Source: Escherichia coli
GTDB taxonomy: Bacteria; Pseudomonadota; Gammaproteobacteria; Enterobacterales; Enterobacteriaceae
Strand: one strand, 5' to 3'
Assembly: GCF_044647545.1 (NCBI RefSeq)
Contig: NZ_CP172818.1
DNA: 64,000 nt
Shown: positions 1-64,000 of the stretch, piece after piece
How the letters are laid out: every line of letters starts with the position of its first letter
Position numbering within the stretch: the stretch's first letter is position 1
The notes under the pieces: generated by a model
What the model saw: only the letters and a program-made list of their open reading frames with translations
Database searches by the model: none
What the model was told of the DNA's origin: nothing
Made by a program: the position numbers and the translations under genes

Positions 1-574
1 CGTTCATTGGCGTGGCGATCGCCCCAGGTGCGACTGCGTTCACCAAAATTTTATGCCTGACCAACTCCAGCGCCATTGCTTTGGTTAACCCGCCGAGCGC
101 ATGTTTAGCGGCTGTGTAGGCGCTGGCATCCGGCAGCGGCGTATGTTCATGTACCGATGTAATGTTGATGATGCGACCGCCCTGCCCTTGCTTCACCATC
201 TGGCGGGCAGCAATTTGCGAGCATAAAAATGCACCATCGACATCAACGGTAAAAATCTTGCGCCACTCATCGAAAGCCATATCAAGAAACGGCGCTTTGG
301 TCATTGCGCCCGCATTATTCACCAGCACATCGATGCGCCCCAGTCGATGAATGAGTTTCTCCAGCGCCTGCGCACCTTCTGGCAGATTACCGAGATCCAG
401 CTGCACGATCTCCGCACGTACGCCGTGGCTAACCACCTCACGCGCAGTATCTTTTGCCCCTTCTTCATCTGAGTGCCAGGTAATACCAATATCAAACCCC
501 TGCTGCGCCAGTAATAACGCGCACTCTTTGCCGATCCCCGAATCGGAGGCGGTAATTATCGCGACCTGTGCCAT
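1..574 (-). CDS. yohF: Short-chain dehydrogenase/reductase YohF, 5' portion only (3' end lies beyond window start)
   Basis: Reverse-strand translation starts MAQVAIITASDSGIGKECALLLAQQGFDIGITWHSDEEG (Rossmann SDR motif); start codon complement at 572-574; reading frame runs off the window edge. Confidence 0.85.
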   Translation of the reverse strand, partial: MAQVAIITASDSGIGKECALLLAQQGFDIGITWHSDEEGAKDTAREVVSHGVRAEIVQLDLGNLPEGAQALEKLIHRLGRIDVLVNNAGAMTKAPFLDMAFDEWRKIFTVDVDGAFLCSQIAARQMVKQGQGGRIINITSVHEHTPLPDASAYTAAKHALGGLTKAMALELVRHKILVNAVAPGAIATPMN

Positions 575-626
575 CGAGTTCTCCACTTAACGCTGAATAA
601 ATGTTAAGTATAGAAGGCGCATATCA

Positions 627-2063
627 TCAGCGTTTGTAACCCCCGCCCAGCGCACCGGTGAGTTGAATGGAGGCATCCAGCCACTGCCCTTGCAATAACA
701 AGCCATTGGCCCGCTCACGCAGCGCGGGGATTCTGGCTTCGCTGACGCGGGAACCAGCAATGATGCCCGCGTTAAAGCGCGCCTGCGCAAGACCTACCAC
801 ACGCAAGGCATCGTGCTCAATTTGCGCCTGATGCTGGTTTTTCTCCGCCAGTGTCTGAACCTGGCTGGCCGCCCGCGCCACGTCATTCACCGCTTCAACC
901 ACCGCTTTGTTGTAGCTGGCGATAGACAAGTTGCTTTCGGCTTTTGCGATATCGAGGTTGGCGTTAAGACGACCACTATCGAAAATGGGTAGCGTCAGGC
1001 CTGCCGTAACGCCCATTTGCTGCGCGGAATGACGGAACAGATCGCTTAAGTGCAACGCATCCTGTTGCAGGAAGGCCATCAGGTTGATGTCAGGATAAAA
1101 TGCCGCTTTTGCCGCATCAATGGTGCTTAGCGATGACTCAACGTACCAGTGCGCCGCCTGCAAATCTGCCCGCCGCGCCAGTAAGGAGTACCCCAGTTCA
1201 TCAGGAAGCTGGCTTGCCACTTTCGGCAACGCGACCGGATTAAGCTTCAATGCCTTTGTCTGGTGATTTGTAAGTGCGCTTAACCGTGCCTCAATAATTT
1301 TCATTTTCCCCGCGACATCGTTGAGCTGCTGCCGGGTTTTGCTGGCATTAATATCGGTTTCCACACCTTCAACTGAAGAAGTAATCCCGTTCTGATATAG
1401 CTGGCGATCGGTGGCGATAATGGTGTTCTGCTCTTTTTCGATTTGCTGCAAGACCGTGTTTAACGCCGCCTGGGTTTGCCACTCCCAGTACAGGCGGGCT
1501 ACGCTGCCAGCCAGCAATTGGCGGGTTTGCTCGCGTTCCGCCACCCGTGCTTTAACCGTACCCAGGCGAGCAGTTACCTCCGCCCGATTCTTTCCCCAGA
1601 TATCGAGATGCCAGCCCGCCGTTAAGCCAAAAGTACCGTTGGTGTACCACGGACCGGTCGTACCTGCGGCAGGATCGTTCAAAGCAAACGGCCCCATTAA
1701 CCCTTCTGCCGACATTTTTTGCCGCTCCATATCCGCAGAAAAGTCGAGCTGTGGACCATCCTGAGTGGCAACTGCCTTCGCCTGGGCTTCAGCCAGCTGA
1801 ATGCGCTGTTCAGCCACCTGCATATCCGGTGCGTTCTGTAGTGCGTTATTAATTAATGAGGTGAGTTGATTATCGTGATACTCCAGCCACCATTGGCTGT
1901 CTGGCCAACCATTTTTCAGCGCCGTGGGTAATGCGGTGTCAACTTGTGCCGCGGGTGTTTGCTGGCTTAACGCCTGGCGGGTTTCATGCATAGGCGCACA
2001 CCCGGCTAGCATCAGTAACAGCGGAAAACAGGCGATGGCTGGATAAAAAGAATCACGATTCAT
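627..2063 (-). CDS. mdtQ: TolC/OprM-family outer membrane efflux lipoprotein MdtQ; uninterrupted ORF here
   Basis: Track ORF 627..2153; internal start chosen at MNRDSFYPAIACFPLLLMLAGC (lipoprotein signal with lipobox LAGC), giving 478 aa; ends GALGGGYKR. Confidence 0.85.
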   Translation of the reverse strand: MNRDSFYPAIACFPLLLMLAGCAPMHETRQALSQQTPAAQVDTALPTALKNGWPDSQWWLEYHDNQLTSLINNALQNAPDMQVAEQRIQLAEAQAKAVATQDGPQLDFSADMERQKMSAEGLMGPFALNDPAAGTTGPWYTNGTFGLTAGWHLDIWGKNRAEVTARLGTVKARVAEREQTRQLLAGSVARLYWEWQTQAALNTVLQQIEKEQNTIIATDRQLYQNGITSSVEGVETDINASKTRQQLNDVAGKMKIIEARLSALTNHQTKALKLNPVALPKVASQLPDELGYSLLARRADLQAAHWYVESSLSTIDAAKAAFYPDINLMAFLQQDALHLSDLFRHSAQQMGVTAGLTLPIFDSGRLNANLDIAKAESNLSIASYNKAVVEAVNDVARAASQVQTLAEKNQHQAQIEHDALRVVGLAQARFNAGIIAGSRVSEARIPALRERANGLLLQGQWLDASIQLTGALGGGYKR

Positions 2064-2286
2064 GGGGGAATAATCAGGTAAGAAAAGGTGCGCGGAGATT
2101 ACCGTGTGTTGCGATATATTTTTTAGTTTCGCGTGGCAATACATCAGTGGCAATAAAACGACATATCCAGAAAAATATACACTAAGCGAATGATATCTTC
2201 CGATTTATCTTAATCGTTTATGAATAGCGGCAAAGGGCTTCGTTTTTTCCTATACTTATTCAGCACTCACAAATAAAGGAACGCCA

Positions 2287-2370
2287 ATGAAAATTATACT
2301 CTGGGCTGTATTGATTATTTTCCTGATTGGGCTACTGGTGGTGACTGGCGTATTTAAGATGATATTTTAA
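2287..2370 (+). CDS. yohP: Small membrane protein YohP (27 aa)
   Basis: ATG at 2287, translation MKIILWAVLIIFLIGLLVVTGVFKMIF, stop TAA at 2368-2370; single hydrophobic helix; not in the ORF track because below its size cutoff. Confidence 0.8.
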   Translation: MKIILWAVLIIFLIGLLVVTGVFKMIF

Positions 2371-2742
2371 AATTAATTAATGTCATCAGGTCCGAAAATA
2401 ACGAGAATATTTCAGTCTCTCATCCTGTTGCGCTCCTGTCATGTGCATTGCTTCATATAATCACTGGCGCAAGGAGCGCGCAGGGGGCGGCCAATCGCCG
2501 CCGCCCCCTGCACCCCCGGGCTCTGGCGAACAAAATCGCCGCTGCGCGGTGCCCTCGGCTTATCCCTTACGGCTACCGGGTCGGGCGCGAGGTAACATCC
2601 CTGTAAAACGCGCCCTCAGCCCACATCCATGTGGGCTGCCCCGGCCTTCAGGGAACGCCTCGGCAATTTTGACGCCACCAAACAACCGTGCGGCCTATTG
2701 ATAAAGAGCTAACACATTGTCAAAAAACATCACTATGGTTTT

Positions 2743-3690
2743 TTAGAGTTTATCGATATCAATTGCCTGAATAGCCCTTGCAATATCAGGGGAATTATTC
2801 AACATCCGAACATGCTGAAATAATTCTGTTGCTTCATCGTATTCTTTACGCAAATAACTCAACCACTGTTTAATCCGCGCTACGTGATATAACCCGGTAT
2901 CGCCCTGCTTTTCCAGACGGGTATATTTTTGCAGCAAAGCAACTACCTCCGGCCATGGCATTCGCGGTTCGTTATATTTTACCACCCGGCTCAGGTTGGG
3001 AATATTGAGCGCCCCGCGACCAATCATCACTGCGTCGCATCCGCTGATCGTCATGCATTGTTGCGCACTCTGCCAGTCCCAGATTTCACCGTTGGCAATC
3101 ACCGGAATATTCAGCCGCTGGCGAATCTCGCCAATCGCCTGCCAGTCAATATGCTCCGCGCGGTAACCCTGCTCTTTTGTCCGCCCATGTACTACCAGCT
3201 CCGTAGCGCCAGCCTGTTGCACCGCATCGGCGATTTCAAATTTCTTCTCACCGCTGTCCCAGCCCAGACGCACTTTTACGCTGACGGGCAAATGCGCCGG
3301 TACAGCTTCGCGCATCGCTTTTGCACCCTGATAGATGAGTTCAGGATCTTTGAGTAACGTCGCCCCACCGCCGCTACCGTTAACCGTTTTCGACGGGCAG
3401 CCGCAATTGAGATCCACGCCCCAGGAACCTAACTCGACCGCACGGGCGGCATTCTCTGCCAGCCATTGTGGGAACTGACCTAACAACTGCACGCGCACCA
3501 GCGTACCAGATGGTGTCCGGCTGGCGTTTTGTAGCTCAGGGCAAATGCGATGAAAGACTTTTACCGGCAGCAGTTGATCCACCACGCGGACAAACTCGGT
3601 GATGCACAGATCGTAGTCGTTAACTTCGGTCAGTAATTCCCGCACCAGAGAGTCAAGTACACCCTCCATCGGAGCCAGTAACACACGCAT
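2743..3690 (-). CDS. dusC: tRNA-dihydrouridine synthase C
   Basis: Track ORF 2743..3756 trimmed to [13 protein letters not shown] start, giving 315 aa; Dus family TIM-barrel signature. Confidence 0.92.
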
Positions 3691-3892
3691 ATCATCACCC
3701 GCAAAAAAATGAGGCGCTATGTTAGCGCCTATGGTCAGCGGATTAAAGGTCTGCAAAGAGGGATTGCTGCAAACTGCAATCCCTCTCTATGCTTGATGTA
3801 TGCCTGAGTTCGCTGCTCATTGCGTAATGCCCGGGAGCGAAAAAATAAGCGCTGATTTCTTAATGTGATCGGTAGCACGTTTTACGAATTAA

Positions 3893-5019
<1,127 letters not shown>

Positions 5020-5023
5020 AATT

Positions 5024-5059
5024 TGCGATGCGTCGCGCATTTTTGATGTAAGTTTCACG
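5024..5059 (+). promoter_or_regulatory. cdd promoter tandem CRP sites (TGCGATGCGTCGCGCA at 5024-5039 and TGATGTAAGTTTCACG at 5044-5059), with a candidate -10 CATAAT at 5065-5070
   Basis: Two TGTGA-N6-TCACA-like palindromes spaced about 20 bp apart upstream of cdd; matches the known CRP/CytR-regulated cdd promoter architecture. Confidence 0.6.
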
Positions 5060-5148
5060 CGTTGCATAATTAATGAGATTCAGATCACATATAAAGCCAT
5101 AACGGGTTCGTAAACTGTTATCCCATTACATGATTATGAGGCAACGCC

Positions 5149-7144
<1,996 letters not shown>

Positions 7145-7337
7145 TATTTTCCCTTTTCTGTTAATTATTGAGAATAATTATTACTTCACTTAATAAGCTG
7201 CGGATATAACATTCTGAACCGCAGCTATTTGTGAATCCTTTCACAGTTTAAATTTCCCCACGCGCATAGCCTTAATATCAGCACGCAATATTTATTTAGC
7301 GTTCGCCTTAATTACTCATAGCATTAAGGAAGATCAC

Positions 7338-8576
7338 ATGCCGCAACAAAATTATCTGGATGAACTCACTCCGGCTTTTACGCCTTTACTGGCGATTAAA
7401 GAAGCCTCTCGCTGTTTATTATGTCATGACGCCCCCTGTAGTCAGGCTTGCCCGGCACAGACCGATCCAGGGAAATTTATCCGCTCAATTTATTTTCGTA
7501 ATTTTAAAGGTGCTGCCGAGACGATTCGCGAAAATAATGCTTTAGGTGCTGTATGCGCCAGAGTGTGCCCGACGGAGAAATTATGCCAAAGCGGTTGTAC
7601 CCGTGCCGGTGTTGATACTCCCATTGATATCGGTCGCTTACAGCGTTTTGTTACTGATTTTGAACAACAAACTGGGATGGAAATTTATCAGCCCGGTACT
7701 AAAACGCTCGGCAAAGTCGCGATTATTGGCGCGGGTCCTGCCGGATTGCAGGCCAGTGTGACACTGACAAACCAGGGTTATGACGTCACGATCTATGAGA
7801 AAGAAGCACAACCCGGTGGCTGGTTGCGTAACGGCATTCCGCAATTCCGGTTACCGCAATCAGTACTGGATGCAGAAATCGCCCGTATTGAAAAAATGGG
7901 CGTGACCATTAAATGCAATAACGAAATCGGTAACACACTCACCCTGGAGCAGCTGAAAGCGGAAAACCGCGCGGTACTGGTCACCGTGGGGTTATCGAGC
8001 GGTTCGGGGCTACCACTGTTTGAGCATAGCGACGTTGAGATTGCCGTCGACTTCCTGCAACGTGCACGACAGGCGCAAGGCGATATCAGCATTCCACAAA
8101 GCGCATTAATTATCGGCGGCGGTGATGTCGCGATGGACGTAGCCAGCACGCTGAAAGTTCTCGGCTGTCAGGCAGTAACTTGCGTAGCGCGTGAAGAGTT
8201 AGATGAGTTTCCGGCAAGCGAAAAAGAGTTTGCCAGCGCCCGGGAGCTGGGCGTTTCGATCATTGATGGATTCACGCCAGTAGCCGTGGAAGGCAATAAA
8301 GTCACGTTTAAGCATGTACGGTTACCGGGCGAACTGACGATGGCGGCAGATAAAATTATTCTCGCCGTCGGTCAGCATGCCAGACTGGATGCCTTTGCGG
8401 AGTTAGAGCCGCAGCGTAACACCATCAATACACAAAATTACCAGACCCGCGATCCGCAAGTCTTTGCTGCTGGCGATATTGTTGAGGGGGACAAAACCGT
8501 GGTCTATGCCGTGAAAACCGGGAAAGAAGCCGCCGAGGCGATTCATCACTATTTAGAGGGAGCTTGCTCATGTTAA
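7338..8576 (+). CDS. preT: NAD-dependent dihydropyrimidine dehydrogenase subunit PreT
   Basis: 412 aa; Fe-S cysteine cluster and GAGPAG FAD/NAD-binding motif. Confidence 0.93.
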
Positions 8577-9805
8577 CGAAAGATCTTTCGATTACTTTTT
8601 GCGGCGTGAAGTTTCCCAACCCGTTCTGCCTCTCTTCTTCGCCGGTAGGCAACTGCTATGAGATGTGTGCCAAAGCCTACGACACTGGCTGGGGCGGCGT
8701 GGTGTTTAAAACGATCGGCTTTTTTATCGCCAACGAAGTCTCGCCGCGTTTTGATCATCTGGTGAAAGAAGATACCGGTTTTATCGGCTTCAAAAATATG
8801 GAGCAGATTGCTGAACATCCGTTGGAAGAGAATCTGGCCGCCCTGCGTCGGCTGAAAGAAGATTACCCGGACAAAGTATTGATCGCTTCAATCATGGGCG
8901 AAAATGAGCAGCAATGGGAAGAGCTGGCGCGTCTGGTGCAAGAAGCTGGCGCGGATATGATCGAGTGTAACTTCTCCTGTCCGCAAATGACTTCTCATGC
9001 GATGGGTAGCGATGTCGGGCAAAGCCCGGAGCTGGTAGAAAAATATTGTCGGGCAGTAAAACGTGGTTCCACGCTGCCAATGCTGGCGAAGATGACGCCG
9101 AATATCGGTGATATGTGCGAAGTGGCGCTGGCGGCGAAGCGCGGCGGCGCAGATGGCATTGCGGCGATTAACACCGTTAAATCCATCACCAATATCGATC
9201 TTAATCAGAAAATCGGTATGCCGATCGTTAACGGTAAATCGAGTATTTCCGGATATTCCGGTAAAGCGGTAAAACCGATCGCCCTGCGCTTCATTCAGCA
9301 AATGCGTACCCATCCAGAGCTGCGCGATTTCCCGATCAGCGGTATCGGCGGTATTGAAACCTGGGAAGATGCGGCGGAGTTTTTATTGCTCGGTGCAGCG
9401 ACGTTGCAGGTGACCACCGGCATTATGCAGTACGGGTATCGGATAGTGGAAGATATGGCGAGCGGGTTGTCGCATTATCTCGCCGATCAGGGATTTGATT
9501 CGTTGCAGGAGATGGTAGGTCTGGCGAATAACAATATTGTCCCGGCGGAAGATTTAGACCGCAGTTATATTGTCTATCCCCATATCAATCTCGATAAATG
9601 TGTTGGCTGTGGACGCTGTTATATTTCCTGTTACGACGGCGGTCACCAGGCGATGGAATGGAGCGAGAAAACCCGTACACCGCATTGTAATACCGAGAAA
9701 TGTGTGGGTTGCCTGCTTTGTGGTCACGTCTGCCCGGTGGGTTGTATTGATCTCGGAGAAGTGAAGTTTAAGAAAGGCGAGAAAGAACACCCGGTAACGT
9801 TGTAG
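8570..9805 (+). CDS. preA: NAD-dependent dihydropyrimidine dehydrogenase subunit PreA
   Basis: Start trimmed to ATG at 8570 ([19 protein letters not shown], 411 aa); 7-nt overlap with preT; C-terminal ferredoxin-like Cys motifs. Confidence 0.93.
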
Positions 9806-9855
9806 AACCCGCGTCACATCCGGCATTTGCCCGCCGGAGAATACCCACATTCACA

Positions 9856-10866
9856 TCATTTCTTACGCGCGTATTTCAGTGAATCCAGCGCTACGGCGAA
9901 GATAATAATCGCCCCTTTGATGATGTACTGCCAGTATGGGTTTACGCCGATATACGTCAGGCCATAGTTGATGACGGTAAAAATAATTACCCCGGTCACC
10001 ACGCCAATCACCGTCCCCACACCGCCGCTGAACGATACGCCGCCTACCACGCACGCCGCGATAGCATCCAGCTCATACATAAAGCCGAGGTTATTGGTGG
10101 CTGAGCCGATACGTCCGGCTTCTAACATCCCGCCGAAGGCATAGAACACACCAGACAACGCGTAGATCATCAGCAGGTTCAGGCCGACGTTGACACCAGA
10201 TACTTTCGCCGCTTCCGGGTTACCGCCAATGGCAAAAATGTTCTTACCGAAGCGGGTTTTGTTCCACAACACCCAGACGAACGCCACCGCAATCAACGCG
10301 TAGAAGGTGATGTAAGAGAGACGGAAACTCCCCAGCGCGACAAAGCCCTGAGCAAAGGTAGAGAAGCCACTGTCGAAACCAGAAATCGGCGACGCCCCGA
10401 CAAAGTCGTAATAGAGCGAGTTGATGCCATAGACGATGATCATCGTGCCGAGCGTGGTAATGAACGGCGTCACGTTGAGATAAGCGATAATCAGGCCGTT
10501 GATCAAACCGATCACCGCACCAATGGCACAGACAATCAGAATAACCAGCGCAATCGGCATCGTCGCCATTTCCGGGAACACTTTGTTGGCGTTATCCATG
10601 GACTGCAATAACGTCGCCGCTACTACTGCCGCCAGCCCCACCTGGCGACCTGCAGAAAGGTCGGTCCCCTGGGTGACAATTAACCCTGCCACACCAAGCG
10701 CGATAATAATACGCACCGATGACTGGGTGAGAATATTACTTAAGTTCAACAGACTTAAAAATGTTGGGTCCTGGAAAATAATAATCGCCAGCAAAACTAA
10801 AAGAACGACGTAAATACCGCCTTCTTTCAGGTAAGTAAGAAAACTTTTCTTATTTAACGCACTCAT
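9856..10866 (-). CDS. mglC: Galactose/methyl-galactoside ABC transporter permease
   Basis: 336 aa, MSALNKKSFLTYLKEGGIYVVLLVL. Confidence 0.95.
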   Translation of the reverse strand: MSALNKKSFLTYLKEGGIYVVLLVLLAIIIFQDPTFLSLLNLSNILTQSSVRIIIALGVAGLIVTQGTDLSAGRQVGLAAVVAATLLQSMDNANKVFPEMATMPIALVILIVCAIGAVIGLINGLIIAYLNVTPFITTLGTMIIVYGINSLYYDFVGASPISGFDSGFSTFAQGFVALGSFRLSYITFYALIAVAFVWVLWNKTRFGKNIFAIGGNPEAAKVSGVNVGLNLLMIYALSGVFYAFGGMLEAGRIGSATNNLGFMYELDAIAACVVGGVSFSGGVGTVIGVVTGVIIFTVINYGLTYIGVNPYWQYIIKGAIIIFAVALDSLKYARKK

Positions 10867-10881
10867 GGGAAGCCCCTAATC

Positions 10882-12402
10882 TTAAAGGTGCAAAGACGCA
10901 AGACGCAGAATTTCGCTTTGCGTTGTTGTTTTTGTATCGACAATTCCGGAAACGAGACCATTGCTCATGACCAGAATACGGTCTGTTATCCCTAACAACT
11001 CTGGCATTTCGGAGGAGATAATAATAATCCCCTTGCCTTTCTTCGCCAGTTCGGCAATTAACTGATAAATCTCAAACTTAGCCCCAACATCAATACCGCG
11101 CGTCGGTTCATCGAGCATTAATATTTCTGGTTGCGTTAACAGCCAGCGACCAATAATCACTTTTTGCTGATTACCACCGGAGAGCGAACCTATTTGCGTC
11201 CGATGACCTGGCGTTTTTACCCGCATCGAATCAATGACCCACTGGGTATCACTTTTCATCCGCGAATTATCCAGCAAGCCAACTTTATTTTTGTAGTTGC
11301 GAATATTGGAAATTAACGAGTTAAAACCGATATCCAGATAGGCATAAATTCCCGTTGAGCGGCGCTCCTCAGTTACCAGAGCAAATCCGTGGTTTATGGC
11401 TTCATTGGCATTATGGTTATTGATCTTTTTGCCGTGCAACGTAATGGTGCCAGCCGATTTCTCGCGAATACCAAATAACGTCTCAACAATATCGGTACGT
11501 TTCGCCCCCACCAGCCCGGCAATACCGAGGATCTCCCCTTTATGCAGATCAAACGAGACATCACGGATCGACGGCTGGCGCAGTGACGTCAGGTTACGCA
11601 CCTCGAGGATGACTTCGCCCGGCTTGTTTTCTTTGTCAGGGAAACGCTGGTTAAGAGAACGCCCAACCATCATGGCGATGATCTTGTCCATCGTCAGCCC
11701 TGCCAGCGGTTCGGTAGCGATCCACTGACCGTCGCGCAATACGGTAACTTCATCACATAACTGGAAGATTTCTTCCATTTTATGCGAGATATAAACAATA
11801 CCGCAGCCGCGCTCTTTTAATTTACGAATAATAGTGAACAGATGATTGACCTCTTTTTCGGTTAACGAAGAAGTCGGTTCATCCATAATCACAATTTTCG
11901 CGTTATAGGAAAACGCTTTGGCAATTTCGATCATCTGCATTTGCGAAACGGATAATGTGCCGACGCGTGCACGCGGATCGATATCAATATCCAGTTCATC
12001 AAAAATCGCTTTGGTTTCGCGGTACATTTTGTCTTGATCGACAAACATGCCTTTGGTGGGATATCGCCCCAGCCACATGTTATCCATCACCGAACGTTGT
12101 AATACCAGATTTAACTCCTGGTGTACCATCGAAATACCATTTTCCAGCGCTTCTTTGGCAGAATGGAAATCGATCTCTTTACCCTGGAATAAAATGGTGC
12201 CGGAGTCTTTTTGATAAATACCAAACAGGCATTTTAATAATGTCGATTTTCCTGCACCATTTTCCCCCATTAATGCATGGATAGAATGTGGTCGGACTTT
12301 TAAATTAACGTTATCAAGTGCCTTAACACCAGGAAAAGACTTGTTGATACCGCTCATTTCCAACAAGTATTCCCCGGAAGACGGAGTCGTTGAGCTGACC
12401 AT
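10882..12402 (-). CDS. mglA: Galactose/methyl-galactoside ABC transporter ATP-binding protein (duplicated ABC domains)
   Basis: 506 aa, [29 protein letters not shown]; Walker [10 protein letters not shown]. Confidence 0.95.
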
Positions 12403-12462
12403 ATAATTTTACCTTGTTGGCCATACAATAAGGGCGCAGTAAACAACTGCGCCCAATCAGTC

Positions 12463-13461
12463 TTATTTCTTGCTGAATTCAGCCAGGTTGTCTTTATCTA
12501 CGCCAACATAAGGTACGCGGACCACTTTGTTGTCGATTTTCCAGTTGGTGCCATCAGCCGCACCTTTGCCATCGGCCAGGTTTTTCGCCAAATCAAAGGT
12601 CGCTTTCGCCTGGTTGTTAGCATCGTTCAGTACGGTGCCCGCCAGTGCACCGGATTTCACCAGCGCCAGCGCTTCTGGCAGCGCATCGACGCCAAACACC
12701 GGAATGCTGGACTTGTTGTGTGCTTTCAGTGCTTCTACCGCGCCCATTGCCATCGCATCGTTGTTGGCGATAACCACTTCGATTTTGTTGGCGTTCGGGC
12801 CAGATAGCCAGGCGTCCATCTTATCTTTCGCCTGAGCGGTATCCCACATAGCGGTATCTAACTGTAACTGTTCAGTTTTGATGCCTTTGTCGTTCAATTC
12901 TTTAATCACGTAAGTGGTACGTGCTTCTGCATCCGGATGGCCCGGCTCACCTTTCAGCAGTACGAACTGAATCTGACCGTCTTTGTTCAGATCCCAACCC
13001 TGATTCGCCGCCCAGTGTTTAGCAATCAAATCGCCCTGAATAATGCCGGACTCTTTGGAGTCAGTGCCAACGTAGTAGGCTTTGTCGTAGCTATCCAGCG
13101 CCTTACGAGACGGTTCTTTGTTGAAGAAAACCACCGGCACGTTTTGCCCACGCGCTTTCTCAATCACCGTACCCGCAGCTGCCGGGTCAACCAGGTTGAT
13201 TGCCAGTGCCTTCACCCCTTTCGCCAGCAATACGTCGATCTGATCGTTCTGCTTGGACTGGTCATTCTGAGAATCATTCATCAGCAGCTGAACATCTGGC
13301 GCGGCTTTCGCATCTTGCTCAATAGCCTTGCGCACTACAGACATAAAGTTATCGTCGTACTTATAGATTGTTACACCAATGCGAGTATCAGCAGCGTGTG
13401 CAGCGGCACCGAATAACATGCTGGCCATCACAGCAGACAGGGTTAACACCTTCTTATTCAT
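12463..13461 (-). CDS. mglB: Periplasmic D-galactose/D-glucose-binding protein
   Basis: 332 aa, [39 protein letters not shown]. Confidence 0.96.
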
Positions 13462-13712
13462 GGTATCTCCGGTTTTTCTTATGCAGGGTAGTGCTTGAGA
13501 TAAATGCTCGGCGGGGCAGTAGAGTTAATGAAGTGTTACTGAACGCCGAAGCTCACTTTTTAAAATTCGTTCTTCCATGCCCGGTAACGCTCCAGAAAAC
13601 GGCTTTAATTGTTGTTATGACGCTATTACCTCGGTGAAAGTGATTATTCACTGTTACATACGGGTTACAACGTTAAAACGGTGCAATCATAGCTATCACA
13701 TTGTTAAGATAC

Positions 13713-13745
13713 TGTGAAATCACTCACAGATTGAAAGCGGTTACA
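13713..13745 (-). promoter_or_regulatory. mgl promoter module: consensus CRP site TGTGAAATCACTCACA (13713-13728) abutting a Gal-operator-like site (13729-13745, ATGTAACCGCTTTCAAT on the minus strand)
   Basis: Perfect TGTGA-N6-TCACA palindrome; adjacent sequence resembles GalR/GalS operator half-sites; plausible -10 TATGAT on the minus strand at 13686-13691. Confidence 0.55.
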
Positions 13746-14781
13746 TCGCCTGATTTGTTGAGTTAGTGATCGCCGCCGCATTCTGGCGCGTTGCGACAGA
13801 ATGACGACGCACTAACGTTGGCATAAAACAGTGGCTGGCACGAGGATCAATATTGCCTGCTGCCCCCTGCAAGGCCAGTTCGGTGGCTAATTTAGCCATT
13901 GAAGCAATGGGATAACGCACGGTCGTTAATTGCGGGTCGGTGTAACGGGCGATGGGAATATCATCGAAACCGATGATTGAGAGATGTAACGGAATCGCAA
14001 TGCCATTATCTTTTAATGCTGTCAGTGCGCCAGCAGCCATATTGTCGTTATAAGCAAATACAGCGGTAAGTTGTAGATTGCGCCCCAGCAGTTCAACCAT
14101 CGCCGCCTCACCGCCCGGCATGTCCGGCGTGCCAGTGCCAATCCAGCTTTCCGGCGGAATAATATTCTGCTCTTTCAACGCACTCATCCAGCCTGCTTTA
14201 CGCATGGCGTCATCTTCAATGCCGTGGCTGGAAGAAAGATAACCAATACGTTGATGACCGTTATTCAGCAACATGCGCGTCGCCATTCGGGCACCGCTGA
14301 GATTATCCAGGCAAACGCAACGATGGGCGTACCCCGGCACAACGCGGTTGATTAACACCATACCGGGAATGTTATCCATAAATTGTGCCAGTTCATCGTC
14401 ACTCAATGCTTTTGAGTGAACAATCAACGCATTACAACGCTGGCGAATTAACACCTCAATGGCGTGACGCTCTTTTTCCGCTTCATGATAGCTATTGCCG
14501 ATTAGCACGTATTTCTGATGCTGCTGGGCGACCAGATCCACCGCTTTTACCAGCGCGCCGAAAAACGCATCAGAAACGTCCATCACCACCACGCCAATGG
14601 TGTCGCTAACCTGAGTTGCCAGCGCCTGGGCATTGGCATTTGGTCGATAATCCAGCTCACTCACGGCTTTCATTACTGCTTCACGCGTGTCGGCACTGAC
14701 CAGCGTGCTGTTATTGAGCACTCGGGAAACCGTTGCCACAGAGACGCCAGCCTGACGCGCTACATCACGAATGGTGATCAT
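13741..14781 (-). CDS. galS: Galactose isorepressor GalS (LacI family)
   Basis: Track ORF trimmed to [25 protein letters not shown] (346 aa); N-terminal HTH. Confidence 0.93.
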
Positions 14782-14858
14782 ATTCACTACCTGTTATGAG
14801 ATTGCAGTAAATGACTGCTTGCTGGCGGCTATTTTGTCAGCACTGAATACAGGACTTC

Positions 14859-14893
14859 GTGAATCGAGTCACAGCAATGGAAACGGTTACAGC
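14859..14893 (-). promoter_or_regulatory. galS promoter module: CRP-like site GTGAATCGAGTCACA (14859-14873) plus Gal-operator-like TGGAAACGGTTACAGC (14878-14893)
   Basis: Same CRP-plus-operator arrangement as upstream of mglB; operator matches the gal operator consensus at about 12 of 14 positions. Confidence 0.5.
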
Positions 14894-14922
14894 CGTTTTG
14901 TTAACGAATGTGATCCAGATCG

Positions 14923-16080
14923 TTATCTTGATGTTTTAGATATTGCCGGTCCGGCAGCACGCAAAGTTAACTGACGCCAGAGCCATTCCACCGGCCCCTG
15001 GCGGAAGTAACGCAGCCAGATAACAGAGAAGAAGATATTCGCCAGCCATACCGGAATAACAAACGCCAGCAGCTCCAGACGGTCAAACTGCATAAACAAA
15101 CTGAGGTGGTAAAAAAGCGTGGTACAAATCAGCGTTTGCAATAGATAGTTGGTCAGTGCCATCCGTCCGACACAGGCGATTGCCAGCACCAGCTTAAAGC
15201 GGCTTAATTGCGGCCAGAAGCCATAAAACAGCGACGCATAGCCAATCGCCTGAAACGGCGCACTCAGTTCCCGCGGCATTTGAAGTAAGAATGCACACCA
15301 GCGATACGCCCAGTCCAGCTGCCATTGCAGGGCGATGGCAGGAAGGTTAATGGTCACCCCAATCGCCACCAGCACAAAACCAGTACGACGATAGTGACGT
15401 AAGCTGAACTGCCCTTTCAGCCAGCCGCTGCGCATCAATGCGGCACCAATGAGCATCATCCCTGCCAGTTGCCAGCCATACTGTGCGCCCAGTGCCAGTA
15501 AACTGTTCCCAACACCATCGGCACGATTACTGATCGCTTCAACGCCGCCGTGAAGCTTCCAGTATTTTTCATACAAAATAGCCGATGCATCCGGCGTCCA
15601 GGCGCGGCTGGTCTGGCTGTCGGAAATCAGCCCCAATAACAGCAAAACGCCAAGCCCCACCAGATAAAGCATGACGCCTGTATTAAACAGGCTTTTTACC
15701 GATGGCGCATCGCGCACCAGCCGCCAGCAGATTAAGCCCACCAGCCCGTAAGCCAGCAGAATATCGCCGTCCCAGAACAATAAACCGTGAATAAAGCCCA
15801 GCAAGACTAACAGCGTTAACCGCGACTGGATCCAGCGTCTGCCACGGGGCAGCAACATTTGCAGGCCAGCACCAAACAGCAGCGCAAAAAGCGTGAGGAA
15901 TTTCACCTGGCCGATGAGATCGAGAAATGCCCAGGTCCATGCATCCTGCGGCGTAATAGCGCCGTACCAGGCGGGATTGAGATAAGCCGCCTTTGGTAGC
16001 CCAAAGGCGCTGATGTTTAATAGCAGGATCCCCAGAATGGCGACGCCGCGAACAAAATCGAGCGTGACGTTGCGCTCCAT
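14923..16080 (-). CDS. yeiB: DUF418-family inner membrane protein YeiB
   Basis: 385 aa, MERNVTLDFVRGVAILGILLLNISAFGLP. Confidence 0.9.
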   Translation of the reverse strand: MERNVTLDFVRGVAILGILLLNISAFGLPKAAYLNPAWYGAITPQDAWTWAFLDLIGQVKFLTLFALLFGAGLQMLLPRGRRWIQSRLTLLVLLGFIHGLLFWDGDILLAYGLVGLICWRLVRDAPSVKSLFNTGVMLYLVGLGVLLLLGLISDSQTSRAWTPDASAILYEKYWKLHGGVEAISNRADGVGNSLLALGAQYGWQLAGMMLIGAALMRSGWLKGQFSLRHYRRTGFVLVAIGVTINLPAIALQWQLDWAYRWCAFLLQMPRELSAPFQAIGYASLFYGFWPQLSRFKLVLAIACVGRMALTNYLLQTLICTTLFYHLSLFMQFDRLELLAFVIPVWLANIFFSVIWLRYFRQGPVEWLWRQLTLRAAGPAISKTSR

Positions 16081-16096
16081 GGTTCCTGCCTTTTAA

Positions 16097-16765
16097 TCAG
16101 TTGTGATGACGCACAGCGCGCAGAAATTCGTGGCGCGTATTCTGACTGGATTTGAACAATCCACCAAGAGAAGTCGTTGTTGTGGCACTGGTTGCGTCGC
16201 GGATGCCACGCGCTTTCACGCAGTAATGCACCGCGTCGATAGAGACAGCCACGTTATTGGTGCCCAGCAGCGTTTGTAGCGCAATGAGAATTTGCTGGGT
16301 CAGACGTTCCTGCACCTGCGGACGCTGGGCAAAGAACTGCACGATGCGGTTAATTTTTGACAGACCGATCACCGAATCTTTCGGGATATAAGCCACCGTC
16401 GCTTTGCCATCGATGGTAACAAAATGGTGTTCACAGGTGCTGGTCAGGGTGATATCGCGCACGGTGACCATTTCATCGACCTTCATTTTGTTTTCAATGA
16501 GGGTGATTTTCGGGAAGTTGGCGTAATCCAGACCGGAGAAAATTTCATCGACATACATTTTAGCGATGCGATGCGGCGTTTCCATCAAACTGTCATCAGC
16601 CAGGTCGAGATTCAGCAGCTGCATGATTTCGGTCATATGACCAGCAATAAGGCTTTTGCGCGTTTCGTTATCCATTTCATGCACGGGCGGGCGCAGCGGT
16701 GTTTCCAGTCCTCGCGCAACTAACGCTTCATGAACCAGGGCCGCTTCTTTACTGAGTGATGGCAT
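16097..16765 (-). CDS. folE: GTP cyclohydrolase I
   Basis: 222 aa, [24 protein letters not shown]; 16-bp gap after yeiB suggests co-transcription. Confidence 0.96.
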
Positions 16766-16989
16766 TTATGATTTCTCCTGCAGGTGTGACGCCTCCGCCC
16801 TGCGTGGGGGCAAAGTTATTAAGCTGATTTACAGCCTGATTATTGTGCGTGAGGCGGCGCACATAATCCAGTATTCACAGCGATAATTATTGTAATTGCC
16901 GCTGCCTTTCATCAGCAGATGTTAAAACATCGTTATGCAAATACGGAAGTGAAAGTTACTCACAGCACATTGAATAAACGGTATGATGA

Positions 16990-17859
<870 letters not shown>

Positions 17860-17889
17860 AGTCTGCCCGGTTCGCCGGGCATCTTCCTG

Positions 17890-19881
17890 TCAGAAGCGAT
17901 AATCCACTGCCATAAAGTAACGACGTCCGTCTTCGTTATAGCTGTAGTCGTCACGACTGAGATCCTTGTCGCCAAGGTTCAGCACGCCTGCGCGCAGTTT
18001 GACGTCTTTAGTTACCTGCCAGGCCGCACCGGTATTCCAGATGGTATAACCGCCCGGTGTTTTAGCCGTCGCGCTGTCGGCGCGTTTCTGCCCGGTATAG
18101 TGACCAGAAACATAGAATGACCAGTCTTCCAGCGCCAGCGGTTTCCAGTCCAGCGTACCGTTAGCAGTATGGAACGGCAGATCGGATAGCGGTTTATTTT
18201 CGCCGTTGCTGACATCACGACCATCGTTGTAGGTGTAGTTGAGTGACAGTTTCCATTCATCGTTGAACGGAATTTTCAGTTCGGTTTCCACGCCCTGAAT
18301 ACGTGCTTTGTTAACGTTGTAGTAGCTAAATACCGGTATGCGCCGTCCGTTAGCGCCCGTCTCAAAACCAACAAAGTTTTGGTAGCCCGGTGCAGCGTTG
18401 ACGTCAGACGTACGGCTGATGCTGATACGATCTTTCACATCGTTACGGAAAACGGTAACGCTGGATTCAACCCCTTCCAGCCAGCCTTCTTCACCCATGT
18501 AGTAAAGCCCCAGCTCCCAACTTTCGCTGGTTTCTGGTTTCAGATCCGGGCTACCCACAATCTTACATGCGCCACGGCAGGAATTGCTCGTCCAGTCAGG
18601 GCTAAGTTGCAACAGAGAAGGTGCTTTAAATGCCGTCGCCCAGCCCCCTTTCACCGTTACGGTGTCGGTGGCGTTATAAACCAGGTAGGCACGCGGACTC
18701 CAGTGTTCACCGTAGGTTTCGTGATCGTCCATACGCACGCCGGTCGTCAGCGCCAGCGGCTCGAAGATCCGCCATTCATCTTCCACAAACAGCGCGTACT
18801 GGCTGGCAGACGTTTTGGAGCTGGTTCCCCCGGTCAGGTTCACCGCATCGCTAAGTTTGTCGTGACGCCATTCACCGCCAACCGTGAGAAACTGATTAAT
18901 CGCCGTCAGCGGCAACGTGTATTTGCCGTCGACCGTATTGCTTTCGGAAGTTATCGGGCTGCTGTAGCCAGGGTTTTTGTTCTCGACTTTCTCACCGTAG
19001 TATTTCAGTTCGCTGGTGCCGTAATCCCAACGCCCATTATGGCTGACGGAGTAGTTCTGGCGTTCCAGGCGGTTTTTGTCCAGCGAGTCGGAATCACGAT
19101 CCTGACGGTCGAAACCGTATCCGGCAGTAAAATCGTGATTTTGATTCGGTGTCCAGGCAAATTCGACATTGCCGTCGCGGCTGGAGAATCCTTCAATACG
19201 CGGCGTTTCTCCGGTATCGGTGGTCGTTGAGTTTTGCGGGTCATCCTTTTCACGTTTTGCCAGGCTGCCGTAAGCTTTCATTCCCAGCACGCCGTCAATT
19301 AATGGTCCGCTGGTAAAGAACTGACCGTTATAGGTATCACCGCGATCGCGATGTTCCTGAACGGTGGTATCGACGGTAACGGTGCCCGACCATTTCTGAC
19401 CGATTTTTTTGGTGATGATATTCACTACACCGCCGAGCGCATCGGAACCGTACAGCGACGACATCGGGCCACGGACCACTTCAATACGTTCGATGGAATC
19501 GACCGGGATCCAGTTCAGATCGAAATCATTGTGGCGGAAGACGGCATTGCGGGAGTTAACGCGTTTACCGTCGACAAGAATCAGGGTGTAGCTGCTGTCC
19601 AGACCACGAATACTTACGCCCTTACGGTTATCCCCTTCGTTCGTCAGTTGTACGCCAGGCACTTCTTTGAGGACATCCTTCAGATTCTGTACCGGTTTTC
19701 GCTGCAGGTCTTCCTGGGTAATGACGCTGATACTGGCGGGTGCATCTTTAAGGTTTTGCTCAACGGAAGATGCAGTGACAACCATCGTTTCGCCATCATC
19801 ATCGACCGCTAACACAGGCCATGCACAAGAAATAGCGGACAAACACAGCCCGACCCGTACGAAAGGGTTCAACCTAAACAT
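17890..19881 (-). CDS. cirA: TonB-dependent catecholate siderophore / colicin IA-IB receptor
   Basis: Track ORF 17890..20076 trimmed to [25 protein letters not shown] (663 aa); C-terminal terminal-Phe barrel signature VDYRF; GGAG ribosome-binding site upstream. Confidence 0.94.
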
Positions 19882-20049
19882 TCCATATCTCCATGAGGTA
19901 ACTACGAAAATAAAATGGGTATCGCTCACATCTTCTTTACGTCCCCTTGCGTACGGCAGCATCGCGGTGGACTTATTTGTATGCAGGTGATCATCCCAGA
20001 AAGCCGGAACAGCCTCTGATTTGTCAGCCTTTTTTGATTGCGGCGTAAC

Positions 20050-20074
20050 GATAATGCAAACGATAACAATTATC
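20050..20074 (-). promoter_or_regulatory. Fur box in the cirA promoter region
   Basis: Minus strand reads GATAATTGTTATCGTTTGCATTATC, a close match to the Fur consensus GATAATGATAATCATTATC; lies about 170 bp upstream of the cirA ATG. Confidence 0.7.
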
Positions 20075-20124
20075 AATCCAAATGTTAAATTTTATATCCG
20101 CATGATTTGTCAGGGAAATGGAAT

Positions 20125-20152
20125 TGAAAAAGCCCTCTCGGTTGAGAGGGCT
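20125..20152 (-). terminator. Rho-independent terminator of lysP
   Basis: Hairpin AGCCCTCTC-GGTT-GAGAGGGCT at 20131-20152, followed on the minus strand by a U-run (complement of 20125-20130). Confidence 0.7.
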
Positions 20153-20172
20153 TAGCAAGGAAGGGAGGAAAC

Positions 20173-21642
20173 TTATTTCTTATCGTTCTGCGGGAACTTC
20201 ATTTCGCTGTAGCGTACGAAGTGAGTTCCTTTAATCAGCTTGTATCCGAACCAAATAATCAGGAACAGCGGGATACCAATATACGTTGCCGCTACGCCGC
20301 CCCAGTCAATGGTATCTTTCAGGAACGCTTCGTAGTTCTGGCCCAAAGTGATAATCAGACACAGAATGAATGCGAAGATCGGCCCCAGTGGGAAGAAACC
20401 TGAACGGTACGGCAGATCGTTAATGTCGTGTCCCTGCAATACGTACCCGCGACGGAAACGATAGTGGCTAATGGCAATCCCCAGCCAGGCGATAAAACCG
20501 GTCATCCCGGAGGTGTTCAGCAGCCACAGGTATACCGTCTGGTTGCCAAACATGGAGGTCAGGAAGCACAGACCTGCAATCACCGTCGTCGCATACAGCG
20601 CATTACGCGGCACGCCACCACGCGACAGTTTAGCGAAAATGCGCGGCGCTTTACCGTCACACGCCAGGGTGTACAGCATACGAGTAGACGCATACATACC
20701 GGAGTTACCCGCTGACAGCACCGCCGTCAGAATAACTGCGTTCATCACCGCCGCCGCAGAGAGCAGACCCGCGTGCTGGAACACCAGGGTGAACGGACTG
20801 ACGCTGATGTCTTTAACATCGTTACGCAGCAGGCTCGGATCGGTATACGGAATAATCAGGCTGATAATCAGGATCGCGAACACATAGAACAACAGGATTC
20901 GCCAGAATACCTGACGTACCGCGCGTGGAATGTTTTTCGCCGGATCTTCGGACTCGCCTGCAGCAATACCGATCAGCTCGGTTCCCTGGAAAGAGAAGCC
21001 GACAATCATAGCTACGCCGATCATCGCCGCAAAACCACCAGCAAACGGCGCTTCGCCGATTGTCCAGTTGCTCCAGCCCGCAGGCTGCGCGCCTTTGAAG
21101 ATACCGATAATCATCAGCACGCCAACGATGATAAAGACAATAACTGTCGTGACTTTGATCAGTGAGAACCAGTATTCCGCTTCACCAAAGCCACGAACTG
21201 AGATGTAGTTCAGCAGGAAGATAACGCCGAGGAACAGCGCACTCCAGATCCAGCCCGGTGTATCCGGGAACCACCAGCTCATGACCAGCTGAGCTGCAAC
21301 CAAGTCAACGGCGATAGTCACCGCCCAGTTGTACCAGTAGTTCCAGCCCAGCGCGAAGCCAAAGCCTTCTTCAACATAGTTCTGACCGTAAGTGGCAAAC
21401 GAACCGGAAACCGGCATATATGCAGCCAGTTCACCGAGACTGGTCATCAGGAAGTAAACCATCAGGCCAATCAGCATATACGAGAGCAATGCCCCGCCCG
21501 GACCTGCCTGAGAAATCGTTGCGCCAGAGGCAACAAAAAGACCTGTACCGATGGAACCGCCAATGGCAATCATCGTCAGGTGACGCGCCTTTAATTCACG
21601 GCGTAAGCCCGGCGCTTCTGTAGTTTTAGTTTCGGAACCCAT
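20173..21642 (-). CDS. lysP: Lysine-specific permease (APC family)
   Basis: 489 aa, MGSETKTTEAPGLRRELKARHLTMIAIGG. Confidence 0.95.
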   Translation of the reverse strand: MGSETKTTEAPGLRRELKARHLTMIAIGGSIGTGLFVASGATISQAGPGGALLSYMLIGLMVYFLMTSLGELAAYMPVSGSFATYGQNYVEEGFGFALGWNYWYNWAVTIAVDLVAAQLVMSWWFPDTPGWIWSALFLGVIFLLNYISVRGFGEAEYWFSLIKVTTVIVFIIVGVLMIIGIFKGAQPAGWSNWTIGEAPFAGGFAAMIGVAMIVGFSFQGTELIGIAAGESEDPAKNIPRAVRQVFWRILLFYVFAILIISLIIPYTDPSLLRNDVKDISVSPFTLVFQHAGLLSAAAVMNAVILTAVLSAGNSGMYASTRMLYTLACDGKAPRIFAKLSRGGVPRNALYATTVIAGLCFLTSMFGNQTVYLWLLNTSGMTGFIAWLGIAISHYRFRRGYVLQGHDINDLPYRSGFFPLGPIFAFILCLIITLGQNYEAFLKDTIDWGGVAATYIGIPLFLIIWFGYKLIKGTHFVRYSEMKFPQNDKK

Positions 21643-21846
21643 ACAAAAATGCTATCCATCTTAAAAATGAGGCGCGATTGTAGCAGACGATTGGCAATCC
21701 TTCCGGCAGAAATACACGGTTATAAGACACCTTCATGATCGCCCAGGGATTATAAGTAAAGCAGCCAATCTCTTTTCTGGCGAATGCATGCTGAGGGCGC
21801 TGCGTCACGAAATCGACACAGCACCAGCATGTTCTTGTACAGCACC

Positions 21847-22728
21847 TTAACGCGGTACATTCGCGGGATCGCAATAGTCCAGGAAGCGCCGTAGCGCGTT
21901 GGAAAGGTGTTTTTGCCGATGATGTATACGCCACAACGTACGCATCAGGCGCGGAAGAGGGACCGCAACTTCACTTAATGTGCCTGCCTGCAATTGATCT
22001 TCAATCACCCGTCGCGACAGGCAACTAATACCCAACCCATGACGCACCGCATGTTTGATTGCCTCGGAGTTACCTAATTCCATCGCCATCTCAAACTTCG
22101 GTAAATGTGACAGCAACAGATAATCGACAATCTCCCGCGTGCCGGAGCCGCGTTCACGCAGGATCCACGGCGCAGCGGCCAGCTGTTCTAAGGTGACCGG
22201 ACCACGAGCCAACGGCGAAGTCGGCGCGGCGAAAACCACCAGCTCGTCTTCCAGCCACGGTTCAGAGATGATTTCAGTGCTGTGGCACGGTCCTTCAATA
22301 AAGCCAATATCAACGCGGAAATCCAGCACCGCTTGCATCACGTCCTGGCTATTCCCAACGCTAAGTTCAATCGGCAACTGCGGATAATCATGGCGATAAC
22401 GGGCGATAACTGCAGGCAGAATGTAGTTACCGATGGTACTACTGGCATAGATACGAATCGCGCCGTTGTCTTCGCGAAACAGTTGTTCGATTTCAACCGC
22501 CTGTTCAAGCAGTGCCAACGCTCGCGGATAGAGCAGCCGCCCGTGTTCATTAACTACCAGTCTTTTCCCCACGCGATCAAACAGTTGAACGCCAAGCTGC
22601 CCTTCCAGGTCGGTCAAGGCTGCGCTCACTGCTGATTGCGACAACGCCAGCATCACCGACGCCTGGGTGGTTGATCCACTTTTCAATACTTCTGCAAAAA
22701 CTTCCAACTGCCGGAGGGTGATGTGCAT
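21847..22728 (-). CDS. yeiE: LysR-family transcriptional regulator YeiE
   Basis: 293 aa, [24 protein letters not shown]; N-terminal HTH. Confidence 0.93.
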
Positions 22729-22826
22729 AGTCGCTTACCACTTATAAAGATTAATTATAAATATATAATCAATTTTATTTTTAAACCAGTTAGTCGTAAC
22801 CTTATGCCCGGTTAAAGGAGAGGGTT

Positions 22827-23876
22827 ATGACGAATATCACCTTACAGAAACAACATCGTACACTGTGGCATTTTATTCCGGGGTTAGCCCTGAGTGCAGT
22901 TATCACCGGGGTCGCCCTGTGGGGTGGTTCCATTCCCGCGGTTGCGGGTGCCGGGTTTAGTGCCCTCACCCTCGCAATCTTGTTGGGGATGGTTTTAGGC
23001 AACACCATCTATCCGCACATCTGGAAAAGCTGTGACGGTGGCGTGCTGTTTGCCAAGCAATATTTATTACGTCTGGGTATCATTCTTTATGGCTTCCGTC
23101 TGACGTTCTCGCAAATTGCCGATGTCGGTATCAGTGGGATCATCATTGACGTGTTGACGCTGTCCAGTACCTTCCTGCTGGCTTGCTTCCTGGGGCAGAA
23201 AGTGTTTGGTCTGGATAAGCACACCAGCTGGTTGATCGGTGCCGGTAGCAGTATCTGTGGTGCTGCCGCGGTACTGGCGACTGAGCCGGTAGTGAAAGCG
23301 GAAGCCAGTAAAGTAACCGTGGCTGTTGCAACCGTTGTTATCTTCGGGACCGTCGCGATTTTCCTCTACCCGGCGATATATCCGCTGATGTCTCAATGGT
23401 TTAGTCCGGAAACTTTCGGTATCTACATTGGTTCTACTGTGCACGAAGTGGCGCAGGTGGTGGCGGCAGGTCATGCCATCAGCCCGGATGCAGAAAACGC
23501 AGCAGTTATTTCCAAAATGCTGCGCGTGATGATGCTGGCTCCGTTCCTCATCCTGCTGGCGGCGCGTGTTAAACAGCTGTCTGGGGCGAACAGCGGCGAG
23601 AAAAGCAAAATCACTATTCCGTGGTTTGCCATCTTGTTCATCGTAGTTGCCATCTTTAACTCGTTCCACCTGTTACCGCAGAGCGTAGTGAATATGCTGG
23701 TAACGCTGGATACCTTCCTGCTGGCAATGGCGATGGCGGCGCTGGGTCTGACCACTCACGTCAGCGCGCTGAAAAAAGCCGGGGCGAAACCTCTGCTGAT
23801 GGCTCTGGTACTGTTTGCCTGGCTGATTGTTGGTGGTGGTGCGATTAACTATGTGATTCAAAGCGTCATCGCATAA
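22827..23876 (+). CDS. yeiH: UPF0324-family inner membrane protein YeiH
   Basis: 349 aa polytopic membrane protein, divergent from yeiE. Confidence 0.9.
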
Positions 23877-23949
23877 ACCACTACATCTTGCTCCTGTTAA
23901 CCCGCTATCATTACCGTTTTCCTCCAGCGGGTTTAACAGGAGTCCTCGC

Positions 23950-24807
23950 ATGAAATACATTGGAGCGCACGTTAGTGCTGCTGGCGGTCTGGCAAATGCC
24001 GCAATTCGCGCCGCCGAAATCGACGCAACCGCGTTTGCCTTGTTCACCAAAAACCAACGTCAGTGGCGTGCCGCACCGCTCACGACGCAAACCATCGATG
24101 AATTCAAAGCCGCCTGTGAAAAATATCACTACACATCGGCGCAAATTCTTCCCCACGACAGTTATCTGATTAACCTCGGACATCCGGTCACTGAAGCTCT
24201 GGAAAAATCGCGCGATGCCTTTATAGATGAAATGCAGCGTTGCGAACAGCTGGGGCTTTCTTTGCTCAACTTCCACCCTGGCAGCCATCTGATGCAGATT
24301 TCAGAAGAGGATTGCCTTGCGCGTATTGCCGAATCCATCAACATTGCGCTGGATAAAACTCATGGTGTGACAGCGGTGATTGAAAACACCGCCGGTCAGG
24401 GCAGTAACTTAGGGTTTAAATTCGAACATCTCGCGGCGATTATCGACGGCGTGGAAGATAAATCCCGCGTCGGCGTCTGCATTGATACCTGCCATGCTTT
24501 CGCTGCCGGGTATGATTTGCGTACTTCTGCCGAATGCGAGAAAACGTTCGCGGATTTTGCCCGTATTGTCGGCTTTAAGTATCTGCGCGGGATGCACCTT
24601 AACGATGCGAAAAGCACCTTTGGCAGCCGCGTTGACCGCCATCATAGCCTCGGTGAAGGCAATATCGGTCATGATGCGTTCCGCTGGATCATGCAGGACG
24701 ACCGTTTCGACGGAATTCCGCTGATCCTTGAAACCATCAACCCGGATATCTGGGCAGAAGAGATCGCCTGGCTGAAAGCGCAACAAACTGAAAAAGCGGT
24801 AGCCTGA
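23950..24807 (+). CDS. nfo: Endonuclease IV (AP endonuclease)
   Basis: 285 aa, [39 protein letters not shown]. Confidence 0.96.
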
Positions 24808-24809
24808 AG

Positions 24810-25898
24810 ATGAATAACCGGGAGAAGGAGATCCTTGCAATATTAAGGCGTAACCCGCTGATTCAGCAGAACGAAATTGCGGATATGCTGCAAATCAGCC
24901 GTTCGCGTGTTGCAGCGCATATTATGGATTTAATGCGCAAAGGACGGATTAAAGGCAAAGGTTACATTCTCACCGAGCAGGAATACTGCGTAGTGGTGGG
25001 GACAATCAATATGGATATTCGCGGGATGGCGGATATCCGTTACCCGCAAGCGGCTTCTCATCCCGGTACCATTCATTGCTCGGCAGGCGGCGTTGGACGC
25101 AATATCGCCCACAATCTGGCGCTGTTAGGCCGCGACGTTCATTTGCTTTCAGTGATTGGCGATGACTTTTATGGCGAAATGCTCCTGGAAGAAACGCGCC
25201 GCGCCGGCGTGAATGTCTCCGGCTGCGTTCGTTTACATGGTCAAAGCACATCGACGTATCTGGCAATTGCCAATCGAGACGATCAAACCGTGCTGGCGAT
25301 TAACGATACCCATCTGCTGGATCAGTTGACACCGCAACTACTGAACGGGTCGCGCGATTTACTTCGTCATGCGGGCGTGGTACTGGCAGATTGTAACCTG
25401 ACAGCCGAGGCGCTGGAATGGGTCTTTACCCTCGCTGATGAAATCCCGGTGTTTGTCGATACCGTTTCAGAATTCAAAGCGGGCAAAATCAAACACTGGC
25501 TGGCGCATATTCACACCCTGAAACCCACTTTACCGGAGCTGGAAATTTTATGGGGACAGGCGATCACCAGCGATGCTGACCGTAATGCCGCAGTGAATGC
25601 ATTACATCAGCAAGGTGTTCAGCAACTGTTTGTTTATTTGCCCGATGAGTCAGTTTATTGCAGCGAAAAGGATGGAGAACAATTTTTGCTGACCGCACCA
25701 GCGCATACGACAGTAGACAGTTTTGGTGCTGACGATGGTTTTATGGCGGGTCTGGTATATAGCTTTCTGGAGGGAAACAATTTCCGTGACAGCGCCCGTT
25801 TTGCGATGGCCTGCGCAGCAATTTCACGCGCCAGCGGCAGCTTAAACAACCCTACCCTGTCTGCCGATAACGCGCTTTCATTAGTGCCGATGGTGTAA
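24810..25898 (+). CDS. yeiI: Putative PfkB-family nucleoside/sugar kinase with N-terminal HTH domain, YeiI
   Basis: 362 aa; N-terminal about 50 residues (MNNREKEILAILRRNPLIQQNEIADMLQISRSRVAAHIMDLMRKG) look like a winged helix-turn-helix; remainder aligns by eye with PsuK in this window (GGVGRNIA, LKPN/TLKP motifs). Confidence 0.88.
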   Translation: MNNREKEILAILRRNPLIQQNEIADMLQISRSRVAAHIMDLMRKGRIKGKGYILTEQEYCVVVGTINMDIRGMADIRYPQAASHPGTIHCSAGGVGRNIAHNLALLGRDVHLLSVIGDDFYGEMLLEETRRAGVNVSGCVRLHGQSTSTYLAIANRDDQTVLAINDTHLLDQLTPQLLNGSRDLLRHAGVVLADCNLTAEALEWVFTLADEIPVFVDTVSEFKAGKIKHWLAHIHTLKPTLPELEILWGQAITSDADRNAAVNALHQQGVQQLFVYLPDESVYCSEKDGEQFLLTAPAHTTVDSFGADDGFMAGLVYSFLEGNNFRDSARFAMACAAISRASGSLNNPTLSADNALSLVPMV

Positions 25899-25905
25899 CA
25901 ATGTT

Positions 25906-25939
25906 GCCGGATTCGACGCTTGACCGCGTCTTATCCGGC
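25906..25939. repeat. REP-like palindromic element
   Basis: GCCGGATTCGACGCTTGACCGCGTCTTATCCGGC between convergent yeiI and nupX. Confidence 0.6.
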
Positions 25940-25953
25940 TCATAACTCGCGCA

Positions 25954-27204
25954 CTACGCTAAACCAATAAAGAACCCGGCAATGGTGGCACTCATCAGGT
26001 TAGAAAGTGTCGCCGCCGCCAGCGCGCGTAAACCAAGCTGGGCGATTTCCGGCGCACGGTGTGGCGCAACCGCAGAAAACGCCCCCACCACCACCCCGAT
26101 AGAACCAAAGTTAGCGAAACCGCACAACGCGAAGGAAATAATCGCCACGGTTTTAGCATCCAGAGTGCCAGCTGTTTGCAGATAAGGTGAGAAATTGAGG
26201 TAAGCGACAAATTCATTTATTGCCAGTTTCTGTCCAATCAAACTCCCGGCAAGATTCGCATCACTCCAGTCAACACCCATTACCCACGCCAGTGGGGCCA
26301 GCAGGTAACCTAAAATGGACTCCAGCGAGGCATGTTCAAAACCAAACCAGCCGCCAACGCCGCCGATAATACCGTTAATCAACGCAATTATTGCAACAAA
26401 TGCCATCACCACTGTCGCCACACCTGCGGCGATTTTCAGCCCGGTCATTGCCCCTGTCGCAGCGGCTTCAATAATGCTTTTTGGCGGTGTTTCGGTGAAA
26501 GAGAGGTTATTAAAGGAAACCTGCGAAGATTCCGTGGCCGGACTTAACAGGCGAGCAAATAAGATCCCGCCAGGGATCGCCATTAACGATGCCGCCAGCA
26601 AATATTCCACAGGTACGCCCAGTGCGGCGTAACCAATCATTGTCGAACCAGCAATCGAGGCCATGCCACTACAAATCGCTGTAAATAATTCATTGCGATT
26701 CAGCCGATCGATAAAGGGTTTGACGATTGCCGGAATTTCGTTTTGCCCGAGGAAAATGGTAGTGACCGCGACGAATGACTCGATCTTGCTGATATTTAAT
26801 GCTTTCTGGAAGATACCGCCGAGAATGCGAATTAAGATCCCCATCACACCGATGTAGTAGAGAATACTCACCAGCGCGGTGACGAAGATAATTGCCGGTA
26901 ATACTCTGAAACCAAAGATAAATCCTGCACCATCAAACAGCGTGTCCATTTTCGGCCCGACCAGCGAACCGAAGATAAATGCGCTACCCGCGTCGCTGTA
27001 CGCCATCACTTTATGGACGCCAAAAGCGACTTTTTCAGCGACCCAACGCCCTGGCGGTAACCAAAGCATAATGCCGCCAATCACGACCTGTAACACTAAC
27101 GCCGCGCCAACGGTACGCAGGCTGATCCTCTTCTTGTTTACTGACAGCAAAAATGCAATTGCCAGCAATACCACCATTCCCAGAACACTTCTCATGACAT
27201 CCAT
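25954..27204 (-). CDS. nupX: NupC-family nucleoside permease NupX
   Basis: 416 aa, MDVMRSVLGMVVLLAIAFLLSVNKK; close paralog of PsuT in this window. Confidence 0.93.
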   Translation of the reverse strand: MDVMRSVLGMVVLLAIAFLLSVNKKRISLRTVGAALVLQVVIGGIMLWLPPGRWVAEKVAFGVHKVMAYSDAGSAFIFGSLVGPKMDTLFDGAGFIFGFRVLPAIIFVTALVSILYYIGVMGILIRILGGIFQKALNISKIESFVAVTTIFLGQNEIPAIVKPFIDRLNRNELFTAICSGMASIAGSTMIGYAALGVPVEYLLAASLMAIPGGILFARLLSPATESSQVSFNNLSFTETPPKSIIEAAATGAMTGLKIAAGVATVVMAFVAIIALINGIIGGVGGWFGFEHASLESILGYLLAPLAWVMGVDWSDANLAGSLIGQKLAINEFVAYLNFSPYLQTAGTLDAKTVAIISFALCGFANFGSIGVVVGAFSAVAPHRAPEIAQLGLRALAAATLSNLMSATIAGFFIGLA

Positions 27205-27303
27205 AGTTATTATCTCTTCATGTCATTTTGGGCGACGGCTTTCTGCCCATCAGAAATCGCCGGGCCTGCATCTTGCGATACTGTCCCGGCTTGTTATCAA
27301 CAC

Positions 27304-28245
27304 TTAATGGGTTTTGATGTAGCCGCGCACGCACTCTTCGACTAATCCCCAGAACCAGTCAGTATCAATAGTGATGCCGACTTTGGTATTGGCGGGCTTG
27401 CCAAGAACGCCCAGCTCGTCGCAGACGGTACGCCCATAGCAAGGGCCACTGTTAACATCCACTTCGACGTACATCTCCTGGGTTTTAATGCCATCTGGGT
27501 TAATCAGATAACCGATGCAGGTGGCGTCATGCACCGGGCCGCCAGCCAGGCCGTAGTTTTCGAACTGGGTTTTGAGAGTGAAGTTCATGATGTCGCTGAA
27601 CAGCTCTCCGGCAGGGCCGCCTGCCCTTTCCATTCGTGCAATCACGTCCGGGGTGCAAACGGTCTGGTTGGTGAGATCGAGGCCCATCATTACTAATGGA
27701 ACGCCGGAGGTGAACACCACACGTGCCGCTTCCGGATCAGCAAAGATGTTGAACTCGGCAGATGGCGTGAAGTTGCCAGTACCGTAAGCGCCGCCCATCA
27801 GTACAATTTCACGGATTTTCGGCAGAATTGCGGGTTGCATCCGCATTGCCACCGCGATGTTTGAAAGCGGACCAACCGGCACCAGAGTGATATCGCCATC
27901 GCTTGCCATCAGGGTATCGATGATATATTTCACCGCATGGGTGTTTTCTGCCTGACGAGTCAGCGGTTCGAATACCGGACCATCCAGCCCGGTTTCACCG
28001 TGAATATTATCGGCAACGATTTGTTGACGCATAATGGGTTGCGACATCCCCGCATAAACCGGAACATTAATCTCCAGTTTCTGGCAAACATTCAGGCCAT
28101 TAATTAATGTTTTATCGAGGGTTTGATTCCCCGCCACAATAGTGATACCTAATAAATCAATCGCCGGATGTTTCGCTGCCATCATCATTGCAATAGCATC
28201 ATCATGACCCGGATCACAATCCAGAATAATTTTTCTTTTTTCCAT
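27304..28245 (-). CDS. rihB: Pyrimidine-specific ribonucleoside hydrolase RihB
   Basis: 313 aa, [23 protein letters not shown] (DXDXXXDD nucleoside hydrolase motif). Confidence 0.94.
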
Positions 28246-28413
28246 TGTTTATTTCCTCTGTTTCCAGTTGCGTTATTTTTTCTACAGCAAAGAAAATTCG
28301 ACCGGGCCGATGATTGAATCTTAACAACAGCGTACGTATGCTAAATATGAGAAATCTCATAGCGGATAAACATCGTGAAAGAAATCCACAATAATGATCT
28401 TAAGCAGCAATTG

Positions 28414-29073
28414 ATGAGTGAATCCGCGTTTAAGGATTGCTTTTCAACGGATGTTTCAGCCGATACGCGGCTGTTTCATTTTTTAGCGCGTGACTACATA
28501 GTGCAGGAAGGGCAACAGCCGTCCTGGCTGTTTTACCTGACGCGAGGCCGCGCCAGGCTTTACGCCACGCTAGCTAATGGTCGCGTGTCGCTGATCGATT
28601 TCTTTGCCGCGCCCTGTTTTATTGGTGAGATTGAGTTAATCGATAAAGACCATGAACCGCGTGCGGTACAGGCTATTGAAGAGTGTTGGTGCCTTGCGCT
28701 CCCTATGAAACATTACCGTCCGCTGTTATTAAACGACACGCTATTTTTACGAAAACTTTGCGTCACCTTAAGTCATAAAAATTATCGTAATATTGTTTCT
28801 TTAACTCAGAATCAATCATTTCCGTTAGTGAATCGCCTGGCAGCATTTATATTACTCTCGCAGGAAGGTGATCTTTATCACGAAAAACATACCCAGGCGG
28901 CAGAGTATTTAGGTGTTACTTATCGTCACTTGCTATATGTGATCGCTCAACTCATTCACGACGGTTTATTAATTAAAAGTAAGAAAGGGTATTTAATTAA
29001 AAACAGAAAGCAGTTGTCAGGACTGGCGCTGGAGATGGACCCGGAGAATAAATTCTCCGGGATGATGCAGTAA
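28414..29073 (+). CDS. yeiL: CRP/FNR-family transcriptional regulator YeiL
   Basis: Track ORF 28375..29073 trimmed to [12 protein letters not shown] (219 aa); C-terminal HTH. Confidence 0.85.
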
Positions 29074-29097
29074 AAATTAATCTGCAATAGCGCGATT

Positions 29098-29133
29098 GCC
29101 GGATGCAACACTTAATAAGCGCGTACATCCGGC
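29098..29133. repeat. REP-like palindromic element
   Basis: GCCGGATGCAACACTTAATAAGCGCGTACATCCGGC between convergent yeiL and psuT; 8-bp GCCGGATG/CATCCGGC arms. Confidence 0.55.
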
Positions 29134-29141
29134 AATGAAAC

Positions 29142-30392
29142 TCAAGCTAAACCAATAAAGAACCCGGCAATGGTCGCGCTCATCAGGTTGGAAAGCGTTG
29201 CTGCTGCCAGCGCCCGTAAACCAAGCTGAGCGATTTCCGGTGCGCGTTTTGGCGAAATAGCCGAAAATGCCCCAACGACAACACCGATAGAACCAAAGTT
29301 AGCAAAACCACAAAGCGCAAAGGAGATAATCGCAATGGTTTTCACTTCCAGCGTGCCGCCCGTTTGCAGGTATGGGGAGAAACTCAGGTAAGCGACGAAT
29401 TCGTTAATCGCCAGTTTCTGCCCAATCAGGCTACCCGCAAGATTGGCATCACTCCAGTCCACACCCATGATCCACGCCAGCGGTGCCAGCACATAGCCGA
29501 AAATACTTTCCAGAGAGGCATTGGCGAAACCAAACCAGCCGCCGATTCCGCCGATAATGCCGTTGATCAGCGCAATAATTGCGACAAACGCCATTACTAC
29601 CGTTGCTACACCAGCGGCGATTTTCAGCCCGGTCATCGCACCGCTCGCCGCTGCTTCGATAAAGCTTTTTGGCGGCGTTTCGCTGAACGATAAATTTTCA
29701 AATGTGACCTGCGAAGGCTCGGTTGCCGGGCTAAGAATACGTGCAAACAAAATCCCGCCAGGGATCGCCATCAGCGATGCCGCTAACAGGTAGTCAATTG
29801 GTACGCCCATTCCGGCATAACCGATCATCATCGAACCCGCAATGGACGCCATCCCGCTACAAATTGCAGTAAACAACTCGTTGCGATTCATGCGATCGAT
29901 AAACGGTTTAACGATCGCAGGGATCTCATTTTGCCCGAGGAAAATAGTGGTAACCGCAACAAAAGATTCGATTTTGCTGATGTTGAGAGCTTTCTGAAAA
30001 ATACTGCCAAGAATGCGGATTAGCAGCCCCATCACGCCAATGTAGTACAGCAGACTGATGAGCGCAGTAACGAAAATAATCGCCGGAAGTACGCGAAAGG
30101 CGAAGATAAAACCCGCACCGTCAAACAAGACATCCATTTTCGGCCCAACCAGCGAACCAAAAATGAAGGCGCTACCGGCATCACTGTAAGACATCACTTT
30201 ATGAACGCCTAATGCCGCCAGTTCAACTGCCCATTTTCCCGGTGGGAAGTAGAGCATGATGCCACCAATAGCGATTTGCAGCAGCAGCGCGGCTCCAACC
30301 GTGCGTAAACTGATGCTCTTTTTATTCACTGATAACAGAAATGCTATTACCAGTAACACCACCATCCCCACAACACTTCTCATTATATCCAT
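29142..30392 (-). CDS. psuT: NupC-family pseudouridine/nucleoside transporter PsuT (YeiM)
   Basis: 416 aa, MDIMRSVVGMVVLLVIAFLLSVNKK; near-identical in length and sequence to NupX. Confidence 0.92.
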   Translation of the reverse strand: MDIMRSVVGMVVLLVIAFLLSVNKKSISLRTVGAALLLQIAIGGIMLYFPPGKWAVELAALGVHKVMSYSDAGSAFIFGSLVGPKMDVLFDGAGFIFAFRVLPAIIFVTALISLLYYIGVMGLLIRILGSIFQKALNISKIESFVAVTTIFLGQNEIPAIVKPFIDRMNRNELFTAICSGMASIAGSMMIGYAGMGVPIDYLLAASLMAIPGGILFARILSPATEPSQVTFENLSFSETPPKSFIEAAASGAMTGLKIAAGVATVVMAFVAIIALINGIIGGIGGWFGFANASLESIFGYVLAPLAWIMGVDWSDANLAGSLIGQKLAINEFVAYLSFSPYLQTGGTLEVKTIAIISFALCGFANFGSIGVVVGAFSAISPKRAPEIAQLGLRALAAATLSNLMSATIAGFFIGLA

Positions 30393-30484
30393 AATGATTT
30401 CCCCTTCATACCAGTAAACCCGACGTCAGCGCCAGGTTCTGGTATGTATGATCATACGGGCGACGGCTTTCTGCCCGTCAGAAA

Positions 30485-31423
30485 TTAACCCGCGAGACGC
30501 TGGTATTCTTTGGCAATTTCGCTCGCCAGAATGGCGTTGTTGAACACCAGTTGGATGTTGGATTTCAGACTGTCACCGCCGGTCAGTTCTGCAACACGAG
30601 CCAGTAGGAACGGTGTACTTTCTTTACCAATAACGCCCTGCTCTTCGGCTTCGGCGACGGCCTGATCTATGGCTGCATTAATTGACTCCTCCGCCATCGC
30701 AAACTGCTCCGGGATCGGATTCGCCACTACCAGACCACCGTTCAAACCGGTTTGCCATTTCACTGCCATTGCACGAGCGATTTCTGTGGCACTATCAAGG
30801 CGAATGCTGACCTCAAACGGGCTGGTACGGCAGAAAAACGCAGGCAGCGCTTTTGTCTGATAGCCAATTAACGGCACACCGAAGGTTTCTAAATATTCTG
30901 TTGTTAATCCTAAATCGAGAATGGATTTTGCACCGGCACAAACAACGGTGACATTAGTATTTGCCAGTTCTTGCAAATCGGCAGAAATATCGAAGGTATG
31001 TTCCGCCCCGCGATGCACACCACCAATTCCCCCGGTGGCAAATACTTTAATTCCGGCAAGCGCCGCAATAATCATCGTTGAAGCCACAGTGGTTGCGCCA
31101 TTTTTTCCGGCGGCAACAACAAAAGGTAAATCGCGACGACTAACTTTGGTCACGTTATGCCCTTCGCGACCCAGCAATTCAATTTCTTCTTTGCTTAAAC
31201 CCACTTTCATCACGCCGCCAATAATGGCGATAGTGGCAGGTACAGCGCCCTGTTTACGAATAGTTTCTTCAACTTCAATTGCGGTCTGGGCATTTTGTGG
31301 GAACGGCATCCCATGAGAAATAATGGTCGATTCCAGCGCCACAACCGGTTTTTTGTTTTTTAAAGCGTCCTGCACTTCCGGGGAAATTTGTAATAATTCA
31401 GGGGAAATTTTTAATTCAGACAT
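30485..31423 (-). CDS. psuG: Pseudouridine-5'-phosphate glycosidase PsuG (YeiN)
   Basis: 312 aa, MSELKISPELLQISPEVQDALKNKKPVVALESTIISHGMPFPQN. Confidence 0.94.
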   Translation of the reverse strand: MSELKISPELLQISPEVQDALKNKKPVVALESTIISHGMPFPQNAQTAIEVEETIRKQGAVPATIAIIGGVMKVGLSKEEIELLGREGHNVTKVSRRDLPFVVAAGKNGATTVASTMIIAALAGIKVFATGGIGGVHRGAEHTFDISADLQELANTNVTVVCAGAKSILDLGLTTEYLETFGVPLIGYQTKALPAFFCRTSPFEVSIRLDSATEIARAMAVKWQTGLNGGLVVANPIPEQFAMAEESINAAIDQAVAEAEEQGVIGKESTPFLLARVAELTGGDSLKSNIQLVFNNAILASEIAKEYQRLAG

Positions 31424-32352
31424 TCTGCGTTCTCCACTAACGATATAACGTTGGCAATCGATAAATCGGGGTTATTGGTGTATTCACAGGAGAGCGCCAT
31501 TGACGAACATCCCTGTGCGAAACGAACGGATTCGGCAAACGGCATTCCGTCTACCCAACACGAAGCAAGTCCCGCCATCATGGCATCGCCCGCTCCGGTA
31601 ACATTAATAACATTGGTTTTGATCGGCGCAGACCAGCCACTTTCACCGCTGATATCGCTGTAATAAACGCCATCGCCGCCCATGCTCAATACCAGTCGGT
31701 TCAGCCCATGTTGATGGAACCAGGCAGCAACTTTTGCCACATCTTCACGCCCTGACAGCGCAATCCCACTCAGGGTTTCCGCTTCAAGGCGGTTTGGCTT
31801 GAGAGTGTGGATTTGATTTAGACGGTCGCGCACTTTGACACATTTCCACGCAGAAACCGGATCGACAAATACGGGTACGTTGGCGGCATTATCCAGAATC
31901 CATGCCAGTGCCTCTTCACTGATATTACAGTCCGCGACAATGACCTTTGCCCTCTGAATAAATTCACGATGCTGTGCGAGATATTCAGCTGTAATAGCGT
32001 TGCTAATATTCATGTCATTTATAGCAACTAGCATTTCACCGGTATTATCGAGTAATGATAAATAGCTCGACGTATTTTCTCCCGGCACAATCAGGCATTT
32101 ATCGACATAAACACCAGATTGATTGGTTTGCGTTAGCAACGATTGACCATAAAAATCACTGCCTACTGCGCTCAGTAGCCAGGCTTTATTCCCCAGCAAC
32201 GCCAGGTTTTGTGCAATATTGCGCCCTACTCCACCAGGCGTAAACTTTATTTTACCTGGATTTGAATCCGCATAATTTAATGATTCATGTGAATATCCGG
32301 CGACATCAATATTCGCCGAACCTATAATTACGACATAATCCTTTTCGCGCAT
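31411..32352 (-). CDS. psuK: Pseudouridine kinase PsuK (YeiC), PfkB family
   Basis: 313 aa, MREKDYVVIIGSANIDVAG; 13-nt overlap with psuG. Confidence 0.93.
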   Translation of the reverse strand: MREKDYVVIIGSANIDVAGYSHESLNYADSNPGKIKFTPGGVGRNIAQNLALLGNKAWLLSAVGSDFYGQSLLTQTNQSGVYVDKCLIVPGENTSSYLSLLDNTGEMLVAINDMNISNAITAEYLAQHREFIQRAKVIVADCNISEEALAWILDNAANVPVFVDPVSAWKCVKVRDRLNQIHTLKPNRLEAETLSGIALSGREDVAKVAAWFHQHGLNRLVLSMGGDGVYYSDISGESGWSAPIKTNVINVTGAGDAMMAGLASCWVDGMPFAESVRFAQGCSSMALSCEYTNNPDLSIANVISLVENAECLN

Positions 32353-32592
32353 AGCACGTCCTCTGGTAAAAAATTACCAACCCTGTCAATCCACAAGAAT
32401 ATAGATACTGCAAAGACGGTTTAAACATGTGTTCATATTTAAACATGTGCTCATAGTATGCATGTTTTACGTAAAGTAAATTACCGCCAGAGAGGCAAAA
32501 TGGGCAGATTTGAGCAGGCTCACAAAACGCGATTAAATGCCTGAATTATAAAAACGGGGAATTTGTGACGGGAGGCACAGAACAGGAACAAT

Positions 32593-32618
32593 AAAAAAGG
32601 GCAGAAATTAATCTGCCC
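32593..32618 (-). terminator. Rho-independent terminator downstream of fruA
   Basis: Hairpin GGGCAGA-AATTAA-TCTGCCC at 32599-32618 followed on the minus strand by a six-U run; a second hairpin without a U-tract at about 32739-32765 lies closer to the fruA stop. Confidence 0.65.
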
Positions 32619-32775
32619 TTGAGGAAATAACCTTAGTGTTTGATGAAAGTTTCAGGTTTCCACTAAAAGATAAAACCATTTAAATTCATAAAATTACATT
32701 CACAAACCGGTCATTCTCTTTGCGCGCATCAAATGTTCCAGGGCAGGAAATTTCTGCCCTGGAACACACCTTTTA

Positions 32776-34467
32776 TTACGCTGCTTTTGCTACTGCGTCC
32801 ACTTCCGGACGTTTCAGGAAGGCATAGGCCAGACCCGCCACCAGCGTACCGGCAATAATGGCTACCAGGTAACCCAATACCGGCGTAATCGCGCCAGGGA
32901 TCAGCAGAACAAACAGACCACCGTGCGGTGCCATCAGTTTCGCACCAATCGCCATTGAGATTGCGCCAGTCAGCGCCCCACCCACGATACAGCACGGCAG
33001 CACACGCATCGGATCACGGGCAGCAAACGGAATTGCACCTTCCGAAATAAAGCACAGTCCCAGTACCAGAGCAGCTTTGCCCCCTTCCTGCTGCGCCTTG
33101 TCGAATTTGCGACGCGCTACCATTGTTGCCAGCCCCATTGCCAGCGGTGGCACCATACCTGCCGCCATAATCGCCGCCATCGGGCCATAGGTTTGAGTAC
33201 TCAGCAGACCCACACCGAACGCGTACGCTGCTTTGTTTACCGGACCGCCCATGTCAGTACACATCATGCCACCGAGGATCGCCCCCAGCAGAACCGCATT
33301 CGCAGTCCCCATGGTCTGCAGCCAGTGAGTCAACCCTTCGAGAATGCCAGCAACCGGTTTACCGATCAGGTAGATCATCGCCAGACCGACCACCAGACTG
33401 GAAATTAGCGGAATGATCAGAATCGGTTTCAGCGCCTCCATACTCTGTGGCAGTTTCAATTGCGTACTGATTAACTTCGCAATGTAACCAGCCAGGAAGC
33501 CCGCAATAATACCGCCAATGAAGCCAGAACCGGTGCTGACCGCCAGCATACCGCCAATCAGACCCGGCGTGAGGCCCGGACGATCGGCAATGGAAAAGGC
33601 AATATAACCTGCCAGTACCGGCACCATTAGCGCAAAGGCTGAACCTCCACCAATCTGCATCAGCGCCGCAGCCAACGTACCCGGCTCTTTAAACGCTTCG
33701 ATACCAAAAGCAAAAGAAAGCGCGATACACAGACCACCTGCAACGACCATCGGCAGCATGTAAGAGACGCCCGTCAGCAAGTGACGGTAAGCGCCTGCAC
33801 TCTCTTTCTTACCTTCAGTGGTCGCTGTTTGAGCTTTGCCCGCTGGTTCATACGGCGTTGCTTCAGCAACCGCTTTATCCAGTTCCTGCGCAGTTTTCTT
33901 CAGCGCCAGACCGGTAGAGGTGCGATACATCGGTTTACCAGCAAATTTCGCCAGATCCACTTCGATATCTGCCGCCACAATCACCAGATCCGCTGCGGCG
34001 ACTTCTTCAGGGGTGATTGCATTACCTGCGCCAACAGAACCACGGGTTTCAACTTTCACCCACCAGCCACGTTTTTTCGCTTCGGTTTCAATGGCTTCAG
34101 CCGCCATAAAGGTGTGTGCTACGCCAGTCGGGCAAGCAGTCACCGCAACTACGCGTTTCGGACCGCTGGCGGCAACCGGTGCTGTCGCAGCGACCGGCGC
34201 AGTGTAAGGTTTCGCATGGCCTTTGGCTTCACTCAGGAACAGCTCAGGGTGCGCAACTGCCCGGGAAATATCGCCCAGCCAGACATTTTTACCGTTCAGC
34301 GCGCTGTCGTTCGGGATGGAATCACCGAGAACAATCGCCATTTCAGCGTCGTTCGGATTGTCGATGATTTCCAGTTTTGCTTTTCGCGCCGCCGCGCCCA
34401 GCAGGGTCTTCGCCATATAGGCGCGTGCCTGACCGAGATTAGCGTCAATAATCAGCAGCGTTTTCAT
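32776..34467 (-). CDS. fruA: PTS fructose-specific EIIB'BC component
   Basis: 563 aa, MKTLLIIDANLGQARAYMAKTLLGAAARKAKLEIIDNPND. Confidence 0.96.
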   Translation of the reverse strand: MKTLLIIDANLGQARAYMAKTLLGAAARKAKLEIIDNPNDAEMAIVLGDSIPNDSALNGKNVWLGDISRAVAHPELFLSEAKGHAKPYTAPVAATAPVAASGPKRVVAVTACPTGVAHTFMAAEAIETEAKKRGWWVKVETRGSVGAGNAITPEEVAAADLVIVAADIEVDLAKFAGKPMYRTSTGLALKKTAQELDKAVAEATPYEPAGKAQTATTEGKKESAGAYRHLLTGVSYMLPMVVAGGLCIALSFAFGIEAFKEPGTLAAALMQIGGGSAFALMVPVLAGYIAFSIADRPGLTPGLIGGMLAVSTGSGFIGGIIAGFLAGYIAKLISTQLKLPQSMEALKPILIIPLISSLVVGLAMIYLIGKPVAGILEGLTHWLQTMGTANAVLLGAILGGMMCTDMGGPVNKAAYAFGVGLLSTQTYGPMAAIMAAGMVPPLAMGLATMVARRKFDKAQQEGGKAALVLGLCFISEGAIPFAARDPMRVLPCCIVGGALTGAISMAIGAKLMAPHGGLFVLLIPGAITPVLGYLVAIIAGTLVAGLAYAFLKRPEVDAVAKAA

Positions 34468-34483
34468 TATGCCTCTCCTGCTG

Positions 34484-35422
34484 TCAGTTAAAAGGTTGTA
34501 AGTCGACGCGCGCCATCATTGCGGCCAACTGCGGACGATCGGTAATACCCACATTGCTTTGACTTACCGCCAGGGCTGCAACAGCTGTCGCCAGACGCAG
34601 TGTGTGTTCACTGGATTCACGCATCAGCAAGCCATAAATCAGGCCACCAACCATAGAATCCCCTGCGCCAACGGTGCTTACGACATCGACTGACGGTGGT
34701 TTGGCGATCCATTCGCCGGAGGCATTAACCCAAAGCGCGCCTTCGGCACCCAGTGAAATAACGACATGCGCGATACCCTGTTCACGCAGCGCATGCGCAG
34801 CTTCAATCACATCTTTCATTTCAGGCAGTTTACGGCCCGCCCAGATTTCCAGCTCGCGGCGGTTAGGTTTCACCAGCCACGGTGCCGCTTTCAAACCTGC
34901 TACTAACGCTTCACGGCTACTATCAAAGATAATGCAAGGACACTGACTACGCAGGCGAGTCATCCAGTCGGTGAACGCTTCCGGGCTGACGCCTGACGGT
35001 AAGCTTCCGCTGACACAGACCATATCGAACTGACCGAGCCAGCTCAGAGAATCAGTCACAAAGCGTTCCCAGTCGGCGGGGGTGACTTCAAAACCCGAGA
35101 AGTTGAAGTCGGTCACTTCGCCGTCTTTTTCCGTCAGCTTAACGTTAATTCGGGTGCGCCCCTGTACAACCTGGAAACGGTTGGCAATGCCCAGCTCGCT
35201 GAACAGTTGCTGAAAACCATCCTGATTGTCTTTACCGAGGAAGCCGCCAACGGTGACATCAATTCCCAGGTCTTTTAATACTTTGGCCACGTTGATGCCT
35301 TTACCCGCCGCATGCAGACCGGTGGTTTTCACCAGGTTCACTTCGCCGCGTTCAATTTCCGGGCAGAAACCAACAAGGTCATAAGCCGGATTAAGGGTGA
35401 TAGTAGCAACACGTCTGCTCAT
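34484..35422 (-). CDS. fruK: 1-phosphofructokinase
   Basis: 312 aa, [35 protein letters not shown]. Confidence 0.96.
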   Translation of the reverse strand: MSRRVATITLNPAYDLVGFCPEIERGEVNLVKTTGLHAAGKGINVAKVLKDLGIDVTVGGFLGKDNQDGFQQLFSELGIANRFQVVQGRTRINVKLTEKDGEVTDFNFSGFEVTPADWERFVTDSLSWLGQFDMVCVSGSLPSGVSPEAFTDWMTRLRSQCPCIIFDSSREALVAGLKAAPWLVKPNRRELEIWAGRKLPEMKDVIEAAHALREQGIAHVVISLGAEGALWVNASGEWIAKPPSVDVVSTVGAGDSMVGGLIYGLLMRESSEHTLRLATAVAALAVSQSNVGITDRPQLAAMMARVDLQPFN

Positions 35423-36552
35423 TATGCGCCCTCCCCAAGACCAGCAGCGATAGCGTCGCCAATGGCTTTCAGCGCCTGTTCAGCATCTGCACCCTGGGCG
35501 GTAAAGCGTAGGCGATGACCTTTCTTAACGCCAAGTGCCACAACTTTCATCAGACTACGTCCGTTTGCCGGTTTGCCGGTGCCATCAAGGTTTGTCACGG
35601 TAATATCACTGTTAAATTGTTTAATGGTATTGACCAGCATGGTACCTGGACGAGCATGCAGGCCGTGTTCATTGCGCACCACAAACTCCGCGCTTAACAC
35701 GTCGTCGGTCGGCGCATCATCGCTGGTCAGCAGTGCCAGCAACGTTGCCGCATCCGCTTTCAGCAAGCGGTCAGCTTTATTATCGAGTAACAAATCAGCG
35801 AGACGCTTAAGAACCGCGACGGGCTGATCGTCATTCATCGCCACACTCACCAGCATGGCTGCCGTTTCGCCGTCCACATCAAAAGCATTTGCCGCACGGC
35901 TTACCGCAATCGCGCTACGCAGATTGCCTTCGGCGCTATCGCTCAGCCAGATACCCTGTCCGAGGTTCAGCGGTTGTTCATTGATGGCTTTGGTGACGAA
36001 AGTGGCGTCAACTGCCCCCGCCTCTTTCAGACGCGCAGCGTTCAGCGCCTGAAGAGTCAGCAGATCGCTGGCGACGATATCCAGCGTCAGCATTTCGTTG
36101 TCGAGCTTCAGCTGCTCACTCTGCTTTTCGCCCATCAGCAATGCGCGAAGTTCTTCTGCTGTTGTTGCTGACTTCAGCTGTTCAGCAACGGAATCATCGC
36201 TCAGTACGTGGGTCAGCTGGCGTAGCAGGCCCAGATGTTCATCCGAGCTGGCAGCAATACCGATCGCCACGTACGCTACCTGGCCGTCACCCCAGGTGAC
36301 GCCTTCCGGGAACTGAAATACCTGAACGCCGGTTTTCAGCACCTGATCGCGGGTGTCGGTAGTGCCGTGTGGAATAGCAATACCATTGCCGAGGAACGTA
36401 GAGGTTTGCTGTTCGCGCGCCAGCATGCCATTGACGTAGCCTTCAGCTACATTACCGGCCTGCACCAGCGCCGCAGCGACCTGGCGAATCGCCTCTTCTT
36501 TGTCTCCGGCCTTTTCGCCCGGATGGATGTCCTGTACGGATAACTGGAACAT
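35422..36552 (-). CDS. fruB: PTS fructose-specific EIIA/FPr multiphosphoryl transfer protein
   Basis: 376 aa, [49 protein letters not shown]; 1-nt overlap with fruK. Confidence 0.96.
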
Positions 36553-36573
36553 AGTTCTCCTCTCTTGCTGAAT

Positions 36574-36652
36574 TGAAACGATTCAGCTTCTATGAGAAAA
36601 AAAGCGCCAACCTGGCTTAGGGTTAAAGACAAGATCGCGCTGAAACGTTTCA
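36574..36652. promoter_or_regulatory. Cra (FruR) operators in the fruBKA promoter/leader: TGAAACGATTCA (36574-36585) and TGAAACGTTTCA (36641-36652)
   Basis: Two palindromes matching the Cra consensus core TGAAACGTTTCA, positioned just upstream of the fruB start (36552). Confidence 0.75.
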
Positions 36653-36919
36653 AGAAAGAATAATACTTCTGTTTCAGCACGCAAGGAAAGCCGTAAAGTA
36701 ATGAGCAAAAGTTTGATGTGCTGCACAATTTTTTGTCATTTTTCCTAATTGCTGATGGGAAAATCCGTTATCAGCAATTTCATTTCAGCAGCGTCAGCAG
36801 CCAATCAGCAACAGTGAAATGGCATTTTGATTATTCGTGGCGCTTTTGATTTCGCTGTCTGTTTATTTTCTAACAAGCAGCGTAAACTCCGCGTCTTCCT
36901 CTTCCAGTGATCGACCAGC

Positions 36920-38101
36920 ATGCATAACTCCCCCGCAGTCTCCAGCGCGAAATCGTTTGACCTGACCTCGACGGCGTTTTTAATCGTTGCCTTTCTCACC
37001 GGTATTGCGGGCGCTCTGCAAACCCCGACACTCAGTATTTTCCTTACCGATGAAGTACATGCCCGTCCGGCGATGGTGGGATTCTTCTTTACCGGCAGCG
37101 CTGTCATTGGGATTCTGGTCAGTCAGTTTCTCGCCGGGCGCTCTGATAAGCGCGGCGATCGCAAATCGCTGATTGTCTTTTGCTGCCTGTTAGGCGTGCT
37201 GGCCTGCACCCTTTTTGCCTGGAATCGCAACTACTTTGTTTTGCTATTCGTTGGCGTCTTTCTTAGCAGCTTTGGCTCGACCGCTAACCCGCAAATGTTT
37301 GCCCTTGCACGTGAACATGCCGACAAAACCGGACGTGAGGCGGTGATGTTCAGCTCTTTTTTACGCGCTCAGGTTTCACTGGCATGGGTCATTGGCCCGC
37401 CGCTGGCTTATGCCTTAGCGATGGGTTTCAGCTTTACGGTAATGTATCTGAGCGCAGCGGTAGCGTTTATTGTTTGCGGCGTGATGGTGTGGCTGTTTTT
37501 ACCGTCGATGCAAAAAGAGCTTCCGCTGGCGACCGGCACGGTTGAAGCGCCGCGCCGTAACCGTCGCGATACGCTGCTGCTGTTTGTCATTTGTACATTG
37601 ATGTGGGGCTCGAACAGCCTGTACATCATCAACATGCCGCTATTTATTATCAACGAACTGCATCTTCCCGAGAAACTGGCAGGCGTGATGATGGGGACCG
37701 CCGCCGGGCTGGAAATCCCGACCATGTTGATTGCCGGATATTTTGCCAAACGTCTGGGTAAGCGTTTCTTAATGCGCGTTGCTGCCGTGGGTGGCGTCTG
37801 TTTTTACGCAGGAATGCTGATGGCGCATTCACCTGCCATTCTGTTGGGCTTGCAGCTGCTAAATGCTATTTTTATTGGCATTCTGGGCGGCATCGGGATG
37901 CTTTATTTTCAGGATTTGATGCCCGGTCAGGCAGGTTCAGCCACCACGCTCTATACCAATACGTCGCGCGTGGGCTGGATCATCGCAGGATCAGTGGCGG
38001 GCATCGTCGCCGAGATCTGGAATTATCACGCTGTGTTCTGGTTTGCGATGGTGATGATTATCGCCACTCTGTTTTGCTTACTGCGGATTAAAGATGTTTA
38101 A
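36920..38101 (+). CDS. setB: Sugar efflux transporter SetB (MFS)
   Basis: 393 aa, [46 protein letters not shown]. Confidence 0.94.
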
Positions 38102-38352
38102 GGCGCGGTCAGCATTTCCAGATCGATAAGCCAGGTCATTGCCTGCTGACGCGAGTTACCGCACATTTCAGCGCTGGCTTGTAAGCCTGCACAGACTTTC
38201 GGCCGCAGTGGCGAGGTGAAAATTTTACAGCGTTGCTGTTCATCAAGCTGAATGCAGGGCGTATTGGCGGGCTTGCCATCTGGCATACCGGGAATAGGGC
38301 TGGAAATTGAAGGGGCAGTGCAACACGCCCCGCAACCCGGACGGCATTCCAT
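38098..38352 (-). CDS. yeiW: Cys-rich UPF0153/YkgJ-family protein YeiW
   Basis: Track ORF 38098..38484 trimmed to [22 protein letters not shown] (84 aa); 3' end overlaps the setB 3' end by 4 bp (convergent). Confidence 0.8.
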
Positions 38353-38506
38353 ACGTTGTTCTCTTAAGGTTAACCACCGGATTGATGAGCGCGCACAGTA
38401 CCACCTTTTTTGCACCAGCAAAAGTGCGAATACCACTTGCCCGAAAGGCCCGTCGCGAGTACTTTGTCGCGATATTTTTGACATTTTCGACTACAGGAAT
38501 TTTTCG

Positions 38507-39079
38507 ATGCCAAGAGCGAACGAAATTAAAAAAGGTATGGTACTGAATTACAACGGCAAACTGCTGCTGGTTAAGGATATTGATATTCAGTCGCCCACTG
38601 CCCGCGGTGCCGCTACGCTGTACAAAATGCGTTTTTCTGATGTCCGTACCGGGCTGAAAGTAGAAGAGCGTTTCAAAGGTGATGATATCGTTGACACCGT
38701 GACGCTGACCCGCCGTTACGTTGACTTCTCCTATGTCGATGGCAACGAATATGTCTTTATGGATAAAGAAGACTATACCCCGTATACCTTCACCAAAGAT
38801 CAGATTGAAGAAGAGTTGCTGTTTATGCCTGAGGGCGGCATGCCGGACATGCAGGTGCTGACCTGGGACGGTCAACTGCTGGCGCTTGAGCTGCCGCAGA
38901 CCGTTGATCTGGAAATCGTTGAAACCGCACCTGGCATCAAAGGGGCATCTGCCAGCGCCCGTAACAAACCGGCGACATTGAGCACTGGTCTGGTGATTCA
39001 GGTACCAGAATACTTAAGCCCGGGCGAAAAAATTCGTATCCATATCGAAGAACGCCGTTATATGGGTCGTGCTGACTAA
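38507..39079 (+). CDS. yeiP: Elongation factor P-like protein YeiP (EfpL)
   Basis: Track ORF 38252..39079 trimmed to [30 protein letters not shown] (190 aa). Confidence 0.92.
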
Positions 39080-39301
39080 CTTCAGCCGCATGCAGAAAAG
39101 GGATAGCTCAGGCTGTCCCTTTTTTAATTTATTATACCAATCTTCTATTTTGCGCTTCCTGAACACCTTACGCCCGCAATTTTCACTCGTTGATTGATCG
39201 CCCTCACACTTCATCGCATTAACAATCCAGACCAATTTCAATTGCTGTCATATAACTTTACACTGTCATTGTTAATTAATCGTTACTAAGACGTGACTCC
39301 T

Positions 39302-40768
39302 ATGAATACAATCGCCTCCGTTACGCTCCCGCATCATGTACACGCTCCACGCTACGATCGCCAGCAGTTGCAATCACGTATCGTTCATTTTGGCTTTGGA
39401 GCCTTTCACCGCGCTCATCAGGCGTTACTGACCGATCGTGTGCTGAATGCCCAGGGCGGCGACTGGGGGATCTGTGAGATCAGCTTGTTCAGCGGCGATC
39501 AACTGATGAGCCAGCTCCGCGCACAGAACCATTTATATACCGTGCTGGAGAAAGGTGCGGACGGCAATCAGGCGATAATTGTCGGTGCCGTTCACGACTG
39601 CCTGAATGCAAAACTGGATTCCTTAGCGGCAATTATTGAGAAATTTTGCGAGCCACAGGTGGCAATTGTTTCCCTGACGATTACCGAAAAAGGCTATTGT
39701 ATTGACCCGGCCACCGGTGCACTCGACACCAGCAATCCGCGGATTATTCACGATCTTCAAAATCCTGAAGAACCTCACTCCGCGCCGGGTATTCTCGTCG
39801 AAGCACTGAAACGACGCCGTGAACGCGGCCTTGCACCGTTTACCGTACTCTCCTGCGACAATATTCCCGACAATGGCCATGTGGTGAAAAACGCGGTGCT
39901 GGGGATGGCGGAAAAACGTTCACCAGAACTCGCCGGGTGGATAAAAGAACACGTCAGTTTTCCGGGAACCATGGTCGACCGTATTGTTCCGGCAGCAACC
40001 GACGAATCACTGGCGGAAATCAGCCAGCATCTGGGGGTGAATGATCCCTGTGCGATTAGCTGCGAACCGTTTATCCAGTGGGTGGTGGAAGATAACTTCG
40101 TCGCTGGGCGTCCTGCCTGGGAAGTCGCAGGTGTACAAATGGTGAATGATGTCCTGCCATGGGAAGAGATGAAACTGCGGATGCTTAATGGCAGCCACTC
40201 TTTTCTCGCTTATCTGGGTTACCTCTCAGGATTCGCCCATATCAGTGATTGCATGCAGGATCGCGCATTTCGCCATGCCGCCAGAACATTAATGCTGGAT
40301 GAGCAAGCGCCGACTCTGCGAATTAAAGATGTCGATTTAACACAATATGCGGATAAGTTAATTGCACGTTTTGCTAACCCGGCGCTGAAACATAAGACCT
40401 GGCAAATCGCGATGGATGGCAGCCAGAAATTACCGCAACGTATGCTGGCAGGTATTCGCATACATCTGGCGCGCGAAACGGACTGGTCGTTGCTGGCATT
40501 AGGCGTTGCAGGCTGGATGCGTTACGTCAGCGGCGTTGATGATGCAGGAAATGCCATTGATGTTCGCGATCCGCTTAGCGATAAAATTTGCGAACTTGTT
40601 GCGGGCAGTAACAGTGAACAACGCGTAACCGCCCTGCTTTCTCTGCGTGAAGTTTTCGGTGATGATCTGCCAGATAACCCGCATTTTGTGCAGGCAATCG
40701 AACAAGCCTGGCAACAAATCGCACAATTCGGCGCGCATCAAGCGCTATTAAACACCCTCAAAATTTAA
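39302..40768 (+). CDS. yeiQ: Mannitol dehydrogenase-family oxidoreductase YeiQ
   Basis: Start at MNTIASVTLPHHVHAPRYDRQQ (488 aa); the track ORF begins 9 nt earlier at an in-frame GTG. Confidence 0.9.
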   Translation: MNTIASVTLPHHVHAPRYDRQQLQSRIVHFGFGAFHRAHQALLTDRVLNAQGGDWGICEISLFSGDQLMSQLRAQNHLYTVLEKGADGNQAIIVGAVHDCLNAKLDSLAAIIEKFCEPQVAIVSLTITEKGYCIDPATGALDTSNPRIIHDLQNPEEPHSAPGILVEALKRRRERGLAPFTVLSCDNIPDNGHVVKNAVLGMAEKRSPELAGWIKEHVSFPGTMVDRIVPAATDESLAEISQHLGVNDPCAISCEPFIQWVVEDNFVAGRPAWEVAGVQMVNDVLPWEEMKLRMLNGSHSFLAYLGYLSGFAHISDCMQDRAFRHAARTLMLDEQAPTLRIKDVDLTQYADKLIARFANPALKHKTWQIAMDGSQKLPQRMLAGIRIHLARETDWSLLALGVAGWMRYVSGVDDAGNAIDVRDPLSDKICELVAGSNSEQRVTALLSLREVFGDDLPDNPHFVQAIEQAWQQIAQFGAHQALLNTLKI

Positions 40769-40885
40769 CGATTTCTGCGGTTAAAGCGGATGAAGCTCGC
40801 CTTCGTCCGCTCTCCCCTTCTCTTTTCTGCCTTTTTTAGCCAGGATTAACGCTCAGTTAACTTTTAAGAGTATTGCGGAGCCGTT

Positions 40886-41872
40886 GTGACCAGAACCAAC
40901 CTCATCACCGGTTTTCTCGGCAGCGGGAAAACTACGTCGATTCTTCATCTGTTAGCCCATAAAGATCCCAACGAAAAATGGGCGGTACTGGTTAATGAAT
41001 TTGGGGAAGTCGGAATTGATGGTGCTTTGCTCGCCGATAGCGGCGCATTGCTGAAAGAGATCCCCGGCGGCTGCATGTGCTGCGTTAATGGTTTACCTAT
41101 GCAGGTAGGGTTGAATACCTTACTGCGTCAGGGAAAACCAGACCGCTTGTTGATAGAGCCGACCGGGCTAGGCCATCCGAAACAGATCCTCGATCTCTTA
41201 ACCGCACCCGTCTATGAACCGTGGATAGATCTGCGCGCCACGTTGTGCATTCTCGATCCACGCCTGCTGCTGGACGAAAAAAGCGCCAGCAATGAAAACT
41301 TCCGTGACCAGCTGGCTGCCGCAGACATTATTGTCGCCAATAAATCCGACCGTGCGACGCCCGAAAGTGAGCAAGCGCTACAGCGCTGGTGGCAGCAAAA
41401 TGGTGGCGATCGGCAATTAATTCACAGTGAGCATGGGAAAGTTGACGGTCATCTTCTGGATTTGCCGCGTCGCAATTTAGCCGAGTTGCCCGCCAGCGCC
41501 GCGCATTCTCATCAGCATGTCGTGAAAAAAGGGTTAGCAGCGTTAAGCCTGCCAGAGCATCAACGCTGGCGTCGCAGTCTGAACAGCGGGCAAGGATATC
41601 AGGCCTGCGGCTGGATATTCGACGCTGATACGGTATTCGACACCATTGGCATTCTGGAATGGGCGCGACTTGCACCGGTAGAACGCGTCAAAGGCGTGCT
41701 GCGTATTCCCGAAGGGCTGGTGCGAATCAACCGTCAGGGCGATGACCTGCACATTGAAACGCAAAACGTTGCGCCACCGGACAGCCGTATTGAGCTGATT
41801 TCCAGCAGCGAAGCTGACTGGAATGCCTTGCAGAGCGCGCTGTTGAAGCTTCGTTTAGCGACTACCGCGTAA
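40886..41872 (+). CDS. yeiR: COG0523/CobW-family zinc-binding GTPase YeiR
   Basis: 328 aa, GTG start; P-loop GFLGSGKTT and CxCC motif (GGCMCC). Confidence 0.92.
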   Translation: MTRTNLITGFLGSGKTTSILHLLAHKDPNEKWAVLVNEFGEVGIDGALLADSGALLKEIPGGCMCCVNGLPMQVGLNTLLRQGKPDRLLIEPTGLGHPKQILDLLTAPVYEPWIDLRATLCILDPRLLLDEKSASNENFRDQLAAADIIVANKSDRATPESEQALQRWWQQNGGDRQLIHSEHGKVDGHLLDLPRRNLAELPASAAHSHQHVVKKGLAALSLPEHQRWRRSLNSGQGYQACGWIFDADTVFDTIGILEWARLAPVERVKGVLRIPEGLVRINRQGDDLHIETQNVAPPDSRIELISSSEADWNALQSALLKLRLATTA

Positions 41873-41910
41873 GGTTGCCTGCGTTTTTCAGTAAGATAAT
41901 TAGAGAAAAT

Positions 41911-42624
41911 ATGATTAAAAATTTGCCGCAAATAGTGTTGTTGAATATTGTCGGCCTCGCGCTGTTTCTTTCCTGGTATATTCCCGTTAATCATGGATTC
42001 TGGTTGCCGATTGATGCGGATATTTTTTATTTCTTTAATCAGAAACTGGTCGAAAGTAAGGCCTTTTTGTGGCTGGTTGCATTGACCAACAATCGCGCCT
42101 TCGACGGTTGTTCACTGCTGGCGATGGGTATGTTGATGCTGAGTTTCTGGCTGAAAGAAAACGCCCCTGGCAGACGACGTATCGTGATTATTGGTCTGGT
42201 CATGCTATTAACTGCAGTGGTATTAAACCAGCTGGGTCAGGCATTAATTCCTGTAAAACGGGCCAGCCCAACATTGACTTTTACCGATATTAACCGCGTC
42301 AGCGAACTGCTCTCTGTTCCCACGAAAGATGCCTCACGAGATAGCTTTCCCGGCGATCACGGTATGATGCTGCTTATTTTTTCGGCATTCATGTGGCGTT
42401 ATTTCGGCAAAGTTGCAGGCCTTATCGCCCTTATTATTTTTGTGGTTTTTGCATTTCCCAGAGTAATGATTGGCGCACACTGGTTTACTGACATCATTGT
42501 TGGTTCGATGACCGTGATATTGATCGGTTTGCCCTGGGTGTTGCTGACGCCATTAAGTGATCGATTAATCACCTTTTTTGACAAATCACTACCGGGAAAA
42601 AACAAACATTTCCAAAACAAATAA
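41911..42624 (+). CDS. lpxT: Lipid A 1-diphosphate synthase LpxT (PAP2 family)
   Basis: Track ORF 41875..42624 trimmed to MIKNLPQIVLLNIVGLALFLSWYIP (237 aa). Confidence 0.9.
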   Translation: MIKNLPQIVLLNIVGLALFLSWYIPVNHGFWLPIDADIFYFFNQKLVESKAFLWLVALTNNRAFDGCSLLAMGMLMLSFWLKENAPGRRRIVIIGLVMLLTAVVLNQLGQALIPVKRASPTLTFTDINRVSELLSVPTKDASRDSFPGDHGMMLLIFSAFMWRYFGKVAGLIALIIFVVFAFPRVMIGAHWFTDIIVGSMTVILIGLPWVLLTPLSDRLITFFDKSLPGKNKHFQNK

Positions 42625-43035
42625 CTCACAGTAATTAACATCATCAGGGTTATTTTTATAGTGAGGATAATCCTGATGATGCGCACCGTGCTTTCATCTA
42701 TCGAACGCAAAAATCATTCTCTAAGTAAATGAATGTATTGCATGCGTTTCACTCAATCGTACTTTAATTGACCAATCCCGCTTATTAACTTTCTGTATCA
42801 CTTTTTCTTATAAAAAATCATGTAAAACCGCTCGCCAAGACCGCACCAATCGGGTAATCTCGAACTCGTTTTGCCTCGGCGGTAGATTATCCTCACAGCA
42901 TATAATTTTGTGCGTTAGTCCACAGATTTGGCCTTAAGGAATTGTTTCAACATGCCCAGGTAATTAGTCTCGTGTCGCTTGGCATTTTTTTATAACGATA
43001 TTTGTCGTTAAGGACTTCAAGGGAAAACAAACAAC

Positions 43036-43602
43036 ATGGTCAAATCTCAACCGATTTTGAGATATATCTTGCGCGGGATCCCCGCGATTGCAGTAGCGGT
43101 TCTGCTTTCTGCATGTAGTGCAAATAACACCGCAAAGAATATGCATCCTGAGACACGTGCAGTGGGTAGTGAAACATCATCACTGCAAGCTTCTCAGGAT
43201 GAATTTGAAAACCTGGTTCGTAATGTCGACGTAAAATCGCGGATTATGGATCAGTATGCTGACTGGAAAGGCGTACGCTATCGTCTGGGCGGCAGCACTA
43301 AAAAAGGTATCGATTGTTCTGGTTTCGTACAGCGTACATTCCGTGAGCAATTTGGCTTAGAACTTCCGCGTTCGACTTATGAACAGCAGGAAATGGGTAA
43401 ATCTGTTTCCCGCAGTAATTTGCGTACGGGTGATTTAGTTCTGTTCCGTGCCGGTTCAACGGGACGCCATGTCGGTATTTATATCGGCAACAACCAGTTT
43501 GTCCATGCTTCCACCAGCAGTGGCGTTATTATTTCCAGCATGAATGAACCATACTGGAAGAAGCGTTACAACGAAGCACGCCGGGTTCTCAGCCGCAGCT
43601 AA
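43036..43602 (+). CDS. mepS: Murein DD-endopeptidase MepS (Spr), NlpC/P60 lipoprotein
   Basis: 188 aa, [36 protein letters not shown]; lipobox LSAC. Confidence 0.95.
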
Positions 43603-43650
43603 TAAACCGTTTGGATGCAATCCCTTGGCTATCCTGACGAGTTAACTGAA

Positions 43651-43676
43651 AGCACTGCTTAGGCAGTGCTTTTTTG
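43651..43676 (+). terminator. Rho-independent terminator of mepS
   Basis: Hairpin AGCACTGC-TTAG-GCAGTGCT followed by TTTTTT. Confidence 0.75.
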
Positions 43677-43782
43677 TTTTCATTCATCAGAGAAAATGAT
43701 GTTTCCGCGTCTTGATCCAGGCTATAGTCCGGTCATTGTTATCTTTTAAATGTTGTCGTAATTTCAGGAAATTAACGGAATC

Positions 43783-45339
43783 ATGTTTATACGCGCTCCC
43801 AATTCTGGACGTAAGCTCCTGCTTACCTGCATTGTTGCAGGCGTGATGATTGCGATACTGGTGAGCTGCCTTCAGTTTTTAGTGGCCTGGCATAAGCACG
43901 AAGTCAAATACGACACACTGATTACCGACGTACAAAAGTATCTCGATACCTATTTTGCCGACCTGAAATCCACTACTGACCGGCTCCAGCCGCTGACCTT
44001 AGATACCTGCCAGCAGGCTAACCCCGAACTGACCGCTCGCGCGGCGTTTAGCATGAATGTCCGTACGTTTGTGCTGGTGAAAGATAAAAAAACATTCTGT
44101 TCATCTGCGACTGGTGAGATGGACATTCCACTAAAAGAATTGATTCCGGCGCTCGACATTAATAAAAATGTCGATATGGCGATCTTACCCGGTACGCCGA
44201 TGGTGCCGAACAAACCCGCAATCGTCATCTGGTATCGCAACCCTTTGCTGAAAAATAGCGGCGTCTTTGCCGCTCTGAATCTCAATCTGACGCCTTCACT
44301 CTTCTATAGCTCACGGCAGGAAGATTACGATGGTGTCGCCCTCATTATTGGTAATACTGCTCTATCTACCTTTTCGTCACGTTTGATGAATGTTAATGAA
44401 TTAACCGACATGCCGGTCCGTGAAACTAAAATTGCGGGCATTCCTCTGACCGTTCGGCTTTATGCGGATGACTGGACATGGAACGATGTGTGGTACGCAT
44501 TTTTACTGGGTGGCATGAGTGGAACTTTCGTTGGACTTCTCTGCTATTACCTGATGAGTGTGCGTATGCGCCCAGGCAGAGAAATCATGACCGCCATCAA
44601 GCGCGAACAATTTTACGTGGTATATCAACCGGTGGTTGATACACAAGCTTTGCGGGTAACGGGCCTGGAAGTACTGCTACGCTGGCGGCATCCAGTAGCA
44701 GGAGAAATCCCCCCGGATGCCTTCATTAACTTTGCCGAAGCGCAAAAGATGATTGTGCCACTGACTCAGCACCTGTTTGAGTTGATTGCCCGCGATGCCG
44801 CAGAATTAGAAAAAGTACTGCCGGTAGGCGTCAAATTTGGCATTAACATTGCGCCGGCCCACTTGCACAGCGAAAGCTTTAAAGCGGATATCCAGAAACT
44901 ACTCACTTCCCTGCCCGCACACCATTTCCAGATTGTGCTGGAAATTACCGAGCGCGATATGCTGAAAGAGCGAGAAGCCACACAACTCTTCGCCTGGCTG
45001 CATTCGGTCGGCGTAGAAATTGCTATTGATGACTTCGGCACCGGGCACAGCGCGCTTATCTATCTTGAGCGTTTTACGCTCGATTATCTGAAAATTGATC
45101 GTGGATTTATCAACGCCATCGGTACGGAAACAATCACTTCACCCGTACTTGACGCGGTGCTGACGCTGGCGAAACGTCTCAATATGCTGACAGTTGCTGA
45201 AGGGGTCGAAACGCCAGAACAGGCACGATGGCTAAGCGAACGCGGCGTTAATTTCATGCAAGGCTACTGGATTAGTCGCCCGTTACCGCTGGACGATTTT
45301 GTTCGCTGGCTGAAGAAACCGTATACGCCGCAGTGGTAA
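43783..45339 (+). CDS. pdeN: c-di-GMP phosphodiesterase PdeN (Rtn), EAL domain membrane protein
   Basis: 518 aa, MFIRAPNSGRKLLLTCIVAGVMIAILVSCLQFLVAW; C-terminal EAL-domain motifs. Confidence 0.92.
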   Translation: MFIRAPNSGRKLLLTCIVAGVMIAILVSCLQFLVAWHKHEVKYDTLITDVQKYLDTYFADLKSTTDRLQPLTLDTCQQANPELTARAAFSMNVRTFVLVKDKKTFCSSATGEMDIPLKELIPALDINKNVDMAILPGTPMVPNKPAIVIWYRNPLLKNSGVFAALNLNLTPSLFYSSRQEDYDGVALIIGNTALSTFSSRLMNVNELTDMPVRETKIAGIPLTVRLYADDWTWNDVWYAFLLGGMSGTFVGLLCYYLMSVRMRPGREIMTAIKREQFYVVYQPVVDTQALRVTGLEVLLRWRHPVAGEIPPDAFINFAEAQKMIVPLTQHLFELIARDAAELEKVLPVGVKFGINIAPAHLHSESFKADIQKLLTSLPAHHFQIVLEITERDMLKEREATQLFAWLHSVGVEIAIDDFGTGHSALIYLERFTLDYLKIDRGFINAIGTETITSPVLDAVLTLAKRLNMLTVAEGVETPEQARWLSERGVNFMQGYWISRPLPLDDFVRWLKKPYTPQW

Positions 45340-45420
45340 GGTGTGCTTACGTCCCTTATTATTCATAGTGAAAGCATGCCGGATTGCGGCTAATGATGAG
45401 TAAAAGGAAATCCGTTGCAG

Positions 45421-47235
45421 ATGATTGTGCGCATACTGCTGCTGTTTATCGCTCTGTTCACCTTTGGTGCGCAGGCGCAGGCTATCAAGGAAAGCTATGC
45501 CTTTGCCGTACTGGGCGAACCCCGGTACGCATTTAATTTCAACCATTTTGATTATGTGAACCCCGCCGCGCCAAAAGGTGGGCAAATAACGTTGTCTGCC
45601 CTCGGCACCTTCGATAATTTCAACCGCTATGCACTGCGCGGCAATCCGGGCGCACGCACCGAGCAGCTGTACGACACGCTATTTACGACTTCCGATGACG
45701 AACCAGGCAGTTATTACCCGCTGATTGCTGAAAGCGCACGCTATGCTGACGATTATTCCTGGGTGGAGGTCGCTATTAATCCACGCGCCCGTTTTCATGA
45801 TGGTTCGCCCATTACTGCCCGCGATGTAGAGTTTACTTTTCAAAAATTTATGACCGAAGGCGTGCCGCAATTTCGTCTGGTCTACAAAGGCACCACCGTC
45901 AAAGCCATTGCGCCGTTAACCGTGCGCATTGAGTTAGCTAAACCCGGCAAAGAAGATATGCTGAGTCTGTTTTCGCTGCCGGTCTTTCCAGAAAAGTACT
46001 GGAAAGATCACAAACTTAGCGACCCGCTCGCCACGCCTCCGCTTGCCAGTGGTCCGTACCGCATTACGTCCTGGAAAATGGGGCAAAATATTGTCTATTC
46101 CCGCGTGAAAGATTACTGGGCAGCAAACTTACCGGTAAACCGTGGACGCTGGAATTTCGACACCATTCGCTACGATTATTACCTCGATGATAATGTCGCC
46201 TTTGAAGCGTTTAAAGCAGGTGCCTTTGATTTGCGTATGGAAAACGACGCCAAAAACTGGGCCACGCGCTATACCGGTAAAAATTTCGATAAAAAATACA
46301 TCATCAAAGATGAGCAAAAGAACGAATCAGCCCAGGATACGCGCTGGCTGGCGTTTAATATCCAACGTCCGGTATTCAGCGATCGCCGGGTGCGGGAAGC
46401 GATCACTCTCGCCTTTGACTTTGAATGGATGAACAAAGCGTTGTTTTACACTGCCTGGAGTCGCACGAACAGTTATTTTCAGAATACCGAATACGCGGCC
46501 AGAAATTACCCCGACGCCGCGGAGCTGGTGCTTCTGGCACCAATGAAAAAAGATCTACCGCCAGAAGTCTTCACGCAAATCTACCAGCCGCCGGTATCCA
46601 AAGGCGATGGCTACGATCGTGACAACCTGTTAAAAGCCGACAAACTTCTTAACGAAGCAGGCTGGGTGCTGAAGGGTCAGCAACGCGTTAATGCCACAAC
46701 GGGTCAGCCACTCAGCTTTGAATTATTGCTTCCCGCAAGCAGCAATAGTCAGTGGGTATTACCGTTCCAGCACAGCCTGCAACGGCTGGGTATCAACATG
46801 GACATTCGCAAGGTGGATAACTCGCAAATCACCAACCGCATGCGCAGTCGCGACTATGACATGATGCCGCGCGTATGGCGGGCGATGCCGTGGCCCAGTT
46901 CCGATTTACAGATTTCCTGGTCATCGGAATATATCAATTCCACTTATAATGCCCCCGGCGTGCAAAGCCCGGTTATCGACTCGCTGATCAACCAAATTAT
47001 TGCCGCGCAGGGAAATAAAGAAAAATTACTGCCGTTGGGGCGAGCACTGGATCGCGTATTAACGTGGAATTATTACATGCTGCCAATGTGGTATATGGCG
47101 GAAGACCGTCTCGCCTGGTGGGATAAATTCTCCCAACCCGCTGTACGCCCTGTTTACAGTTTGGGTATCGATACCTGGTGGTATGACGTTAATAAAGCGG
47201 CCAAACTGCCGTCAGCCAGACAACAGGGAGAGTAG
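45421..47235 (+). CDS. yejA: Oligopeptide/microcin C ABC transporter periplasmic binding protein YejA
   Basis: Start taken at MIVRILLLFIALFTFGAQA (604 aa); the track ORF begins two codons earlier, so start is uncertain by 6 nt. Confidence 0.9.
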   Translation: MIVRILLLFIALFTFGAQAQAIKESYAFAVLGEPRYAFNFNHFDYVNPAAPKGGQITLSALGTFDNFNRYALRGNPGARTEQLYDTLFTTSDDEPGSYYPLIAESARYADDYSWVEVAINPRARFHDGSPITARDVEFTFQKFMTEGVPQFRLVYKGTTVKAIAPLTVRIELAKPGKEDMLSLFSLPVFPEKYWKDHKLSDPLATPPLASGPYRITSWKMGQNIVYSRVKDYWAANLPVNRGRWNFDTIRYDYYLDDNVAFEAFKAGAFDLRMENDAKNWATRYTGKNFDKKYIIKDEQKNESAQDTRWLAFNIQRPVFSDRRVREAITLAFDFEWMNKALFYTAWSRTNSYFQNTEYAARNYPDAAELVLLAPMKKDLPPEVFTQIYQPPVSKGDGYDRDNLLKADKLLNEAGWVLKGQQRVNATTGQPLSFELLLPASSNSQWVLPFQHSLQRLGINMDIRKVDNSQITNRMRSRDYDMMPRVWRAMPWPSSDLQISWSSEYINSTYNAPGVQSPVIDSLINQIIAAQGNKEKLLPLGRALDRVLTWNYYMLPMWYMAEDRLAWWDKFSQPAVRPVYSLGIDTWWYDVNKAAKLPSARQQGE

Positions 47236-48330
47236 ATGGGCGCTTATCTGATTCGCCGTCTGTTGCTGGTGATCCCAACGTTATGGGCGATTATCACTAT
47301 CAACTTTTTCATCGTGCAAATTGCGCCTGGCGGTCCGGTCGACCAGGCCATCGCCGCCATTGAGTTTGGTAATACTGGTGTATTACCCGGTGCAGGCGGT
47401 GAAGGTGTTCGCGCTAGCCATGCACAAACGGGCGTCGGTAATATCAGCGACAGTAATTACCGTGGCGGACGCGGATTAGATCCAGAAGTGATCGCCGAGA
47501 TCACTCATCGCTACGGTTTCGATAAGCCGATCCACGAACGTTACTTCAAAATGCTCTGGGACTACATCCGCTTTGATTTTGGCGACAGCCTTTTTCGCAG
47601 CGCCTCGGTGCTGACGCTGATTAAAGACAGTCTGCCGGTCTCCATCACCCTCGGATTGTGGAGCACGCTGATTATCTATCTGGTGTCGATTCCGTTAGGC
47701 ATTCGCAAAGCTGTTTATAATGGGAGCCGCTTTGACGTCTGGAGTAGCGCATTTATCATCATCGGCTACGCCATTCCGGCCTTTTTGTTTGCCATCCTGC
47801 TGATTGTCTTTTTCGCAGGCGGCAGCTATTTCGACCTGTTCCCTCTACGCGGCCTGGTTTCCGCTAACTTTGATTCGCTGCCGTGGTATCAGAAAATCAC
47901 CGATTATCTGTGGCATATCACGCTGCCGGTGCTGGCGACTGTGATTGGTGGCTTTGCAGCGCTGACCATGCTGACAAAAAACTCATTCCTTGATGAAGTG
48001 CGTAAGCAATACGTGGTGACGGCACGTGCGAAAGGGGTAAGTGAAAAAAATATTCTCTGGAAACATGTGTTCCGCAACGCCATGCTGCTGGTGATTGCCG
48101 GTTTTCCGGCGACGTTTATCAGCATGTTTTTTACCGGCTCGCTGCTGATTGAGGTGATGTTTTCACTCAATGGTCTTGGTTTACTGGGCTACGAAGCGAC
48201 CGTCTCGCGCGATTATCCTGTAATGTTTGGTACCTTGTATATTTTCACCCTGATTGGCCTGCTGCTGAATATTGTCAGTGATATCAGCTATACGCTGGTC
48301 GATCCGCGTATAGATTTTGAGGGACGTTAA
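47236..48330 (+). CDS. yejB: ABC transporter permease YejB
   Basis: 364 aa, [34 protein letters not shown]. Confidence 0.93.
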
Positions 48331-49355
48331 TGTCGCGACTCAGCCCCGTCAATCAGGCCCGTTGGGCGCGTTTTCGTCATAACCGTCGCGGCTACTGGTC
48401 GTTATGGATTTTCCTCGTCTTATTTGGTTTGAGTTTGTGTTCTGAACTTATCGCCAACGATAAACCGTTGCTGGTACGTTATGACGGCAGTTGGTATTTC
48501 CCGTTGTTGAAAAACTACAGCGAAAGCGATTTTGGCGGCCCGCTGGCAAGCCAGGCTGATTATCAGGACCCGTGGCTGAAACAGCGGTTGGAAGATAAAG
48601 GCTGGGTACTGTGGGCACCGATTCGCTTTGGTGCTACCAGTATCAACTTTGCTACCGATAAGCCCTTCCCTTCTCCACCCTCCCGGCAAAACTGGCTGGG
48701 AACGGATGCCAATGGCGGCGATGTGCTGGCGCGCATTCTCTATGGCACGCGGATCTCAGTTCTGTTTGGCCTGATGCTGACCCTCTGCTCCAGCGTGATG
48801 GGCGTGCTGGCGGGGGCGCTACAAGGCTATTACGGCGGTAAAGTCGATCTCTGGGGGCAACGTTTTATTGAAGTATGGTCGGGGATGCCGACGCTGTTTT
48901 TGATTATTTTACTTTCCAGCGTCGTACAGCCTAACTTCTGGTGGCTGCTGGCAATTACTGTCTTGTTTGGCTGGATGAGTCTGGTCGGCGTGGTGCGGGC
49001 GGAGTTTTTACGTACCCGTAATTTCGACTACATCCGCGCGGCGCAGGCGCTTGGCGTCAGCGATCGCAGTATCATCCTGCGTCATATGTTGCCAAATGCC
49101 ATGGTCGCTACCCTCACCTTTTTACCGTTTATTTTATGTAGTTCGATAACCACCCTGACCTCACTCGATTTCCTCGGCTTCGGTCTGCCGCTCGGTTCAC
49201 CGTCACTCGGCGAACTGCTGTTACAAGGGAAAAATAACCTTCAGGCCCCGTGGCTTGGGATCACCGCCTTCTTGTCGGTGGCGATATTGTTGTCTTTGCT
49301 GATCTTTATTGGTGAAGCCGTCCGCGACGCATTTGATCCTAATAAGGCGGTGTAG
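48330..49355 (+). CDS. yejE: ABC transporter permease YejE
   Basis: 341 aa, [28 protein letters not shown]; 1-nt overlap with yejB. Confidence 0.93.
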   Translation: MSRLSPVNQARWARFRHNRRGYWSLWIFLVLFGLSLCSELIANDKPLLVRYDGSWYFPLLKNYSESDFGGPLASQADYQDPWLKQRLEDKGWVLWAPIRFGATSINFATDKPFPSPPSRQNWLGTDANGGDVLARILYGTRISVLFGLMLTLCSSVMGVLAGALQGYYGGKVDLWGQRFIEVWSGMPTLFLIILLSSVVQPNFWWLLAITVLFGWMSLVGVVRAEFLRTRNFDYIRAAQALGVSDRSIILRHMLPNAMVATLTFLPFILCSSITTLTSLDFLGFGLPLGSPSLGELLLQGKNNLQAPWLGITAFLSVAILLSLLIFIGEAVRDAFDPNKAV

Positions 49356-49356
49356 C

Positions 49357-59447: not shown

Positions 59448-62036
59448 TCAGAACGTCCAGACCACACCCGCCTGAGTATTCCACGGCGATTCTACCCCTG
59501 CGCCATTGCCATAACTGACTGACAAATGACCGCTTAACGTCGGGGTAAACGATGACCTTATCCCAGCCTGATAAACGCCACGGGTTCCAGCCACATCATT
59601 ATTAAATTTGCCATCGTCATTAACTTTCACCTGGTTAGAATCGGCGTATTCCTGACGTACGGCGGCTTTCAGCCAGGGTTCCAGCGTCGTACCGTTTTGC
59701 AGGTCCATGTGATAGCTTACCGCCGTTCCCGCTTCAGCCCGTAATATGCGGGTATTTCCCACATCCGCGCGCATGCCGTTTGATAACGTGTAGTCCTGAC
59801 CATCTGTGGTAAAGCCGGTAAAGGCCAGATAAGGTCTAACACTCCACAATCCGTCAACCCAACGGAACCCGCTCTCGACATGAGCACCCGCGCCGTTACT
59901 ATTGTAATCGCCAAACGCTGTTGCCCCATTACTCATCTTGCCATGGATGGTGTTGGCAAAACGGTCAACTTTCACCACCCCATCAACATAGGCACCGTTC
60001 TGATGCTCCCAACCGGCATAAGCCCCCAGGGTATAGCTATCGACATTGCCTTTGCCGCCGCGATCAAAACCAATATCAGAATGAGAGTAACCAAAGAACA
60101 AGCCGCGAATTGTACTGCTTTCTTCACGGGAGAAACGGCTATCGATACCGAGCGTCAGCCCCGTCAATGTTTGCTCAAAGCCAGCTCCCGCATCAGTGGT
60201 CACGTTGTTGCGGGTGTTAATTGCCGAACTCCACATCGCCGTATCGTAATTAACGCCTTTTACGCTACCAAGACGCTCACGCACGGTGTCCAGTTCTGCA
60301 TCAAATACCAGCGGTTGTGCTGCCGCCATATTCAGCACATCAGTGGTTGAAGGGGTAATTTGCGCGCGATTCTCTGCCAGACTCCAGCTATGGTTGCCAT
60401 TATCCAGCAAGGTATATTCATACGTACCGATATCAACAACGCCTCCGGCATTGCCCAACGTAAATGCAGCATCACCGCCGCCCGTCGTTACCAGTGTAAG
60501 GCTATCTCCTGCTGCCGGGCTGGCACCGGTGTCCGTAACGAATATTTTGAAATCACCTGTTGCCTGACCGGTGACGTTGAGCTGATCGCTCTGATGATTA
60601 GCCATATCGGTACGCATATAAAAATTGCCGTTTCCCGACAGGGTATTGGTGGTCAACGTAATGAAATTTTCCGCACTTGCCGTCACTGATGAACGAGTCA
60701 CTGGCTCATCCATCATAATCACATTTGCGTCAGACATCGCAAGGTTGGCTAAGTTGAGGAGGGTGTTTTGGTTCGTCGTAGTGATATCGGCAATGATGGT
60801 CCATGAGCTACCATCGAGCGAAACATCCGCTTTGCTGGTATCCACGGCACCATGCGTTCTTAAAGAAGCGCCCTCAGAAACCACGACACTACCCACCAAC
60901 ATAGCGGGTGCATAATTTATTTGCGGCTTCATGACCTCAAGAATGCCATCATTCCCTCTGACTGAAACGTTAACCATCGTGCCAGCCCAGACATTAGCGC
61001 GGCCATTGTTGATAACCATATTTTCAGAGATGGCTTTAGAGGAATACGTGATACTTCCATTCTGATCTGATCGACCGAGATCATACACCGCATTTGCCTG
61101 CACTCTCGTACCAGTATCCTTTCCCAGCGATTGCATAGTGGCATGCTCATCAAGGATAGTGTCAATGGCCTGCGTGTCCTCCATAACAATGAGCCCGGAA
61201 CCATCATCCAGTTCATAATTTTTTGACACACCATCTTTTATACTAAATTGGCCTTTACTGTTTGTACCACTCACTTCCAGCGCATTCGTTGAGACAATTA
61301 ATTTTCCGCCTGCTTTTTTATCAACGCCAGTTGCAGTCCCGCCATCCATAACCTCCAGTAAGCCGCCATTATCCACAGTGGTATTATAAGCGAAGTCATT
61401 TTCTTCAACTCGCAAACTTCCGCCGTTTTCCAACAGCATATTATTAGCAATACCATTCTTGATATCGAACTGACCGAGACGGTTTGTTCCGAATACCTCC
61501 ATGGCCCGCGTGGTTGTTTTAATCGCACCGCCTGCTTTCTGATCTACCGCAAGCGCAAATCCCCCCTCTTTAACCTCCAGTAGTCCTCCCTTTTCGATAG
61601 CGGCAAAGACGGTCCCCCCATCTTTTTCAACGATTAAGCGCCCGCCTTTAATCGTAGGTTCATTCGCCGCGCCATAAACCTGTAGCACACCATTATTGAG
61701 GGTAGTCTGGTTTGCCGCGCCACCCATTTGAACAATTTGATAACCATCATTTAATACTGAGTATTCTGCGGTGCCATTCATTTCAATGTACTGATACCCG
61801 CCGTTAATTTCAGTATTACTACTTATACCAAATTCTTTAATATGCTGTTCTCCGCCAGGATTGATTTTCGTATTATTGGCAGTCCCATAAACCAGCTGGA
61901 TATCTTTTTCCAGGACAACACCATCAACTGTCTCACCATACTCAACTGTTGATGCCAATGCTATGGGTGATAACGCTGTAGCCACCAGAACAGATATTGC
62001 GGAACGACAAAGAGAAACAGAACCAGATTGATGCAT
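59448..62036 (-). CDS. yejO: Adhesin-like autotransporter YejO (passenger with repeats plus C-terminal beta-barrel); uninterrupted here
   Basis: 862 aa; N-terminal signal peptide MHQSGSVSLCRSAISVLVATALSPIALA; repetitive Gly/Asn/Thr-rich passenger; C-terminal barrel ending AGVVWTF. Confidence 0.88.
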   Translation of the reverse strand: MHQSGSVSLCRSAISVLVATALSPIALASTVEYGETVDGVVLEKDIQLVYGTANNTKINPGGEQHIKEFGISSNTEINGGYQYIEMNGTAEYSVLNDGYQIVQMGGAANQTTLNNGVLQVYGAANEPTIKGGRLIVEKDGGTVFAAIEKGGLLEVKEGGFALAVDQKAGGAIKTTTRAMEVFGTNRLGQFDIKNGIANNMLLENGGSLRVEENDFAYNTTVDNGGLLEVMDGGTATGVDKKAGGKLIVSTNALEVSGTNSKGQFSIKDGVSKNYELDDGSGLIVMEDTQAIDTILDEHATMQSLGKDTGTRVQANAVYDLGRSDQNGSITYSSKAISENMVINNGRANVWAGTMVNVSVRGNDGILEVMKPQINYAPAMLVGSVVVSEGASLRTHGAVDTSKADVSLDGSSWTIIADITTTNQNTLLNLANLAMSDANVIMMDEPVTRSSVTASAENFITLTTNTLSGNGNFYMRTDMANHQSDQLNVTGQATGDFKIFVTDTGASPAAGDSLTLVTTGGGDAAFTLGNAGGVVDIGTYEYTLLDNGNHSWSLAENRAQITPSTTDVLNMAAAQPLVFDAELDTVRERLGSVKGVNYDTAMWSSAINTRNNVTTDAGAGFEQTLTGLTLGIDSRFSREESSTIRGLFFGYSHSDIGFDRGGKGNVDSYTLGAYAGWEHQNGAYVDGVVKVDRFANTIHGKMSNGATAFGDYNSNGAGAHVESGFRWVDGLWSVRPYLAFTGFTTDGQDYTLSNGMRADVGNTRILRAEAGTAVSYHMDLQNGTTLEPWLKAAVRQEYADSNQVKVNDDGKFNNDVAGTRGVYQAGIRSSFTPTLSGHLSVSYGNGAGVESPWNTQAGVVWTF

Positions 62037-62355
62037 TGAGCTTTCATCCTATGAAATTAATTGCTGTTAAAAGCATTGGGTAAAGAAAATACCCATAGCT
62101 CCATACCCGGAGTCAGTTTTTAAAAACTGTTTAAAGAAATGCACAAGTATTGTGATTGATTTTTTAGTTGTTTTTCTTGATGAGAAGCTGATGCAAAATT
62201 CCGTCTTTATAATGAAAATGATGCCAAAGCGAACGACAAGGTTGTAGTTTTCGCTACATGTCCATACATAAAATGGGGTAACATTCACGCGCCTGGTAGC
62301 GTTACCAACGCTACGCTCAAACATAATGATTCTAATAAAACCTCAGGAGACTACT

Positions 62356-63003
62356 ATGCCTGAAGCAACGCCTTTTCAGGTGATGATTGTGGATGATCAT
62401 CCACTTATGCGACGCGGTGTTCGTCAGTTACTGGAGCTTGATCCTGGCTTTGAAGTGGTCGCCGAAGCGGGCGACGGCGCGAGCGCGATCGATCTGGCGA
62501 ATAGACTGGATATCGACGTGATCTTACTGGATCTCAATATGAAAGGTATGAGTGGCCTGGATACCCTCAATGCCTTGCGCAGGGATGGCGTTACCGCGCA
62601 AATTATTATCCTGACCGTATCAGATGCCTCCAGCGATGTCTTTGCGCTGATAGACGCAGGCGCAGACGGTTATCTGTTGAAAGATAGCGACCCGGAAGTG
62701 TTGCTGGAAGCGATTCGTGCCGGAGCGAAAGGCAGCAAAGTCTTTAGCGAACGCGTCAATCAGTACTTACGTGAACGTGAAATGTTTGGCGCGGAAGAAG
62801 ATCCCTTCAGCGTGCTGACGGAGCGCGAGCTGGATGTTCTGCACGAGCTGGCACAGGGGCTGTCAAATAAACAGATTGCCTCGGTGTTGAATATTTCCGA
62901 GCAGACAGTAAAAGTACACATTCGCAATCTGCTGCGTAAACTCAATGTCCGCTCACGCGTGGCGGCCACCATTCTGTTCCTGCAACAACGCGGGGCACAA
63001 TAA
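62356..63003 (+). CDS. narP: Nitrate/nitrite response regulator NarP (NarL/FixJ family)
   Basis: Track ORF 62326..63003 trimmed to MPEATPFQVMIVDDHPLMRRGVRQLLE (215 aa); receiver domain plus LuxR-type HTH. Confidence 0.94.
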   Translation: MPEATPFQVMIVDDHPLMRRGVRQLLELDPGFEVVAEAGDGASAIDLANRLDIDVILLDLNMKGMSGLDTLNALRRDGVTAQIIILTVSDASSDVFALIDAGADGYLLKDSDPEVLLEAIRAGAKGSKVFSERVNQYLREREMFGAEEDPFSVLTERELDVLHELAQGLSNKQIASVLNISEQTVKVHIRNLLRKLNVRSRVAATILFLQQRGAQ

Positions 63004-63006
63004 ATA

Positions 63007-63037
63007 GCCCGATGGCATCACCATCGGGCCTCTTTTT
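63007..63037. terminator. Bidirectional terminator between convergent narP and ccmH
   Basis: GCCCGATGG-CATCA-CCATCGGGC hairpin followed by CTCTTTTTA; the ccmH stop codon overlaps the T-run. Confidence 0.8.
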
Positions 63038-64000
63038 ATTTACTCTCCTGCGGCGACAAATGTTGCATCGCCTGCGCGATACTACGTTCAATCACCGCAC
63101 GGCGAGTATCGTTGGCAGGTAAGAGTTTCAACATCATCTCCCACGCGGCAACGGCTTCGCCAAATCGCTGCTGCTCAAAGGCATTAAACGCATACATGCT
63201 TAACACACGGATATTGCTGTGGTCAGTTCTCACCAACTGGCGTAGCAGTTCACCACCGAGGCGGTTGTCGTTGGGATCAGATGAACGTGTCAACGCTTCA
63301 GCGTATCCGAGCGCCGCATCACTGTTCTTCGGATCGAGGCGATATGCAGTAGCGTATGCATCGGTGGCAATACTGGCGTTACCCAGCGCCATGCCAACGC
63401 GGCCCAACATAATCCAGCCTTCTATATCTCCCGGATTTTTTTGCAGTTGAGTACGCATCCCCAGCGCCAGGCGCGACATCTCTTCTTCGTTGAGCGGATC
63501 GGCTTTCGGATCCAGCGCCCTGTCCAGTAACGCCGGAGCCTGTGCCGTGGCCTGCTGCCAGATTTTCACCTGCTGATAATTGCCCGTCTGGTAGTAGCTG
63601 ACGCCAGCCACAATTAACGCCACCACAATACCCGGCAGATAAACAATATATCCGGCACGCTTACCTTCCGGCACGCTTTGTTCAGGAAACTCTTCCGGCA
63701 CCACGCGTACCCGACGCCGCGAACGGGCGTAAATGACCCAACCGCCAATGCCAATAGCCACTACCGGAAGCACCCACAGCAGCACGGTCAGCGGCGTTAA
63801 CGGCGGATCGTAAGTGACGAAGTTGCCGTAACGCGCCACCATATAATCGACAATCTCTTTCTTACTTTTACCTTCCTGCATCAGTTCATACACTTTCTGG
63901 CGCAGGTCGGTGGCAATCATCGAGTTGGAATCGGCAATGCTGTTGTTCTGGCATTTCGGGCAGCGTAGTTCTTCAGTGAGTTGGCGGAACTGCTGCTCCT
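63036..64000 (-). CDS. ccmH: Cytochrome c-type biogenesis protein CcmH, 3' portion only (5' end beyond window end)
   Basis: Reading frame continues to the window edge; the last 80 nt encode ...EQQFRQLTEELRCPKCQNNSIADS (CXXC motif) upstream of the track ORF start MIATDLRQKVYELMQEGKSKKEIVDYMVARYG. Confidence 0.88.
   Translation of the reverse strand, partial: EQQFRQLTEELRCPKCQNNSIADSNSMIATDLRQKVYELMQEGKSKKEIVDYMVARYGNFVTYDPPLTPLTVLLWVLPVVAIGIGGWVIYARSRRRVRVVPEEFPEQSVPEGKRAGYIVYLPGIVVALIVAGVSYYQTGNYQQVKIWQQATAQAPALLDRALDPKADPLNEEEMSRLALGMRTQLQKNPGDIEGWIMLGRVGMALGNASIATDAYATAYRLDPKNSDAALGYAEALTRSSDPNDNRLGGELLRQLVRTDHSNIRVLSMYAFNAFEQQRFGEAVAAWEMMLKLLPANDTRRAVIERSIAQAMQHLSPQESK

Follow-up and report, generated by a model that had tools for sequence, protein, structure and literature searches.

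The locus examined here raises the question of what an intact mdtQ gene in a strain of Escherichia coli signifies when the K-12 copy is a frameshifted pseudogene, and which transport system its product might serve. The window, a stretch of 64,000 nucleotides, contains one open frame at positions 627-2063 of the minus strand. According to the ORF listing and its translation, this frame runs from an ATG at 2063 to a TGA at 629-627 and encodes 478 amino acids. The longest possible ORF begins with a TTG at 2153 (508 amino acids); the orthologs and RefSeq take the ATG at 2063. The product is identical to RefSeq WP_022645876.1, the protein given in the annotations of ECONIH1 and WP5-S18-ESBL-08, and window positions 1-2372 are 100% identical at the DNA level to genomes that annotate WP_022645876.1 as mdtQ. 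The following features of the gene and its product were assigned.

627..2063, minus strand: mdtQ (yohG) coding sequence, 478 codons plus TGA stop
1998..2063, minus strand: lipoprotein signal peptide, residues 1-22, read from the sequence (n-region with Arg3, then a hydrophobic core, then the lipobox L19-A20-G21-C22)
1266..1859, minus strand: first OEP repeat, residues 69-266, from the best PF02321 stretch (69-266) and the secondary structure of the model
648..1193, minus strand: second OEP repeat, about residues 291-472, with approximate limits taken from the secondary structure of the model (second helix-strand-strand-helix unit), not from Pfam coordinates

The identity of the protein was established by family models. 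The MdtQ equivalog model NCBIfam NF008524 matched residues 1-478 of 478 with 1023.5 bits (cut-off 650). The model TIGR01845, which describes the NodT/OprM-type lipoprotein outer-membrane factor subfamily, scored 272.2 bits (cut-off 210.05), and Pfam OEP PF02321 scored 104.8 bits (cut-off 22) over two stretches that correspond to two tandem OEP repeats. Both the ORF and its family match far exceed chance, and the family signature residues are retained in MdtQ in an alignment of 50 homologs. What stands at window positions 627-2063 is thus mdtQ (formerly yohG/yohH), a core gene of the Enterobacteriaceae, in its unbroken wild-type form; no observation speaks against this identity. An earlier note on this DNA had claimed a single intact mdtQ ORF of 478 amino acids; translation and the full-length NF008524 match bear this out and add the strand, minus, which the note had not given.

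The N terminus reads MNRDSFYPAIACFPLLLMLAGC, followed by APM. The codon of the lipobox cysteine, Cys22, lies at window positions 1998-2000 in the local context LLLMLAGC22 followed by Ala, and the cysteine column is invariant across the 50 homologs. The lipoprotein signal had been quoted previously as LLAGC; the lipobox cysteine was correctly recognized, whereas the quoted letters are one residue off, since the actual sequence is LMLAGC. Sorting of bacterial lipoproteins is governed by the residue that follows the lipobox cysteine (the +2 rule). As residue +2 of MdtQ is an alanine, sorting to the outer membrane would be expected.

The surroundings of the gene are those of the core chromosome. 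The window extends from yohF to ccmH, and the order yohF-mdtQ-yohP-dusC, with the same flanks, is found in K-12 and in 78 Enterobacteriaceae representatives, so that the position of mdtQ is orthologous. The neighboring features are listed below, together with a distant gene that bears on the lineage.

1..574, minus strand: yohF (SDR oxidoreductase), incomplete at the window edge, 52 nucleotides downstream of mdtQ on the same strand
2064..2286, no strand assigned: divergent intergenic region between mdtQ and yohP, presumed site of the mdtQ promoter; includes the IS1 target at 2197-2205
2287..2370, plus strand: yohP, gene of a 27-amino acid small membrane protein, divergent neighbor of mdtQ
59448..62036, minus strand: yejO autotransporter ORF, intact, 862 amino acids, annotated as yejO in ECONIH1

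The adjacency of an outer-membrane factor gene followed by an SDR gene, as in mdtQ-yohF, is preserved at 31 of 79 related loci, and no terminator-like site was found in the 52 nucleotides between the two genes. A repeat search between mdtQ and dusC returned only short GC-rich repeats, consistent with a TRIP1c/REP-like element. An Rfam scan of the whole window detected only tRNA-Pro and the L25 leader, with nothing near mdtQ.

With regard to lineage, the identity of the window amounts to 98.0% with K-12 and to 99.8-99.98% with ST648/phylogroup F genomes, in agreement with the previous suggestion of an E. coli other than MG1655. ECONIH1, MS6198, and MS14385 belong to ST648, and the phylogroup listed for MS6198 is F. 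The window is collinear with the annotated ECONIH1 stretch at 99.84-99.98% identity, in which there is no transposase gene; the absence of IS elements from the 64 kb, asserted in the earlier note, was thereby confirmed. The same applies to the intact yejO, which in K-12 is a pseudogene split by IS5. However, the further idea of an IS-free lineage is rejected: in several of the genomes nearest to the window, a 768-bp IS1 lies between mdtQ and yohP, 142 bp upstream of mdtQ, accompanied by a 9-bp duplication of its target (window positions 2197-2205).

To compare the window with K-12, a global alignment of the two mdtQ coding sequences was made. It contained 33 substitutions and one deleted A in a run of five, located as follows.

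1912..1916, minus strand: A5 homopolymer (T5 on the plus strand), coding sequence nucleotides 148-152, codons Lys50-Asn51; A4 in K-12

The A4 run at nucleotides 148-152 leads to 19 wrong codons and then a stop, so that the K-12 frame is over after 69 codons. The truncation falls just before the nearly invariant W53-P54 motif (numbering of the 50-homolog alignment, one below the true number). In the annotation of K-12 ER3413, mdtQ is flagged as frameshifted. The earlier note was therefore correct in describing K-12 mdtQ as a pseudogene; an identical intact ORF in K-12, which the note had named as speaking against it, was not seen, and the alignment places the lesion in the change from A5 to A4. 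The K-12-type allele is absent from the window, where A5 stands at 1912-1916 and the frame is open. After repair of the frameshift, K-12 MdtQ differs from the window allele at 6 amino acids. The repaired K-12 gene is only one synonymous site apart from that of BL21, from which it follows that the frameshift is recent. The K-12 pseudogene is a recent, lineage-specific deletion of one nucleotide, and the intact frame is the ancestral state.

A short homopolymer is a classic place for sequencing errors, and the difference between A5 and A4 could in principle be an artefact of either sequence, the window or the K-12 reference. Against this, among 5426 complete E. coli genomes the 88-mer with A5 around the site was matched exactly in 4473 and the K-12 87-mer with A4 in 355, all independent complete assemblies, both counts being exact matches of the segment at the frameshift site and not counts of whole ORFs. 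Furthermore, a run of 4-5 bases is too short to invite errors in finished genomes. On these population counts of the two segments an artefact was dismissed as extremely improbable. The remaining ~580 genomes carry substitutions within the 87/88-nucleotide segment and fall in neither allele count. Among the 40 A4 matches listed, nearly all were laboratory strains (MG1655, DH5alpha, C600, J53, and lab-evolved lines), with a few of unstated provenance.

In E. coli, an intact mdtQ is thus overwhelmingly the rule, to which the K-12 pseudogene forms the exception. RefSeq annotates the intact gene in Nissle 1917 (B2), BL21(DE3), O157:H7, O111, and the calf isolate TK3887. At the level of the family, mdtQ was found in 78 Enterobacteriaceae species representatives (one genome per species) with 65-98% identity, in all cases between dusC and yohF/yohD/yohC; 75 of the 78 gave a single full-length match at the syntenic locus, and in 3 the match was fragmented. 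The orthologs are 478-479 amino acids long, with identities of 98% for the main E. coli cluster, 94% for E. albertii, and 80-82% for Salmonella and Citrobacter. The particular sequence variant is less widespread, as window positions 500-2300 reached at least 99% identity in only 64 of 5423 matching records. A 2025 review (PMC11762307) likewise places mdtQ in the conserved core genome of E. coli, although it is annotated as a pseudogene, and cites the O157 MdtQ protein (UniProt Q8X659). With intactness the default in E. coli and the Enterobacteriaceae, the open frame in the window shows only that the strain is no K-12 derivative.

Losses were also found. The gene is lost in the representatives of C. 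koseri, C. amalonaticus, and Leclercia, and is split by IS421 in E. coli OkiPb01706; genome H40 matched only 5% of the query over the mdtQ region. Independent truncations are described in some Salmonella Typhi and Paratyphi A isolates. Such repeated independent losses imply that the gene is dispensable, at least in some niches.

Whether the intact gene is active was considered on the basis of its upstream region and its pattern of substitution. A promoter and terminator scan of positions 400-2800 gave no more matches than shuffled sequences, none of them well placed for mdtQ, and no consensus sigma-70 promoter above chance. A Shine-Dalgarno-like purine run is absent before the ATG (...CCTGATTATTCCCC-ATG), and the promoter is described in a review as lacking experimental confirmation. 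These features would suit a gene that is intact and effectively silent, a cryptic or decaying orphan that is barely expressed and makes no measurable contribution. The same reading would be in line with the lack of a partner in cis, with the independent inactivation of mdtQ in K-12, OkiPb01706, Typhi/Paratyphi A, and three other species representatives, and with the literature, in which the function of MdtQ is described as not elucidated. However, a dN/dS of ~0.07-0.12 across phylogroups speaks against neutral decay, and so does the fact that 75 of 78 Enterobacteriaceae representatives, at identities down to 65%, have kept the ORF in full length and in place; the lipobox cysteine and the family signature residues are conserved as well. 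We therefore regard a silent gene as unlikely.

The dN/dS values between phylogroup alleles, calculated for pairs with at least 30 differences, ranged from 0.065 to 0.12, which indicates strong purifying selection at the sequence level. This signature argues for natural use of mdtQ, and the gene may be functional in the lineage of the window, consistent with such selection. [quoted passage not shown] Such phenotypes of a null mutation would be puzzling if the strain background were K-12. The puromycin, acriflavine, and TPA phenotypes are said to come from Sulavik 2001 as the primary source.

To assess the structure of the protein, an AlphaFold2 monomer model was calculated on 50 homologs and yielded a pLDDT of 84.4 and a pTM of 0.79. 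The model contains strands at residues 104-115, 138-152, 324-335, and 347-356 (numbering one below the true number) and helices of ~70 residues. MdtQ is accordingly predicted to adopt the protomer fold of an outer-membrane factor, with four beta-strands in two hairpins, long alpha-helical hairpins, and an equatorial domain. A Foldseek search of the PDB with the model returned 44 matches with E values of 0.001 or lower, all of them outer-membrane factors, and the top 25 had E values between 3e-23 and 1.3e-18. VceC, OprN, CmeC, CusC, SilC, and OprM were the best matches at E values of ~1e-22 and TM scores up to 0.86; MtrE was also matched, and TolC was weaker.

From knowledge of the family, a mode of action can be proposed. 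MdtQ would be acylated at Cys22 and then carried to the outer membrane by the Lol system. There, a trimer would form a 12-stranded beta-barrel continued by a long alpha-helical tunnel in the periplasm, which would act as exit duct of an inner-membrane pump through tip-to-tip docking with a periplasmic adaptor.

The genes for such a pump and adaptor were sought in the window and at the related loci. No adaptor or pump gene was found in the window or adjoining mdtQ at any of the 78 ortholog loci. When AaeX/A/B, YdhI/J/K, and YtcA/MdtN/O were used as tblastn queries against 79 related loci, an adaptor was detected only beside a Burkholderiales homolog of 32% identity. A 4-5 kb insert upstream of the gene in Klebsiella, Enterobacter, and Kluyvera was considered as a pump locus and discarded, as it consists of a bgl-type PTS/beta-glucosidase operon and a gene for a methyltransferase or a porin. 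Because pump and adaptor genes are missing at all ortholog loci, MdtQ is an ancestral orphan.

The 10 nearest non-orthologous cluster representatives share 35-42% identity with MdtQ. Five of these are located in (YtcA-)MFP-FUSC-OMF operons with the outer-membrane factor gene in last position, three adjoin an MFS pump gene and an EmrA/HlyD-type adaptor gene, and two were undecided. No RND pump gene was found adjoining any of these 10 relatives, at any of the 78 ortholog loci or in the window. In a rough NJ tree without bootstrap, the sister clade of MdtQ consists of the MdtP-type outer-membrane factors of FUSC operons. It therefore appears more likely that MdtQ works with a FUSC/PET- or MFS-type pump and an EmrA/AaeA-type adaptor, encoded elsewhere in the genome, than with an RND pump; the sole basis of this assignment is the paralogs at 35-42% identity and the unbootstrapped NJ tree.

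A partner of the RND type had been implied in the earlier note, and MdtQ could also be seen as an alternative duct for RND pumps, either as a back-up of TolC or as the partner of an RND system that has no outer-membrane factor of its own. The TIGR01845 subfamily to which MdtQ belongs holds many RND partners (OprM, OprN, OprJ, CusC, and AdeK), and RND-linked outer-membrane factors are good structural matches to MdtQ. However, the nearest relatives point to FUSC and MFS pumps, with five of 10 beside FUSC genes, three beside MFS genes with EmrA-type adaptors, and none beside an RND gene. VceC, the nearest homolog of solved structure, and MdtP, the nearest paralog, both serve non-RND pumps. In addition, the scores of MdtQ on the AdeK (120 bits), AdeC and CusC-type (97 bits) models are far below their cut-offs, compared with 355 bits on the MdtP model. 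An RND partner is therefore considered improbable.

With a FUSC- or MFS-type pump as the preferred partner, the candidates within E. coli can be named. Besides ytcA-mdtNOP, the species encodes ydhIJK and aaeXAB, two DUF1656-adaptor-FUSC trios that lack a gene for an outer-membrane factor, and in a major review the outer-membrane partner of AaeAB is entered as "?". It is conceivable, and we put it forward with low confidence, that MdtQ is the missing exit duct of the FUSC-type pump AaeXAB (aromatic carboxylic acid efflux) or of YdhIJK in natural E. coli. A pairing of this kind would have stayed hidden because nearly all efflux genetics has been done in K-12, where mdtQ is frameshifted.

Taken together, the observations are very probably explained by a wild-type core mdtQ gene whose product is predicted to have the outer-membrane-factor fold and would act as an exit duct for a pump encoded elsewhere, and which in K-12 has suffered a recent A5 to A4 lesion. 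The intact mdtQ of the window is real, correctly identified, ordinary, and already known. It carries little weight as a discovery, since RefSeq annotation and PMC11762307 already document the gene, the K-12 frameshift, and the conservation in E. coli. The consequences concern mainly how K-12 data are read. Since K-12 is by nature an mdtQ null, nothing can be learned about MdtQ from efflux phenotypes or pump-to-channel assignments obtained in this strain. In natural isolates, among them multidrug-resistant ST648-type strains that resemble the window, a fourth, predicted outer-membrane channel is present under purifying selection. The survey of neighborhoods leaves FUSC- or MFS-type pumps with EmrA/AaeA-type adaptors as the candidate partners, a testable but modest hypothesis.

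The comparison with known outer-membrane factors places MdtQ at different distances from the characterized proteins. TolC serves most of the known tripartite pumps of E. coli. It shares 12-13% identity with MdtQ and is not lipidated; on the TolC-type model TIGR01844, MdtQ scored 54 bits (cut-off 225). Among homologs of solved structure, VceC of Vibrio cholerae (PDB 1yc9) ranks first, with an E value of 1.9e-39 by sequence and of 3e-23 by fold (TMt 0.86). The identity between the two proteins is ~26%, and VceC is encoded together with an MFS pump (VceCAB), whereas MdtQ is encoded without a pump gene. The closest E. coli paralog is MdtP (YjcP, from ytcA-mdtNOP), with 355 bits on the MdtP model and 36% identity. 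MdtP is likewise a lipoprotein outer-membrane factor, about as long as MdtQ, and falls into the sister clade in the rough NJ tree without bootstrap. MdtP is encoded beside the adaptor MdtN and the FUSC-type pump MdtO, whereas MdtQ is an orphan; moreover, MdtQ scores below the cut-off of the MdtP model (597 bits) and is therefore not an MdtP. The K-12 pseudogene (b2139, yohG/yohH) is the same gene at the same position as in the window, with 97.8% nucleotide identity, and differs by having A4 instead of A5 and a frame of only 69 codons. The MdtQ proteins of the Enterobacteriaceae (NF008524) are the same in kind as the window gene, which is a full-length equivalog at the same locus, dusC-yohP-mdtQ-yohF-yohD, and whose allele WP_022645876.1 is the ST648/phylogroup F variant of MdtQ.

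The region immediately preceding the start codon of the outer-membrane channel gene mdtQ (yohG) was inspected for signals of translation initiation.

Window 2064-2090, minus strand: pre-start region of mdtQ, …CTTACCTGATTATTCCCC-ATG

No Shine-Dalgarno-like purine run was detected in the 20 nt preceding the start codon, and this absence suggests that translation of mdtQ is initiated weakly or unconventionally. The gene is co-directional with yohF and separated from it by a gap of 52 nt (window 575-626), where scanning revealed no terminator-like hairpin. The order of an outer-membrane factor (OMF) gene followed by an SDR gene was seen in 31 of the 79 related loci surveyed for mdtQ gene neighborhoods, as well as in a metagenomic ortholog with 60% identity. 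Co-transcription of mdtQ and yohF is possible; in that case, the mdtQ frameshift of K-12 could be polar on yohF. In the Nissle 1917 assembly NZ_CM189243.1, the annotation of the neighboring yohF (positions 1-75 of locus L005) is that of a pseudogene interrupted by an internal stop, and mdtQ is intact.

On the upstream side of mdtQ, WP5-S18-ESBL-08 carries a 768-bp IS1 in the mdtQ-yohP intergenic region (positions 4707-5474 of its locus, L002). The element precedes the ATG of mdtQ by 142 bp and is flanked by a 9-bp target duplication, the target corresponding to window 2197-2205. An IS1 at this location might change the expression of mdtQ or yohP. At least three further close relatives appear to have an insertion within the same 25-kb stretch, judging by an alignment in three pieces and one additional feature name.

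In the gap between yohP and dusC, window 2420-2688 aligned with ST648 genomes in reverse orientation only, at 88.5% identity; outside this segment, the alignment of these genomes to the window showed 99.9% identity. K-12 was collinear across the segment. A published study maps the repeat TRIP1c to exactly this position, 43 bp downstream of yohI/dusC and 363 bp upstream of yohG; according to the same study, TRIP1 repeats are found in either orientation and bring about rearrangements of the chromosome (PMC10888264). The interval between dusC and mdtQ contains an inserted bgl-like operon in Klebsiella, Kluyvera, and Enterobacter (loci L055, L057, L059, L060, L062, L076, and L093). The operon comprises genes for a PTS EIIBCA, a family-1 glycosidase, and a BglG-type antiterminator, with an OprB/KdgM porin gene or a methyltransferase gene nearby.

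Elsewhere in the window, nupX and psuT (25958-27222 and 29146-30409), which encode paralogous NupC-family nucleoside transporters, cross-matched at ~79% identity, and this match is ordinary. An Rfam scan of the full 64 kb returned the first two features below as its sole matches; the third is an intact ORF.

Window 55528-55553, plus strand: L25 ribosomal-protein leader, upstream of rplY
Window 59269-59342, plus strand: tRNA-Pro
Window 59448-62036, minus strand: yejO, autotransporter, 862 aa

In ECONIH1, yejO is intact as in the window, whereas the K-12 copy is split by IS5.

Follow-up and report, generated by a model that had tools for sequence, protein, structure and literature searches.

The intergenic segment between yohP and dusC of Escherichia coli differs strikingly in composition and symmetry from the sequences that surround it, which raises the question of what kind of element it is. 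In the stretch of 64,000 nucleotides analysed here (contig NZ_CP172818.1 of assembly GCF_044647545.1; hereafter the window), the GC fraction reaches 0.65-0.70 over positions 2450-2650 (100-nt windows) as compared with 0.33-0.43 in the flanks. This GC-rich stretch had been reported in a first-pass annotation together with three inverted repeats, all of which were recovered, with arms at 2480-2491/2500-2511 (12 bp, perfect), 2583-2589/2609-2615 (7 bp) and 2617-2626/2629-2638 (10 bp). The extent proposed at that stage, 2470-2700, covers the GC-rich folding segment but misplaces its left edge, the true start being at 2427, about 45 nt further left, while the list of repeats was correct for the three hairpins but missed the long-range helices 2531-2539/2663-2671, 2557-2561/2655-2659 and 2576-2580/2640-2644. 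A coding reading was rejected: neither the 86-aa ORF at 2441-2701, which had already been taken for a translation artefact, nor a 41-aa minus-strand ORF has a Pfam match, and related copies differ by indels of 1-2 nt, which are not multiples of a triplet.

Comparison with K-12 MG1655 and with the published repeats of E. coli indicates that the segment is very probably RRS-dusC (TRIP1c), one of the two Replication Risk Sequences (RRS) of this species, in which a folded lagging-strand template would leave a programmed gap. The window is identical to MG1655 at 380 of 381 positions between 2380 and 2760 (99.7%), the sole mismatch, at 2752, being outside the element, and the locus order mdtQ, yohP, element, dusC, yohJK, cdd is that of MG1655, orientation included. 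Like the published RRS-dusC, the element is located between yohP and dusC, downstream of dusC (yohI). Its main features are the following:

2427..2699, unstranded: whole element, TRIP1c = RRS-dusC, which maps to NC_000913.3 2229122-2229394 (Li et al. 2024, PMC10888264)
2462..2684, unstranded: near-perfect core common to the copies at dusC and lysO, called the '222 bp RRS' by Pham et al.; probable extent
2498..2517, minus strand: published G-quadruplex (G4) motif GGGGGTGCAGGGGGCGGCGG, an exact match that is unique in the window; motif from PMC11194060

Alignment of copies to one another places the boundaries of the element at approximately 2426-2693, in agreement with the published extent of TRIP1c. 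The K-12 lysO copy is 94% identical to the element over 272 bp (dif lies outside the 64-kb window of the present strain), and the K-12 dusC and lysO copies show only three differences (2558, 2665 and 2680) within 2462-2684 and many outside it; this interval is taken here as the '222 bp RRS' because the length of the span fits the published 222 bp. The GC skew of the plus strand is negative throughout the window, which, together with co-linearity with the MG1655 top strand at 2.229 Mb, argues that the minus strand is the lagging-strand template. With respect to the neighbouring genes, the mdtQ frame is intact in the window (508-aa ORF, 627-2153, minus strand) as opposed to a pseudogene in the MG1655 annotation, so that the strain is distinct from MG1655 in spite of an identical RRS-dusC.

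The element is thus real, remarkable, already known and mechanistically studied. According to PMC10888264 and PMC11194060, the TRIP1 repeat was first listed, as a separate family, by Rudd in 1999, and TRIP1a and TRIP1c correspond to RRS-lysO and to RRS-dusC, which Pham, Wood, Cox and Goodman termed 'Replication Risk Sequences' (PMC10287960, PMC11194060) and which have been the subject of two papers by Pham et al. (NAR 2023, PMC10287960; 2024, PMC11194060) and of a preprint by Kusi-Appauh et al. (2026, PMC13308219). The RRS literature describes a second, nearly identical and inverted copy near lysO, each copy being situated about 650 kb from dif. It has been demonstrated by ssGap-seq that lagging-strand peaks of RecA and SSB start at each RRS, trail for about 1.4-2.5 kb and disappear upon deletion of the RRS (PMC10287960). 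Synthesis in vitro by Pol I, II and IV is arrested at the G4 strand, which also slows Pol III on M13, ectopic RRS copies generate new gaps, and at least one RRS is required, a double deletion being viable only with a 200-kb amplification or with other or inverted RRS copies; furthermore, the genome-wide supercoiling map obtained by Psora-seq changes when both RRS are deleted or inverted (PMC11194060). Single-molecule work has shown that, with the G4 strand as lagging template, nearly every encounter leads to a gap, as compared with about 66% of encounters with the C strand in that position, from which it was concluded that the complementary strand also folds and forms a weaker block (PMC13308219).

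As these studies have shown, the lagging-strand template (here the G-rich minus strand), once exposed by unwinding at the fork, folds into a very stable structure through the G-quadruplex motif and several hairpins; the folded element blocks the lagging-strand polymerase, and re-priming downstream leaves a single-strand gap that is transient, measures about 0.3-2 kb and is loaded with SSB and RecA. The authors of the RRS studies hypothesize that such gaps serve as valves for topological relief close to the Ter macrodomain borders. The finding at this locus consequently amounts to the rediscovery, from raw sequence alone, of one of the two E. coli elements for which work published between 2023 and 2026 has established programmed post-replication gaps and an influence on chromosome topology, and the window element differs nowhere from RRS-dusC/TRIP1c, with which it shares sequence, locus, G4 motif and strand relative to replication. 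The published account stresses the 222-bp core and the G4, and the comparative fold, the wider family and the Rfam link described below are additions made here.

The first-pass annotation had reasoned that membership of a multi-copy, known repeat family would make the segment a routine repeat; the family turned out to be both multi-copy and known, but it is not routine. A megablast search of 5,426 complete E. coli genomes with 2440-2710 found 17,785 places, distributed over 5,425 of them, with a median of 3 per genome (range 1-8). Copies other than that at dusC are located at lysO-aqpZ (K-12), at sstT-alx and at putP-efeU, the last being internally deleted with only its ends kept. In the published nomenclature, TRIP1a is the lysO-aqpZ copy, TRIP1b the partial putP copy, TRIP1d the alx-sstT copy and TRIP1e the copA-ybaP copy, and large inversions between TRIP1 copies have been reported (PMC10888264).

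Comparison of strains at yohP-dusC, a check that had been proposed at the outset, revealed that the element is present there in either orientation. It is oppositely oriented in EC958 and other strains, as is the lysO-aqpZ copy in another strain. An 801-bp query recovered the orientation of the window in 3,315 complete E. coli genomes, while most of the remaining genomes (about 2,100) match only through both flanks, 819 bp apart, a pattern expected of an inverted allele; judged by these matches, the dusC copy would be inverted in about 40% of complete E. coli genomes. Published counts are 3448 forward and 1255 reverse for TRIP1a, and 2952 forward and 2789 reverse for TRIP1c, that is, 2789 of 5741 in the opposite orientation (PMC10888264). 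A simple in-place inversion at yohP-dusC was rejected, given that the immediate intergenic flanks differ between the two alleles. No empty yohP-dusC site was encountered among 40 records sampled down the match ranking. An inverted dusC copy places the G4 on the leading-strand template, an orientation in which no gap peak was observed in vivo (PMC11194060), and the frequency of this natural inverted allele sits uneasily with a strict need for the G4 on the lagging template.

The element is predicted to fold stably on either strand. As single-stranded DNA, the 273-nt element has a folding energy of -79.9 kcal/mol on the minus strand (z = -5.9) and of -73.7 kcal/mol on the plus strand (z = -5.4), and in neither case was any of 200 shuffles as stable. 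A comparative model was built from 83 distinct full-length copies belonging to at least eight enterobacterial genera. RNAalifold predicted 44 pairs from this alignment, 24 of which show compensatory changes, and an extra long-range helix was added from column-pair counts, resulting in nine helices and 53 pairs. These are, in window coordinates:

2431..2478, unstranded: helix P1, arms 2431-2437 / 2472-2478, which closes a variable loop of about 34 nt; 3 of 7 pairs covary
2480..2511, unstranded: helix P2, a 12-bp perfect hairpin with arms 2480-2491 / 2500-2511; compensatory changes at 8 of 10 counted pairs
2531..2671, unstranded: long-range helix P3, 2531-2539 / 2663-2671, which encloses the core domain; 4 of 9 pairs covary
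2540-2542 / 2546-2548, unstranded: small hairpin P3a, within P3; 2 of 3 pairs covary
2557..2659, unstranded: long-range helix P7, 2557-2561 / 2655-2659; 3 of 4 pairs covary
2576..2644, unstranded: helix P4, 2576-2580 / 2640-2644, which closes a two-hairpin junction; 98.6% of cells paired
2583..2615, unstranded: hairpin P5, outer stem 2583-2586/2612-2615 (extends to the 7-bp arms); from the inverted repeat and the alignment
2595-2597/2602-2604: inner stem of P5, loop TCCC
2617..2638, unstranded: hairpin P6, a 22-bp palindrome with loop CATCCATG; 6 of 8 pairs covary

Across the family, 97.3% of 4,372 cells are paired, as compared with 84.0% in shuffles (none of 500 being as high) and 35-45% in slid controls, and double changes were recorded at 28 of the 53 pairs (571 cells in the 83 copies). 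For example, one pair of P7 is GC in 39 copies, AT in 23 and CG in 18, and the arms of P1 read GCGCTCC/GGAGCGC in Escherichia and Klebsiella versus CGTTCAC/GTGAACG in Citrobacter and Enterobacter. While the stems covary, the TCC/GGA hairpin loops are conserved, although this invariance is partly a matter of ascertainment: the pattern used in the genome scan fixed CATCCATG, CCCGGCCT, GG and AAC and left the stems free, so that the columns of the P6 loop and of the P4 3' arm were fixed from the start, and the high pairing of P4 is to be read accordingly. With this qualification, loop conservation is a point against a pure model in which any stable fold blocks the polymerase, as such a model does not need conserved loops. 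Taken together, the alignment suggests that a nine-helix intramolecular fold, readable on either strand, has been maintained by selection across Enterobacteriaceae.

The pairs themselves provide an indication of the molecule in which this fold may have been selected. Strict Watson-Crick pairs make up 4125 of the 4372 cells; the plus strand contains 130 G.T cells, nearly all of them at helix ends, and only 21 wobble-type cells are found inside helices (2 G.T versus 19 A.C in the plus-strand reading). Such a scarcity of wobble pairs would fit a fold selected in DNA and would be unusual for an RNA family. A structure that appears equally readable on both strands would likewise fit the 2026 result that both strands block synthesis. 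Assignment of a strand from the wobble pairs was tried and abandoned, since the end cells (130 G.T) and the interior cells (2 versus 19) lean in opposite directions; the RNAalifold energies (-66.1 for the minus strand, -58.6 for the plus strand) slightly favour the minus strand but do not decide the matter.

The fold and the G-quadruplex behave differently across the family. On the G-rich strand, nearly all copies of the Escherichia, Klebsiella, Kluyvera and Pseudocitrobacter types reach their G4Hunter maximum at the published site, with values of 1.76-1.92, and those of the Citrobacter, Enterobacter and Silvania types mostly score 0.9-1.2. A G4Hunter score of at least 1.5 on this strand is attained by 43 of the 83 copies, and a canonical motif of four G3+ tracts is present in two of them, while the hairpin fold is kept in every aligned copy. 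These scores suggest that roughly half of the family, while retaining the fold, has not conserved the G4 motif.

The family itself extends well beyond E. coli. A pattern scan covering one genome per bacterial or archaeal species returned 76 loci, which belong to Escherichia, Klebsiella, Citrobacter, Enterobacter, Kluyvera, Pseudocitrobacter, Silvania and Leclercia, in addition to a few probable contaminants; the latter are copies on tiny or low-coverage contigs labelled as Bacillus sp., a Sporobacter MAG and a Proteobacteria MAG, as well as a copy at the end of a Desulfacinum MAG contig (L082, L054, L026 and L022), and they probably reflect contamination or mis-binning. A profile search of the collected loci gave 126 matches. 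One Klebsiella pneumoniae chromosome among the 'plasmid' matches that were inspected carries the element at 13 places that do not form a symmetric pair, a number far above the 'pair plus a few' of the RRS description. In one K. pneumoniae locus, two direct copies (L013 2461-2729 and 2898-3166; 437 bp from start to start) lie between pcaC and a gene for a mechanosensitive channel. The suggestion that the segment might be a remnant of foreign DNA finds no favour in these distributions, as the element occupies its locus in essentially all E. coli, its relatives reside on chromosomes of Enterobacteriaceae and phage sequences contain no match.

In Citrobacter, Kluyvera, Pseudocitrobacter, Leclercia and some Enterobacter, copies are arranged tail to tail, mostly with spacers of 36-92 bp and once with a spacer of 171 bp. 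In the eight Citrobacter loci in which both members are full length, every pair consists of one a-type and one b-type copy; partners share 63-70% identity, and copies of the same type share 86-98% between loci. It may be inferred that, for forks arriving from either side, an adjacent inverted pair presents one G-rich strand on the lagging template. The sign of the local GC skew revealed no orientation bias among 37 solo copies (15 negative, 22 positive), although flanks of 3-15 kb make this a weak test; by the same weak measure on short flanks, solo copies of Klebsiella mostly show positive local skew, opposite to the K-12 arrangement. Citrobacter a-type copies (L015 2360-2480; left flanks of L044, L083, L085 and L018) contain GGAGG and, after 8 nt, ATG with an ORF of about 22 codons, the stop codon of which is inside the P1 3' arm. 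Interpretation of these copies as encoding a small leader ORF was rejected, as the ORF is not conserved in E. coli or Klebsiella.

An Rfam scan of positions 2000-3000, with E values up to 10, yielded one meaningful family, TwoAYGGAY (RF01731), on the minus strand at 2534-2685 (30.9 bits, E 0.012), where the gathering score of 43 is not reached; matches to AgvB, miRNA and snoRNA families were attributed to chance, among them a weak plus-strand AgvB match at 2393-2453 that overlaps the start of the element (22.9 bits against a gathering score of 56). Diverged relatives in Pseudocitrobacter and Kluyvera pass the TwoAYGGAY gathering score with 49.2 bits (L027:2218-2281 and L086:4104-4167). Each of these is an inverted copy beside an E. 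coli-like one, and nhmmer found these regions to be homologous to almost the entire length of the family profile. TwoAYGGAY, described by Weinberg et al. (2010), resembles the element in having a closing stem and two hairpins with AYGGAY loops, which correspond to P4, P5 and P6 on the minus strand; here, P4 encloses the loops AUGGAU (P6) and AGGGAU (P5), the second position of the latter being G instead of Y. On this comparison, the two-hairpin core would be the reverse complement of TwoAYGGAY, the copy in the window being itself below threshold. TwoAYGGAY differs in that it is filed as RNA with a model of 168 positions, whereas the enterobacterial element measures about 270 nt, possesses six further helices and has experimental support for a role at the level of DNA.

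This resemblance raises the possibility that the element acts as RNA, a minus-strand transcript of TwoAYGGAY type binding a CsrA dimer and functioning as a sponge or as a dusC 3'-UTR element. Such a role would accord with the presence of two GGA-containing minus-strand hairpin loops 28 nt apart, with the sub-threshold match in the window and with the diverged partners that pass the gathering score. The minus-strand loops ACAUGGAUGU and ACAGGGAUGU are, moreover, close to the SELEX consensus of CsrA, RUACARGGAUGU. TwoAYGGAY is an orphan motif that has itself been proposed to be a CsrA-binding RNA (PMC4333381). Nevertheless, neither strand has a promoter-like or terminator-like site beside the element, the orientation of which relative to neighbouring genes is free in E. 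coli, and the interiors of its helices are nearly devoid of wobble pairs. In addition, neither dusC nor ybjE/lysO shows a CsrA CLIP-seq peak, co-purification or changed expression in a csrA mutant in the table of Potts et al. (2017), whose calls are associated with genes, so that reads derived from repeats may have been lost, and the published replication phenotypes were reproduced in vitro, on M13 and plasmid DNA, without transcription. On balance, action as RNA seems very unlikely, and of the earlier proposal of a structured non-coding RNA the structure has stood, with strong covariation, while the RNA has not, because published experiments place the function at single-stranded DNA and wobble pairs are few. 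As regards a self-contained sRNA gene, this candidate was rejected on the basis that no sigma-70-like promoter or intrinsic terminator adjoins the element in the window or at three paired loci.

Another explanation would regard the family as a non-autonomous mobile element (MITE-like or mobilised as ssDNA), whose hairpins serve transposition and whose effects on replication are a by-product. The number of copies ranges between 1 and 8 among E. coli genomes and rises to 13 places in Klebsiella, where a tandem copy also occurs, sequence types are genus-specific, and both yohP-dusC and lysO-aqpZ harbour either orientation with differing immediate flanks, all of which could be expected of a mobile sequence, as could the putP-efeU copy of which the ends alone are retained and the alx-sstT site that holds different repeats in different strains. 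Evidence against mobility comes from the copy ends, which display neither terminal inverted repeats nor target duplications in the copy alignment, and from the absence of a transposase between or beside copies at the loci seen. Phage matches are likewise missing, and the 'plasmid' matches that were inspected sit among chromosomal genes, some of the records being chromosome-sized. It is also difficult to reconcile mobility with the fact that 99% of E. coli copies are found at five fixed loci (PMC10888264), with the lack of an empty site in the sampled yohP-dusC records and with the cellular role that has been demonstrated for the dusC and lysO copies (PMC11194060). This explanation is accordingly considered extremely improbable, and the reading of the segment as RRS-dusC is retained.

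Among other known systems, the pilE G-quadruplex of Neisseria gonorrhoeae is the only other bacterial case in which a folded G4 has been reported to produce a programmed gap or nick (PMC11194060, PMC13308219). According to the literature, it differs from the RRS in being a 16-nt motif that depends on a cis sRNA transcript and functions in pilin antigenic variation, and in having neither a multi-helix fold nor sequence similarity to RRS. The REP/BIME, ERIC/IRU, box C and RSA repeats are, like the element, GC-rich, palindromic, intergenic and multi-copy, but by their descriptions they are set apart by shorter units (about 35-150 bp versus 273 bp) and by another consensus, and the 273-bp unit has been listed as a family of its own, TRIP1 (PMC10888264). 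The first-pass annotation had already recorded that the segment does not follow the REP/PU consensus. The initial suggestion of a different intergenic repeat family was therefore well founded, the family being TRIP1/RRS and, on these descriptions, not box C, RSA or REP.

What the present analysis may add to the RRS account consists of a covarying fold, the non-conservation of the G4, conserved loops, the TwoAYGGAY link, two-subtype pairs and a frequent inverted allele, all of which are offered as leads and not as proofs; no mention of Rfam, CsrA or covariation was found in the main RRS paper. Tentatively, and as one possibility among others, selection may keep the nine-helix single-strand fold with its conserved TCC/GGA loops rather than the G4, in which case TwoAYGGAY may represent the same kind of element seen on its G-rich strand. 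If this were true, the loops would be recognised by a trans-acting factor or engaged in a tertiary contact, RRS-like programmed-gap elements, or a partner that binds their loops, would extend to the TwoAYGGAY members of Clostridiales and gut metagenomes, and the adjacent inverted two-subtype pairs of Citrobacter would make the element independent of orientation. The comparative results could guide the construction of mutants that separate G4 from fold and stems from loops, as well as the search for RRS-like elements beyond enterobacteria.

In the K-12 cloning strain E. coli TOP10 (NZ_CP080620.1; locus L001, 2944-3212; cf. L004 and L005), the lysO copy starts at the equivalent of window position 2479 and adjoins yghO instead of aqpZ, which places a rearrangement junction at the left end of the element; in MG1655, IS5 lies beside yghO. 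The alx-sstT site of K-12 (L011 3547-3944 versus L006 2232-2846) is filled by a different palindromic repeat, cccctcgcccc...ggggagagggttagggtgagggg, where other strains carry TRIP1d. The same palindromic repeat also occurs directly upstream of RRS-family copies in Enterobacter, Silvania and Leclercia, the loci that carry it at their left flank being L024, L031, L036, L040, L048, L050, L052, L060-L062, L081 and L092.

Follow-up and report, generated by a model that had tools for sequence, protein, structure and literature searches.

The perfect inverted repeat located at positions 3757-3786 of the window (the whole stretch of 64,000 nucleotides of Escherichia coli DNA that was analysed), between the divergently transcribed genes dusC and yohJ, is most likely an evolutionary by-product rather than a regulatory element. 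We give a probability of about 60% to the reading that it has no function and sits in a deletion scar, with template switching having either made it perfect or kept it so. It lies within a 105-bp segment specific to Escherichia (3749-3853), which is allelic with a 6,069-bp cluster of mhb genes, and neither of the flanking promoters depends on it, since both function where it is missing, in other strains and genera. We infer the absence of function from this comparative evidence, to which there are counterpoints: a perfect 11-bp dyad is improbable by chance, and it is perfect in 84% of E. coli genomes. If our reading is right, even a perfect palindrome that stands out statistically and lies in a divergent promoter region can be no more than a remnant of evolution, and this one would be of little importance as a regulatory element.

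Geometry of the repeat and organization of the dusC-yohJ spacer

The repeat comprises two arms of 11 nt each, AGAGGGATTGC (3757-3767) and GCAATCCCTCT (3776-3786), which exhibit 100% complementarity, form a stem with six G-C pairs and are separated by an 8-nt spacer, TGCAAACT (3768-3775). In the K-12 chromosome it corresponds to positions 2230452-2230481 of NC_000913.3. The preliminary description, made from the sequence alone, had given the arms as 11-12 bp; they are indeed perfect over 11 bp, and in this strain A3756 and C3787, which stand opposite each other, prevent a twelfth pair. The distances given there, about 70 bp to the dusC start codon and about 145 bp to that of yohJ, agree with the 67 bp and 143 bp that separate the repeat from the ATG of dusC (minus strand, 3690) and the ATG of yohJ (plus strand, 3929), and the remark that no U-tract follows was likewise correct: the sequences beyond the repeat, CTATGCTT on the plus strand and TTGCAGAC on the minus strand, do not form a T-run, and the terminator scan is silent at this position.

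The window contains six distinct perfect inverted repeats with arms of at least 11 nt and loops of at most 12 nt, where 100 first-order Markov simulations give 0.23 on average, and under this random model the palindrome is more than chance. As a single-stranded DNA hairpin, the E. coli sequence has a folding energy of -12.7 kcal/mol on one strand (z = -6.5) and of -11.8 kcal/mol on the other (z = -5.3). The five other perfect repeats with arms of at least 11 bp are located at 2480-2511, 32734-32766, 55876-55903, 59186-59214 and 59357-59385; those at 55876 and 59357 begin with A-runs and have a terminator-like look, and that at 2480-2511 lies within REP-like DNA, between yohP and the 3' end of dusC. 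The palindrome itself resembles REP/BIME elements in being extragenic in E. coli, but it is single-copy, has no REP similarity and is placed between divergent genes, not between convergent or co-directional ones. Membership in a repeat family was rejected, as both the 105-mer and the 34-mer around the palindrome are single-copy in E. coli chromosomes: searches with the 34-mer at BLAST sensitivity revealed no second copy in any E. coli genome, and a scan of the 64-kb window allowing up to three mismatches recovered only the palindrome itself. Five matches in a plasmid collection fall in very large records (three of 4.8-4.9 Mb, the others of 0.37 and 1.4 Mb), apparently chromosomal DNA. Viral contigs scanned for GGGATTGC-N6-10-GCAATCCC yielded 66 unrelated hairpins, none of them with the loop or the flanks of the palindrome; many are ordinary terminators, and their number is near chance by a rough estimate in which the size of the collection was assumed.

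Transcription start sites of both genes have been mapped by SMRT-Cappable-seq (PMC6131387, Supplementary Data 2), which reports a single start for b2140 (dusC), at 2230407 on the reverse strand, and a single start for b2141-b2142-b2143 (yohJ-yohK-cdd), at 2230602 on the forward strand. Alignment of NC_000913.3 2230301-2230700 to the window gives a K-12 coordinate equal to the window coordinate plus 2226695, which places these starts at 3712 and 3907; the 147 given for thrL in the table suggests 0-based numbering, in which case both starts move up by one base. They come from one study and few growth conditions. The two starts are divergent and 195 bp apart, and the leaders are short (22 nt, 3712-3691, for dusC and about 22 nt, 3907-3928, for yohJ), with the palindrome upstream of both: relative to the dusC start it spans -45 to -74 (centre -59.5), and relative to the yohJ start approximately -121 to -151. 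Neither published start falls within the palindrome, and transcription from each runs away from it, so that the palindrome is untranscribed; as it is confined to the spacer upstream of the dusC -35 element, no RNA hairpin is expected to be formed from it. A role in a leader RNA, which had been proposed initially as an alternative to a regulator site, is contradicted for the conditions studied, because the palindrome is in untranscribed DNA; the lack of compensatory changes, described below, and of any Rfam family speaks against it too. A scan of 3300-4300 against Rfam 15 at E<=10 returned chance-level hits only, none at the gathering score. The weak hits to RyhB and STnc100 correspond to a hairpin internal to yohJ (3984-4011), ATGCCTGC-N6-GCAGGCAT followed by TTTTC on the plus strand, 55-80 nt into the open reading frame, and Term-seq has reported an ORF-internal 3' end at K-12 position 2230706, i.e. 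at about 4011 of the window (PMC7815308).

The spacer map can now be corrected to three parts: a yohJK block with CRP and YieP sites, a dusC promoter situated in the terminator of an operon, and a scar between them. To call the region a divergent promoter region was justified, but the palindrome belongs to a lineage-specific 105-bp insert between the conserved promoter blocks. The dusC-proximal conserved block (3691-3748, minus strand) holds the core promoter and the 22-nt leader with its ribosome-binding site. Its -35 element is TTTAAT (3747 to 3742) and its -10 element, after a 17-bp spacer, is TAACAT (3724 to 3719), which ends 7 nt upstream of the start at about 3712; the hexamers of this promoter and of the yohJK promoter are our assignments from the sequence. 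The junction of the scar, 3748|3749, sits 1 nt upstream of the dusC -35 element. In the same block the terminator scan found, on the minus strand at 3703-3730, an intrinsic-terminator-like hairpin, AGGCGCTA-ACA-TAGCGCCT, followed by CA and T7, which overlaps the -10 element and the start of dusC and in cluster-bearing strains is found directly downstream of mhbM. The dusC core promoter is embedded in the very hairpin and T7 that end the mhb operon in those strains, with the -10 element in the loop and the 3' arm and the transcription start at the last base of the stem, and this hairpin with its T-run is kept across the Enterobacteriaceae regardless of the sequence upstream. The operon whose terminator holds the dusC promoter is frequently lost. 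Neither the dusC-proximal terminator nor any other place upstream of dusC has a 3' end in Term-seq tables (PMC7815308).

The yohJ-proximal conserved block (3846-3928, plus strand) holds the yohJK promoter with a putative -10 element TATGAT at 3896-3901, 6-7 nt before the start at 3907/3908. A CRP site in this block (3862-3882) has its centre at 3872, about 35-36 bp upstream of the yohJ start, which corresponds to neither of the classical CRP spacings of -41.5 and -61.5. This site, aaTGTGAtcggtaGCACGttt, is bound in vitro according to a Footprint-seq preprint, in which it is placed in the dusC/yohJ spacer (PMC12871828). YieP represses yohJK, and its ChIP-exo motif atTTGTaTGAcaAAT (PMC7642389) can be read from the sequence at 3891-3905, with 11 of 11 high-information positions matched and an overlap with the yohJ -10 element; binding of YieP has been reported mostly downstream of promoters (PMC11340327). 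Identification of the palindrome with the operator of YieP or with the CRP site was rejected, as both sites are inside the conserved yohJ-proximal block and not in the palindrome, and our literature search on the dusC-yohJ spacer found no regulator assigned to it beyond these two.

The 105-bp segment and the mhb cluster

A megablast search with 3600-4000 gave matches in 5,424 of the 5,426 complete E. coli genomes. In about 510 genomes the match is split into 3600-3748 and 3857-4000, and dusC and yohJ are separated by a block of 6,069 bp (e.g. in strain KKo009), while the 105-bp segment is present as one chromosomal copy in 4,920 of the 5,426. Following the gene names of the RefSeq annotation, the block codes for a LysR regulator (mhbR) and, divergently, for MhbT, gentisate 1,2-dioxygenase, an FAH-family protein, maleylacetoacetate isomerase and 3-hydroxybenzoate 6-monooxygenase; the order of this 3-hydroxybenzoate/gentisate operon, mhbR / mhbT-gtdA(mhbD)-FAH(mhbH)-maiA(mhbI)-mhbM, is that of Klebsiella mhbRTDHIM. 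Pairwise alignment with cluster-bearing E. coli places the ends of homology at 3748|3749 and 3853|3854, and detects no counterpart of the 105 bp within the cluster. The 3-hydroxybenzoate/gentisate genes at dusC-yohJ segregate in this species as a presence/absence polymorphism, with the mhb cluster carried by about 9% of the complete genomes. The palindrome belongs to the cluster-less allele; it is missing from the cluster-bearing 9% and from all other genera examined. An origin of the palindrome as a relic of an operator for MhbR, the LysR regulator, was considered and rejected: nothing similar to it was found in the mhbR-mhbT control region.

DNA similar to mhbM occurs in 612 E. coli genomes, about 100 more than the approximately 506 with the dusC-linked cluster. 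There is one extra mhbM-like match, of about 95% identity, at another chromosomal locus (e.g. NZ_AP042673.1 5554617-5555855), and 26 mhbM-like places in E. coli genomes are on plasmids; from this excess it follows that a second, diverged mhb cluster circulates in E. coli.

A scan for DusC in one genome per species provided 80 loci, to which tblastn was then applied. The mhb cluster is found in the same order between yohJ and dusC in Citrobacter sedlakii, C. amalonaticus, C. portucalensis and C. werkmanii, in Klebsiella oxytoca, K. michiganensis, K. grimontii and K. spallanzanii, in Raoultella terrigena, in two genomes of the Kluyvera group, in Pseudocitrobacter and in one divergent representative labelled E. 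coli. The locus of Salmonella diarizonae is cut, with only maiA-mhbM-dusC visible, and S. arizonae has kept mhbR alone at the locus, with the catabolic genes missing. Position and gene order are common to at least seven genera, and the identity of MhbM to the E. coli copy (88-94%) parallels that of DusC (84-92%). Citrobacter genomes without the cluster fall into two groups, each with a breakpoint of its own, and their fillers show no relation to that of Escherichia. Across genera, conservation of the spacer is limited to about 83 bp beside yohJ and about 58 bp beside dusC; the centre, i.e. the filler, occurs only in cluster-less Escherichia and was found in no outgroup. According to the most parsimonious reading of these distributions, the mhb cluster would be old at this locus and would have been lost several times independently, and the 105 bp would be a deletion scar or filler peculiar to Escherichia, produced by a deletion rather than an insertion. 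In two loci of the Kluyvera group, mhbM is separated from the hairpin that carries the terminator and the dusC promoter by about 1.5 kb of additional DNA, which looks like a gene of the opposite strand.

Variation of the palindrome in Escherichia and the origin of its arms

An exact 34-mer around the palindrome is present in 4,116 of 4,919 E. coli genomes (84%), and the remaining 803 (16%) have one mismatch. Among six variants sampled, five change an arm with no compensating change in the other (C3777T, four genomes; A3779T, one genome), and the sixth, C3787A of strain TC24, is just outside the arms. The repeat of Escherichia sp. MOD1-EC7003 extends over 12 bp, one of its pairs being a G-T mismatch. 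The filler is longer by 35 bp in E. whittamii, Escherichia sp. E1V33 and SCPM-O-B-8794, and two to four pairs of the palindrome are mismatched there; on the plus strand the dusC-proximal arm of these three lineages is AGTGAGATTGC, where E. coli has AGAGGGATTGC, and the opposite arm is unchanged GCAATCCCTCT. The differences among relatives are concentrated in one arm, where they make or break complementarity, and further mismatches are lineage-specific. Counted over nine distinct Escherichia sequences, none of the 11 pairs is changed on both sides and four of the 11 are broken in some sequence, and the covariation score of the pairs, from the same nine sequences, is no better than that of shuffles. 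The hairpin energies of the three divergent lineages are -7.8, -2.6 and -0.8 kcal/mol, against approximately -12 in E. coli, the latter two being no better than those of shuffled sequence. Divergence of the arms from the cryptic clades amounts to 9-20%, compared with about 23% in the neighbouring filler; these are small numbers, and because the divergence of the arms is somewhat below or equal to that of the filler, a weak constraint on the arms is possible. The 35-bp indel that distinguishes E. coli proper from the three divergent lineages is at 3806|3807 and has short GCA/CCA microhomology at its edges, which would be consistent with continued erosion of the scar.

As to the source of the arms, the dusC-proximal arm together with the next 5 nt (GCAATCCCTCTTTGCA), upstream of the shared block CTTTAATCC, can be aligned to the end of mhbM, GCAACCACGCTGAGCA (codons Q-P-R-stop), with 11 matches in 16 positions and an offset of 3 nt. 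In an ungapped shuffle test that allowed offsets, this similarity obtained P of about 0.003, with a design chosen post hoc, and a gapped, anchored test of whether the homology continues into mhbM gave no significant result; derivation of the proximal arm from the 3' end of mhbM is only suggested by these results. The other arm could be an inverted copy generated by a replication template switch. According to a model in the literature, template switching in E. coli preferentially turns imperfect inverted repeats into perfect ones (PMC5941160; PMC7202029), and such a process may account for the origin or the maintenance of the palindrome.

The history of the locus would then begin with an ancestor in which yohJ and dusC flanked the mhb cluster. 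On the branch that gave rise to most Escherichia the cluster would have been lost, leaving a filler of approximately 105-140 bp in its place, and the inverted repeat would have arisen in this filler, with the dusC-proximal arm perhaps originating from the last codons of mhbM. Afterwards the palindrome would have drifted, decaying in the sister lineages, and may still be perfect in E. coli proper either for lack of time or owing to template switching that restores quasi-palindromes.

The palindrome is in this respect a fresh instance of an already known kind of sequence. It resembles the quasi-palindromes and their products described by Lavi et al. 2018 (PMC5941160) and by the Lovett laboratory (PMC7202029): it is perfect, short and intergenic in K-12, the version in relatives is imperfect, with few differences that are mostly in one arm, and no function is required to explain it. 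However, many perfect inverted repeats analysed by Lavi et al. are conserved across Proteobacteria (PMC5941160), whereas the palindrome is limited to one allele of one genus and is situated in a scar.

Alternative readings of the palindrome

An operator for a dimeric or tetrameric protein, gained in E. coli after the loss of the mhb cluster, is possible but unlikely, and we regard as equally unlikely that from -59.5 it would tune dusC in a class I-like manner, the control of yohJK from about -136 being the lesser possibility; the specific proposal of a new 30-bp operator at -59.5 for some regulator appears more doubtful still; it would imply a species-specific control of the tRNA dihydrouridine-16 synthase (dusC) or of the divergent YohJK exporter. 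Like class I operators (at about -61.5), the palindrome has dyad symmetry and lies in untranscribed DNA immediately upstream of the dusC -35 element, with its centre where class I activators act; its symmetry is well beyond chance, and it is kept perfect in most E. coli genomes. Unlike them, it is not conserved with its promoter: its conservation ends with E. coli proper, it is degraded in sister lineages of Escherichia, and the cluster-bearing E. coli as well as all other genera use the same core promoters without it. Moreover, no further copies were found at BLAST sensitivity, the centres of its 11-bp arms are separated by 19 bp, an unusual distance for a simple dimer, and the CRP and YieP sites of the spacer are elsewhere. 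The preliminary description had named loss of conservation in close relatives among the outcomes that would tell against its reading, and in close relatives the palindrome is not conserved. Its judgement against a terminator holds, given that there is no U-tract and no mapped transcript; the leader RNA is contradicted, and the site for a dimeric regulator has gained no positive support. To our knowledge, the motif of no known E. coli regulator fits the palindrome. An operator of CytR was considered because CTGCAA occurs three times (at 3751, 3767 and 3774) and cdd is 1.2 kb away, with a GTTGCAT-type sequence in its promoter (5061-5067) that we take to be the CytR operator position, presumably with its flanking CRP sites; the palindrome offers only partial matches (5/6) and no adjoining CRP site, and this candidate was rejected as unsupported.

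Readings in which the palindrome acts by its secondary structure appear less credible than an operator. It is improbable that the palindrome works as a hairpin of an RNA that is scarce or made only under certain conditions, such as a long dusC leader from a predicted promoter at about 3926-3897 that would meet the terminator at 3730-3703, and just as improbable that the two together would form an attenuator or a small RNA. Such an RNA of the minus strand does fold as the palindrome hairpin followed by the terminator hairpin (z = -3.9), C3777T would keep a G-U pair on the plus strand, and on the dusC side there are a sigma-70 holoenzyme SELEX peak and a predicted promoter, TCAACA-18-CATCAT (Shimada et al., PMC3946193); however, the sole capped 5' end on record for dusC, at 3712, is on the downstream side of the palindrome, Term-seq has no 3' end at the dusC-proximal terminator, a consensus promoter scan of 3500-4100 finds no promoter-like site, and pair-breaking substitutions are several where compensatory ones are zero. 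Extrusion of a DNA cruciform, absorbing negative supercoiling between the divergent promoters, is more improbable yet. The palindrome is a perfect inverted repeat between starts 195 bp apart and has a stable single-strand hairpin, but its arms are short (11 bp, with an 8-nt spacer), the comparative evidence is against selection, and a long loop disfavours cruciform extrusion in vivo. Scarcely any credence can be given to a weak or relic terminator, e.g. of the lost mhb operon, although the stem-loop is a few dozen bp upstream of the true terminator and its proximal arm may come from the 3' end of mhbM: the palindrome shares with intrinsic terminators a stable stem-loop, but lacks their U-tract, with no T-run on either strand and no call in the scan, and is outside mapped transcripts; the terminator of the mhb operon is the separate conserved hairpin at 3730-3703, and strains that carry the cluster have no palindrome. 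The functionless repeat in a deletion scar is the reading that we prefer to all of these.

The sequence upstream of dusC is different in E. albertii, where a different terminator hairpin adjoins the ribosome-binding site. This hairpin, CCTCCGGC-TAT-GCCGGAGG, is strong, is followed by a T-rich run and stands directly before the shared ribosome-binding region GCGGGTGATGATATG.

Follow-up and report, generated by a model that had tools for sequence, protein, structure and literature searches.

CRP and Gal-operator modules at the mglBAC and galS promoters and the long mglB leader in an Escherichia coli chromosome

Two modules, each consisting of a Gal operator followed by a CRP site, precede mglB and galS in the 64,000-nt stretch of the Escherichia coli chromosome analyzed here (contig NZ_CP172818.1, henceforth termed the window). 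We assign them, with a probability of roughly 93%, as core control regions of the galactose regulon, namely those of mglBp, the promoter of the high-affinity galactose/glucose ABC transporter operon mglBAC, and of galSp, the promoter of the isorepressor gene. Both promoters and the long mglB leader are already known, and the sequence only re-derives the textbook architecture of the gal regulon. Both promoters are said to have been described as members of this regulon by Weickert and Adhya in 1993. Compared with the E. coli promoters recorded in RegulonDB/EcoCyc, locus and sites are the same and nothing of substance differs. The value of the analysis is modest and lies in conserved blocks within the mglB leader and in a candidate CRP identity, at -93.5, for a footprint at galSp.

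Operator and CRP modules upstream of mglB and galS

The region shows the gene order yeiB-galS-mglBAC, entirely on the minus strand, as are all features described below; window coordinates are converted to MG1655 positions by adding 2,226,887. According to the list of open reading frames and to the RefSeq annotation for E. coli DNA of identical sequence, mglB, encoding the periplasmic galactose/glucose-binding protein, occupies 12463-13461 (ATG at 13461). The gene for the 346-aa Gal isorepressor, galS (MITIRDVA...), spans 13741-14781 (ATG at 14781; open reading frames and RefSeq), and gene order places yeiB at 14923-16080. Identity of galS-mglB with E. coli held for 5425 of 5426 genomes. Between 13400 and 14950 the differences from K-12 amount to 13 substitutions in galS and only three in the leader (13625, 13635 and 13636), the promoter region being exactly that of K-12 although the strain is not K-12.

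Upstream of mglB, sequence and RegulonDB locate the 16-bp mgl operator (the GalS/GalR site mglO, ATGTAACCGCTTTCAA, 13746..13731), centered at -59.5 of mglBp and followed after 2 nt by the CRP 16-mer TGTGAGTGATTTCACA (13728..13713, center 13720.5, -41.5), which has no mismatch to TGTGA-N6-TCACA. Upstream of galS, the external operator CTGTAACCGTTTCCAT (14892..14877, center -61.5; sequence and RegulonDB) is separated by 3 nt from the CRP 16-mer TGTGACTCGATTCACG (14873..14858, center 14865.5, one mismatch), the operator again on the upstream side. RegulonDB, as reproduced in the Reg-Seq supplement, assigns mglBp a CRP position of -41.5 and a GalR/GalS position of -59.5; for galSp it gives GalR/GalS at -61.5 and is the only source for CRP at -42.5. 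The first-pass annotation had placed such modules at 13713-13745 and 14859-14893, which is right to within 1 nt, and had called them matching, in agreement with their shared operator-then-CRP order and with the Reg-Seq supplement, whose comment on mglBp reads 'Same architecture as galSp'. It had also put the mgl module about 250 bp upstream of the mglB ATG and abutting the galS stop codon. The distance from the CRP center measures 259.5 nt, and the adjacency is real but closer than abutment, as the galS TAA (13743..13741) falls within the operator itself.

A third site, the galS internal operator GTGGCAACGGTTTCCC, was read from the sequence at 14724..14739 (center 14731.5, +92.5), within the part of galS that codes for the helix-turn-helix; RegulonDB lists it at +91.5 for GalR and +92.5 for GalS. 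It shares with ATGTAACCGCTTTCAA and CTGTAACCGTTTCCAT the 16-bp hyphenated dyad nTGTAACCGnTTTCAn with central CG that defines operators of the LacI-family repressors GalR and GalS.

Single CRP-like cores do arise by chance: some 1.9 are expected per window and 7 matches with at most one mismatch were found. Nothing else favors the idea that the paired motifs are a fortuitous resemblance without regulatory role, which we consider scarcely credible. The joint pattern of operator, gap and CRP core matched exactly twice in the window, at mgl and galS, versus 0.00 times in 100 shuffles, and experimental footprints, mutations and annotations exist. Spacing is moreover invariant across species. When 80 loci from as many Enterobacteriaceae species were compared, 79 carried a perfect mgl CRP core with the 2-nt gap and an operator of the form ATGTAACCGnTT(T/C)CAA, and the galS module was found in 77, always with the 3-nt gap. 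Within these 79 mgl modules the operator 5' half TGTAACCG is invariant and the 3' half varies to a limited extent; the galS operator varies in its 5' half too, reading TGTAAGCG or TGTAAACG in many genera. Of the 77 loci, 76 share TGTGA-N6-TCACG as the galSp CRP core; L058 alone has TGTGA-N6-TCTCA. One mglB homologue came without an upstream module, that of locus L024, which shares its label, Citrobacter amalonaticus, with L009 and L010.

Both promoters combine the CRP site with a usable -10. At mglBp the hexamer TATGAT was read at 13686..13691 (-12..-7), and no -35 is recognizable in the sequence, where CAGTAT occupies -35..-30. Across the 79 loci (C)TATGAT hardly varies and keeps its distance from the CRP site, except that one extra base precedes it in three of them. 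At galSp the sequence contains the extended -10 TGaCAAAAT (14831..14839), of which CTG and the last three bases of the hexamer (AAT) are conserved among 81 sequences. Class II CRP-dependent sigma-70 promoters are recognized by a 22-bp CRP site with its TGTGA-N6-TCACA core, a center near -41.5, and a -10 without a real -35; mglBp has all of these, and galSp qualifies with one core mismatch and its extended -10. We take a CRP position of -41.5 to be class II in standard Busby-Ebright nomenclature, whereas the Reg-Seq supplement labels it 'class-I'. Reg-Seq recovered an activator footprint at the CRP site of mglBp and at that of galSp, and GalR/GalS footprints at neither promoter.

These elements suggest how the modules may work. 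Both mglBp and galSp are sigma-70 promoters with a usable -10 (TATGAT and TGnCAAAAT, respectively) and no real -35, so that cAMP-CRP would be required at the class II position (-41.5 or -42.5), where it overlaps the -35 region. The 16-bp operator, whose center lies upstream of the CRP center by 18 bp at mgl and by 19 bp at galS, would be occupied by a GalS/GalR dimer; in class II complexes the RNA polymerase alpha C-terminal domain uses this segment of DNA. Bound there, the repressor would block CRP-dependent activation, a steric or anti-activation mode that we infer, and D-galactose would free it; galS would in addition be autoregulated through the second operator at +92.5. A need for cAMP-CRP at mglBAC and galS is also implied by the literature, which names galR and galETKM as the only ones whose in vitro transcription does without regulatory proteins.

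A close parallel is galETKM P1 (OE -60.5, CRP -41.5, OI +53.5), with which the modules have in common the operator-then-CRP geometry as well as repressors, activator and inducer, and where the centers are 19 bp apart as at galS. In contrast, galETKM has a second, overlapping promoter, P2, and is repressed by OE-OI looping with HU, whereas mgl has a single annotated operator and 18-bp spacing, and the galS operators lie 153 bp apart (-61.5 to +92.5, there being no position 0; 14884.5 minus 14731.5).

Selection experiments bear on the operator as well. A derepressing G->T change obtained in chemostats, described as '3 bp from the end of mglD/galS', maps to the central G of the mgl operator at 13738, and under glucose limitation mutations in galS and upstream of mglB recur. 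Derepression of mglBAC by mutations in mglO or galS is, classically, the step with which E. coli begins to adapt to this condition.

The mglB transcription start and leader

The transcription start of mglBAC is the G at 13679 (NC_000913.3 2,240,566). In the 5'-triphosphate-enriched, genome-wide map of Kim et al. 2012, the mglB 5'UTR measures 218 nt, and the upstream 51-mer in the table of transcription start sites (TSSs), ending ...GATTGCACCG, stops exactly at this base. It lies 41.5 bp from the CRP center and 7 nt after TATGAT, and the RegulonDB positions for CRP and GalR/GalS lead to the same +1. The long leader (13462..13679) is thus real and already in the literature, a published description giving the mglBAC 5'UTR as 'about 250 bp'; predicted lengths across 79 loci range from 188 to 219 nt. 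Near its end, the Shine-Dalgarno GGAG (13467..13470) lies within the almost invariant block AACCGGAGATACCATG. The first-pass annotation, which had pointed to published start mapping as a check, had proposed either a leader of about 200 nt or undetected promoter elements closer to mglB. The mapped start bears out the former, and for the latter we found little beyond a weak 5' end at 140 nt and PhoB binding in the early leader. The map of Kim et al. 2012 lists no start closer than about 50 bp to the ATG, and the CRP site is one at which an activator footprint was recovered. The Cappable-seq supplement contained none of the mglB coordinates searched for.

The second, weak 5' end of Kim et al. 2012 lies at 13601 and gives the 140-nt leader; after terminator-exonuclease enrichment it had 9 reads, against 6 for the 218-nt start. 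Both counts are low and come from exponential-phase cells, in which mgl is poorly expressed. The end at 13601 could reflect a minor promoter or a processing product. Cleavage of the 218-nt leader by an RNase, with no promoter involved, is a minority reading of some plausibility: the stretch that contains 13601, AACAACAAUUAAAGCC, is A/U-rich and poorly structured, the leader as a whole has no stable fold, no convincing conserved promoter is apparent upstream of it, and the reads are few. A monophosphate cleavage product should, however, be depleted from a library enriched for 5'-triphosphate ends, although such enrichment is leaky.

We consider it unlikely that a second promoter in the leader, CRP-independent or PhoB-assisted, contributes materially and makes the effective leader shorter. 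Its candidates are 13601, whose 9 reads did survive the terminator exonuclease, and a minus-strand sigma-70 scan match, TTGTAA-16-AATAAT at 13670..13643. The latter was rejected as a leader promoter, since the 2 promoter-like scan matches in the region do not exceed the 2.3 expected by chance and the table of Kim et al. 2012 has no TSS about 7 nt downstream of AATAAT. As to 13601, the sequence around 13601-13640 is poorly conserved in an alignment of 54 leaders, and the -35-like TTGCCG found upstream of it in K-12 is TCACCG in this strain owing to the substitutions at 13635 and 13636. The second promoter is also disfavored by the in vitro literature, since mglBAC is missing from the operons said there to need no regulatory proteins for transcription.

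PhoB binding enters the same argument. The early leader contains an 18-bp, PhoB box-like direct repeat, TGTAACCCGTATGTAACA (13652..13669, +11..+28), identical to the motif called from ChIP-seq by Fitzgerald et al. 2023, whose peak is centered at MG1655 2,240,543 (window 13656). In that study, deletion of phoB lowered sigma70 occupancy at the mglB leader site more than 2-fold, which would favor a PhoB-assisted promoter, but the difference in mglB RNA (1,076 versus 772 for the delta-phoB comparison) was not significant. The leader thus holds a PhoB-bound, direct-repeat Pho box of 18 bp, but not one placed about 10 bp upstream of a usable -10 and coupled to PhoB-dependent RNA: the sequence 10 nt past the box is CACTTT, and AATAAT begins only 4 nt past it. 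Like the promoterless PhoB sites of Fitzgerald et al. 2023, TGTAACCCGTATGTAACA is among their 65 ChIP-seq regions and lacks a significant RNA change; unlike them, it is intergenic, shows the sigma70 effect, and is strongly conserved across genera in its promoter-distal half, where the second repeat, ATGTAAC, is nearly invariant. The effect of PhoB at this repeat in the leader DNA may be weak.

A predicted Spot 42 target beside the ribosome-binding site

Duplex prediction and conservation point to a Spot 42 pairing site at 13482..13510. When 36-nt leader windows were compared with Spot 42 nt 1-62, the best duplex joined Spot 42 nt 1-25 to leader nt 170-198 with an energy of -24.8 kcal/mol, no more than a modest gain over shuffles, of which 6 in 200 did as well; an unrestricted RNAduplex run against the leader was discarded for its unrealistic long-range duplexes. 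The seed target UACCCUGC (13490..13483) pairs with Spot 42 nt 1-8, the pairing extending to nt 11-24, and ACTACCCTGCAT, together with the seed target, is nearly invariant across the aligned leaders. Complementarity to the unstructured Spot 42 seed near the ribosome-binding site is therefore present. Salmonella (L043) has UACCCUAC, a perfect complement of nt 1-8, where the E. coli seed duplex carries one G-U pair. In Salmonella, Spot 42 represses mglB through this kind of 5'UTR site, as validated by compensatory mutations, and an Hfq CLIP peak lies upstream of the site (Holmqvist et al. 2016).

The predicted E. coli site probably works in the same way, as judged from this correspondence. Transcription of mglBAC from 13679 yields a 218-nt leader whose last ~40 nt would then bear the Spot 42/Hfq target beside the ribosome-binding site. 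As CRP activates mglBp and represses Spot 42, the two would act in a coherent feed-forward loop and so sharpen catabolite control. Beisel and Storz reportedly described coherent feed-forward targets of Spot 42 (spf) and CRP in 2011. As in such targets, mglB is a CRP-activated sugar-uptake gene whose near-RBS 5'UTR pairs with the 5' seed, with Hfq nearby. The leader may thereby be one meeting place of CRP, the small RNA Spot 42 and, possibly, PhoB.

Leader conservation without a conserved fold

Spot 42/Hfq and the ribosome-binding site account for no more than the final ~40 of the 218 nt in the leader. In the alignment of 54 sequences from different Enterobacteriaceae species, 38% of leader columns are at least 90% conserved, versus 12% of fourfold-degenerate sites in mglB. 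Two blocks stand far above synonymous-site conservation: +20..+32 TATGTAACAGTGA, which shares bases with the PhoB-bound repeat and precedes the GTGAnTAATCAC palindrome, and +85..+98 CTGGAGCGTTACCG, followed by a conserved GGAAGA.

Such blocks, together with the conserved leader length, might suggest a structured cis-regulatory RNA, riboswitch-like or an attenuator, responding to a ligand or to translational state. The palindrome GUGAnUAAUCAC at +29..+40 (88% paired, few compensatory changes) lends marginal support to a 4-bp hairpin. Folding of the predicted leader, as the first-pass annotation had recommended, nevertheless revealed nothing unusual: the minimum free energy of the whole leader has a z-score of -0.54, 48 of 200 shuffles folding equally well, and RNAalifold on the 54 sequences gave essentially no consensus structure (-0.07 kcal/mol). 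In a scan of 12300-15100 (E<=1), no Rfam family matched the leader. The sole hit, a eukaryotic lncRNA inside mglB, was judged spurious. Neither an unusual fold nor a covariation-supported consensus was thus found, the minus strand of the leader has no terminator-like hairpin, and conservation runs in linear sequence blocks, which together make a structured RNA very improbable. A 17-codon upstream open reading frame starting at 13578 was likewise rejected, because 51 of the 54 sequences have ACG or AAG in place of its ATG.

The conserved blocks could instead serve phosphate-linked modulation by PhoB, a second small RNA, CsrA, pairing with the Shine-Dalgarno sequence, or attenuation by Rho over the long untranslated leader. 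Two GGA motifs 18 nt apart suit the CsrA idea, and UUCUGG could pair with CCGGAG as an anti-Shine-Dalgarno element. In our literature search no specific report emerged that links CsrA or Rho to the mglB leader, and one passing statement counts mglBAC among genes affected by Rho-dependent terminators.

A CRP-like site upstream of the galSp module

For galS, the positions given relative to the start in RegulonDB, combined with the site coordinates, put the inferred +1 at the A at 14823, with a leader of ~42 nt; no galS entry was found in the TSS table of Kim et al. 2012. Farther upstream, conservation in 81 sequences singles out a CRP-like candidate site, AACGATCTGGATCACA (14909..14924, centered at -93.5 of galSp), within a nearly invariant block of ~35 nt (14927..14893) that lies between the stop codon of yeiB and the operator. 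Near -95 of galSp an activator footprint is described in the Reg-Seq preprint, which assigned no factor to it; it was most pronounced in stationary phase and on acetate and galactose. This footprint may be a second CRP site centered at -93.5, the assignment to CRP being suggested by the conserved motif. The joint reading, in which the galSp footprint is such a site and the two conserved leader blocks constitute an extra layer of mglBAC control, is tentative, and we regard it as somewhat improbable. If the -93.5 site is indeed bound by CRP, galSp would be a tandem-CRP (class III) promoter.

Identity of the mgl and galS modules

The two operator-CRP modules that the first-pass annotation had placed upstream of mglB and galS were recovered at coordinates that agree with its own to within 1 base. 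In coding-strand (minus) orientation, the mgl sequence is ATGTAACCGCTTTCAA-tc-TGTGAGTGATTTCACA, with the operator at 13746..13731 and a mismatch-free CRP core at 13728..13713, and the galS module reads CTGTAACCGTTTCCAT-tgc-TGTGACTCGATTCACG, with the operator at 14892..14877 and a CRP core carrying one mismatch at 14873..14858. The operator and CRP centres are 18 bp apart at mgl and 19 bp apart at galS. A combined pattern of operator, 2-3 nt gap and CRP core matches the window exactly twice, at these modules, and gave no match in 100 dinucleotide-preserving shuffles. Besides that of mgl, the window holds one other perfect CRP core, TGTGAATCCTTTCACA, at 7230-7245 (plus strand). The mgl module had also been described as abutting the galS stop codon; the proximity holds, but the TAA (13743..13741) falls inside the operator rather than beside it. 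An internal operator, GTGGCAACGGTTTCCC (14739..14724, minus), lies within the helix-turn-helix coding segment of galS.

The genes galS (13741-14781), mglB (12463-13461), mglA (10882-12402), mglC (9856-10866) and yeiB (14923-16080) all lie on the minus strand. The region 13300-15000 is up to 100% identical to E. coli chromosomes, and galS, mglB and yeiB are annotated on its counterpart in 5425 of 5426 complete E. coli genomes. The strain is not K-12, and 16 differences from MG1655 (window coordinate + 2,226,887 = MG1655 coordinate) occur across 13400-14950; within the mglB leader, K-12 differs at 13625, 13635 and 13636 only.

The modules are the annotated promoters mglBp and galSp themselves, in a non-K-12 E. 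coli. RegulonDB, via the Reg-Seq preprint supplement, places GalR/GalS at -59.5 and CRP at -41.5 of mglBp, with no extra operator, and GalR/GalS at -61.5 and CRP at -42.5 of galSp, with an extra operator at +91.5/+92.5. These positions agree with the measured operator-CRP geometry at both promoters and place the mgl +1 at window 13679 and the galS +1 at 14823. The Reg-Seq experiments recovered CRP activator footprints at both promoters and repressor footprints at neither. Everything that the first-pass annotation flagged is already known from the literature and RegulonDB.

The arrangement parallels that of galE P1 (OE at -60.5, CRP at -41.5). CRP at -41.5 is class II in standard nomenclature (Busby and Ebright), and the "class-I" label given to this position in the Reg-Seq preprint is a slip. 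At mglBp, TATGAT occupies -12..-7 and nothing resembles a -35 element, and galSp has an extended -10, TGaCAAAAT; both core promoters fit CRP dependence. In work from the Semsey group, in vitro transcription without regulatory proteins was limited to galR and galETKM, which implies that mglBAC and galS need cAMP-CRP.

Mutation of a G near the galS end is published to give semi-constitutive mglBAC expression, and this base is the central G of the mgl operator (13738). In a later study, galS was the most frequently mutated gene, and the 280 bp ahead of mglB showed a cluster of mutations at positions 1-3. Beyond the demonstrated binding sites, transcription start, CRP effect and operator mutation, we infer an anti-activation step. 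cAMP-CRP at the class II position would recruit and activate RNA polymerase at promoters lacking a -35, and GalS, the main mgl regulator, or GalR would occupy the operator directly upstream, a segment held by the polymerase alpha C-terminal domain in class II complexes. Bound repressor would thereby prevent activation until D-galactose releases it, and galS would repress itself through its external and internal operators.

Transcription start and length of the mglB leader

The leader of about 200 nt on mglBAC, the first of two alternatives originally offered for the distant module, is borne out by published start mapping. In a genome-wide map of 5'-triphosphate-enriched ends from mid-exponential MG1655, made with terminator exonuclease and modified 5'-RACE, Kim et al. 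(2012) list two mglB starts. For the first, the 5'UTR measures 218 nt and the 51-mer given as upstream sequence, CTGTGAGTGATTTCACAG...GATTGCACCG, ends on the G at window 13679, the same base as the start implied by CRP at -41.5. This coincidence to the base sets the leader at 218 nt; a long mglB 5'UTR is also on record elsewhere, at "about 250 bp in both species", namely E. coli and Yersinia pestis.

The second end, with a 140-nt 5'UTR (window 13601), had a low count, 9 reads against 6 for the main 218-nt start under non-inducing conditions. It lies in A/U-rich, poorly conserved surroundings. Ahead of it, K-12 has a weak TTGCCG-18-AACAAT, in which TTGCCG reads TCACCG in this strain. This -35-like TTGCCG, which precedes AACAAT by 18 nt and lies ahead of the 140-nt end, is part of TTTTGCC in K-12; this strain and related species have TTTCACC or TTTTACC instead, so the weak promoter-like element may be confined to the K-12 lineage. 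The 140-nt end may mark either a minor promoter or leakage of a processed end.

In a scan of the minus strand from the galS stop to mglB (13462-13741), no intrinsic-terminator-like hairpin was found. Without termination by Rho, galS transcripts may therefore continue into mglBAC; one paper lists mglBAC with genes affected by Rho-dependent terminators.

Conservation across Enterobacteriaceae

An MglB scan of one genome collection yielded 80 Enterobacteriaceae loci, one per species. Of these, 79 carry a perfect CRP core 237-268 nt ahead of the mglB ATG, and the operator's TGTAACCG precedes the CRP start by exactly 17 nt. The mglBp -10, (C)TATGAT, is nearly invariant; its distance to CRP is fixed in 76/79 loci, and in the remaining 3 it is displaced downstream by 1 nt. 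Predicted leaders are 188-219 nt across the 79. The galS module is present in 77 loci, always with a 3-nt gap, and has the CRP half-site TCACG in 76 and TCTCA in one (L058). Given the invariant gaps at both promoters, the one-base spacing difference between mgl and galS is itself conserved.

Among the loci compared, the galS stop codon overlaps the mgl operator only in Escherichia and one further locus (L070), where GalS has 346 aa. In most other genera GalS has 340-341 aa (5-6 residues shorter) and its stop codon precedes the operator by 12-15 nt; at one locus (L056) it has 344 aa (2 residues shorter), with the stop 3 nt upstream.

Unlike the other 79, the Citrobacter amalonaticus strain S646 locus (L024) encodes a 95%-identical MglB without an operator/CRP module in the 450 nt upstream, and may be rearranged or a second copy. 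In many non-Escherichia genera (loci L017-L081, e.g. L030:1760-1790), the mglBp -10 sits in a perfect inverted repeat, GCTGAC-TATGAT-GTCAGC, which is absent from E. coli (GATAGC-TATGAT-TGCACC); in those genera it may bind another factor.

Selection on the leader and a predicted Spot 42 site

As an RNA, the leader is not notably structured. Folding it, a check proposed at the outset, gave -45.9 kcal/mol (z = -0.54), RNAalifold on 54 aligned leaders returned essentially no consensus structure, and an Rfam search of the leader gave no match. Nevertheless, 38% of leader columns are at least 90% conserved versus 12% of mglB fourfold-degenerate sites in the same genomes, which indicates selection. 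Mean conservation exceeds 90% in four blocks, +20..+32, +85..+98, +186..+201 and +203..+218, the last two of which are explained by a Spot 42 site and what follows it.

In Salmonella, Holmqvist et al. (2016) located an Hfq CLIP peak within the mglB 5'UTR and, downstream of this peak, a conserved site through which Spot 42 acts to repress mglB. They demonstrated the repression with deletion, pulse expression and compensatory mutations, and proposed a CRP/Spot 42 feed-forward loop. Here, the best duplex among the leader windows forms between Spot 42 nt 1-25 and leader nt 170-198 (13510..13482) at -24.8 kcal/mol, an energy matched by 6 of 200 shuffles. The seed target UACCCUGC (13490..13483, minus) lies within the nearly invariant ACTACCCTGCAT, and the Salmonella allele, UACCCUAC, complements Spot 42 nt 1-8 perfectly. 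The next elements of the leader are an A-rich tract and the invariant AACCGGAGATACCATG. By analogy with Salmonella, the 218-nt leader would present a Spot 42/Hfq site beside the RBS after initiation, and at low cAMP, when Spot 42 is high, residual mglB mRNA would be silenced.

Other conserved elements

The block +20..+32 overlaps a published PhoB site. In low phosphate, Fitzgerald et al. (2023) found a ChIP-seq peak centred at MG1655 2,240,543 (window 13656) with the motif TGTAACCCGTATGTAACA, a direct repeat TGTAAC-N5-TGTAAC at 13669..13652 (minus; +11..+28). Deletion of phoB lowered sigma70 occupancy there more than 2-fold; mglB RNA went from 1,076 to 772, a change that was not significant. 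As read from the sequence, the box does not lie 10 bp from a usable -10, so the arrangement is not that of a canonical PhoB promoter. Of the two repeats, the promoter-distal one (ATGTAAC) hardly varies between genera; in genera other than Escherichia, Citrobacter and Salmonella, the proximal one is CTGAAAC, with a 1-nt shift. The Gal operator likewise has TGTAAC as its left half-site.

Directly after the PhoB repeat lies the palindrome GTGAATAATCAC (consensus GTGATTAATCAC; 13640-13651, minus; +29..+40). Read as a 4-bp hairpin, it shows 88% pairing and a few compensatory variants (e.g. CTGA...TCAG, GCAACGTTGC); it may act either as an RNA hairpin or as a DNA site. The block +85..+98 is CTGGAGCGTTACCG, followed by a conserved GGAAGA; our literature search found no function for it. 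The conserved leader block CTGGAGCGTTACCGnnCAnGGAAGA (~13570-13596, minus), to which the papers searched likewise assign no function, has two GGA motifs ~18 nt apart, a CsrA-like spacing, and its UUCUGG could pair with the SD CCGGAG.

Upstream of galSp, the ~35 nt from the yeiB stop to the galS operator (14927..14893, minus) show almost no variation across 81 enterobacterial sequences, with the consensus GATAACGATCTGGATCACAATCATTAACAAAACGG. Inside this block, a CRP-like site, AACGATCTGGATCACA (14909-14924, minus), has its centre at -93.5 of galSp and lies 51 bp from the annotated CRP site of that promoter. The Reg-Seq preprint reports an unidentified activator footprint at ~-95 under high-cAMP-type conditions, for which this candidate second CRP site is a plausible identity. 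The block also contains two GATC sites, 2 bp apart.

Follow-up and report, generated by a model that had tools for sequence, protein, structure and literature searches.

Several DNA-binding regulators use an enzyme fold as the ligand sensor for the matching pathway; examples are the ROK repressors NagC and Mlc, counterparts of the ROK sugar kinases, as well as BirA, NadR, and PutA. To the best of our knowledge, however, there is no characterized example of a PfkB (ribokinase-like) sensor joined to an Lrp/AsnC-type winged HTH, which is the combination found in YeiI. Its closest solved relatives are active pseudouridine kinases, and the PsuK/PUKI enzymes of Escherichia coli (PDB 7VKP and related entries) and Arabidopsis have the same PfkB fold. 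Ser30, Asn143, and Lys170 are published hallmarks of PUKI, with Ser30 triggering closure of the dimer. In its HTH_24 + PfkB architecture and in its recognition helix, which is nearly invariant, YeiI resembles HTH-PsuK fusions from Yersinia, Serratia, Photorhabdus, Pasteurellaceae, Shewanella, and Betaproteobacteria; these proteins are uncharacterized and carry the annotation PfkB carbohydrate kinase or pseudouridine kinase. The fusions retain the GAGD and DSNPG motifs and are encoded by the sole kinase gene at the locus, directly upstream of psuG, whereas YeiI has a gene of its own at a locus that also encodes a PsuK lacking the HTH.

We analyzed these genes in a 64-kb stretch of E. coli DNA (the window), in which their order is nfo-yeiI, nupX-rihB, yeiL, and psuT-psuG-psuK (Table 1). 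At 99.7% identity, the region matches E. coli chromosomes, whose RefSeq gene names are used here. The initial annotation described two minus-strand units, rihB-nupX and psuK-psuG-psuT, and all genes were found where it had placed them. The genes of the cluster were already known; the regulator assignments predicted below appear to be new. The start codon of yeiI lies 2 bp from the end of nfo, a spacing that is constant across all Enterobacteriaceae loci compared, and a published list of RpoD-holoenzyme SELEX peaks includes one for nfo>yeiI (PMC3946193). The spacer between the convergent yeiI and nupX genes varies in length among strains; the naRNA4-like match of its REP-like element scores under the Rfam gathering score.

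Table 1. Genes and sequence elements of the locus, in window coordinates.
Feature	Position	Strand	Remarks
nfo	23950..24807	+	endonuclease IV; context only, member of neither module
yeiI	24810-25898	+	winged HTH + PfkB
REP-like palindromic element	25892..25940	.	convergent yeiI/nupX spacer; weak naRNA4-like match
nupX	25954-27204	-	CNT-family nucleoside transporter, psuT paralog; distal gene of rihB-nupX unit
nupX leader element copy (hairpin 1)	27230..27257	-	28 nt, ATTTCTGAYGGGCAGAAAGCCGTCGCCC; upstream of nupX
rihB	27304-28245	-	pyrimidine-specific ribonucleoside hydrolase
predicted rihB -10 hexamer	28318..28323	-	TAAGAT; inferred, 22 nt from YeiL box edge
predicted YeiL box	28346..28361	.	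TATGAGA-AA-TCTCATA; conserved palindrome
yeiL	28375-29073	+	CRP/FNR-family regulator, partner of rihB(-nupX)
psuT	29142-30392	-	CNT transporter, pseudouridine operon
structured psuG-psuT spacer	30408..30485	-	hairpin 1, 30458-30485; long hairpin 2, 30408-30445
psuG	30485-31423	-	pseudouridine-5'-phosphate glycosidase
psuK	31411-32352	-	pseudouridine kinase, without HTH; canonical GAGD motif
predicted operator region	32415-32460		K-12 NC_000913.3 2259365-2259399
tandem predicted operators	32421..32454	.	proximal, 32421-32436; distal, 32439-32454
predicted psuK promoter	32453..32524	-	-10 TACTAT, 32453-32458; -35 TTTACT, 32475-32480; CRP-like site, 32509-32524

YeiI is indeed, as first annotated, a PfkB homologue of PsuK with an extra N-terminal HTH: Pfam assigns HTH_24 to residues 1-48 and PfkB to residues 58-348, and an alignment of the two proteins over 307 aa gives 40% identity (E = 1e-77). 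All published pseudouridine-contact residues are present, including the three hallmarks and the catalytic Asp256, and PsuK residues N14, D16, S30, G41, N45, Y97, N112, N143, K170, and D256 are kept in 14/14 YeiI orthologs. YeiI differs from PsuK in its N-terminal winged HTH, which is covered by no solved structure, in the substitutions D29A, M114T, N250D, and T252F, and in having GADD for GAGD (G255D in PsuK numbering), a change fixed in all 14 orthologs. The PROSITE PfkB signature tolerates Asp at this position. On the NCBIfam pseudouridine kinase equivalog model, with a cutoff of 540 bits, PsuK scores 716 bits and YeiI 258 bits. Both domains of YeiI are under purifying selection; constraint is strongest in the HTH, with a dN/dS of 0.04 compared to 0.10 for the kinase domain. 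Across the HTH-PfkB family several recognition-helix residues are invariant, as are many HTH residues from Shewanella to E. coli. Because the pseudouridine-contact residues are kept but GADD replaces GAGD, YeiI is probably a pseudouridine-responsive repressor of psuKGT.

The predicted operator has the consensus AAACA-NN-TGTTT and is present in two tandem copies, which in the window start 18 nt apart and overlap both the -10 hexamer and the start region of the predicted psuK promoter. With a matrix trained on non-E. coli sites only, these copies rank first and second in the 64-kb window, at 20.1 and 16.3 bits; the scan gave no site near rihB, nupX, yeiL, or nfo, and none upstream of yeiI itself, which abuts nfo. 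In 72 of 80 loci, ranging from Shewanella and Betaproteobacteria to E. coli, the tandem palindrome occurs upstream of the first psu gene, including that of the operons encoding HTH-PsuK fusions, with a spacing of 18-19 nt; it was found again in independent loci. Its presence tracks that of an HTH-PfkB gene: it is degenerate where yeiI is truncated, and absent upstream of the HTH-less psuK of Aeromonas and of one Pasteurellaceae genome, which have no HTH-PfkB gene nearby. No other regulator gene is conserved at the psu loci. We therefore propose the tandem palindromes as candidate YeiI binding sites. The psuK promoter and start, predicted from sequence alone, also include a CRP-like site, TGTGAGCCTGCTCAAA, and the upstream regions of Enterobacteriaceae conserve both the promoter hexamers and this TGTGA-N6-TCAnA site.

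A rival reading is that YeiI acts mainly as an enzyme, a second kinase whose substrate is pseudouridine or a closely related compound, such as a methylated pseudouridine or some other C-nucleoside, with an HTH that is vestigial or serves fine-tuning and with some other factor on the palindromes. The conserved catalytic Asp and substrate contacts, the constraint on the kinase domain, and the active kinases among its nearest solved relatives all speak for this reading, which we nevertheless consider unlikely: the HTH is still more constrained, G255D falls within a conserved motif, and the operator follows the HTH-PfkB gene at loci that share no other regulator. In addition, a psuK mutant was unable to use pseudouridine according to a 2025 paper, and YeiI is therefore not a redundant kinase. 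Our literature search found no paper assigning a function to YeiI. Since the catalytic Asp is kept and the kinase domain is constrained, YeiI may be enzymatic or bifunctional, and the HTH-PsuK fusion proteins are probably both enzyme and regulator.

The initial annotation had instead grouped yeiI with rihB-nupX, a grouping that it held to depend on co-conservation. Among 22 Enterobacteriaceae loci, chosen through YeiI and with the reverse direction covered by few psuK-first lookups, 19 have yeiI directly beside psuT-psuG-psuK without nupX-rihB-yeiL, and in Affinibrenneria yeiI and psuT-psuG-psuK lie together at another genomic site, away from nfo. More than 40 non-Enterobacteriaceae loci have a single HTH-PfkB gene with psuG immediately downstream of it. 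Conversely, Salmonella arizonae has nfo, nupX'-rihB, yeiL, and fruA in this order and lacks both yeiI and psuKGT; in Hafnia, yeiL-rihB-CNT (nupX) is found at an unrelated locus; and in Enterococcus yeiL is divergent from an adjacent nucleoside hydrolase gene (rihB). The three genes are thus not co-conserved, and the data support that yeiI belongs with psuKGT. The gene that rihB is always paired with, in Hafnia, Enterococcus, Citrobacter, and Salmonella arizonae, is yeiL, which was correctly described as a CRP/FNR-type gene between the units but is no neutral spacer.

It is therefore very improbable that yeiI, rihB, and nupX encode the kinase, hydrolase, and transporter of a further salvage unit, perhaps for a modified nucleoside, that runs parallel to psuKGT with yeiL in between. 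In E. coli the genes do lie side by side, YeiI is a nucleoside-kinase homologue, and NupX is a PsuT paralog; however, besides the co-occurrence data that already contradict such a unit, yeiI and nupX are transcribed convergently, yeiI abuts nfo, and the operator linked to the HTH family is found only upstream of psuK. We found no evidence for a modified-nucleoside route, and for RihB and NupX the substrate can no longer be called unestablished: RihB matches the NCBIfam equivalog NF007417 (ribosylpyrimidine nucleosidase) at 723.6 bits against a cutoff of 459, and NupX takes up ordinary uridine and cytidine (PMC11241209).

NupX and PsuT, both 416 aa in length as annotated, align without gaps and are 88% identical and 95% similar, so that "near-identical" was an overstatement, the more so at the DNA level (78.7% identity). 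With this identity and a dS of about 1.39, the duplication is old. Recent gene conversion or recent tandem duplication in E. coli, leaving transporters that are not functionally separate, would fit the equal lengths, the protein identity, and a 29-nt exact stretch near the 3' end, but is scarcely credible, being already contradicted by synonymous-site divergence (third-codon-position identity is 52%), by even identity along the gene with no conversion tract in the alignment, by a separate clade of NupX orthologs with five further genera (Citrobacter, Salmonella, Phytobacter, Entomohabitans, and Hafnia), and by different uptake in experiments (PMC11241209). In the tree this clade is nested within the Enterobacteriaceae PsuT clade. 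The duplicated segment begins exactly at the psuG stop codon and includes the 28-nt leader element, whose nupX copy matches the psuT copy at 27/28 bases, compared to 52% at third codon positions, and marks the 5' boundary of the duplication. The first base of hairpin 1 in the psuG-psuT spacer is the final base of the psuG stop codon, and hairpin 2 abuts the psuT ribosome-binding site; the spacer is conserved in 15 Enterobacteriaceae sequences, with a consensus fold of -20 kcal/mol and almost no covariation, and has no family match in Rfam. Both proteins pass the NupC/NupG CNT model TIGR00804 and belong not to the NupC group but to the one related to vcCNT. At what we take to be the positions of the vcCNT nucleoside-binding motifs, their alignment is identical. 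Separate specificities had been anticipated, and for PsuT no uptake of uridine, cytidine, or xanthosine was observed (PMC11241209). PsuT is named a pseudouridine transporter by association only. About 18% of complete E. coli genomes lack nupX. These findings support the view, already expressed in the initial annotation, that nupX is a psuT duplicate recruited to a second enzyme.

YeiL consists of cNMP_binding and HTH_Crp_2 domains, like the CRP/FNR class II activators, whose sites are centered at -41.5; its start in the K-12 annotation is 39 nt further downstream. The spacer shared with rihB contains a palindrome, TATGAGAAATCTCATA, which we propose as the YeiL binding target for control of rihB-nupX. 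This box is identical in 6 Enterobacterales, reads TATGAGAATTCTCA in Enterococcus, and has no second match in the 64-kb window, even with up to 3 mismatches. It has the 5-N4-5 spacing of FNR sites (ATGAG-N4-CTCAT), whereas its half-site differs from both TTGAT (FNR) and TGTGA (CRP). Its center lies about 42 nt upstream of the rihB start, and a TAnnnT hexamer lies at exactly the same distance (22 nt) from the edge of the box in 7/7 genomes, Enterococcus included; hexamer and start are both sequence predictions. YeiL is thus predicted to activate rihB-nupX via this box. The sign of its effect on rihB and on yeiL is uncertain, because the box overlaps the predicted yeiL promoter and start as well. 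RegulonDB lists only one YeiL target (PMC9308461).

On the gene content, paralogy, co-occurrence patterns, and motif conservation and positions observed here, we consider it reasonably probable that the locus comprises two separate regulons, one nested in the other, with YeiI as sensor-repressor of psuKGT and the YeiL cassette inserted; we infer that YeiI and YeiL bind DNA, as well as the direction of regulation and the identity of the inducer. The cassette would be a mobile three-gene element, yeiL-rihB-nupX, placed between yeiI and psuT, in which nupX, a duplicate of psuT that took the leader hairpin along with it, would now import uridine and cytidine for the RihB hydrolase, and YeiL would bind a single palindrome in the divergent yeiL/rihB spacer at a position typical of class II activation of rihB. 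The ancestral pseudouridine unit would be yeiI plus psuK-psuG-psuT. A YeiI dimer would bind the two tandem palindromes over the psuK promoter and repress psuKGT until pseudouridine, occupying the retained pocket and causing dimer closure as already shown for PsuK, releases it, while the CRP-like site would add catabolite control. YeiI would descend from an HTH-PsuK fusion, the first psu-operon gene in other Gamma- and Betaproteobacteria. In an NJ tree YeiI is sister to PsuK in 0/100 bootstraps and its branching point is recovered in 56/100, which does not fix its place; there is therefore no firm case for local duplication with subfunctionalization, and an acquired second copy is equally possible. 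In the Enterobacteriaceae the two jobs would be divided, with the HTH-less PsuK as the enzyme and YeiI, with its HTH and GADD motif, as the sensor.

The window is a stretch of the E. coli chromosome that shares 99.7% identity with several complete genomes; its gene order is yeiE, yeiH, nfo, yeiI (+), nupX and rihB (-), yeiL (+), psuT, psuG and psuK (-), fruA. These genes are well annotated, and the arrangement of nucleoside-catabolism genes around yeiL described in the initial annotation is real; because the genes have long been known, that observation is ordinary in itself, and its value lies in the re-pairing of the regulators with the units. The kinase homolog yeiI had been grouped with rihB-nupX. 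YeiI is indeed homologous to PsuK (40% identity over 307 aa) and does carry an extra N-terminal HTH (HTH_24 at residues 1-48, PfkB at 58-348), and yeiL does encode a CRP/FNR-type regulator with cNMP_binding and HTH_Crp_2 domains. The yeiI/rihB-nupX unit itself is not co-conserved, an outcome that the initial annotation had named as refuting it: yeiI goes with psuKGT and yeiL with rihB, so that by co-occurrence the initial annotation was wrong on the unit to which the kinase homolog and the regulator belong.

Features of the locus and of comparison loci from other genomes (L-numbers); positions without an L-number are window positions
Feature	Position	Remark
nfo/yeiI junction	24805-24812	
yeiI	24810-25898 (+)	
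REP-like palindrome	25892-25940	convergent yeiI/nupX spacer
nupX	25954-27204 (-)	
28-nt element, nupX copy	27230-27257 (-)	ATTTCTGAYGGGCAGAAAGCCGTCGCCC
rihB	27304-28245 (-)	
Predicted yeiL promoter	28314-28342	TTGAAT-17-TATGCT; promoter and start overlapped by box
Predicted YeiL box	28346-28361	TATGAGAAATCTCATA; yeiL/rihB spacer
yeiL	28375-29073 (+)	
psuT	29142-30392 (-)	
psuG-psuT spacer	30408-30485 (-)	about 100 nt
28-nt element, psuT copy	30458-30485	
psuG	30485-31423 (-)	
psuK	31411-32352 (-)	
Hairpin at psuK	32363-32380 (-)	TTGGTAA-TTTT-TTACCAG
Predicted operator	32421-32436	20.1 bits; one of the two top matrix scores in the window
Predicted operator	32439-32454	16.3 bits; the other top score
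-10-like element, predicted psuK promoter	32453-32458	TACTAT; conserved; overlapped by distal operator
Upstream element, predicted psuK promoter		TTTACT; 16 nt upstream of TACTAT
CRP-like site upstream of psuK, by sequence	32509-32524	TGTGA-N6-TCAAA
nupX remnant, E. coli CUVET17-1136	L082 2503-2568	corresponds to window 25954-27204
Deletion, E. coli CUPS04	L084 2311-4113	3' part of yeiI to 3' end of psuK
yeiL-rihB divergent pair, Enterococcus malodoratus	L086 4945-6672	with same palindromic box
psuK-psuG-psuT, S. diarizonae	L096 8001-11818	with truncated yeiI

The window proteins were mapped onto 80 loci encoding YeiI relatives, one genome per species, a sample chosen through YeiI to which YeiL-based and other lookups added further loci. 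Among the Enterobacteriaceae loci with long enough flanks, yeiI occurs together with psuT-psuG-psuK in 22 of 22, and in 19 of these it lies directly against psuT, without nupX-rihB-yeiL; such cassette-free loci include those of E. albertii, Citrobacter, Enterobacter, Kluyvera, Buttiauxella, Raoultella, Klebsiella, Leclercia, Kosakonia and Phytobacter ursingii. The three-gene insert is present only in E. coli, Phytobacter diazotrophicus and Entomohabitans among the 22, and was also found, via the YeiL lookups, in a Citrobacter amalonaticus strain. Salmonella arizonae has nfo, nupX (frameshifted)-rihB, yeiL and fruA, with neither yeiI nor psuKGT; Hafnia alvei has rihB-CNT divergent from yeiL at an unrelated locus; and in Enterococcus yeiL (57-59% identical) is divergent from a rihB homolog (75% identical), which is followed by genes for a PfkB kinase and a Bmp/ABC nucleoside transporter. 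In Affinibrenneria (Pectobacteriaceae), yeiI stands beside CNT-psuG-psuK in another neighbourhood that lacks nfo. Together these lookups indicate that yeiI travels with psuKGT and yeiL with rihB, and the Enterococcus occurrence implies that the yeiL-rihB pair has been transferred between phyla. The pseudouridine operon is itself horizontally mobile, as seen from its contexts: in S. diarizonae its neighbours are TraT, FinO and Hha genes, and in Aeromonas jandaei (L094) an integrase and a WYL gene are close by.

Outside the Enterobacteriaceae, YeiI relatives are encoded by a single HTH-PfkB gene with psuG directly after it on the same strand, often followed by a CNT transporter gene (Serratia, Yersinia, Hafnia, Photorhabdus, Xenorhabdus, Morganella, Gilliamella, Lonepinella, Shewanella, Paludibacterium, Vogesella and Rhodoferax); no other conserved regulator gene was found at these HTH-PfkB/psuG loci. 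The fusion proteins (HTH-PsuK) retain both PsuK motifs, DSNPG and GAGD. PsuK is HTH-less and has DSNPG in 14/14 sequences and GAGD likewise in 14/14; GAGD is also present in 16/17 HTH-PsuK proteins, the remaining one having GGGD. YeiI, in which the HTH is present, has [A/V/S]-S-[N/H]-PG at the DSNPG position (14/14 sequences), and GADD replaces GAGD in 14/14 orthologs. In pairwise alignment, the start of PsuK coincides exactly with the end of the post-HTH linker in YeiI. Neighbor-joining trees support a YeiI clade (98% bootstrap) and a PsuK clade (100%); YeiI is never sister to PsuK in the bootstraps, and its attachment point has 56% support, so YeiI may have arisen as a local duplicate that evolved fast or have been acquired as a second copy. 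Xenorhabdus species (L049-L060) have a second HTH-PfkB paralog of about 355 aa, with GAGD and DSNPG retained, no adjacent psuG and at best one degenerate operator-like site.

A tandem palindrome with the consensus AAACA-NN-TGTTT lies ahead of the first psu gene (psuK in Enterobacteriaceae, HTH-psuK elsewhere) in 72 of the 80 loci, the start-to-start distance of its two copies being 18 nt in Enterobacterales and 19 nt in Shewanella and Betaproteobacteria. A position weight matrix from which the E. coli loci had been left out was scanned over the whole 64-kb window, and its two top scores fall upstream of psuK; the higher exceeds all scores in 20 shuffled windows, and no comparable score was found near rihB, nupX, yeiL or nfo. 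The same tandem sites occur in independent loci of Affinibrenneria, another Yersinia, another Shewanella and C. amalonaticus. As fits negative controls, they are absent from the Salmonella arizonae locus, from the Hafnia cassette locus and from the HTH-less psuK-psuG-CNT operons of Aeromonas and one Pasteurellaceae genome, where no yeiI-like gene is close; only degenerate sites occur at the plasmid-like Salmonella diarizonae locus with its truncated yeiI. In this comparison the tandem palindrome goes together with an HTH-PfkB gene. The constant core of the motif is matched by a recognition helix in which S30, R31, S32, A35, I38 and M39 are invariant across the family. The predicted operators, promoter and CRP-like site are arranged as is usual where a repressor occludes the promoter and catabolite control is added. 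From the comparative evidence we infer that YeiI binds DNA, as well as the sign of its regulation and its inducer, and we predict that it is the repressor of the pseudouridine operon; neither an assigned function for YeiI nor a psu regulator was found in the literature searched. A small hairpin also immediately precedes the psuK ribosome-binding site, and its Citrobacter counterpart at the same place (TGGCAAG...TTGCCA) resembles a compensatory change.

YeiI matches Pfam PF00294 (PfkB) over the whole domain (residues 58-348, E = 6.1e-68), and its N-terminus (residues 1-49) is a recognisable winged HTH (HTH_24 E = 2.3e-10, HTH_11 2.8e-4). It scores 257.9 bits on the pseudouridine kinase equivalog NF007355, below the 540-bit cutoff, and 813.6 bits on its own NCBIfam equivalog, NF007416, named 'sugar kinase'. 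In published structures of PsuK, the ribose is contacted by Asn14, Asp16, Gly41 and Asn45 and the base is lined by Tyr97, Asn112 and Met114 (PMC9061257, PMC9247573); the hallmark base contacts are Asn143, Lys170 and a Ser30 that the partner subunit supplies (PMC9061257), Asp256 is the catalytic base, and the dimer closes on binding via Ser30 (PMC9061257, PMC9247573). All of these residues are kept in 14/14 YeiI orthologs, including the hallmarks of pseudouridine kinase (PUKI; Ser/Thr30, Asn143, Lys170) and the catalytic Asp256, with the exception of Met114, which is Thr in YeiI. The fixed differences from PsuK are D29A, M114T, N250D, T252F and G255D, the last within GAGD. Between two deeply diverged E. 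coli yeiI alleles, dN/dS is 0.04 in the HTH and 0.10 in the kinase domain, which shows that both domains are functional. Among wrong machine-learning calls a 2025 paper includes 'YeiI = pseudouridine kinase', on the grounds that PsuK provides the activity and that a psuK mutant is unable to use pseudouridine; it thus argues that YeiI does not substitute for PsuK in vivo. The re-pairing also explains why that label is tempting and why it is probably wrong.

We tentatively propose, at a little under an even chance, that HTH-PsuK and YeiI form an undescribed class of one-component regulators, in which a PfkB nucleoside-kinase dimer would serve as the sensor, and the dimer closure that pseudouridine induces in PsuK crystals would be the allosteric switch that moves two winged HTHs on or off the tandem operator. 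The bifunctional kinase-repressor would have been split in Enterobacteriaceae into PsuK, a pure enzyme, and YeiI, a dedicated sensor marked by GADD. No solved structure covers the HTH-PfkB architecture. As for the expression of yeiI itself, its start lies 2 bp past the nfo stop in every Enterobacteriaceae locus, and this constant gap suggests co-transcription with the oxidative-stress gene nfo; an RNA-polymerase SELEX peak has been assigned to nfo>yeiI (PMC3946193).

YeiL has a cNMP-binding domain (PF00027, E = 6.3e-14) and a Crp-type C-terminal HTH (PF13545, 1.2e-5), and scores 414.7 bits on the NCBIfam YeiL subfamily model (cutoff 180). Its predicted box is identical in six Enterobacterales, takes the form TATGAGAATTCTCA in Enterococcus, and is found once in the window with three mismatches allowed. 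On the rihB-sense strand, 7/7 genomes have a -10-like hexamer, TAnnnT, at a distance of exactly 22 nt from the box. With this spacing the predicted rihB start is about 42 nt downstream of the centre of the box, which would thus have the position of a class II CRP/FNR activator site. YeiL is called an activator in the K-12 annotation, and we predict from this arrangement that it activates rihB-nupX. Since the box overlaps the predicted yeiL promoter and start, autoregulation of yeiL is also expected. RegulonDB holds one YeiL target only (PMC9308461), and no targets beyond YeiL itself were found in the literature. RefSeq starts yeiL at a GTG (28375; 232 aa), only 13 nt after the box, and the K-12 start is 39 nt downstream (28414; 219 aa); if the transcript begins within the box, the shorter YeiL is more plausible.

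The initial annotation was correct that a duplicated transporter was recruited to a second route; its suggestion that this route handles modified nucleosides is without support. RihB scores 723.6 bits on NF007417 (cutoff 459) and is named ribosylpyrimidine nucleosidase by NCBIfam, and NupX and PsuT, at 499.7 and 514.7 bits, exceed the 442-bit cutoff of TIGR00804 (CNT). NupX transports uridine and cytidine, and PsuT showed no uptake of uridine, cytidine or xanthosine (PMC11241209). The function of RihB and NupX thus fits a canonical pyrimidine route. The two transporters are, as described, of equal length (416 aa each, gap-free alignment), and calling them near-identical holds to the extent of 88% protein identity; it overstates the likeness of their genes, which are 78.7% identical in DNA and 52% at third codon positions, with dS about 1.39 and dN/dS 0.055. 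The pair is an old duplication under strong purifying selection, neither a recent copy nor a conversion tract: gene conversion is rejected by an even identity of ~80% (0.63-0.83 per 90-nt window) together with the third-position and dS values. A NupX clade of six genera (74% bootstrap; E. coli, C. amalonaticus, S. arizonae, Phytobacter, Entomohabitans and the Hafnia cassette) is nested within an Enterobacteriaceae PsuT+NupX group that is separated with 100% support from the psu-linked transporters of other Enterobacterales; Hafnia's own psu-linked transporter falls in the outgroup. It follows that nupX was born from an Enterobacteriaceae psuT and that the cassette later moved as a unit.

The duplicated segment starts at the last base of the psuG stop codon, and a 28-nt element upstream of nupX and psuT remains identical at 27/28 positions although synonymous sites of the two genes are near saturation. 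The psuG-psuT spacer, conserved across Enterobacteriaceae, contains a hairpin of 5-6 bp, whose 11-nt loop is conserved, and a long hairpin abutting the psuT ribosome-binding site; upstream of nupX the first hairpin alone is kept, in all nupX lineages. Rfam gave no match on the psuG-psuT and rihB-nupX leaders, its only hit being a weak REP-like match elsewhere, and the covariation term of the hairpins is about 0, with a compensatory change in 1/14 pairs. The psuG-psuT leader may be an attenuator, a processing site or a protein site.

Of 5426 complete E. coli genomes, 5383 (99%) contain rihB-yeiL, and nupX is missing in about 991 of 5430 records (18%), where a 66-nt remnant is left and RihB is without a dedicated transporter. 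Loss of the cassette by nupX/psuT recombination was not seen; the common variant deletes nupX alone. The rare deletion in strain CUPS04 takes out nupX, rihB, yeiL, psuT and psuG. A third variant class changes only the length of the yeiI/nupX spacer (55 bp in the window, 106 bp in many strains), a difference that breaks up megablast alignments and so looks like a structural variant; the palindrome in this spacer is a weak naRNA4-like match. Comparison of yeiI and of the psuT-psuK segment (29142-32352) with L082, L092 and L093 revealed two allele classes of yeiI, about 80% identical in DNA (dS about 1.05), and two of psuK-psuG-psuT, 81-89% identical (psuK dS about 1.3); the neighbouring nfo is 98.5% identical. 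The idea that yeiI and psuK alleles co-evolve in E. coli was rejected, as OkiPb01711 pairs divergent yeiI with common psuK: the classes recombine, and linkage is not strict. Identity to the window of at least 99% across the region is found in only 81 of 5431 records.

These results give YeiI and YeiL, two poorly characterised E. coli regulators, concrete predicted functions that are cheap to test at exactly predicted sites, which in K-12 (NC_000913.3) are 2259365-2259399 for the psuK operators and 2255287-2255302 for the YeiL box; neither YeiI as psu repressor nor YeiL as rihB-nupX activator was found in the searchable literature. The locus is a clean natural example of a transporter duplicate captured by an incoming cassette and, on the reading proposed here, of the resolution of an enzyme-regulator fusion into two separate genes. 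A YeiI that responds to pseudouridine would offer a biosensor part ready for use, which would be relevant to the engineering of pseudouridine-producing strains, where psuK, psuG and psuT have already been manipulated. If the sensor-kinase reading is true, E. coli would have a sensor for a modified RNA nucleoside.

Follow-up and report, generated by a model that had tools for sequence, protein, structure and literature searches.

YeiI of Escherichia coli, a winged-helix domain joined to a PsuK-like kinase fold, as a candidate regulator of the psuKGT operon

Enzyme-derived regulators and the setting of yeiI

BirA and NadR are bifunctional enzyme/repressors, and the ROK repressors NagC and Mlc derive from sugar kinases, their kinase fold sensing the sugar without catalysis. 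YeiI resembles these proteins in joining an N-terminal helix-turn-helix (HTH) domain to an enzyme or enzyme-derived ligand domain, and the ROK mode of sensing is the model that we propose for it, although the folds concerned (biotin ligase in BirA, NMN adenylyltransferase/ribosylnicotinamide kinase in NadR, and the ROK/actin-like ATPase fold) have no sequence relationship to PfkB. The archaeal protein RbkR is a bifunctional riboflavin kinase/regulator whose kinase activity and DNA binding have both been shown experimentally (PMC5397151); as in YeiI, a winged helix is combined with a small-molecule kinase, and RbkR, discovered through comparative genomics, controls the genes of its own pathway, but its kinase has the unrelated CTP-dependent riboflavin kinase fold and its activities are measured, whereas YeiI is known from its sequence and a structural model. 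In the Nudix-related NrtR regulators, too, the effector domain of a winged-helix (wHTH) regulator was drawn from an enzyme family, with catalytic motifs that are degenerate in many members (PMC2330246), although there the wHTH is C-terminal, the fold is a different one, and the pathway is that of NAD. The architecture of YeiI is compatible with bifunctionality of the BirA/NadR/RbkR type, and changes in its motifs cast doubt on catalysis.

Two groups of proteins stand closer to YeiI. The pseudouridine kinase PsuK (PUKI or YeiC; PDB accession numbers 7vkp, 7vtd, and 7vva) shares with it the PfkB fold (38 to 39% identity), the pseudouridine contacts, the catalytic Asp, and the gene neighborhood, but PsuK lacks the HTH and has the canonical motifs NXXE (N187-E190) and GAGD, whereas YeiI has the HTH together with TLPE and GADD. 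The HTH-PsuK fusions of Yersinia, Serratia, Hafnia, Photorhabdus, Xenorhabdus, Morganella, Gilliamella, Pasteurella, Shewanella, and Aliivibrio, which databases name “pseudouridine kinase” or “PfkB family carbohydrate kinase,” share with YeiI the two-domain architecture, an invariant GKGY linker, an HTH that is 73% identical, and the tandem boxes described below; they differ in their canonical NXXE and GAGD motifs and in being the first gene and sole kinase of their operon, whereas yeiI is separate from, and convergent to, the operon beside it. The comparisons presented here suggest that YeiI is a regulator of psuKGT, not an ordinary sugar kinase.

We analyzed a 64,000-nucleotide stretch of an E. 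coli genome (contig NZ_CP172818.1), here called the window, whose relevant features are collected in Table 1. Its open reading frame is 100% identical to yeiI as annotated in several complete E. coli genomes; of 5,426 complete genomes, 5,422 contain a match. The product matches the NCBIfam equivalog NF007416 (“sugar kinase”) over residues 1 to 362 of 362, at 813.6 bits against a cutoff of 561, and RefSeq labels it simply a sugar kinase. As the initial annotation had it, yeiI directly follows nfo, the nfo stop codon lying 2 nucleotides before the yeiI ATG, and converges on nupX. The adjacency of nfo and yeiI is kept across the Enterobacteriaceae, and “nfo > yeiI” is among the RpoD peaks of genomic SELEX (PMC3946193); a consensus scan for a separate yeiI promoter gave only chance-level matches, none of them convincing.

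The combination of an HTH and a kinase in YeiI is not new, since both parts are annotated by Pfam and NCBI; some of its relatives are named “winged helix-turn-helix transcriptional regulator” by NCBI, and YeiI itself already figures among the hypothetical transcription factors of strain K-12 (PMC6055005). Its function is termed unknown in two papers (PMC9061257 and PMC12506659), and the assignment of YeiI by machine learning as an additional pseudouridine kinase was rejected. Our literature search found no paper reporting an experimentally established function of YeiI, a regulator of the psu genes, or an HTH-PfkB regulator, and no chromatin immunoprecipitation (ChIP), SELEX, or knockout data bearing on DNA binding by YeiI or on its effect on psuKGT. 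In PMC6698644, a LysR-type regulator is called “YeiI,” apparently a slip for YeiE.

Table 1. Features of the yeiI-psuK region, in window coordinates
Feature	Coordinates	Strand	Basis or remark
nfo (endonuclease IV)	23950..24807	+	directly 5' of yeiI
yeiI CDS	24810..25898	+	362 aa plus stop, ATG start; ORF list, identity to annotated yeiI, NF007416 score
Winged helix-turn-helix domain, residues 1-54	24810..24971	+	Pfam HTH_24, AlphaFold2, Foldseek, conservation
Predicted recognition helix, residues 31-43 (RSRVAAHIMDLMR)	24900..24938	+	third helix of the AlphaFold2 model
PfkB (ribokinase-like) domain, PsuK-like, residues 58-348	24981..25853	+	Pfam, PDB, Foldseek
GG dipeptide, G93 G94	25086..25091	+	alignments; invariant in 126 sequences
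Degenerate NXXE, T240-L-P-E243	25527..25538	+	Asn (PsuK N187 equivalent) replaced, Glu kept
Variant anion hole, G306-A-D308-D309	25725..25736	+	second Gly of GXGD replaced by Asp; catalytic Asp (PsuK D256 equivalent) kept
nupX	25954..27204	-	inserted module (25954..29073) between yeiI and psuT
rihB	27304..28245	-	inserted module between yeiI and psuT
yeiL	28375..29073	+	inserted module between yeiI and psuT
psuT	29142..30392	-	pseudouridine catabolic operon (29142..32352), candidate YeiI target
psuG	30485..31423	-	pseudouridine catabolic operon, candidate YeiI target
psuK	31411..32352	-	pseudouridine catabolic operon, candidate YeiI target
Candidate operator box 2, sense AACACATGTT	32424..32433	-	starts 18 bp from the start of box 1
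Candidate operator box 1, sense AGCACATGTT	32442..32451	-	directly after the psuK -10
-10 hexamer TACTAT, psuK promoter	32453..32458	-	16-nt spacer from -35; inferred from position and conservation
-35 hexamer TTTACT, psuK promoter	32475..32480	-	sequence; conserved in Enterobacterales loci

A conserved winged helix and a kinase domain with altered motifs

The proposal that the N terminus of YeiI is a winged-helix DNA-binding fold was borne out by both profile search and structure prediction. Residues 5 to 47 of the product (EKEILAILRRNPLIQQNEIADMLQISRSRVAAHIMDLMRKGRI, the stretch quoted in the initial annotation) fall within a match to Pfam HTH_24 that spans residues 1 to 48 and all 48 profile positions (E value of 1.2e-10; 41.2 bits against a gathering score of 21.9). 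An AlphaFold2 model of the full-length monomer (pLDDT of 94.4 and pTM of 0.90) places helices at residues 3 to 14, 20 to 27, and 31 to 43, followed by a β-hairpin wing (strands 47 to 49 and 52 to 53; the wing, at about residues 47 to 53, contains a nearly invariant GKGY). When the N-terminal domain was searched in isolation with Foldseek, only DNA-binding wHTH domains matched (TM score of about 0.7), and its superposition onto Lrp/AsnC, MarR, LexA, and BirA DNA-binding domains (ST1022, PH0061, MarR, and LrpA among them) gave a deviation of 1.2 Å across 49 residues, the wHTH of BirA being one of the fold matches. No single chain in the PDB was found to span both an HTH and a PfkB domain.

The HTH is the best-conserved segment of YeiI, its identity being 92% among clade members and 73% in comparison with the HTH-PsuK fusions; the corresponding values for the YeiI kinase domain are 73% and 48%, and the kinase domain of PsuK shares 59% identity with the fusions. 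Among 126 fusions with overall identity down to about 30%, residues R31, S32, A35, H37, and L41 of the predicted recognition helix are nearly invariant, and the helix as a whole hardly varies in a set of more than 100 clusters built at 50% identity.

The remainder of the protein is a PfkB domain (PF00294; residues 58 to 348, E value of 5e-68, 230 bits) whose closest solved relative is PsuK (PDB accession number 7vkp, E value of 3e-67). With Foldseek, the kinase domain aligns to PsuK 7vtd with a TM score of 0.95 on the target and a root mean square deviation of 2.0 Å, and scores against PsuK and ribokinases range from 0.77 to 0.96 on the target, which places it in the ribokinase-like α/β fold with a β-sheet lid. 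Against the PsuK equivalog NF007355 (EC 2.7.1.83), YeiI scores 257.9 bits, below the cutoff of 540. The residues by which PsuK binds pseudouridine, D16, S30, G40-G41, N45, N143, and K170 (PMC9061257 and PMC9247573), are all conserved, as YeiI D69, S83, G93-G94, N98, N196, and K223, and N14, which like D16 and N45 is a ribose ligand, is conserved as N67; M114 and W169 of PsuK correspond to T167 and F222.

The kinase had been described as complete, with GG and anion-hole motifs. The fold and the G93 G94 dipeptide at the hinge of the lid hold up, whereas GXGD has become GADD and NXXE has become TXXE, so that YeiI is a kinase complete in fold whose motifs are not fully canonical. In all proteins with 56% or more identity to YeiI, the Asn of NXXE is Thr, Ser, or Ala, with the Glu mostly kept, and nearly all of these proteins have GADD in place of GAGD (the exceptions being ASDD and GADE; two frameshifted or fragmentary entries were set aside in this survey). 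Both motifs are intact in PsuK and in nearly all of the more distant fusions, with P0104 as an exception. PROSITE PfkB signature 2 permits Asp at the position of the second Gly of GXGD. In PsuK, N187 and E190 act near Mg2+ (PMC9247573); NXXE functions generally in Mg2+ and phosphate binding (PMC5931981 and PMC3118340), and GXGD forms the anion hole (PMC5931981). Because the two replacements are clade-wide, YeiI may be a ligand sensor more than a working kinase, and we judge its kinase activity to be probably reduced or altered. The strong conservation of the catalytic Asp and of GADD itself implies, in turn, that the active site still does something.

Across the wider family, degeneration of catalytic motifs was seen in 23 of 109 HTH-bearing relatives against 2 of 28 HTH-less ones, a trend only (Fisher p = 0.105), and the catalytic Asp was lost in 9/109 against 0/28, likewise a trend only. 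Two fusions without the catalytic Asp (P0184 and P0153) are situated in nucleoside-hydrolase or ABC-permease loci, a setting compatible with regulator roles for those proteins.

Gene neighborhoods and tandem boxes at the psuK promoter

To place yeiI among its relatives, we retrieved 80 related loci with a gammaproteobacterial HTH alignment, a sample that is biased to Enterobacterales. Two arrangements prevail. In all 36 Enterobacteriaceae/Affinibrenneria loci with sequence extending past yeiI, the gene adjoins psuT-psuG-psuK, with an HTH-less kinase, while lying outside that operon and convergent to it. In 41 other loci (from Yersinia, Serratia, Hafnia, Photorhabdus, Xenorhabdus, Morganella, Gilliamella, a Fusobacteriaceae MAG, and Tepidibacter), an HTH-PsuK fusion is followed on the same strand by psuG and, in about half of them, also by psuT; Shewanella, Pasteurella, and Aliivibrio likewise have an HTH-psuK fusion and then psuG. 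Fusions with canonical motifs are the first gene and the sole kinase of HTH-psuK-psuG(-psuT) operons, which makes a bifunctional ancestral state probable. In a neighbor-joining tree, the YeiI clade forms a long branch that lies outside the two PsuK groups; since this tree has no support values and the YeiI branch is long, when the duplication took place is uncertain.

The nupX-rihB-yeiL module that separates yeiI from psuT in the window is present in Escherichia, Citrobacter amalonaticus, Phytobacter diazotrophicus, and Entomohabitans and is absent beside yeiI in most Citrobacter, Enterobacter, Klebsiella, Kluyvera, and Buttiauxella and in Escherichia albertii.

In both the yeiI plus psuKGT and the HTH-psuK arrangements, the psu promoter is followed by two tandem AACAYRTGTT palindromes, spaced 18 bp apart, that together form a candidate operator of about 28 bp. 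In 31/31 Enterobacteriaceae-type loci, the boxes are the unique top site of the whole 11- to 25-kb locus, 60 to 250 bp 5' of psuK, with scores of 17 to 20 of 20 compared with 13 to 16 in shuffled sequence. In 19 of 29 fusion-type loci they are again the unique top site, at 29 to 33 bp 5' of the fusion gene, and they rank first in Shewanella, Pasteurella, and Aliivibrio as well. The boxes track the HTH-bearing gene, fused or neighboring, across five gammaproteobacterial orders, and none were found in one HTH-less psuK-psuG control locus (n = 1). As the box pattern was derived from the same orthologous promoters in which its conservation was scored, this conservation speaks for a constrained site, not for the identity of its binder. 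A relaxed regular expression applied to Firmicutes and Fusobacteria returned one clean match (Tepidibacter) with a pattern that was poorly registered and missed known sites, and the occurrence of boxes beyond the phylum is suggestive only.

Among the promoters at which binding had been proposed, that of psuK does carry a conserved candidate operator, whereas those of rihB, nupX, and yeiL have nothing comparable: in the window, no boxes were found near yeiI, nfo, nupX, rihB, or yeiL. The only other matches in the window with at most one mismatch are at 48062 and 52972, neither of them near yeiI; that at 48062 is exact but inside an ORF and was taken as chance, and that at 52972 has one mismatch.

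The psuK promoter is also the site of an adaptive change. An A-to-C SNP for which selection recurred both in the mouse gut and during long-term stationary phase (PMC7518454, PMC9509342, PMC7858067, and PMC10340439) corresponds to window position 32478 and turns the -35 hexamer from TTTACT into TTGACT (coordinate 2257444 of NC_000913.2 was converted to 2259422 of NC_000913.3, the offset of 1978 having been calibrated on four srlR mutations). Since the SNP falls in the -35 element, the boxes occupy the stretch from the -10 to the early transcribed region, a position typical of repressor sites.

YeiI as the proposed sensor half of a split kinase

The explanation that we favor, with a probability of roughly 55%, is that YeiI is a one-component regulator with a PsuK-derived sensor domain, descended from a duplicated HTH-PsuK, that binds the boxes, represses psuKGT, and senses pseudouridine or a close derivative. 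An ancestral bifunctional HTH-PsuK, surviving in several gammaproteobacterial orders, would have been duplicated in the line leading to the Enterobacteriaceae. The psuK copy would have dropped its HTH and remained the kinase of the operon, while the yeiI copy would have retained the HTH almost unchanged, its kinase domain diverging faster and two of its phosphate/Mg2+ motifs becoming altered. YeiI would probably dimerize through the PfkB β-clasp, as PsuK does, and, seated on the two palindromes just past the psuK -10, would repress psuK-psuG-psuT. Its conserved nucleoside pocket would hold pseudouridine or a close derivative, and ligand binding with closure of the lid would alter the geometry of the HTH pair and lead to derepression. 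From these comparisons we infer that YeiI binds the boxes, in which direction it regulates, which effector it senses, and that its catalytic efficiency is lowered. The idea of a one-component regulator on a kinase fold, raised in the initial annotation, fits the comparative data. A more demanding version, which we advance only tentatively, is that YeiI is a silenced or strongly slowed PfkB “pseudokinase” repressor, the regulatory half of a split HTH-pseudouridine kinase in which PsuK is the enzyme and YeiI the sensor.

The first alternative, which was the one originally proposed and which we regard as rather unlikely, is that YeiI is a fully active bifunctional nucleoside kinase (acting on pseudouridine or on a ribonucleoside handled by NupX or RihB) as well as a regulator, linking catalysis to the control of transcription in the manner of BirA, NadR, or RbkR. 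The complete PfkB fold speaks for it, as do the conservation of Asp309, Glu243, Asp217, and all of the nucleoside-binding residues, a GADD motif that is conserved and not decaying, the position of canonical-motif fusions elsewhere as the only kinase of their psu operon, and the adjacency of E. coli yeiI to the nupX and rihB module. That module, however, is a lineage-specific insertion, absent beside yeiI in most genera and devoid of a box, and the residues replaced throughout the clade, the Asn of NXXE and the second Gly of GXGD, are contacts of the phosphate donor or Mg2+ (PMC5931981 and PMC3118340). Moreover, according to PMC12506659, which cites Preumont 2008, a psuK mutant is unable to use pseudouridine despite the presence of yeiI; on that account, YeiI is no substitute for PsuK in vivo, and this counts against an active pseudouridine kinase.

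Quite improbable, in our estimation, is the reading of YeiI as an enzyme only, its HTH structural or vestigial and the psu boxes bound by another transcription factor. It would agree with the RefSeq label and with the outcome of our literature search for DNA binding by YeiI, and it draws some weight from the evolution experiments: these repeatedly selected the loss of repressors (srlR, frlR, dgoR, and glpR), yet the texts and supplements examined report no yeiI mutations, and the sole psu change there is the promoter SNP. Null alleles of yeiI would be expected as an easy adaptive route to higher psuK expression if YeiI were a simple repressor, so their absence from these sources counts against that role. 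A vestigial domain, however, would decay, whereas no part of YeiI is better conserved than the HTH, whose recognition helix hardly varies; the boxes accompany the HTH-bearing gene in five orders and are missing from the HTH-less control locus (n = 1), and loss of the catalytic Asp is confined to HTH-bearing relatives (a trend; Fisher p = 0.1 in the broader test of motif degeneration).

Least probable of all, and to our minds very unlikely, is that the boxes act on psuK without YeiI, as a 5'-UTR RNA hairpin pairing box 1 with box 2 or as a DNA cruciform: the boxes lie downstream of the -10 and are therefore probably transcribed, and standard pairs are possible at 86.7% of the box 1:box 2 positions, but column-shuffled controls reach 86.1% (86 of 500 shuffles attaining the observed level), covariation is 0.120 against 0.111 in the control, the central dinucleotides are unpaired in E. 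coli and several Citrobacter, it is the sequence and not the pairing that is conserved from Shewanella to E. coli, and an Rfam scan of window positions 21000 to 34000 returned nothing and hence no known riboswitch at psuK, so that the hairpin is not supported, its pairing and covariation being at the level of the shuffle control.

Returning to YeiI as the proposed regulator of psuKGT, yeiI is among the remaining genes of E. coli K-12 that are still described in recent papers as uncharacterized, and the hypothesis is now specific: the regulator is YeiI, the operator lies at a mapped promoter, the target is psuKGT, and the likely ligand is pseudouridine. If true, a pseudokinase YeiI would be the first PfkB-fold protein characterized as a transcription factor and would fill the place of the regulator missing for the salvage of pseudouridine, a modified nucleoside, in enterobacteria; the gut adaptation of E. 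coli through the psuK -35 up-mutation would be explained, and the two deeply divergent haplotypes of yeiI and psuK in E. coli could mirror selection on the sensing circuit. Confirmation would also provide a transcription factor responsive to pseudouridine, of use in biosensors for strains that produce this nucleoside, and a clean case in which a fusion of enzyme and regulator was resolved by duplication into an enzyme and a sensor, and it would show how enterobacteria control the catabolism of the most abundant modified nucleoside, a pathway under selection in the mouse gut.

Domain architecture and predicted fold of YeiI

We give a probability of roughly 0.55 to the whole of a mechanism in which YeiI, the HTH-PfkB protein encoded by yeiI, binds two palindromic boxes at the promoter of the pseudouridine catabolic operon psuKGT, represses that operon, and senses pseudouridine, with reduced catalysis. 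Several complete E. coli genomes have an annotated yeiI with 100% identity to the yeiI open reading frame studied here, which has a match in 5,422 of 5,426 complete genomes and encodes a protein 98.4% identical to K-12 b2160. Pfam assigns residues 1 to 48 to HTH_24 (E = 1.2e-10; 41.2 bits, gathering score 21.9) and residues 58 to 348 to PfkB (E = 5e-68), bearing out the fusion described in the initial annotation. The N-terminus of the ORF reads as quoted in that annotation, and the coordinates (see the table) agree with the placement given there, directly after nfo and convergent with nupX. Against its own NCBIfam equivalog (NF007416), YeiI scores 813.6 bits (cutoff, 561); against that of the HTH-less pseudouridine kinase PsuK, it scores 257.9 bits, below the cutoff of 540, and it is not a PsuK equivalog.

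An AlphaFold2 model of YeiI based on 126 fusion homologues (mean pLDDT, 94.4; pTM, 0.90) has helices at residues 3 to 14, 20 to 27, and 31 to 43, followed by a beta-hairpin directly continuous with strand 1 of the kinase domain. PDB matches to the full model are confined to the kinase domain, the best being E. coli pseudouridine kinase (7vtd; TM of 0.95 on the target, rmsd of 2.0 Å, 38% identity), and no solved chain in the PDB spans both the HTH and the kinase domain. Modeled separately, the N-terminal 62 residues (pLDDT, 78.6) match winged helices of Lrp/AsnC, MarR, LexA, ArsR/CadC, and BirA at about 1.2 Å over 49 residues (TM of about 0.7), so the DNA-binding fold first proposed for this region, rather than a non-DNA-binding one, is what structure prediction returned. 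By sequence and modeled fold, YeiI is classifiable as a putative winged-HTH transcription factor. Its HTH is already recorded in Pfam and in NCBI names, and the protein has been catalogued among hypothetical transcription factors of K-12 (PMC6055005), its function having been called unknown in papers of 2022 and 2025 (PMC9061257, PMC12506659); our literature search found neither a psu regulator nor a characterized HTH-PfkB regulator.

The spacing of 2 nt between the nfo stop and the yeiI start is the same in all Enterobacteriaceae examined, which suggests that yeiI is cotranscribed with this oxidative-stress gene. Even so, an RpoD genomic-SELEX table contains a holoenzyme-binding peak for "nfo > yeiI" (PMC3946193), and the sole consensus-like promoter for yeiI is a weak CTGCCA-16-TATGAT inside nfo. 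In the convergent gap between yeiI and nupX, GCCGGATTCGACGCTTGACCGCGTCTTATCCGGC resembles, by eye, a repetitive extragenic palindrome (REP).

Positions of features in the window
Feature	Position	Strand	Remark
nfo	23950-24807		stop codon two bases before yeiI start
weak promoter inside nfo	24489-24516
nfo/yeiI junction	24805-24812
yeiI	24810-25898	+	ATG-initiated ORF, 362 aa
yeiI/nupX gap	25899-25953		REP-like sequence
nupX	25954-27204	minus	convergent, 55 bases past yeiI end
nupX-rihB-yeiL block	25954-29073
psuK	31411-32352
box 2 of candidate operator	32433-32424	minus
box 1 of candidate operator	32451-32442	minus
adaptive SNP in -35	32478	minus
ORF with an exact single box	47236-48330
exact single box	48062-48071		inside ORF
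other single box	52972

Catalytic motifs and the HTH-PfkB family

Pseudouridine is held in PsuK by N14, D16, S30, G41, N45, N143, and K170 (PMC9061257, PMC9247573), the equivalents of which are conserved in YeiI (N67, D69, S83, G94, N98, N196, and K223), as is the catalytic Asp (D309; PsuK D256). Within the ribokinase family, both glycines of the GXGD anion hole recognize donor phosphates, and NXXE binds Mg2+/phosphate (PMC5931981, PMC3118340); YeiI has T240-L-P-E243 in place of NXXE (PsuK N187-E190) and G306-A-D308-D309 in place of GXGD. The early description of a complete kinase with an anion-hole motif is therefore only partly right: the fold places YeiI in the PfkB superfamily, but the protein fails at NXXE and is ambiguous at GXGD.

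Down to 56% identity to YeiI, all proteins have Thr, Ser, or Ala in place of the NXXE Asn, and nearly all have GADD in place of GAGD (the exceptions are ASDD and GADE, with two frameshifted or fragmentary entries set aside). These proteins come from Escherichia, Salmonella, Citrobacter, Enterobacter, Klebsiella, Kluyvera, Buttiauxella, Leclercia, Phytobacter, Kosakonia, Pseudocitrobacter, and Affinibrenneria, and both motifs are intact in PsuK and in nearly all more distant fusions (exception, P0104). The PROSITE PfkB signature allows Asp at the second-Gly position of GXGD, and because it does so, and because the catalytic Asp and GADD are conserved, YeiI cannot be called a dead enzyme. That it is a fully active bifunctional kinase and regulator, with the retained Asp on one side of the balance and the replaced NXXE Asn on the other, we regard as rather unlikely.

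A search of 1.84 billion representative proteins, from which the 150 best matches were taken, yielded 137 full-length representatives, 109 with the HTH (aligned from residue 1 to 3) and 28 without; little or no variation is seen at R31, S32, A35, H37, L41, K44, G45, G49, and Y52, even where overall identity is only about 30%. The HTH-PfkB fusion is a large, old family. Among these best 150 matches, noncanonical catalytic motifs occur in 23/109 HTH-bearing versus 2/28 HTH-less proteins, a difference that is not significant (Fisher P = 0.105), so that motif degeneration with the HTH is a trend at most; the catalytic Asp is wholly lost in nine cases, all HTH bearing. Two distant fusions that lack both the catalytic Asp and the NXXE Asn, each on a metagenome contig, lie in nucleoside-related loci and may each show, independently, the conversion of a PfkB domain to a pure sensor: P0184 (L082, 180-1292), with a nucleoside hydrolase gene downstream and also a PRAI-like and an Fe-ADH gene, and P0153 (L083, 3325-4452), which follows ABC permeases.

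Gene neighborhoods, proposed duplication history, and alleles

With the HTH/linker as bait, 80 loci were gathered from one-genome-per-species contigs, and relatives of the window's proteins were located in them. Arrangement A has psuG after the fusion gene in the same orientation, with psuT as well in about half of the loci; among the 80 loci, it occurs in Yersinia, Serratia, Hafnia, Photorhabdus, Xenorhabdus, Morganella, Gilliamella, and Tepidibacter and in a Fusobacteriaceae and a proteobacterial MAG. Shewanella, Pasteurella, and Aliivibrio share it. Because of the psuG context and a kinase domain 54 to 60% identical to E. coli PsuK, the arrangement-A fusion is the predicted pseudouridine kinase of its operon. 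Arrangement B, found in all 36 Enterobacteriaceae/Affinibrenneria loci whose sequence continues beyond yeiI, consists of nfo and yeiI, then convergent psuT, psuG, and an HTH-less psuK. Between yeiI and psuT, nupX-rihB-yeiL is present only in Escherichia, C. amalonaticus, Phytobacter diazotrophicus, and Entomohabitans and is absent from E. albertii and from most Citrobacter, Enterobacter, Klebsiella, Kluyvera, and Buttiauxella; this block is a lineage-specific insertion, and the constant partner of yeiI is therefore the psu operon, not nupX/rihB. With about 80% DNA identity to its paralogue psuT, nupX seems to be a duplicate of it, and a 66-bp remnant is all that remains of nupX in NZ_CP173588, an E. 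coli strain with an alternative yeiI allele.

Within the YeiI clade, identity is 92% in the HTH and 73% in the kinase domain; against arrangement-A fusions, YeiI shows 73% and 48%, respectively, and HTH-less PsuK shows 59% in the kinase domain. In a neighbor-joining tree of kinase domains (without support values, and with long-branch effects possible), Enterobacteriaceae PsuK is sister to the arrangement-A fusions, and the YeiI clade forms a long stem just outside both. These rates and this tree fit a history in which HTH-PsuK was duplicated, one copy would have lost its HTH, and the kinase domain of the copy that kept it would have changed faster.

E. coli itself carries two deeply divergent yeiI alleles: over window positions 24801 to 25700, identity to the window is 95% or more in 3,360 complete genomes and only about 80.5% in 2,012. 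The divergent stretch runs exactly from the start codon to about 200 bp short of the stop, with a dS of about 1.0 to 1.5 versus 0.054 for adjacent nfo and a dN/dS of about 0.1. E. albertii yeiI shares 91% identity with the alternative allele. Between two strains compared, psuK is about 81% identical (dS, 1.3), and since it has no megablast match in 1,209 genomes, the allele classes of yeiI and psuK do not coincide. Sizeable groups of E. coli sequences have a shortened yeiI product (P0025, P0055, H32), one form (289 aa, 236 member sequences) being named "winged helix-turn-helix transcriptional regulator," and some lineages may carry only the HTH and part of the kinase domain.

The psu promoter and a candidate operator

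Upstream of psuK, the sense strand reads TTTACT, 16 nt, TACTAT, G, AGCACATGTT, TAAATATG, and AACACATGTT. The layout of a conserved TTTACT -35, a -10, and two AACAYRTGTT boxes 18 bp apart recurs 5' of psuK in arrangement B and 5' of the fusion gene in arrangement A. Each position of each locus was scored for two boxes spaced 17 to 19 bp (maximum, 20), using a pattern derived from these same orthologous promoters: the single best site of the 11- to 25-kb locus lies 60 to 250 bp upstream of psuK in 31/31 arrangement-B loci (scores of 17 to 20 versus 13 to 16 in shuffled sequence) and, in 19 of 29 arrangement-A loci, precedes the fusion gene by 29 to 33 bp. The top site is also at the psu promoter in Shewanella (18/20), Pasteurella (17), and Aliivibrio (17), and one HTH-less psuK-psuG locus, from a metagenome, has no two-box site above background. 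In 16 kb of Tepidibacter sequence, a relaxed tandem pattern matches once, 41 bp before the fusion gene; the Fusobacteriaceae promoter resembles this by eye only. Single boxes with at most one mismatch number four in the 64-kb window (eight expected by chance), two of them the psuK pair and none near yeiI, nupX, rihB, or yeiL. The two-box scores establish a site under constraint that accompanies the HTH-bearing gene, although they do not prove which protein binds it.

Of the other two single boxes, the exact AACATGTGTT within an ORF has no partner at 18 bp and is taken as chance. In Yersinia, Serratia, and Hafnia (L040, L041, L043, and L051, among other loci), box 1 lies about 30 bp before the HTH-psuK start, and its ATG, which some annotations take as the start codon, begins an in-frame extension (MFKNKQVS...); the operator there overlaps a possible translation start, and no obvious Shine-Dalgarno sequence precedes the conserved MT(S/N)REKQIL start.

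Several evolution studies of K-12 report the same A-to-C change between psuK and fruA, at 2257444 (NC_000913.2). It increased in frequency in most mice, as well as in cultures kept in long-term stationary phase, and is described as a psuK-promoter change altering growth with pseudouridine (PMC7518454, PMC9509342, PMC7858067, PMC10340439). The offset to NC_000913.3 was calibrated on four srlR mutations from the same tables; 1978 alone reproduces all four reported amino acid changes and puts the SNP at 2259422, the third T of the -35 (TTTACT to TTGACT). This type of change is a textbook up-mutation. We did not find the hexamer-level assignment in the available published descriptions, which say promoter or intergenic. 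Because the SNP position fixes the psuK promoter, the boxes can be placed immediately behind the -10 and reaching into the early transcribed region, a location typical of repressors.

The repressor genes srlR, frlR, dgoR, and glpR were hit repeatedly in the same experiments, and the available text and supplements report no yeiI mutations, so the evolution data also cut against YeiI as a repressor. A plain kinase with an inert HTH, weighed between this record and the near-invariance of HTH residues across the family, is improbable. Least probable of all, and very much so, is an RNA element unrelated to YeiI, which the boxes might form by lying downstream of the -10 and pairing with each other: 86.7% of cells pair (42 distinct sequences), as in a column-shuffle control (86.1 ± 0.5; reached by 86/500), covariation is 0.120 versus 0.111 (reached by 90/500 shuffles), E. 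coli and several Citrobacter have central dinucleotides that do not allow pairing, and Rfam finds nothing in window positions 21000 to 34000. With pairing and covariation at control level and no Rfam match, what is constrained in the boxes is their sequence, which is what a protein-binding site would show.

For YeiI as a pseudouridine-sensing repressor, we envisage that it dimerizes as PsuK does and that the dimer would bind the tandem palindromes, repressing psuKGT. When the conserved pocket takes up pseudouridine (or its phosphate), the lid would close, as it does on ligands in PsuK, and lid closure would release or reposition the HTHs, catalysis by YeiI itself being reduced. In function, YeiI would resemble the known types BirA and NadR or, if catalysis is lost, the ROK repressors NagC/Mlc. 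It would by the same proposal be akin to RbkR, a winged HTH joined to a riboflavin kinase (PMC5397151), or, with catalysis lost, to the Nudix-derived NrtR (PMC2330246). YeiI now has a specific, cheaply testable hypothesis for its function.
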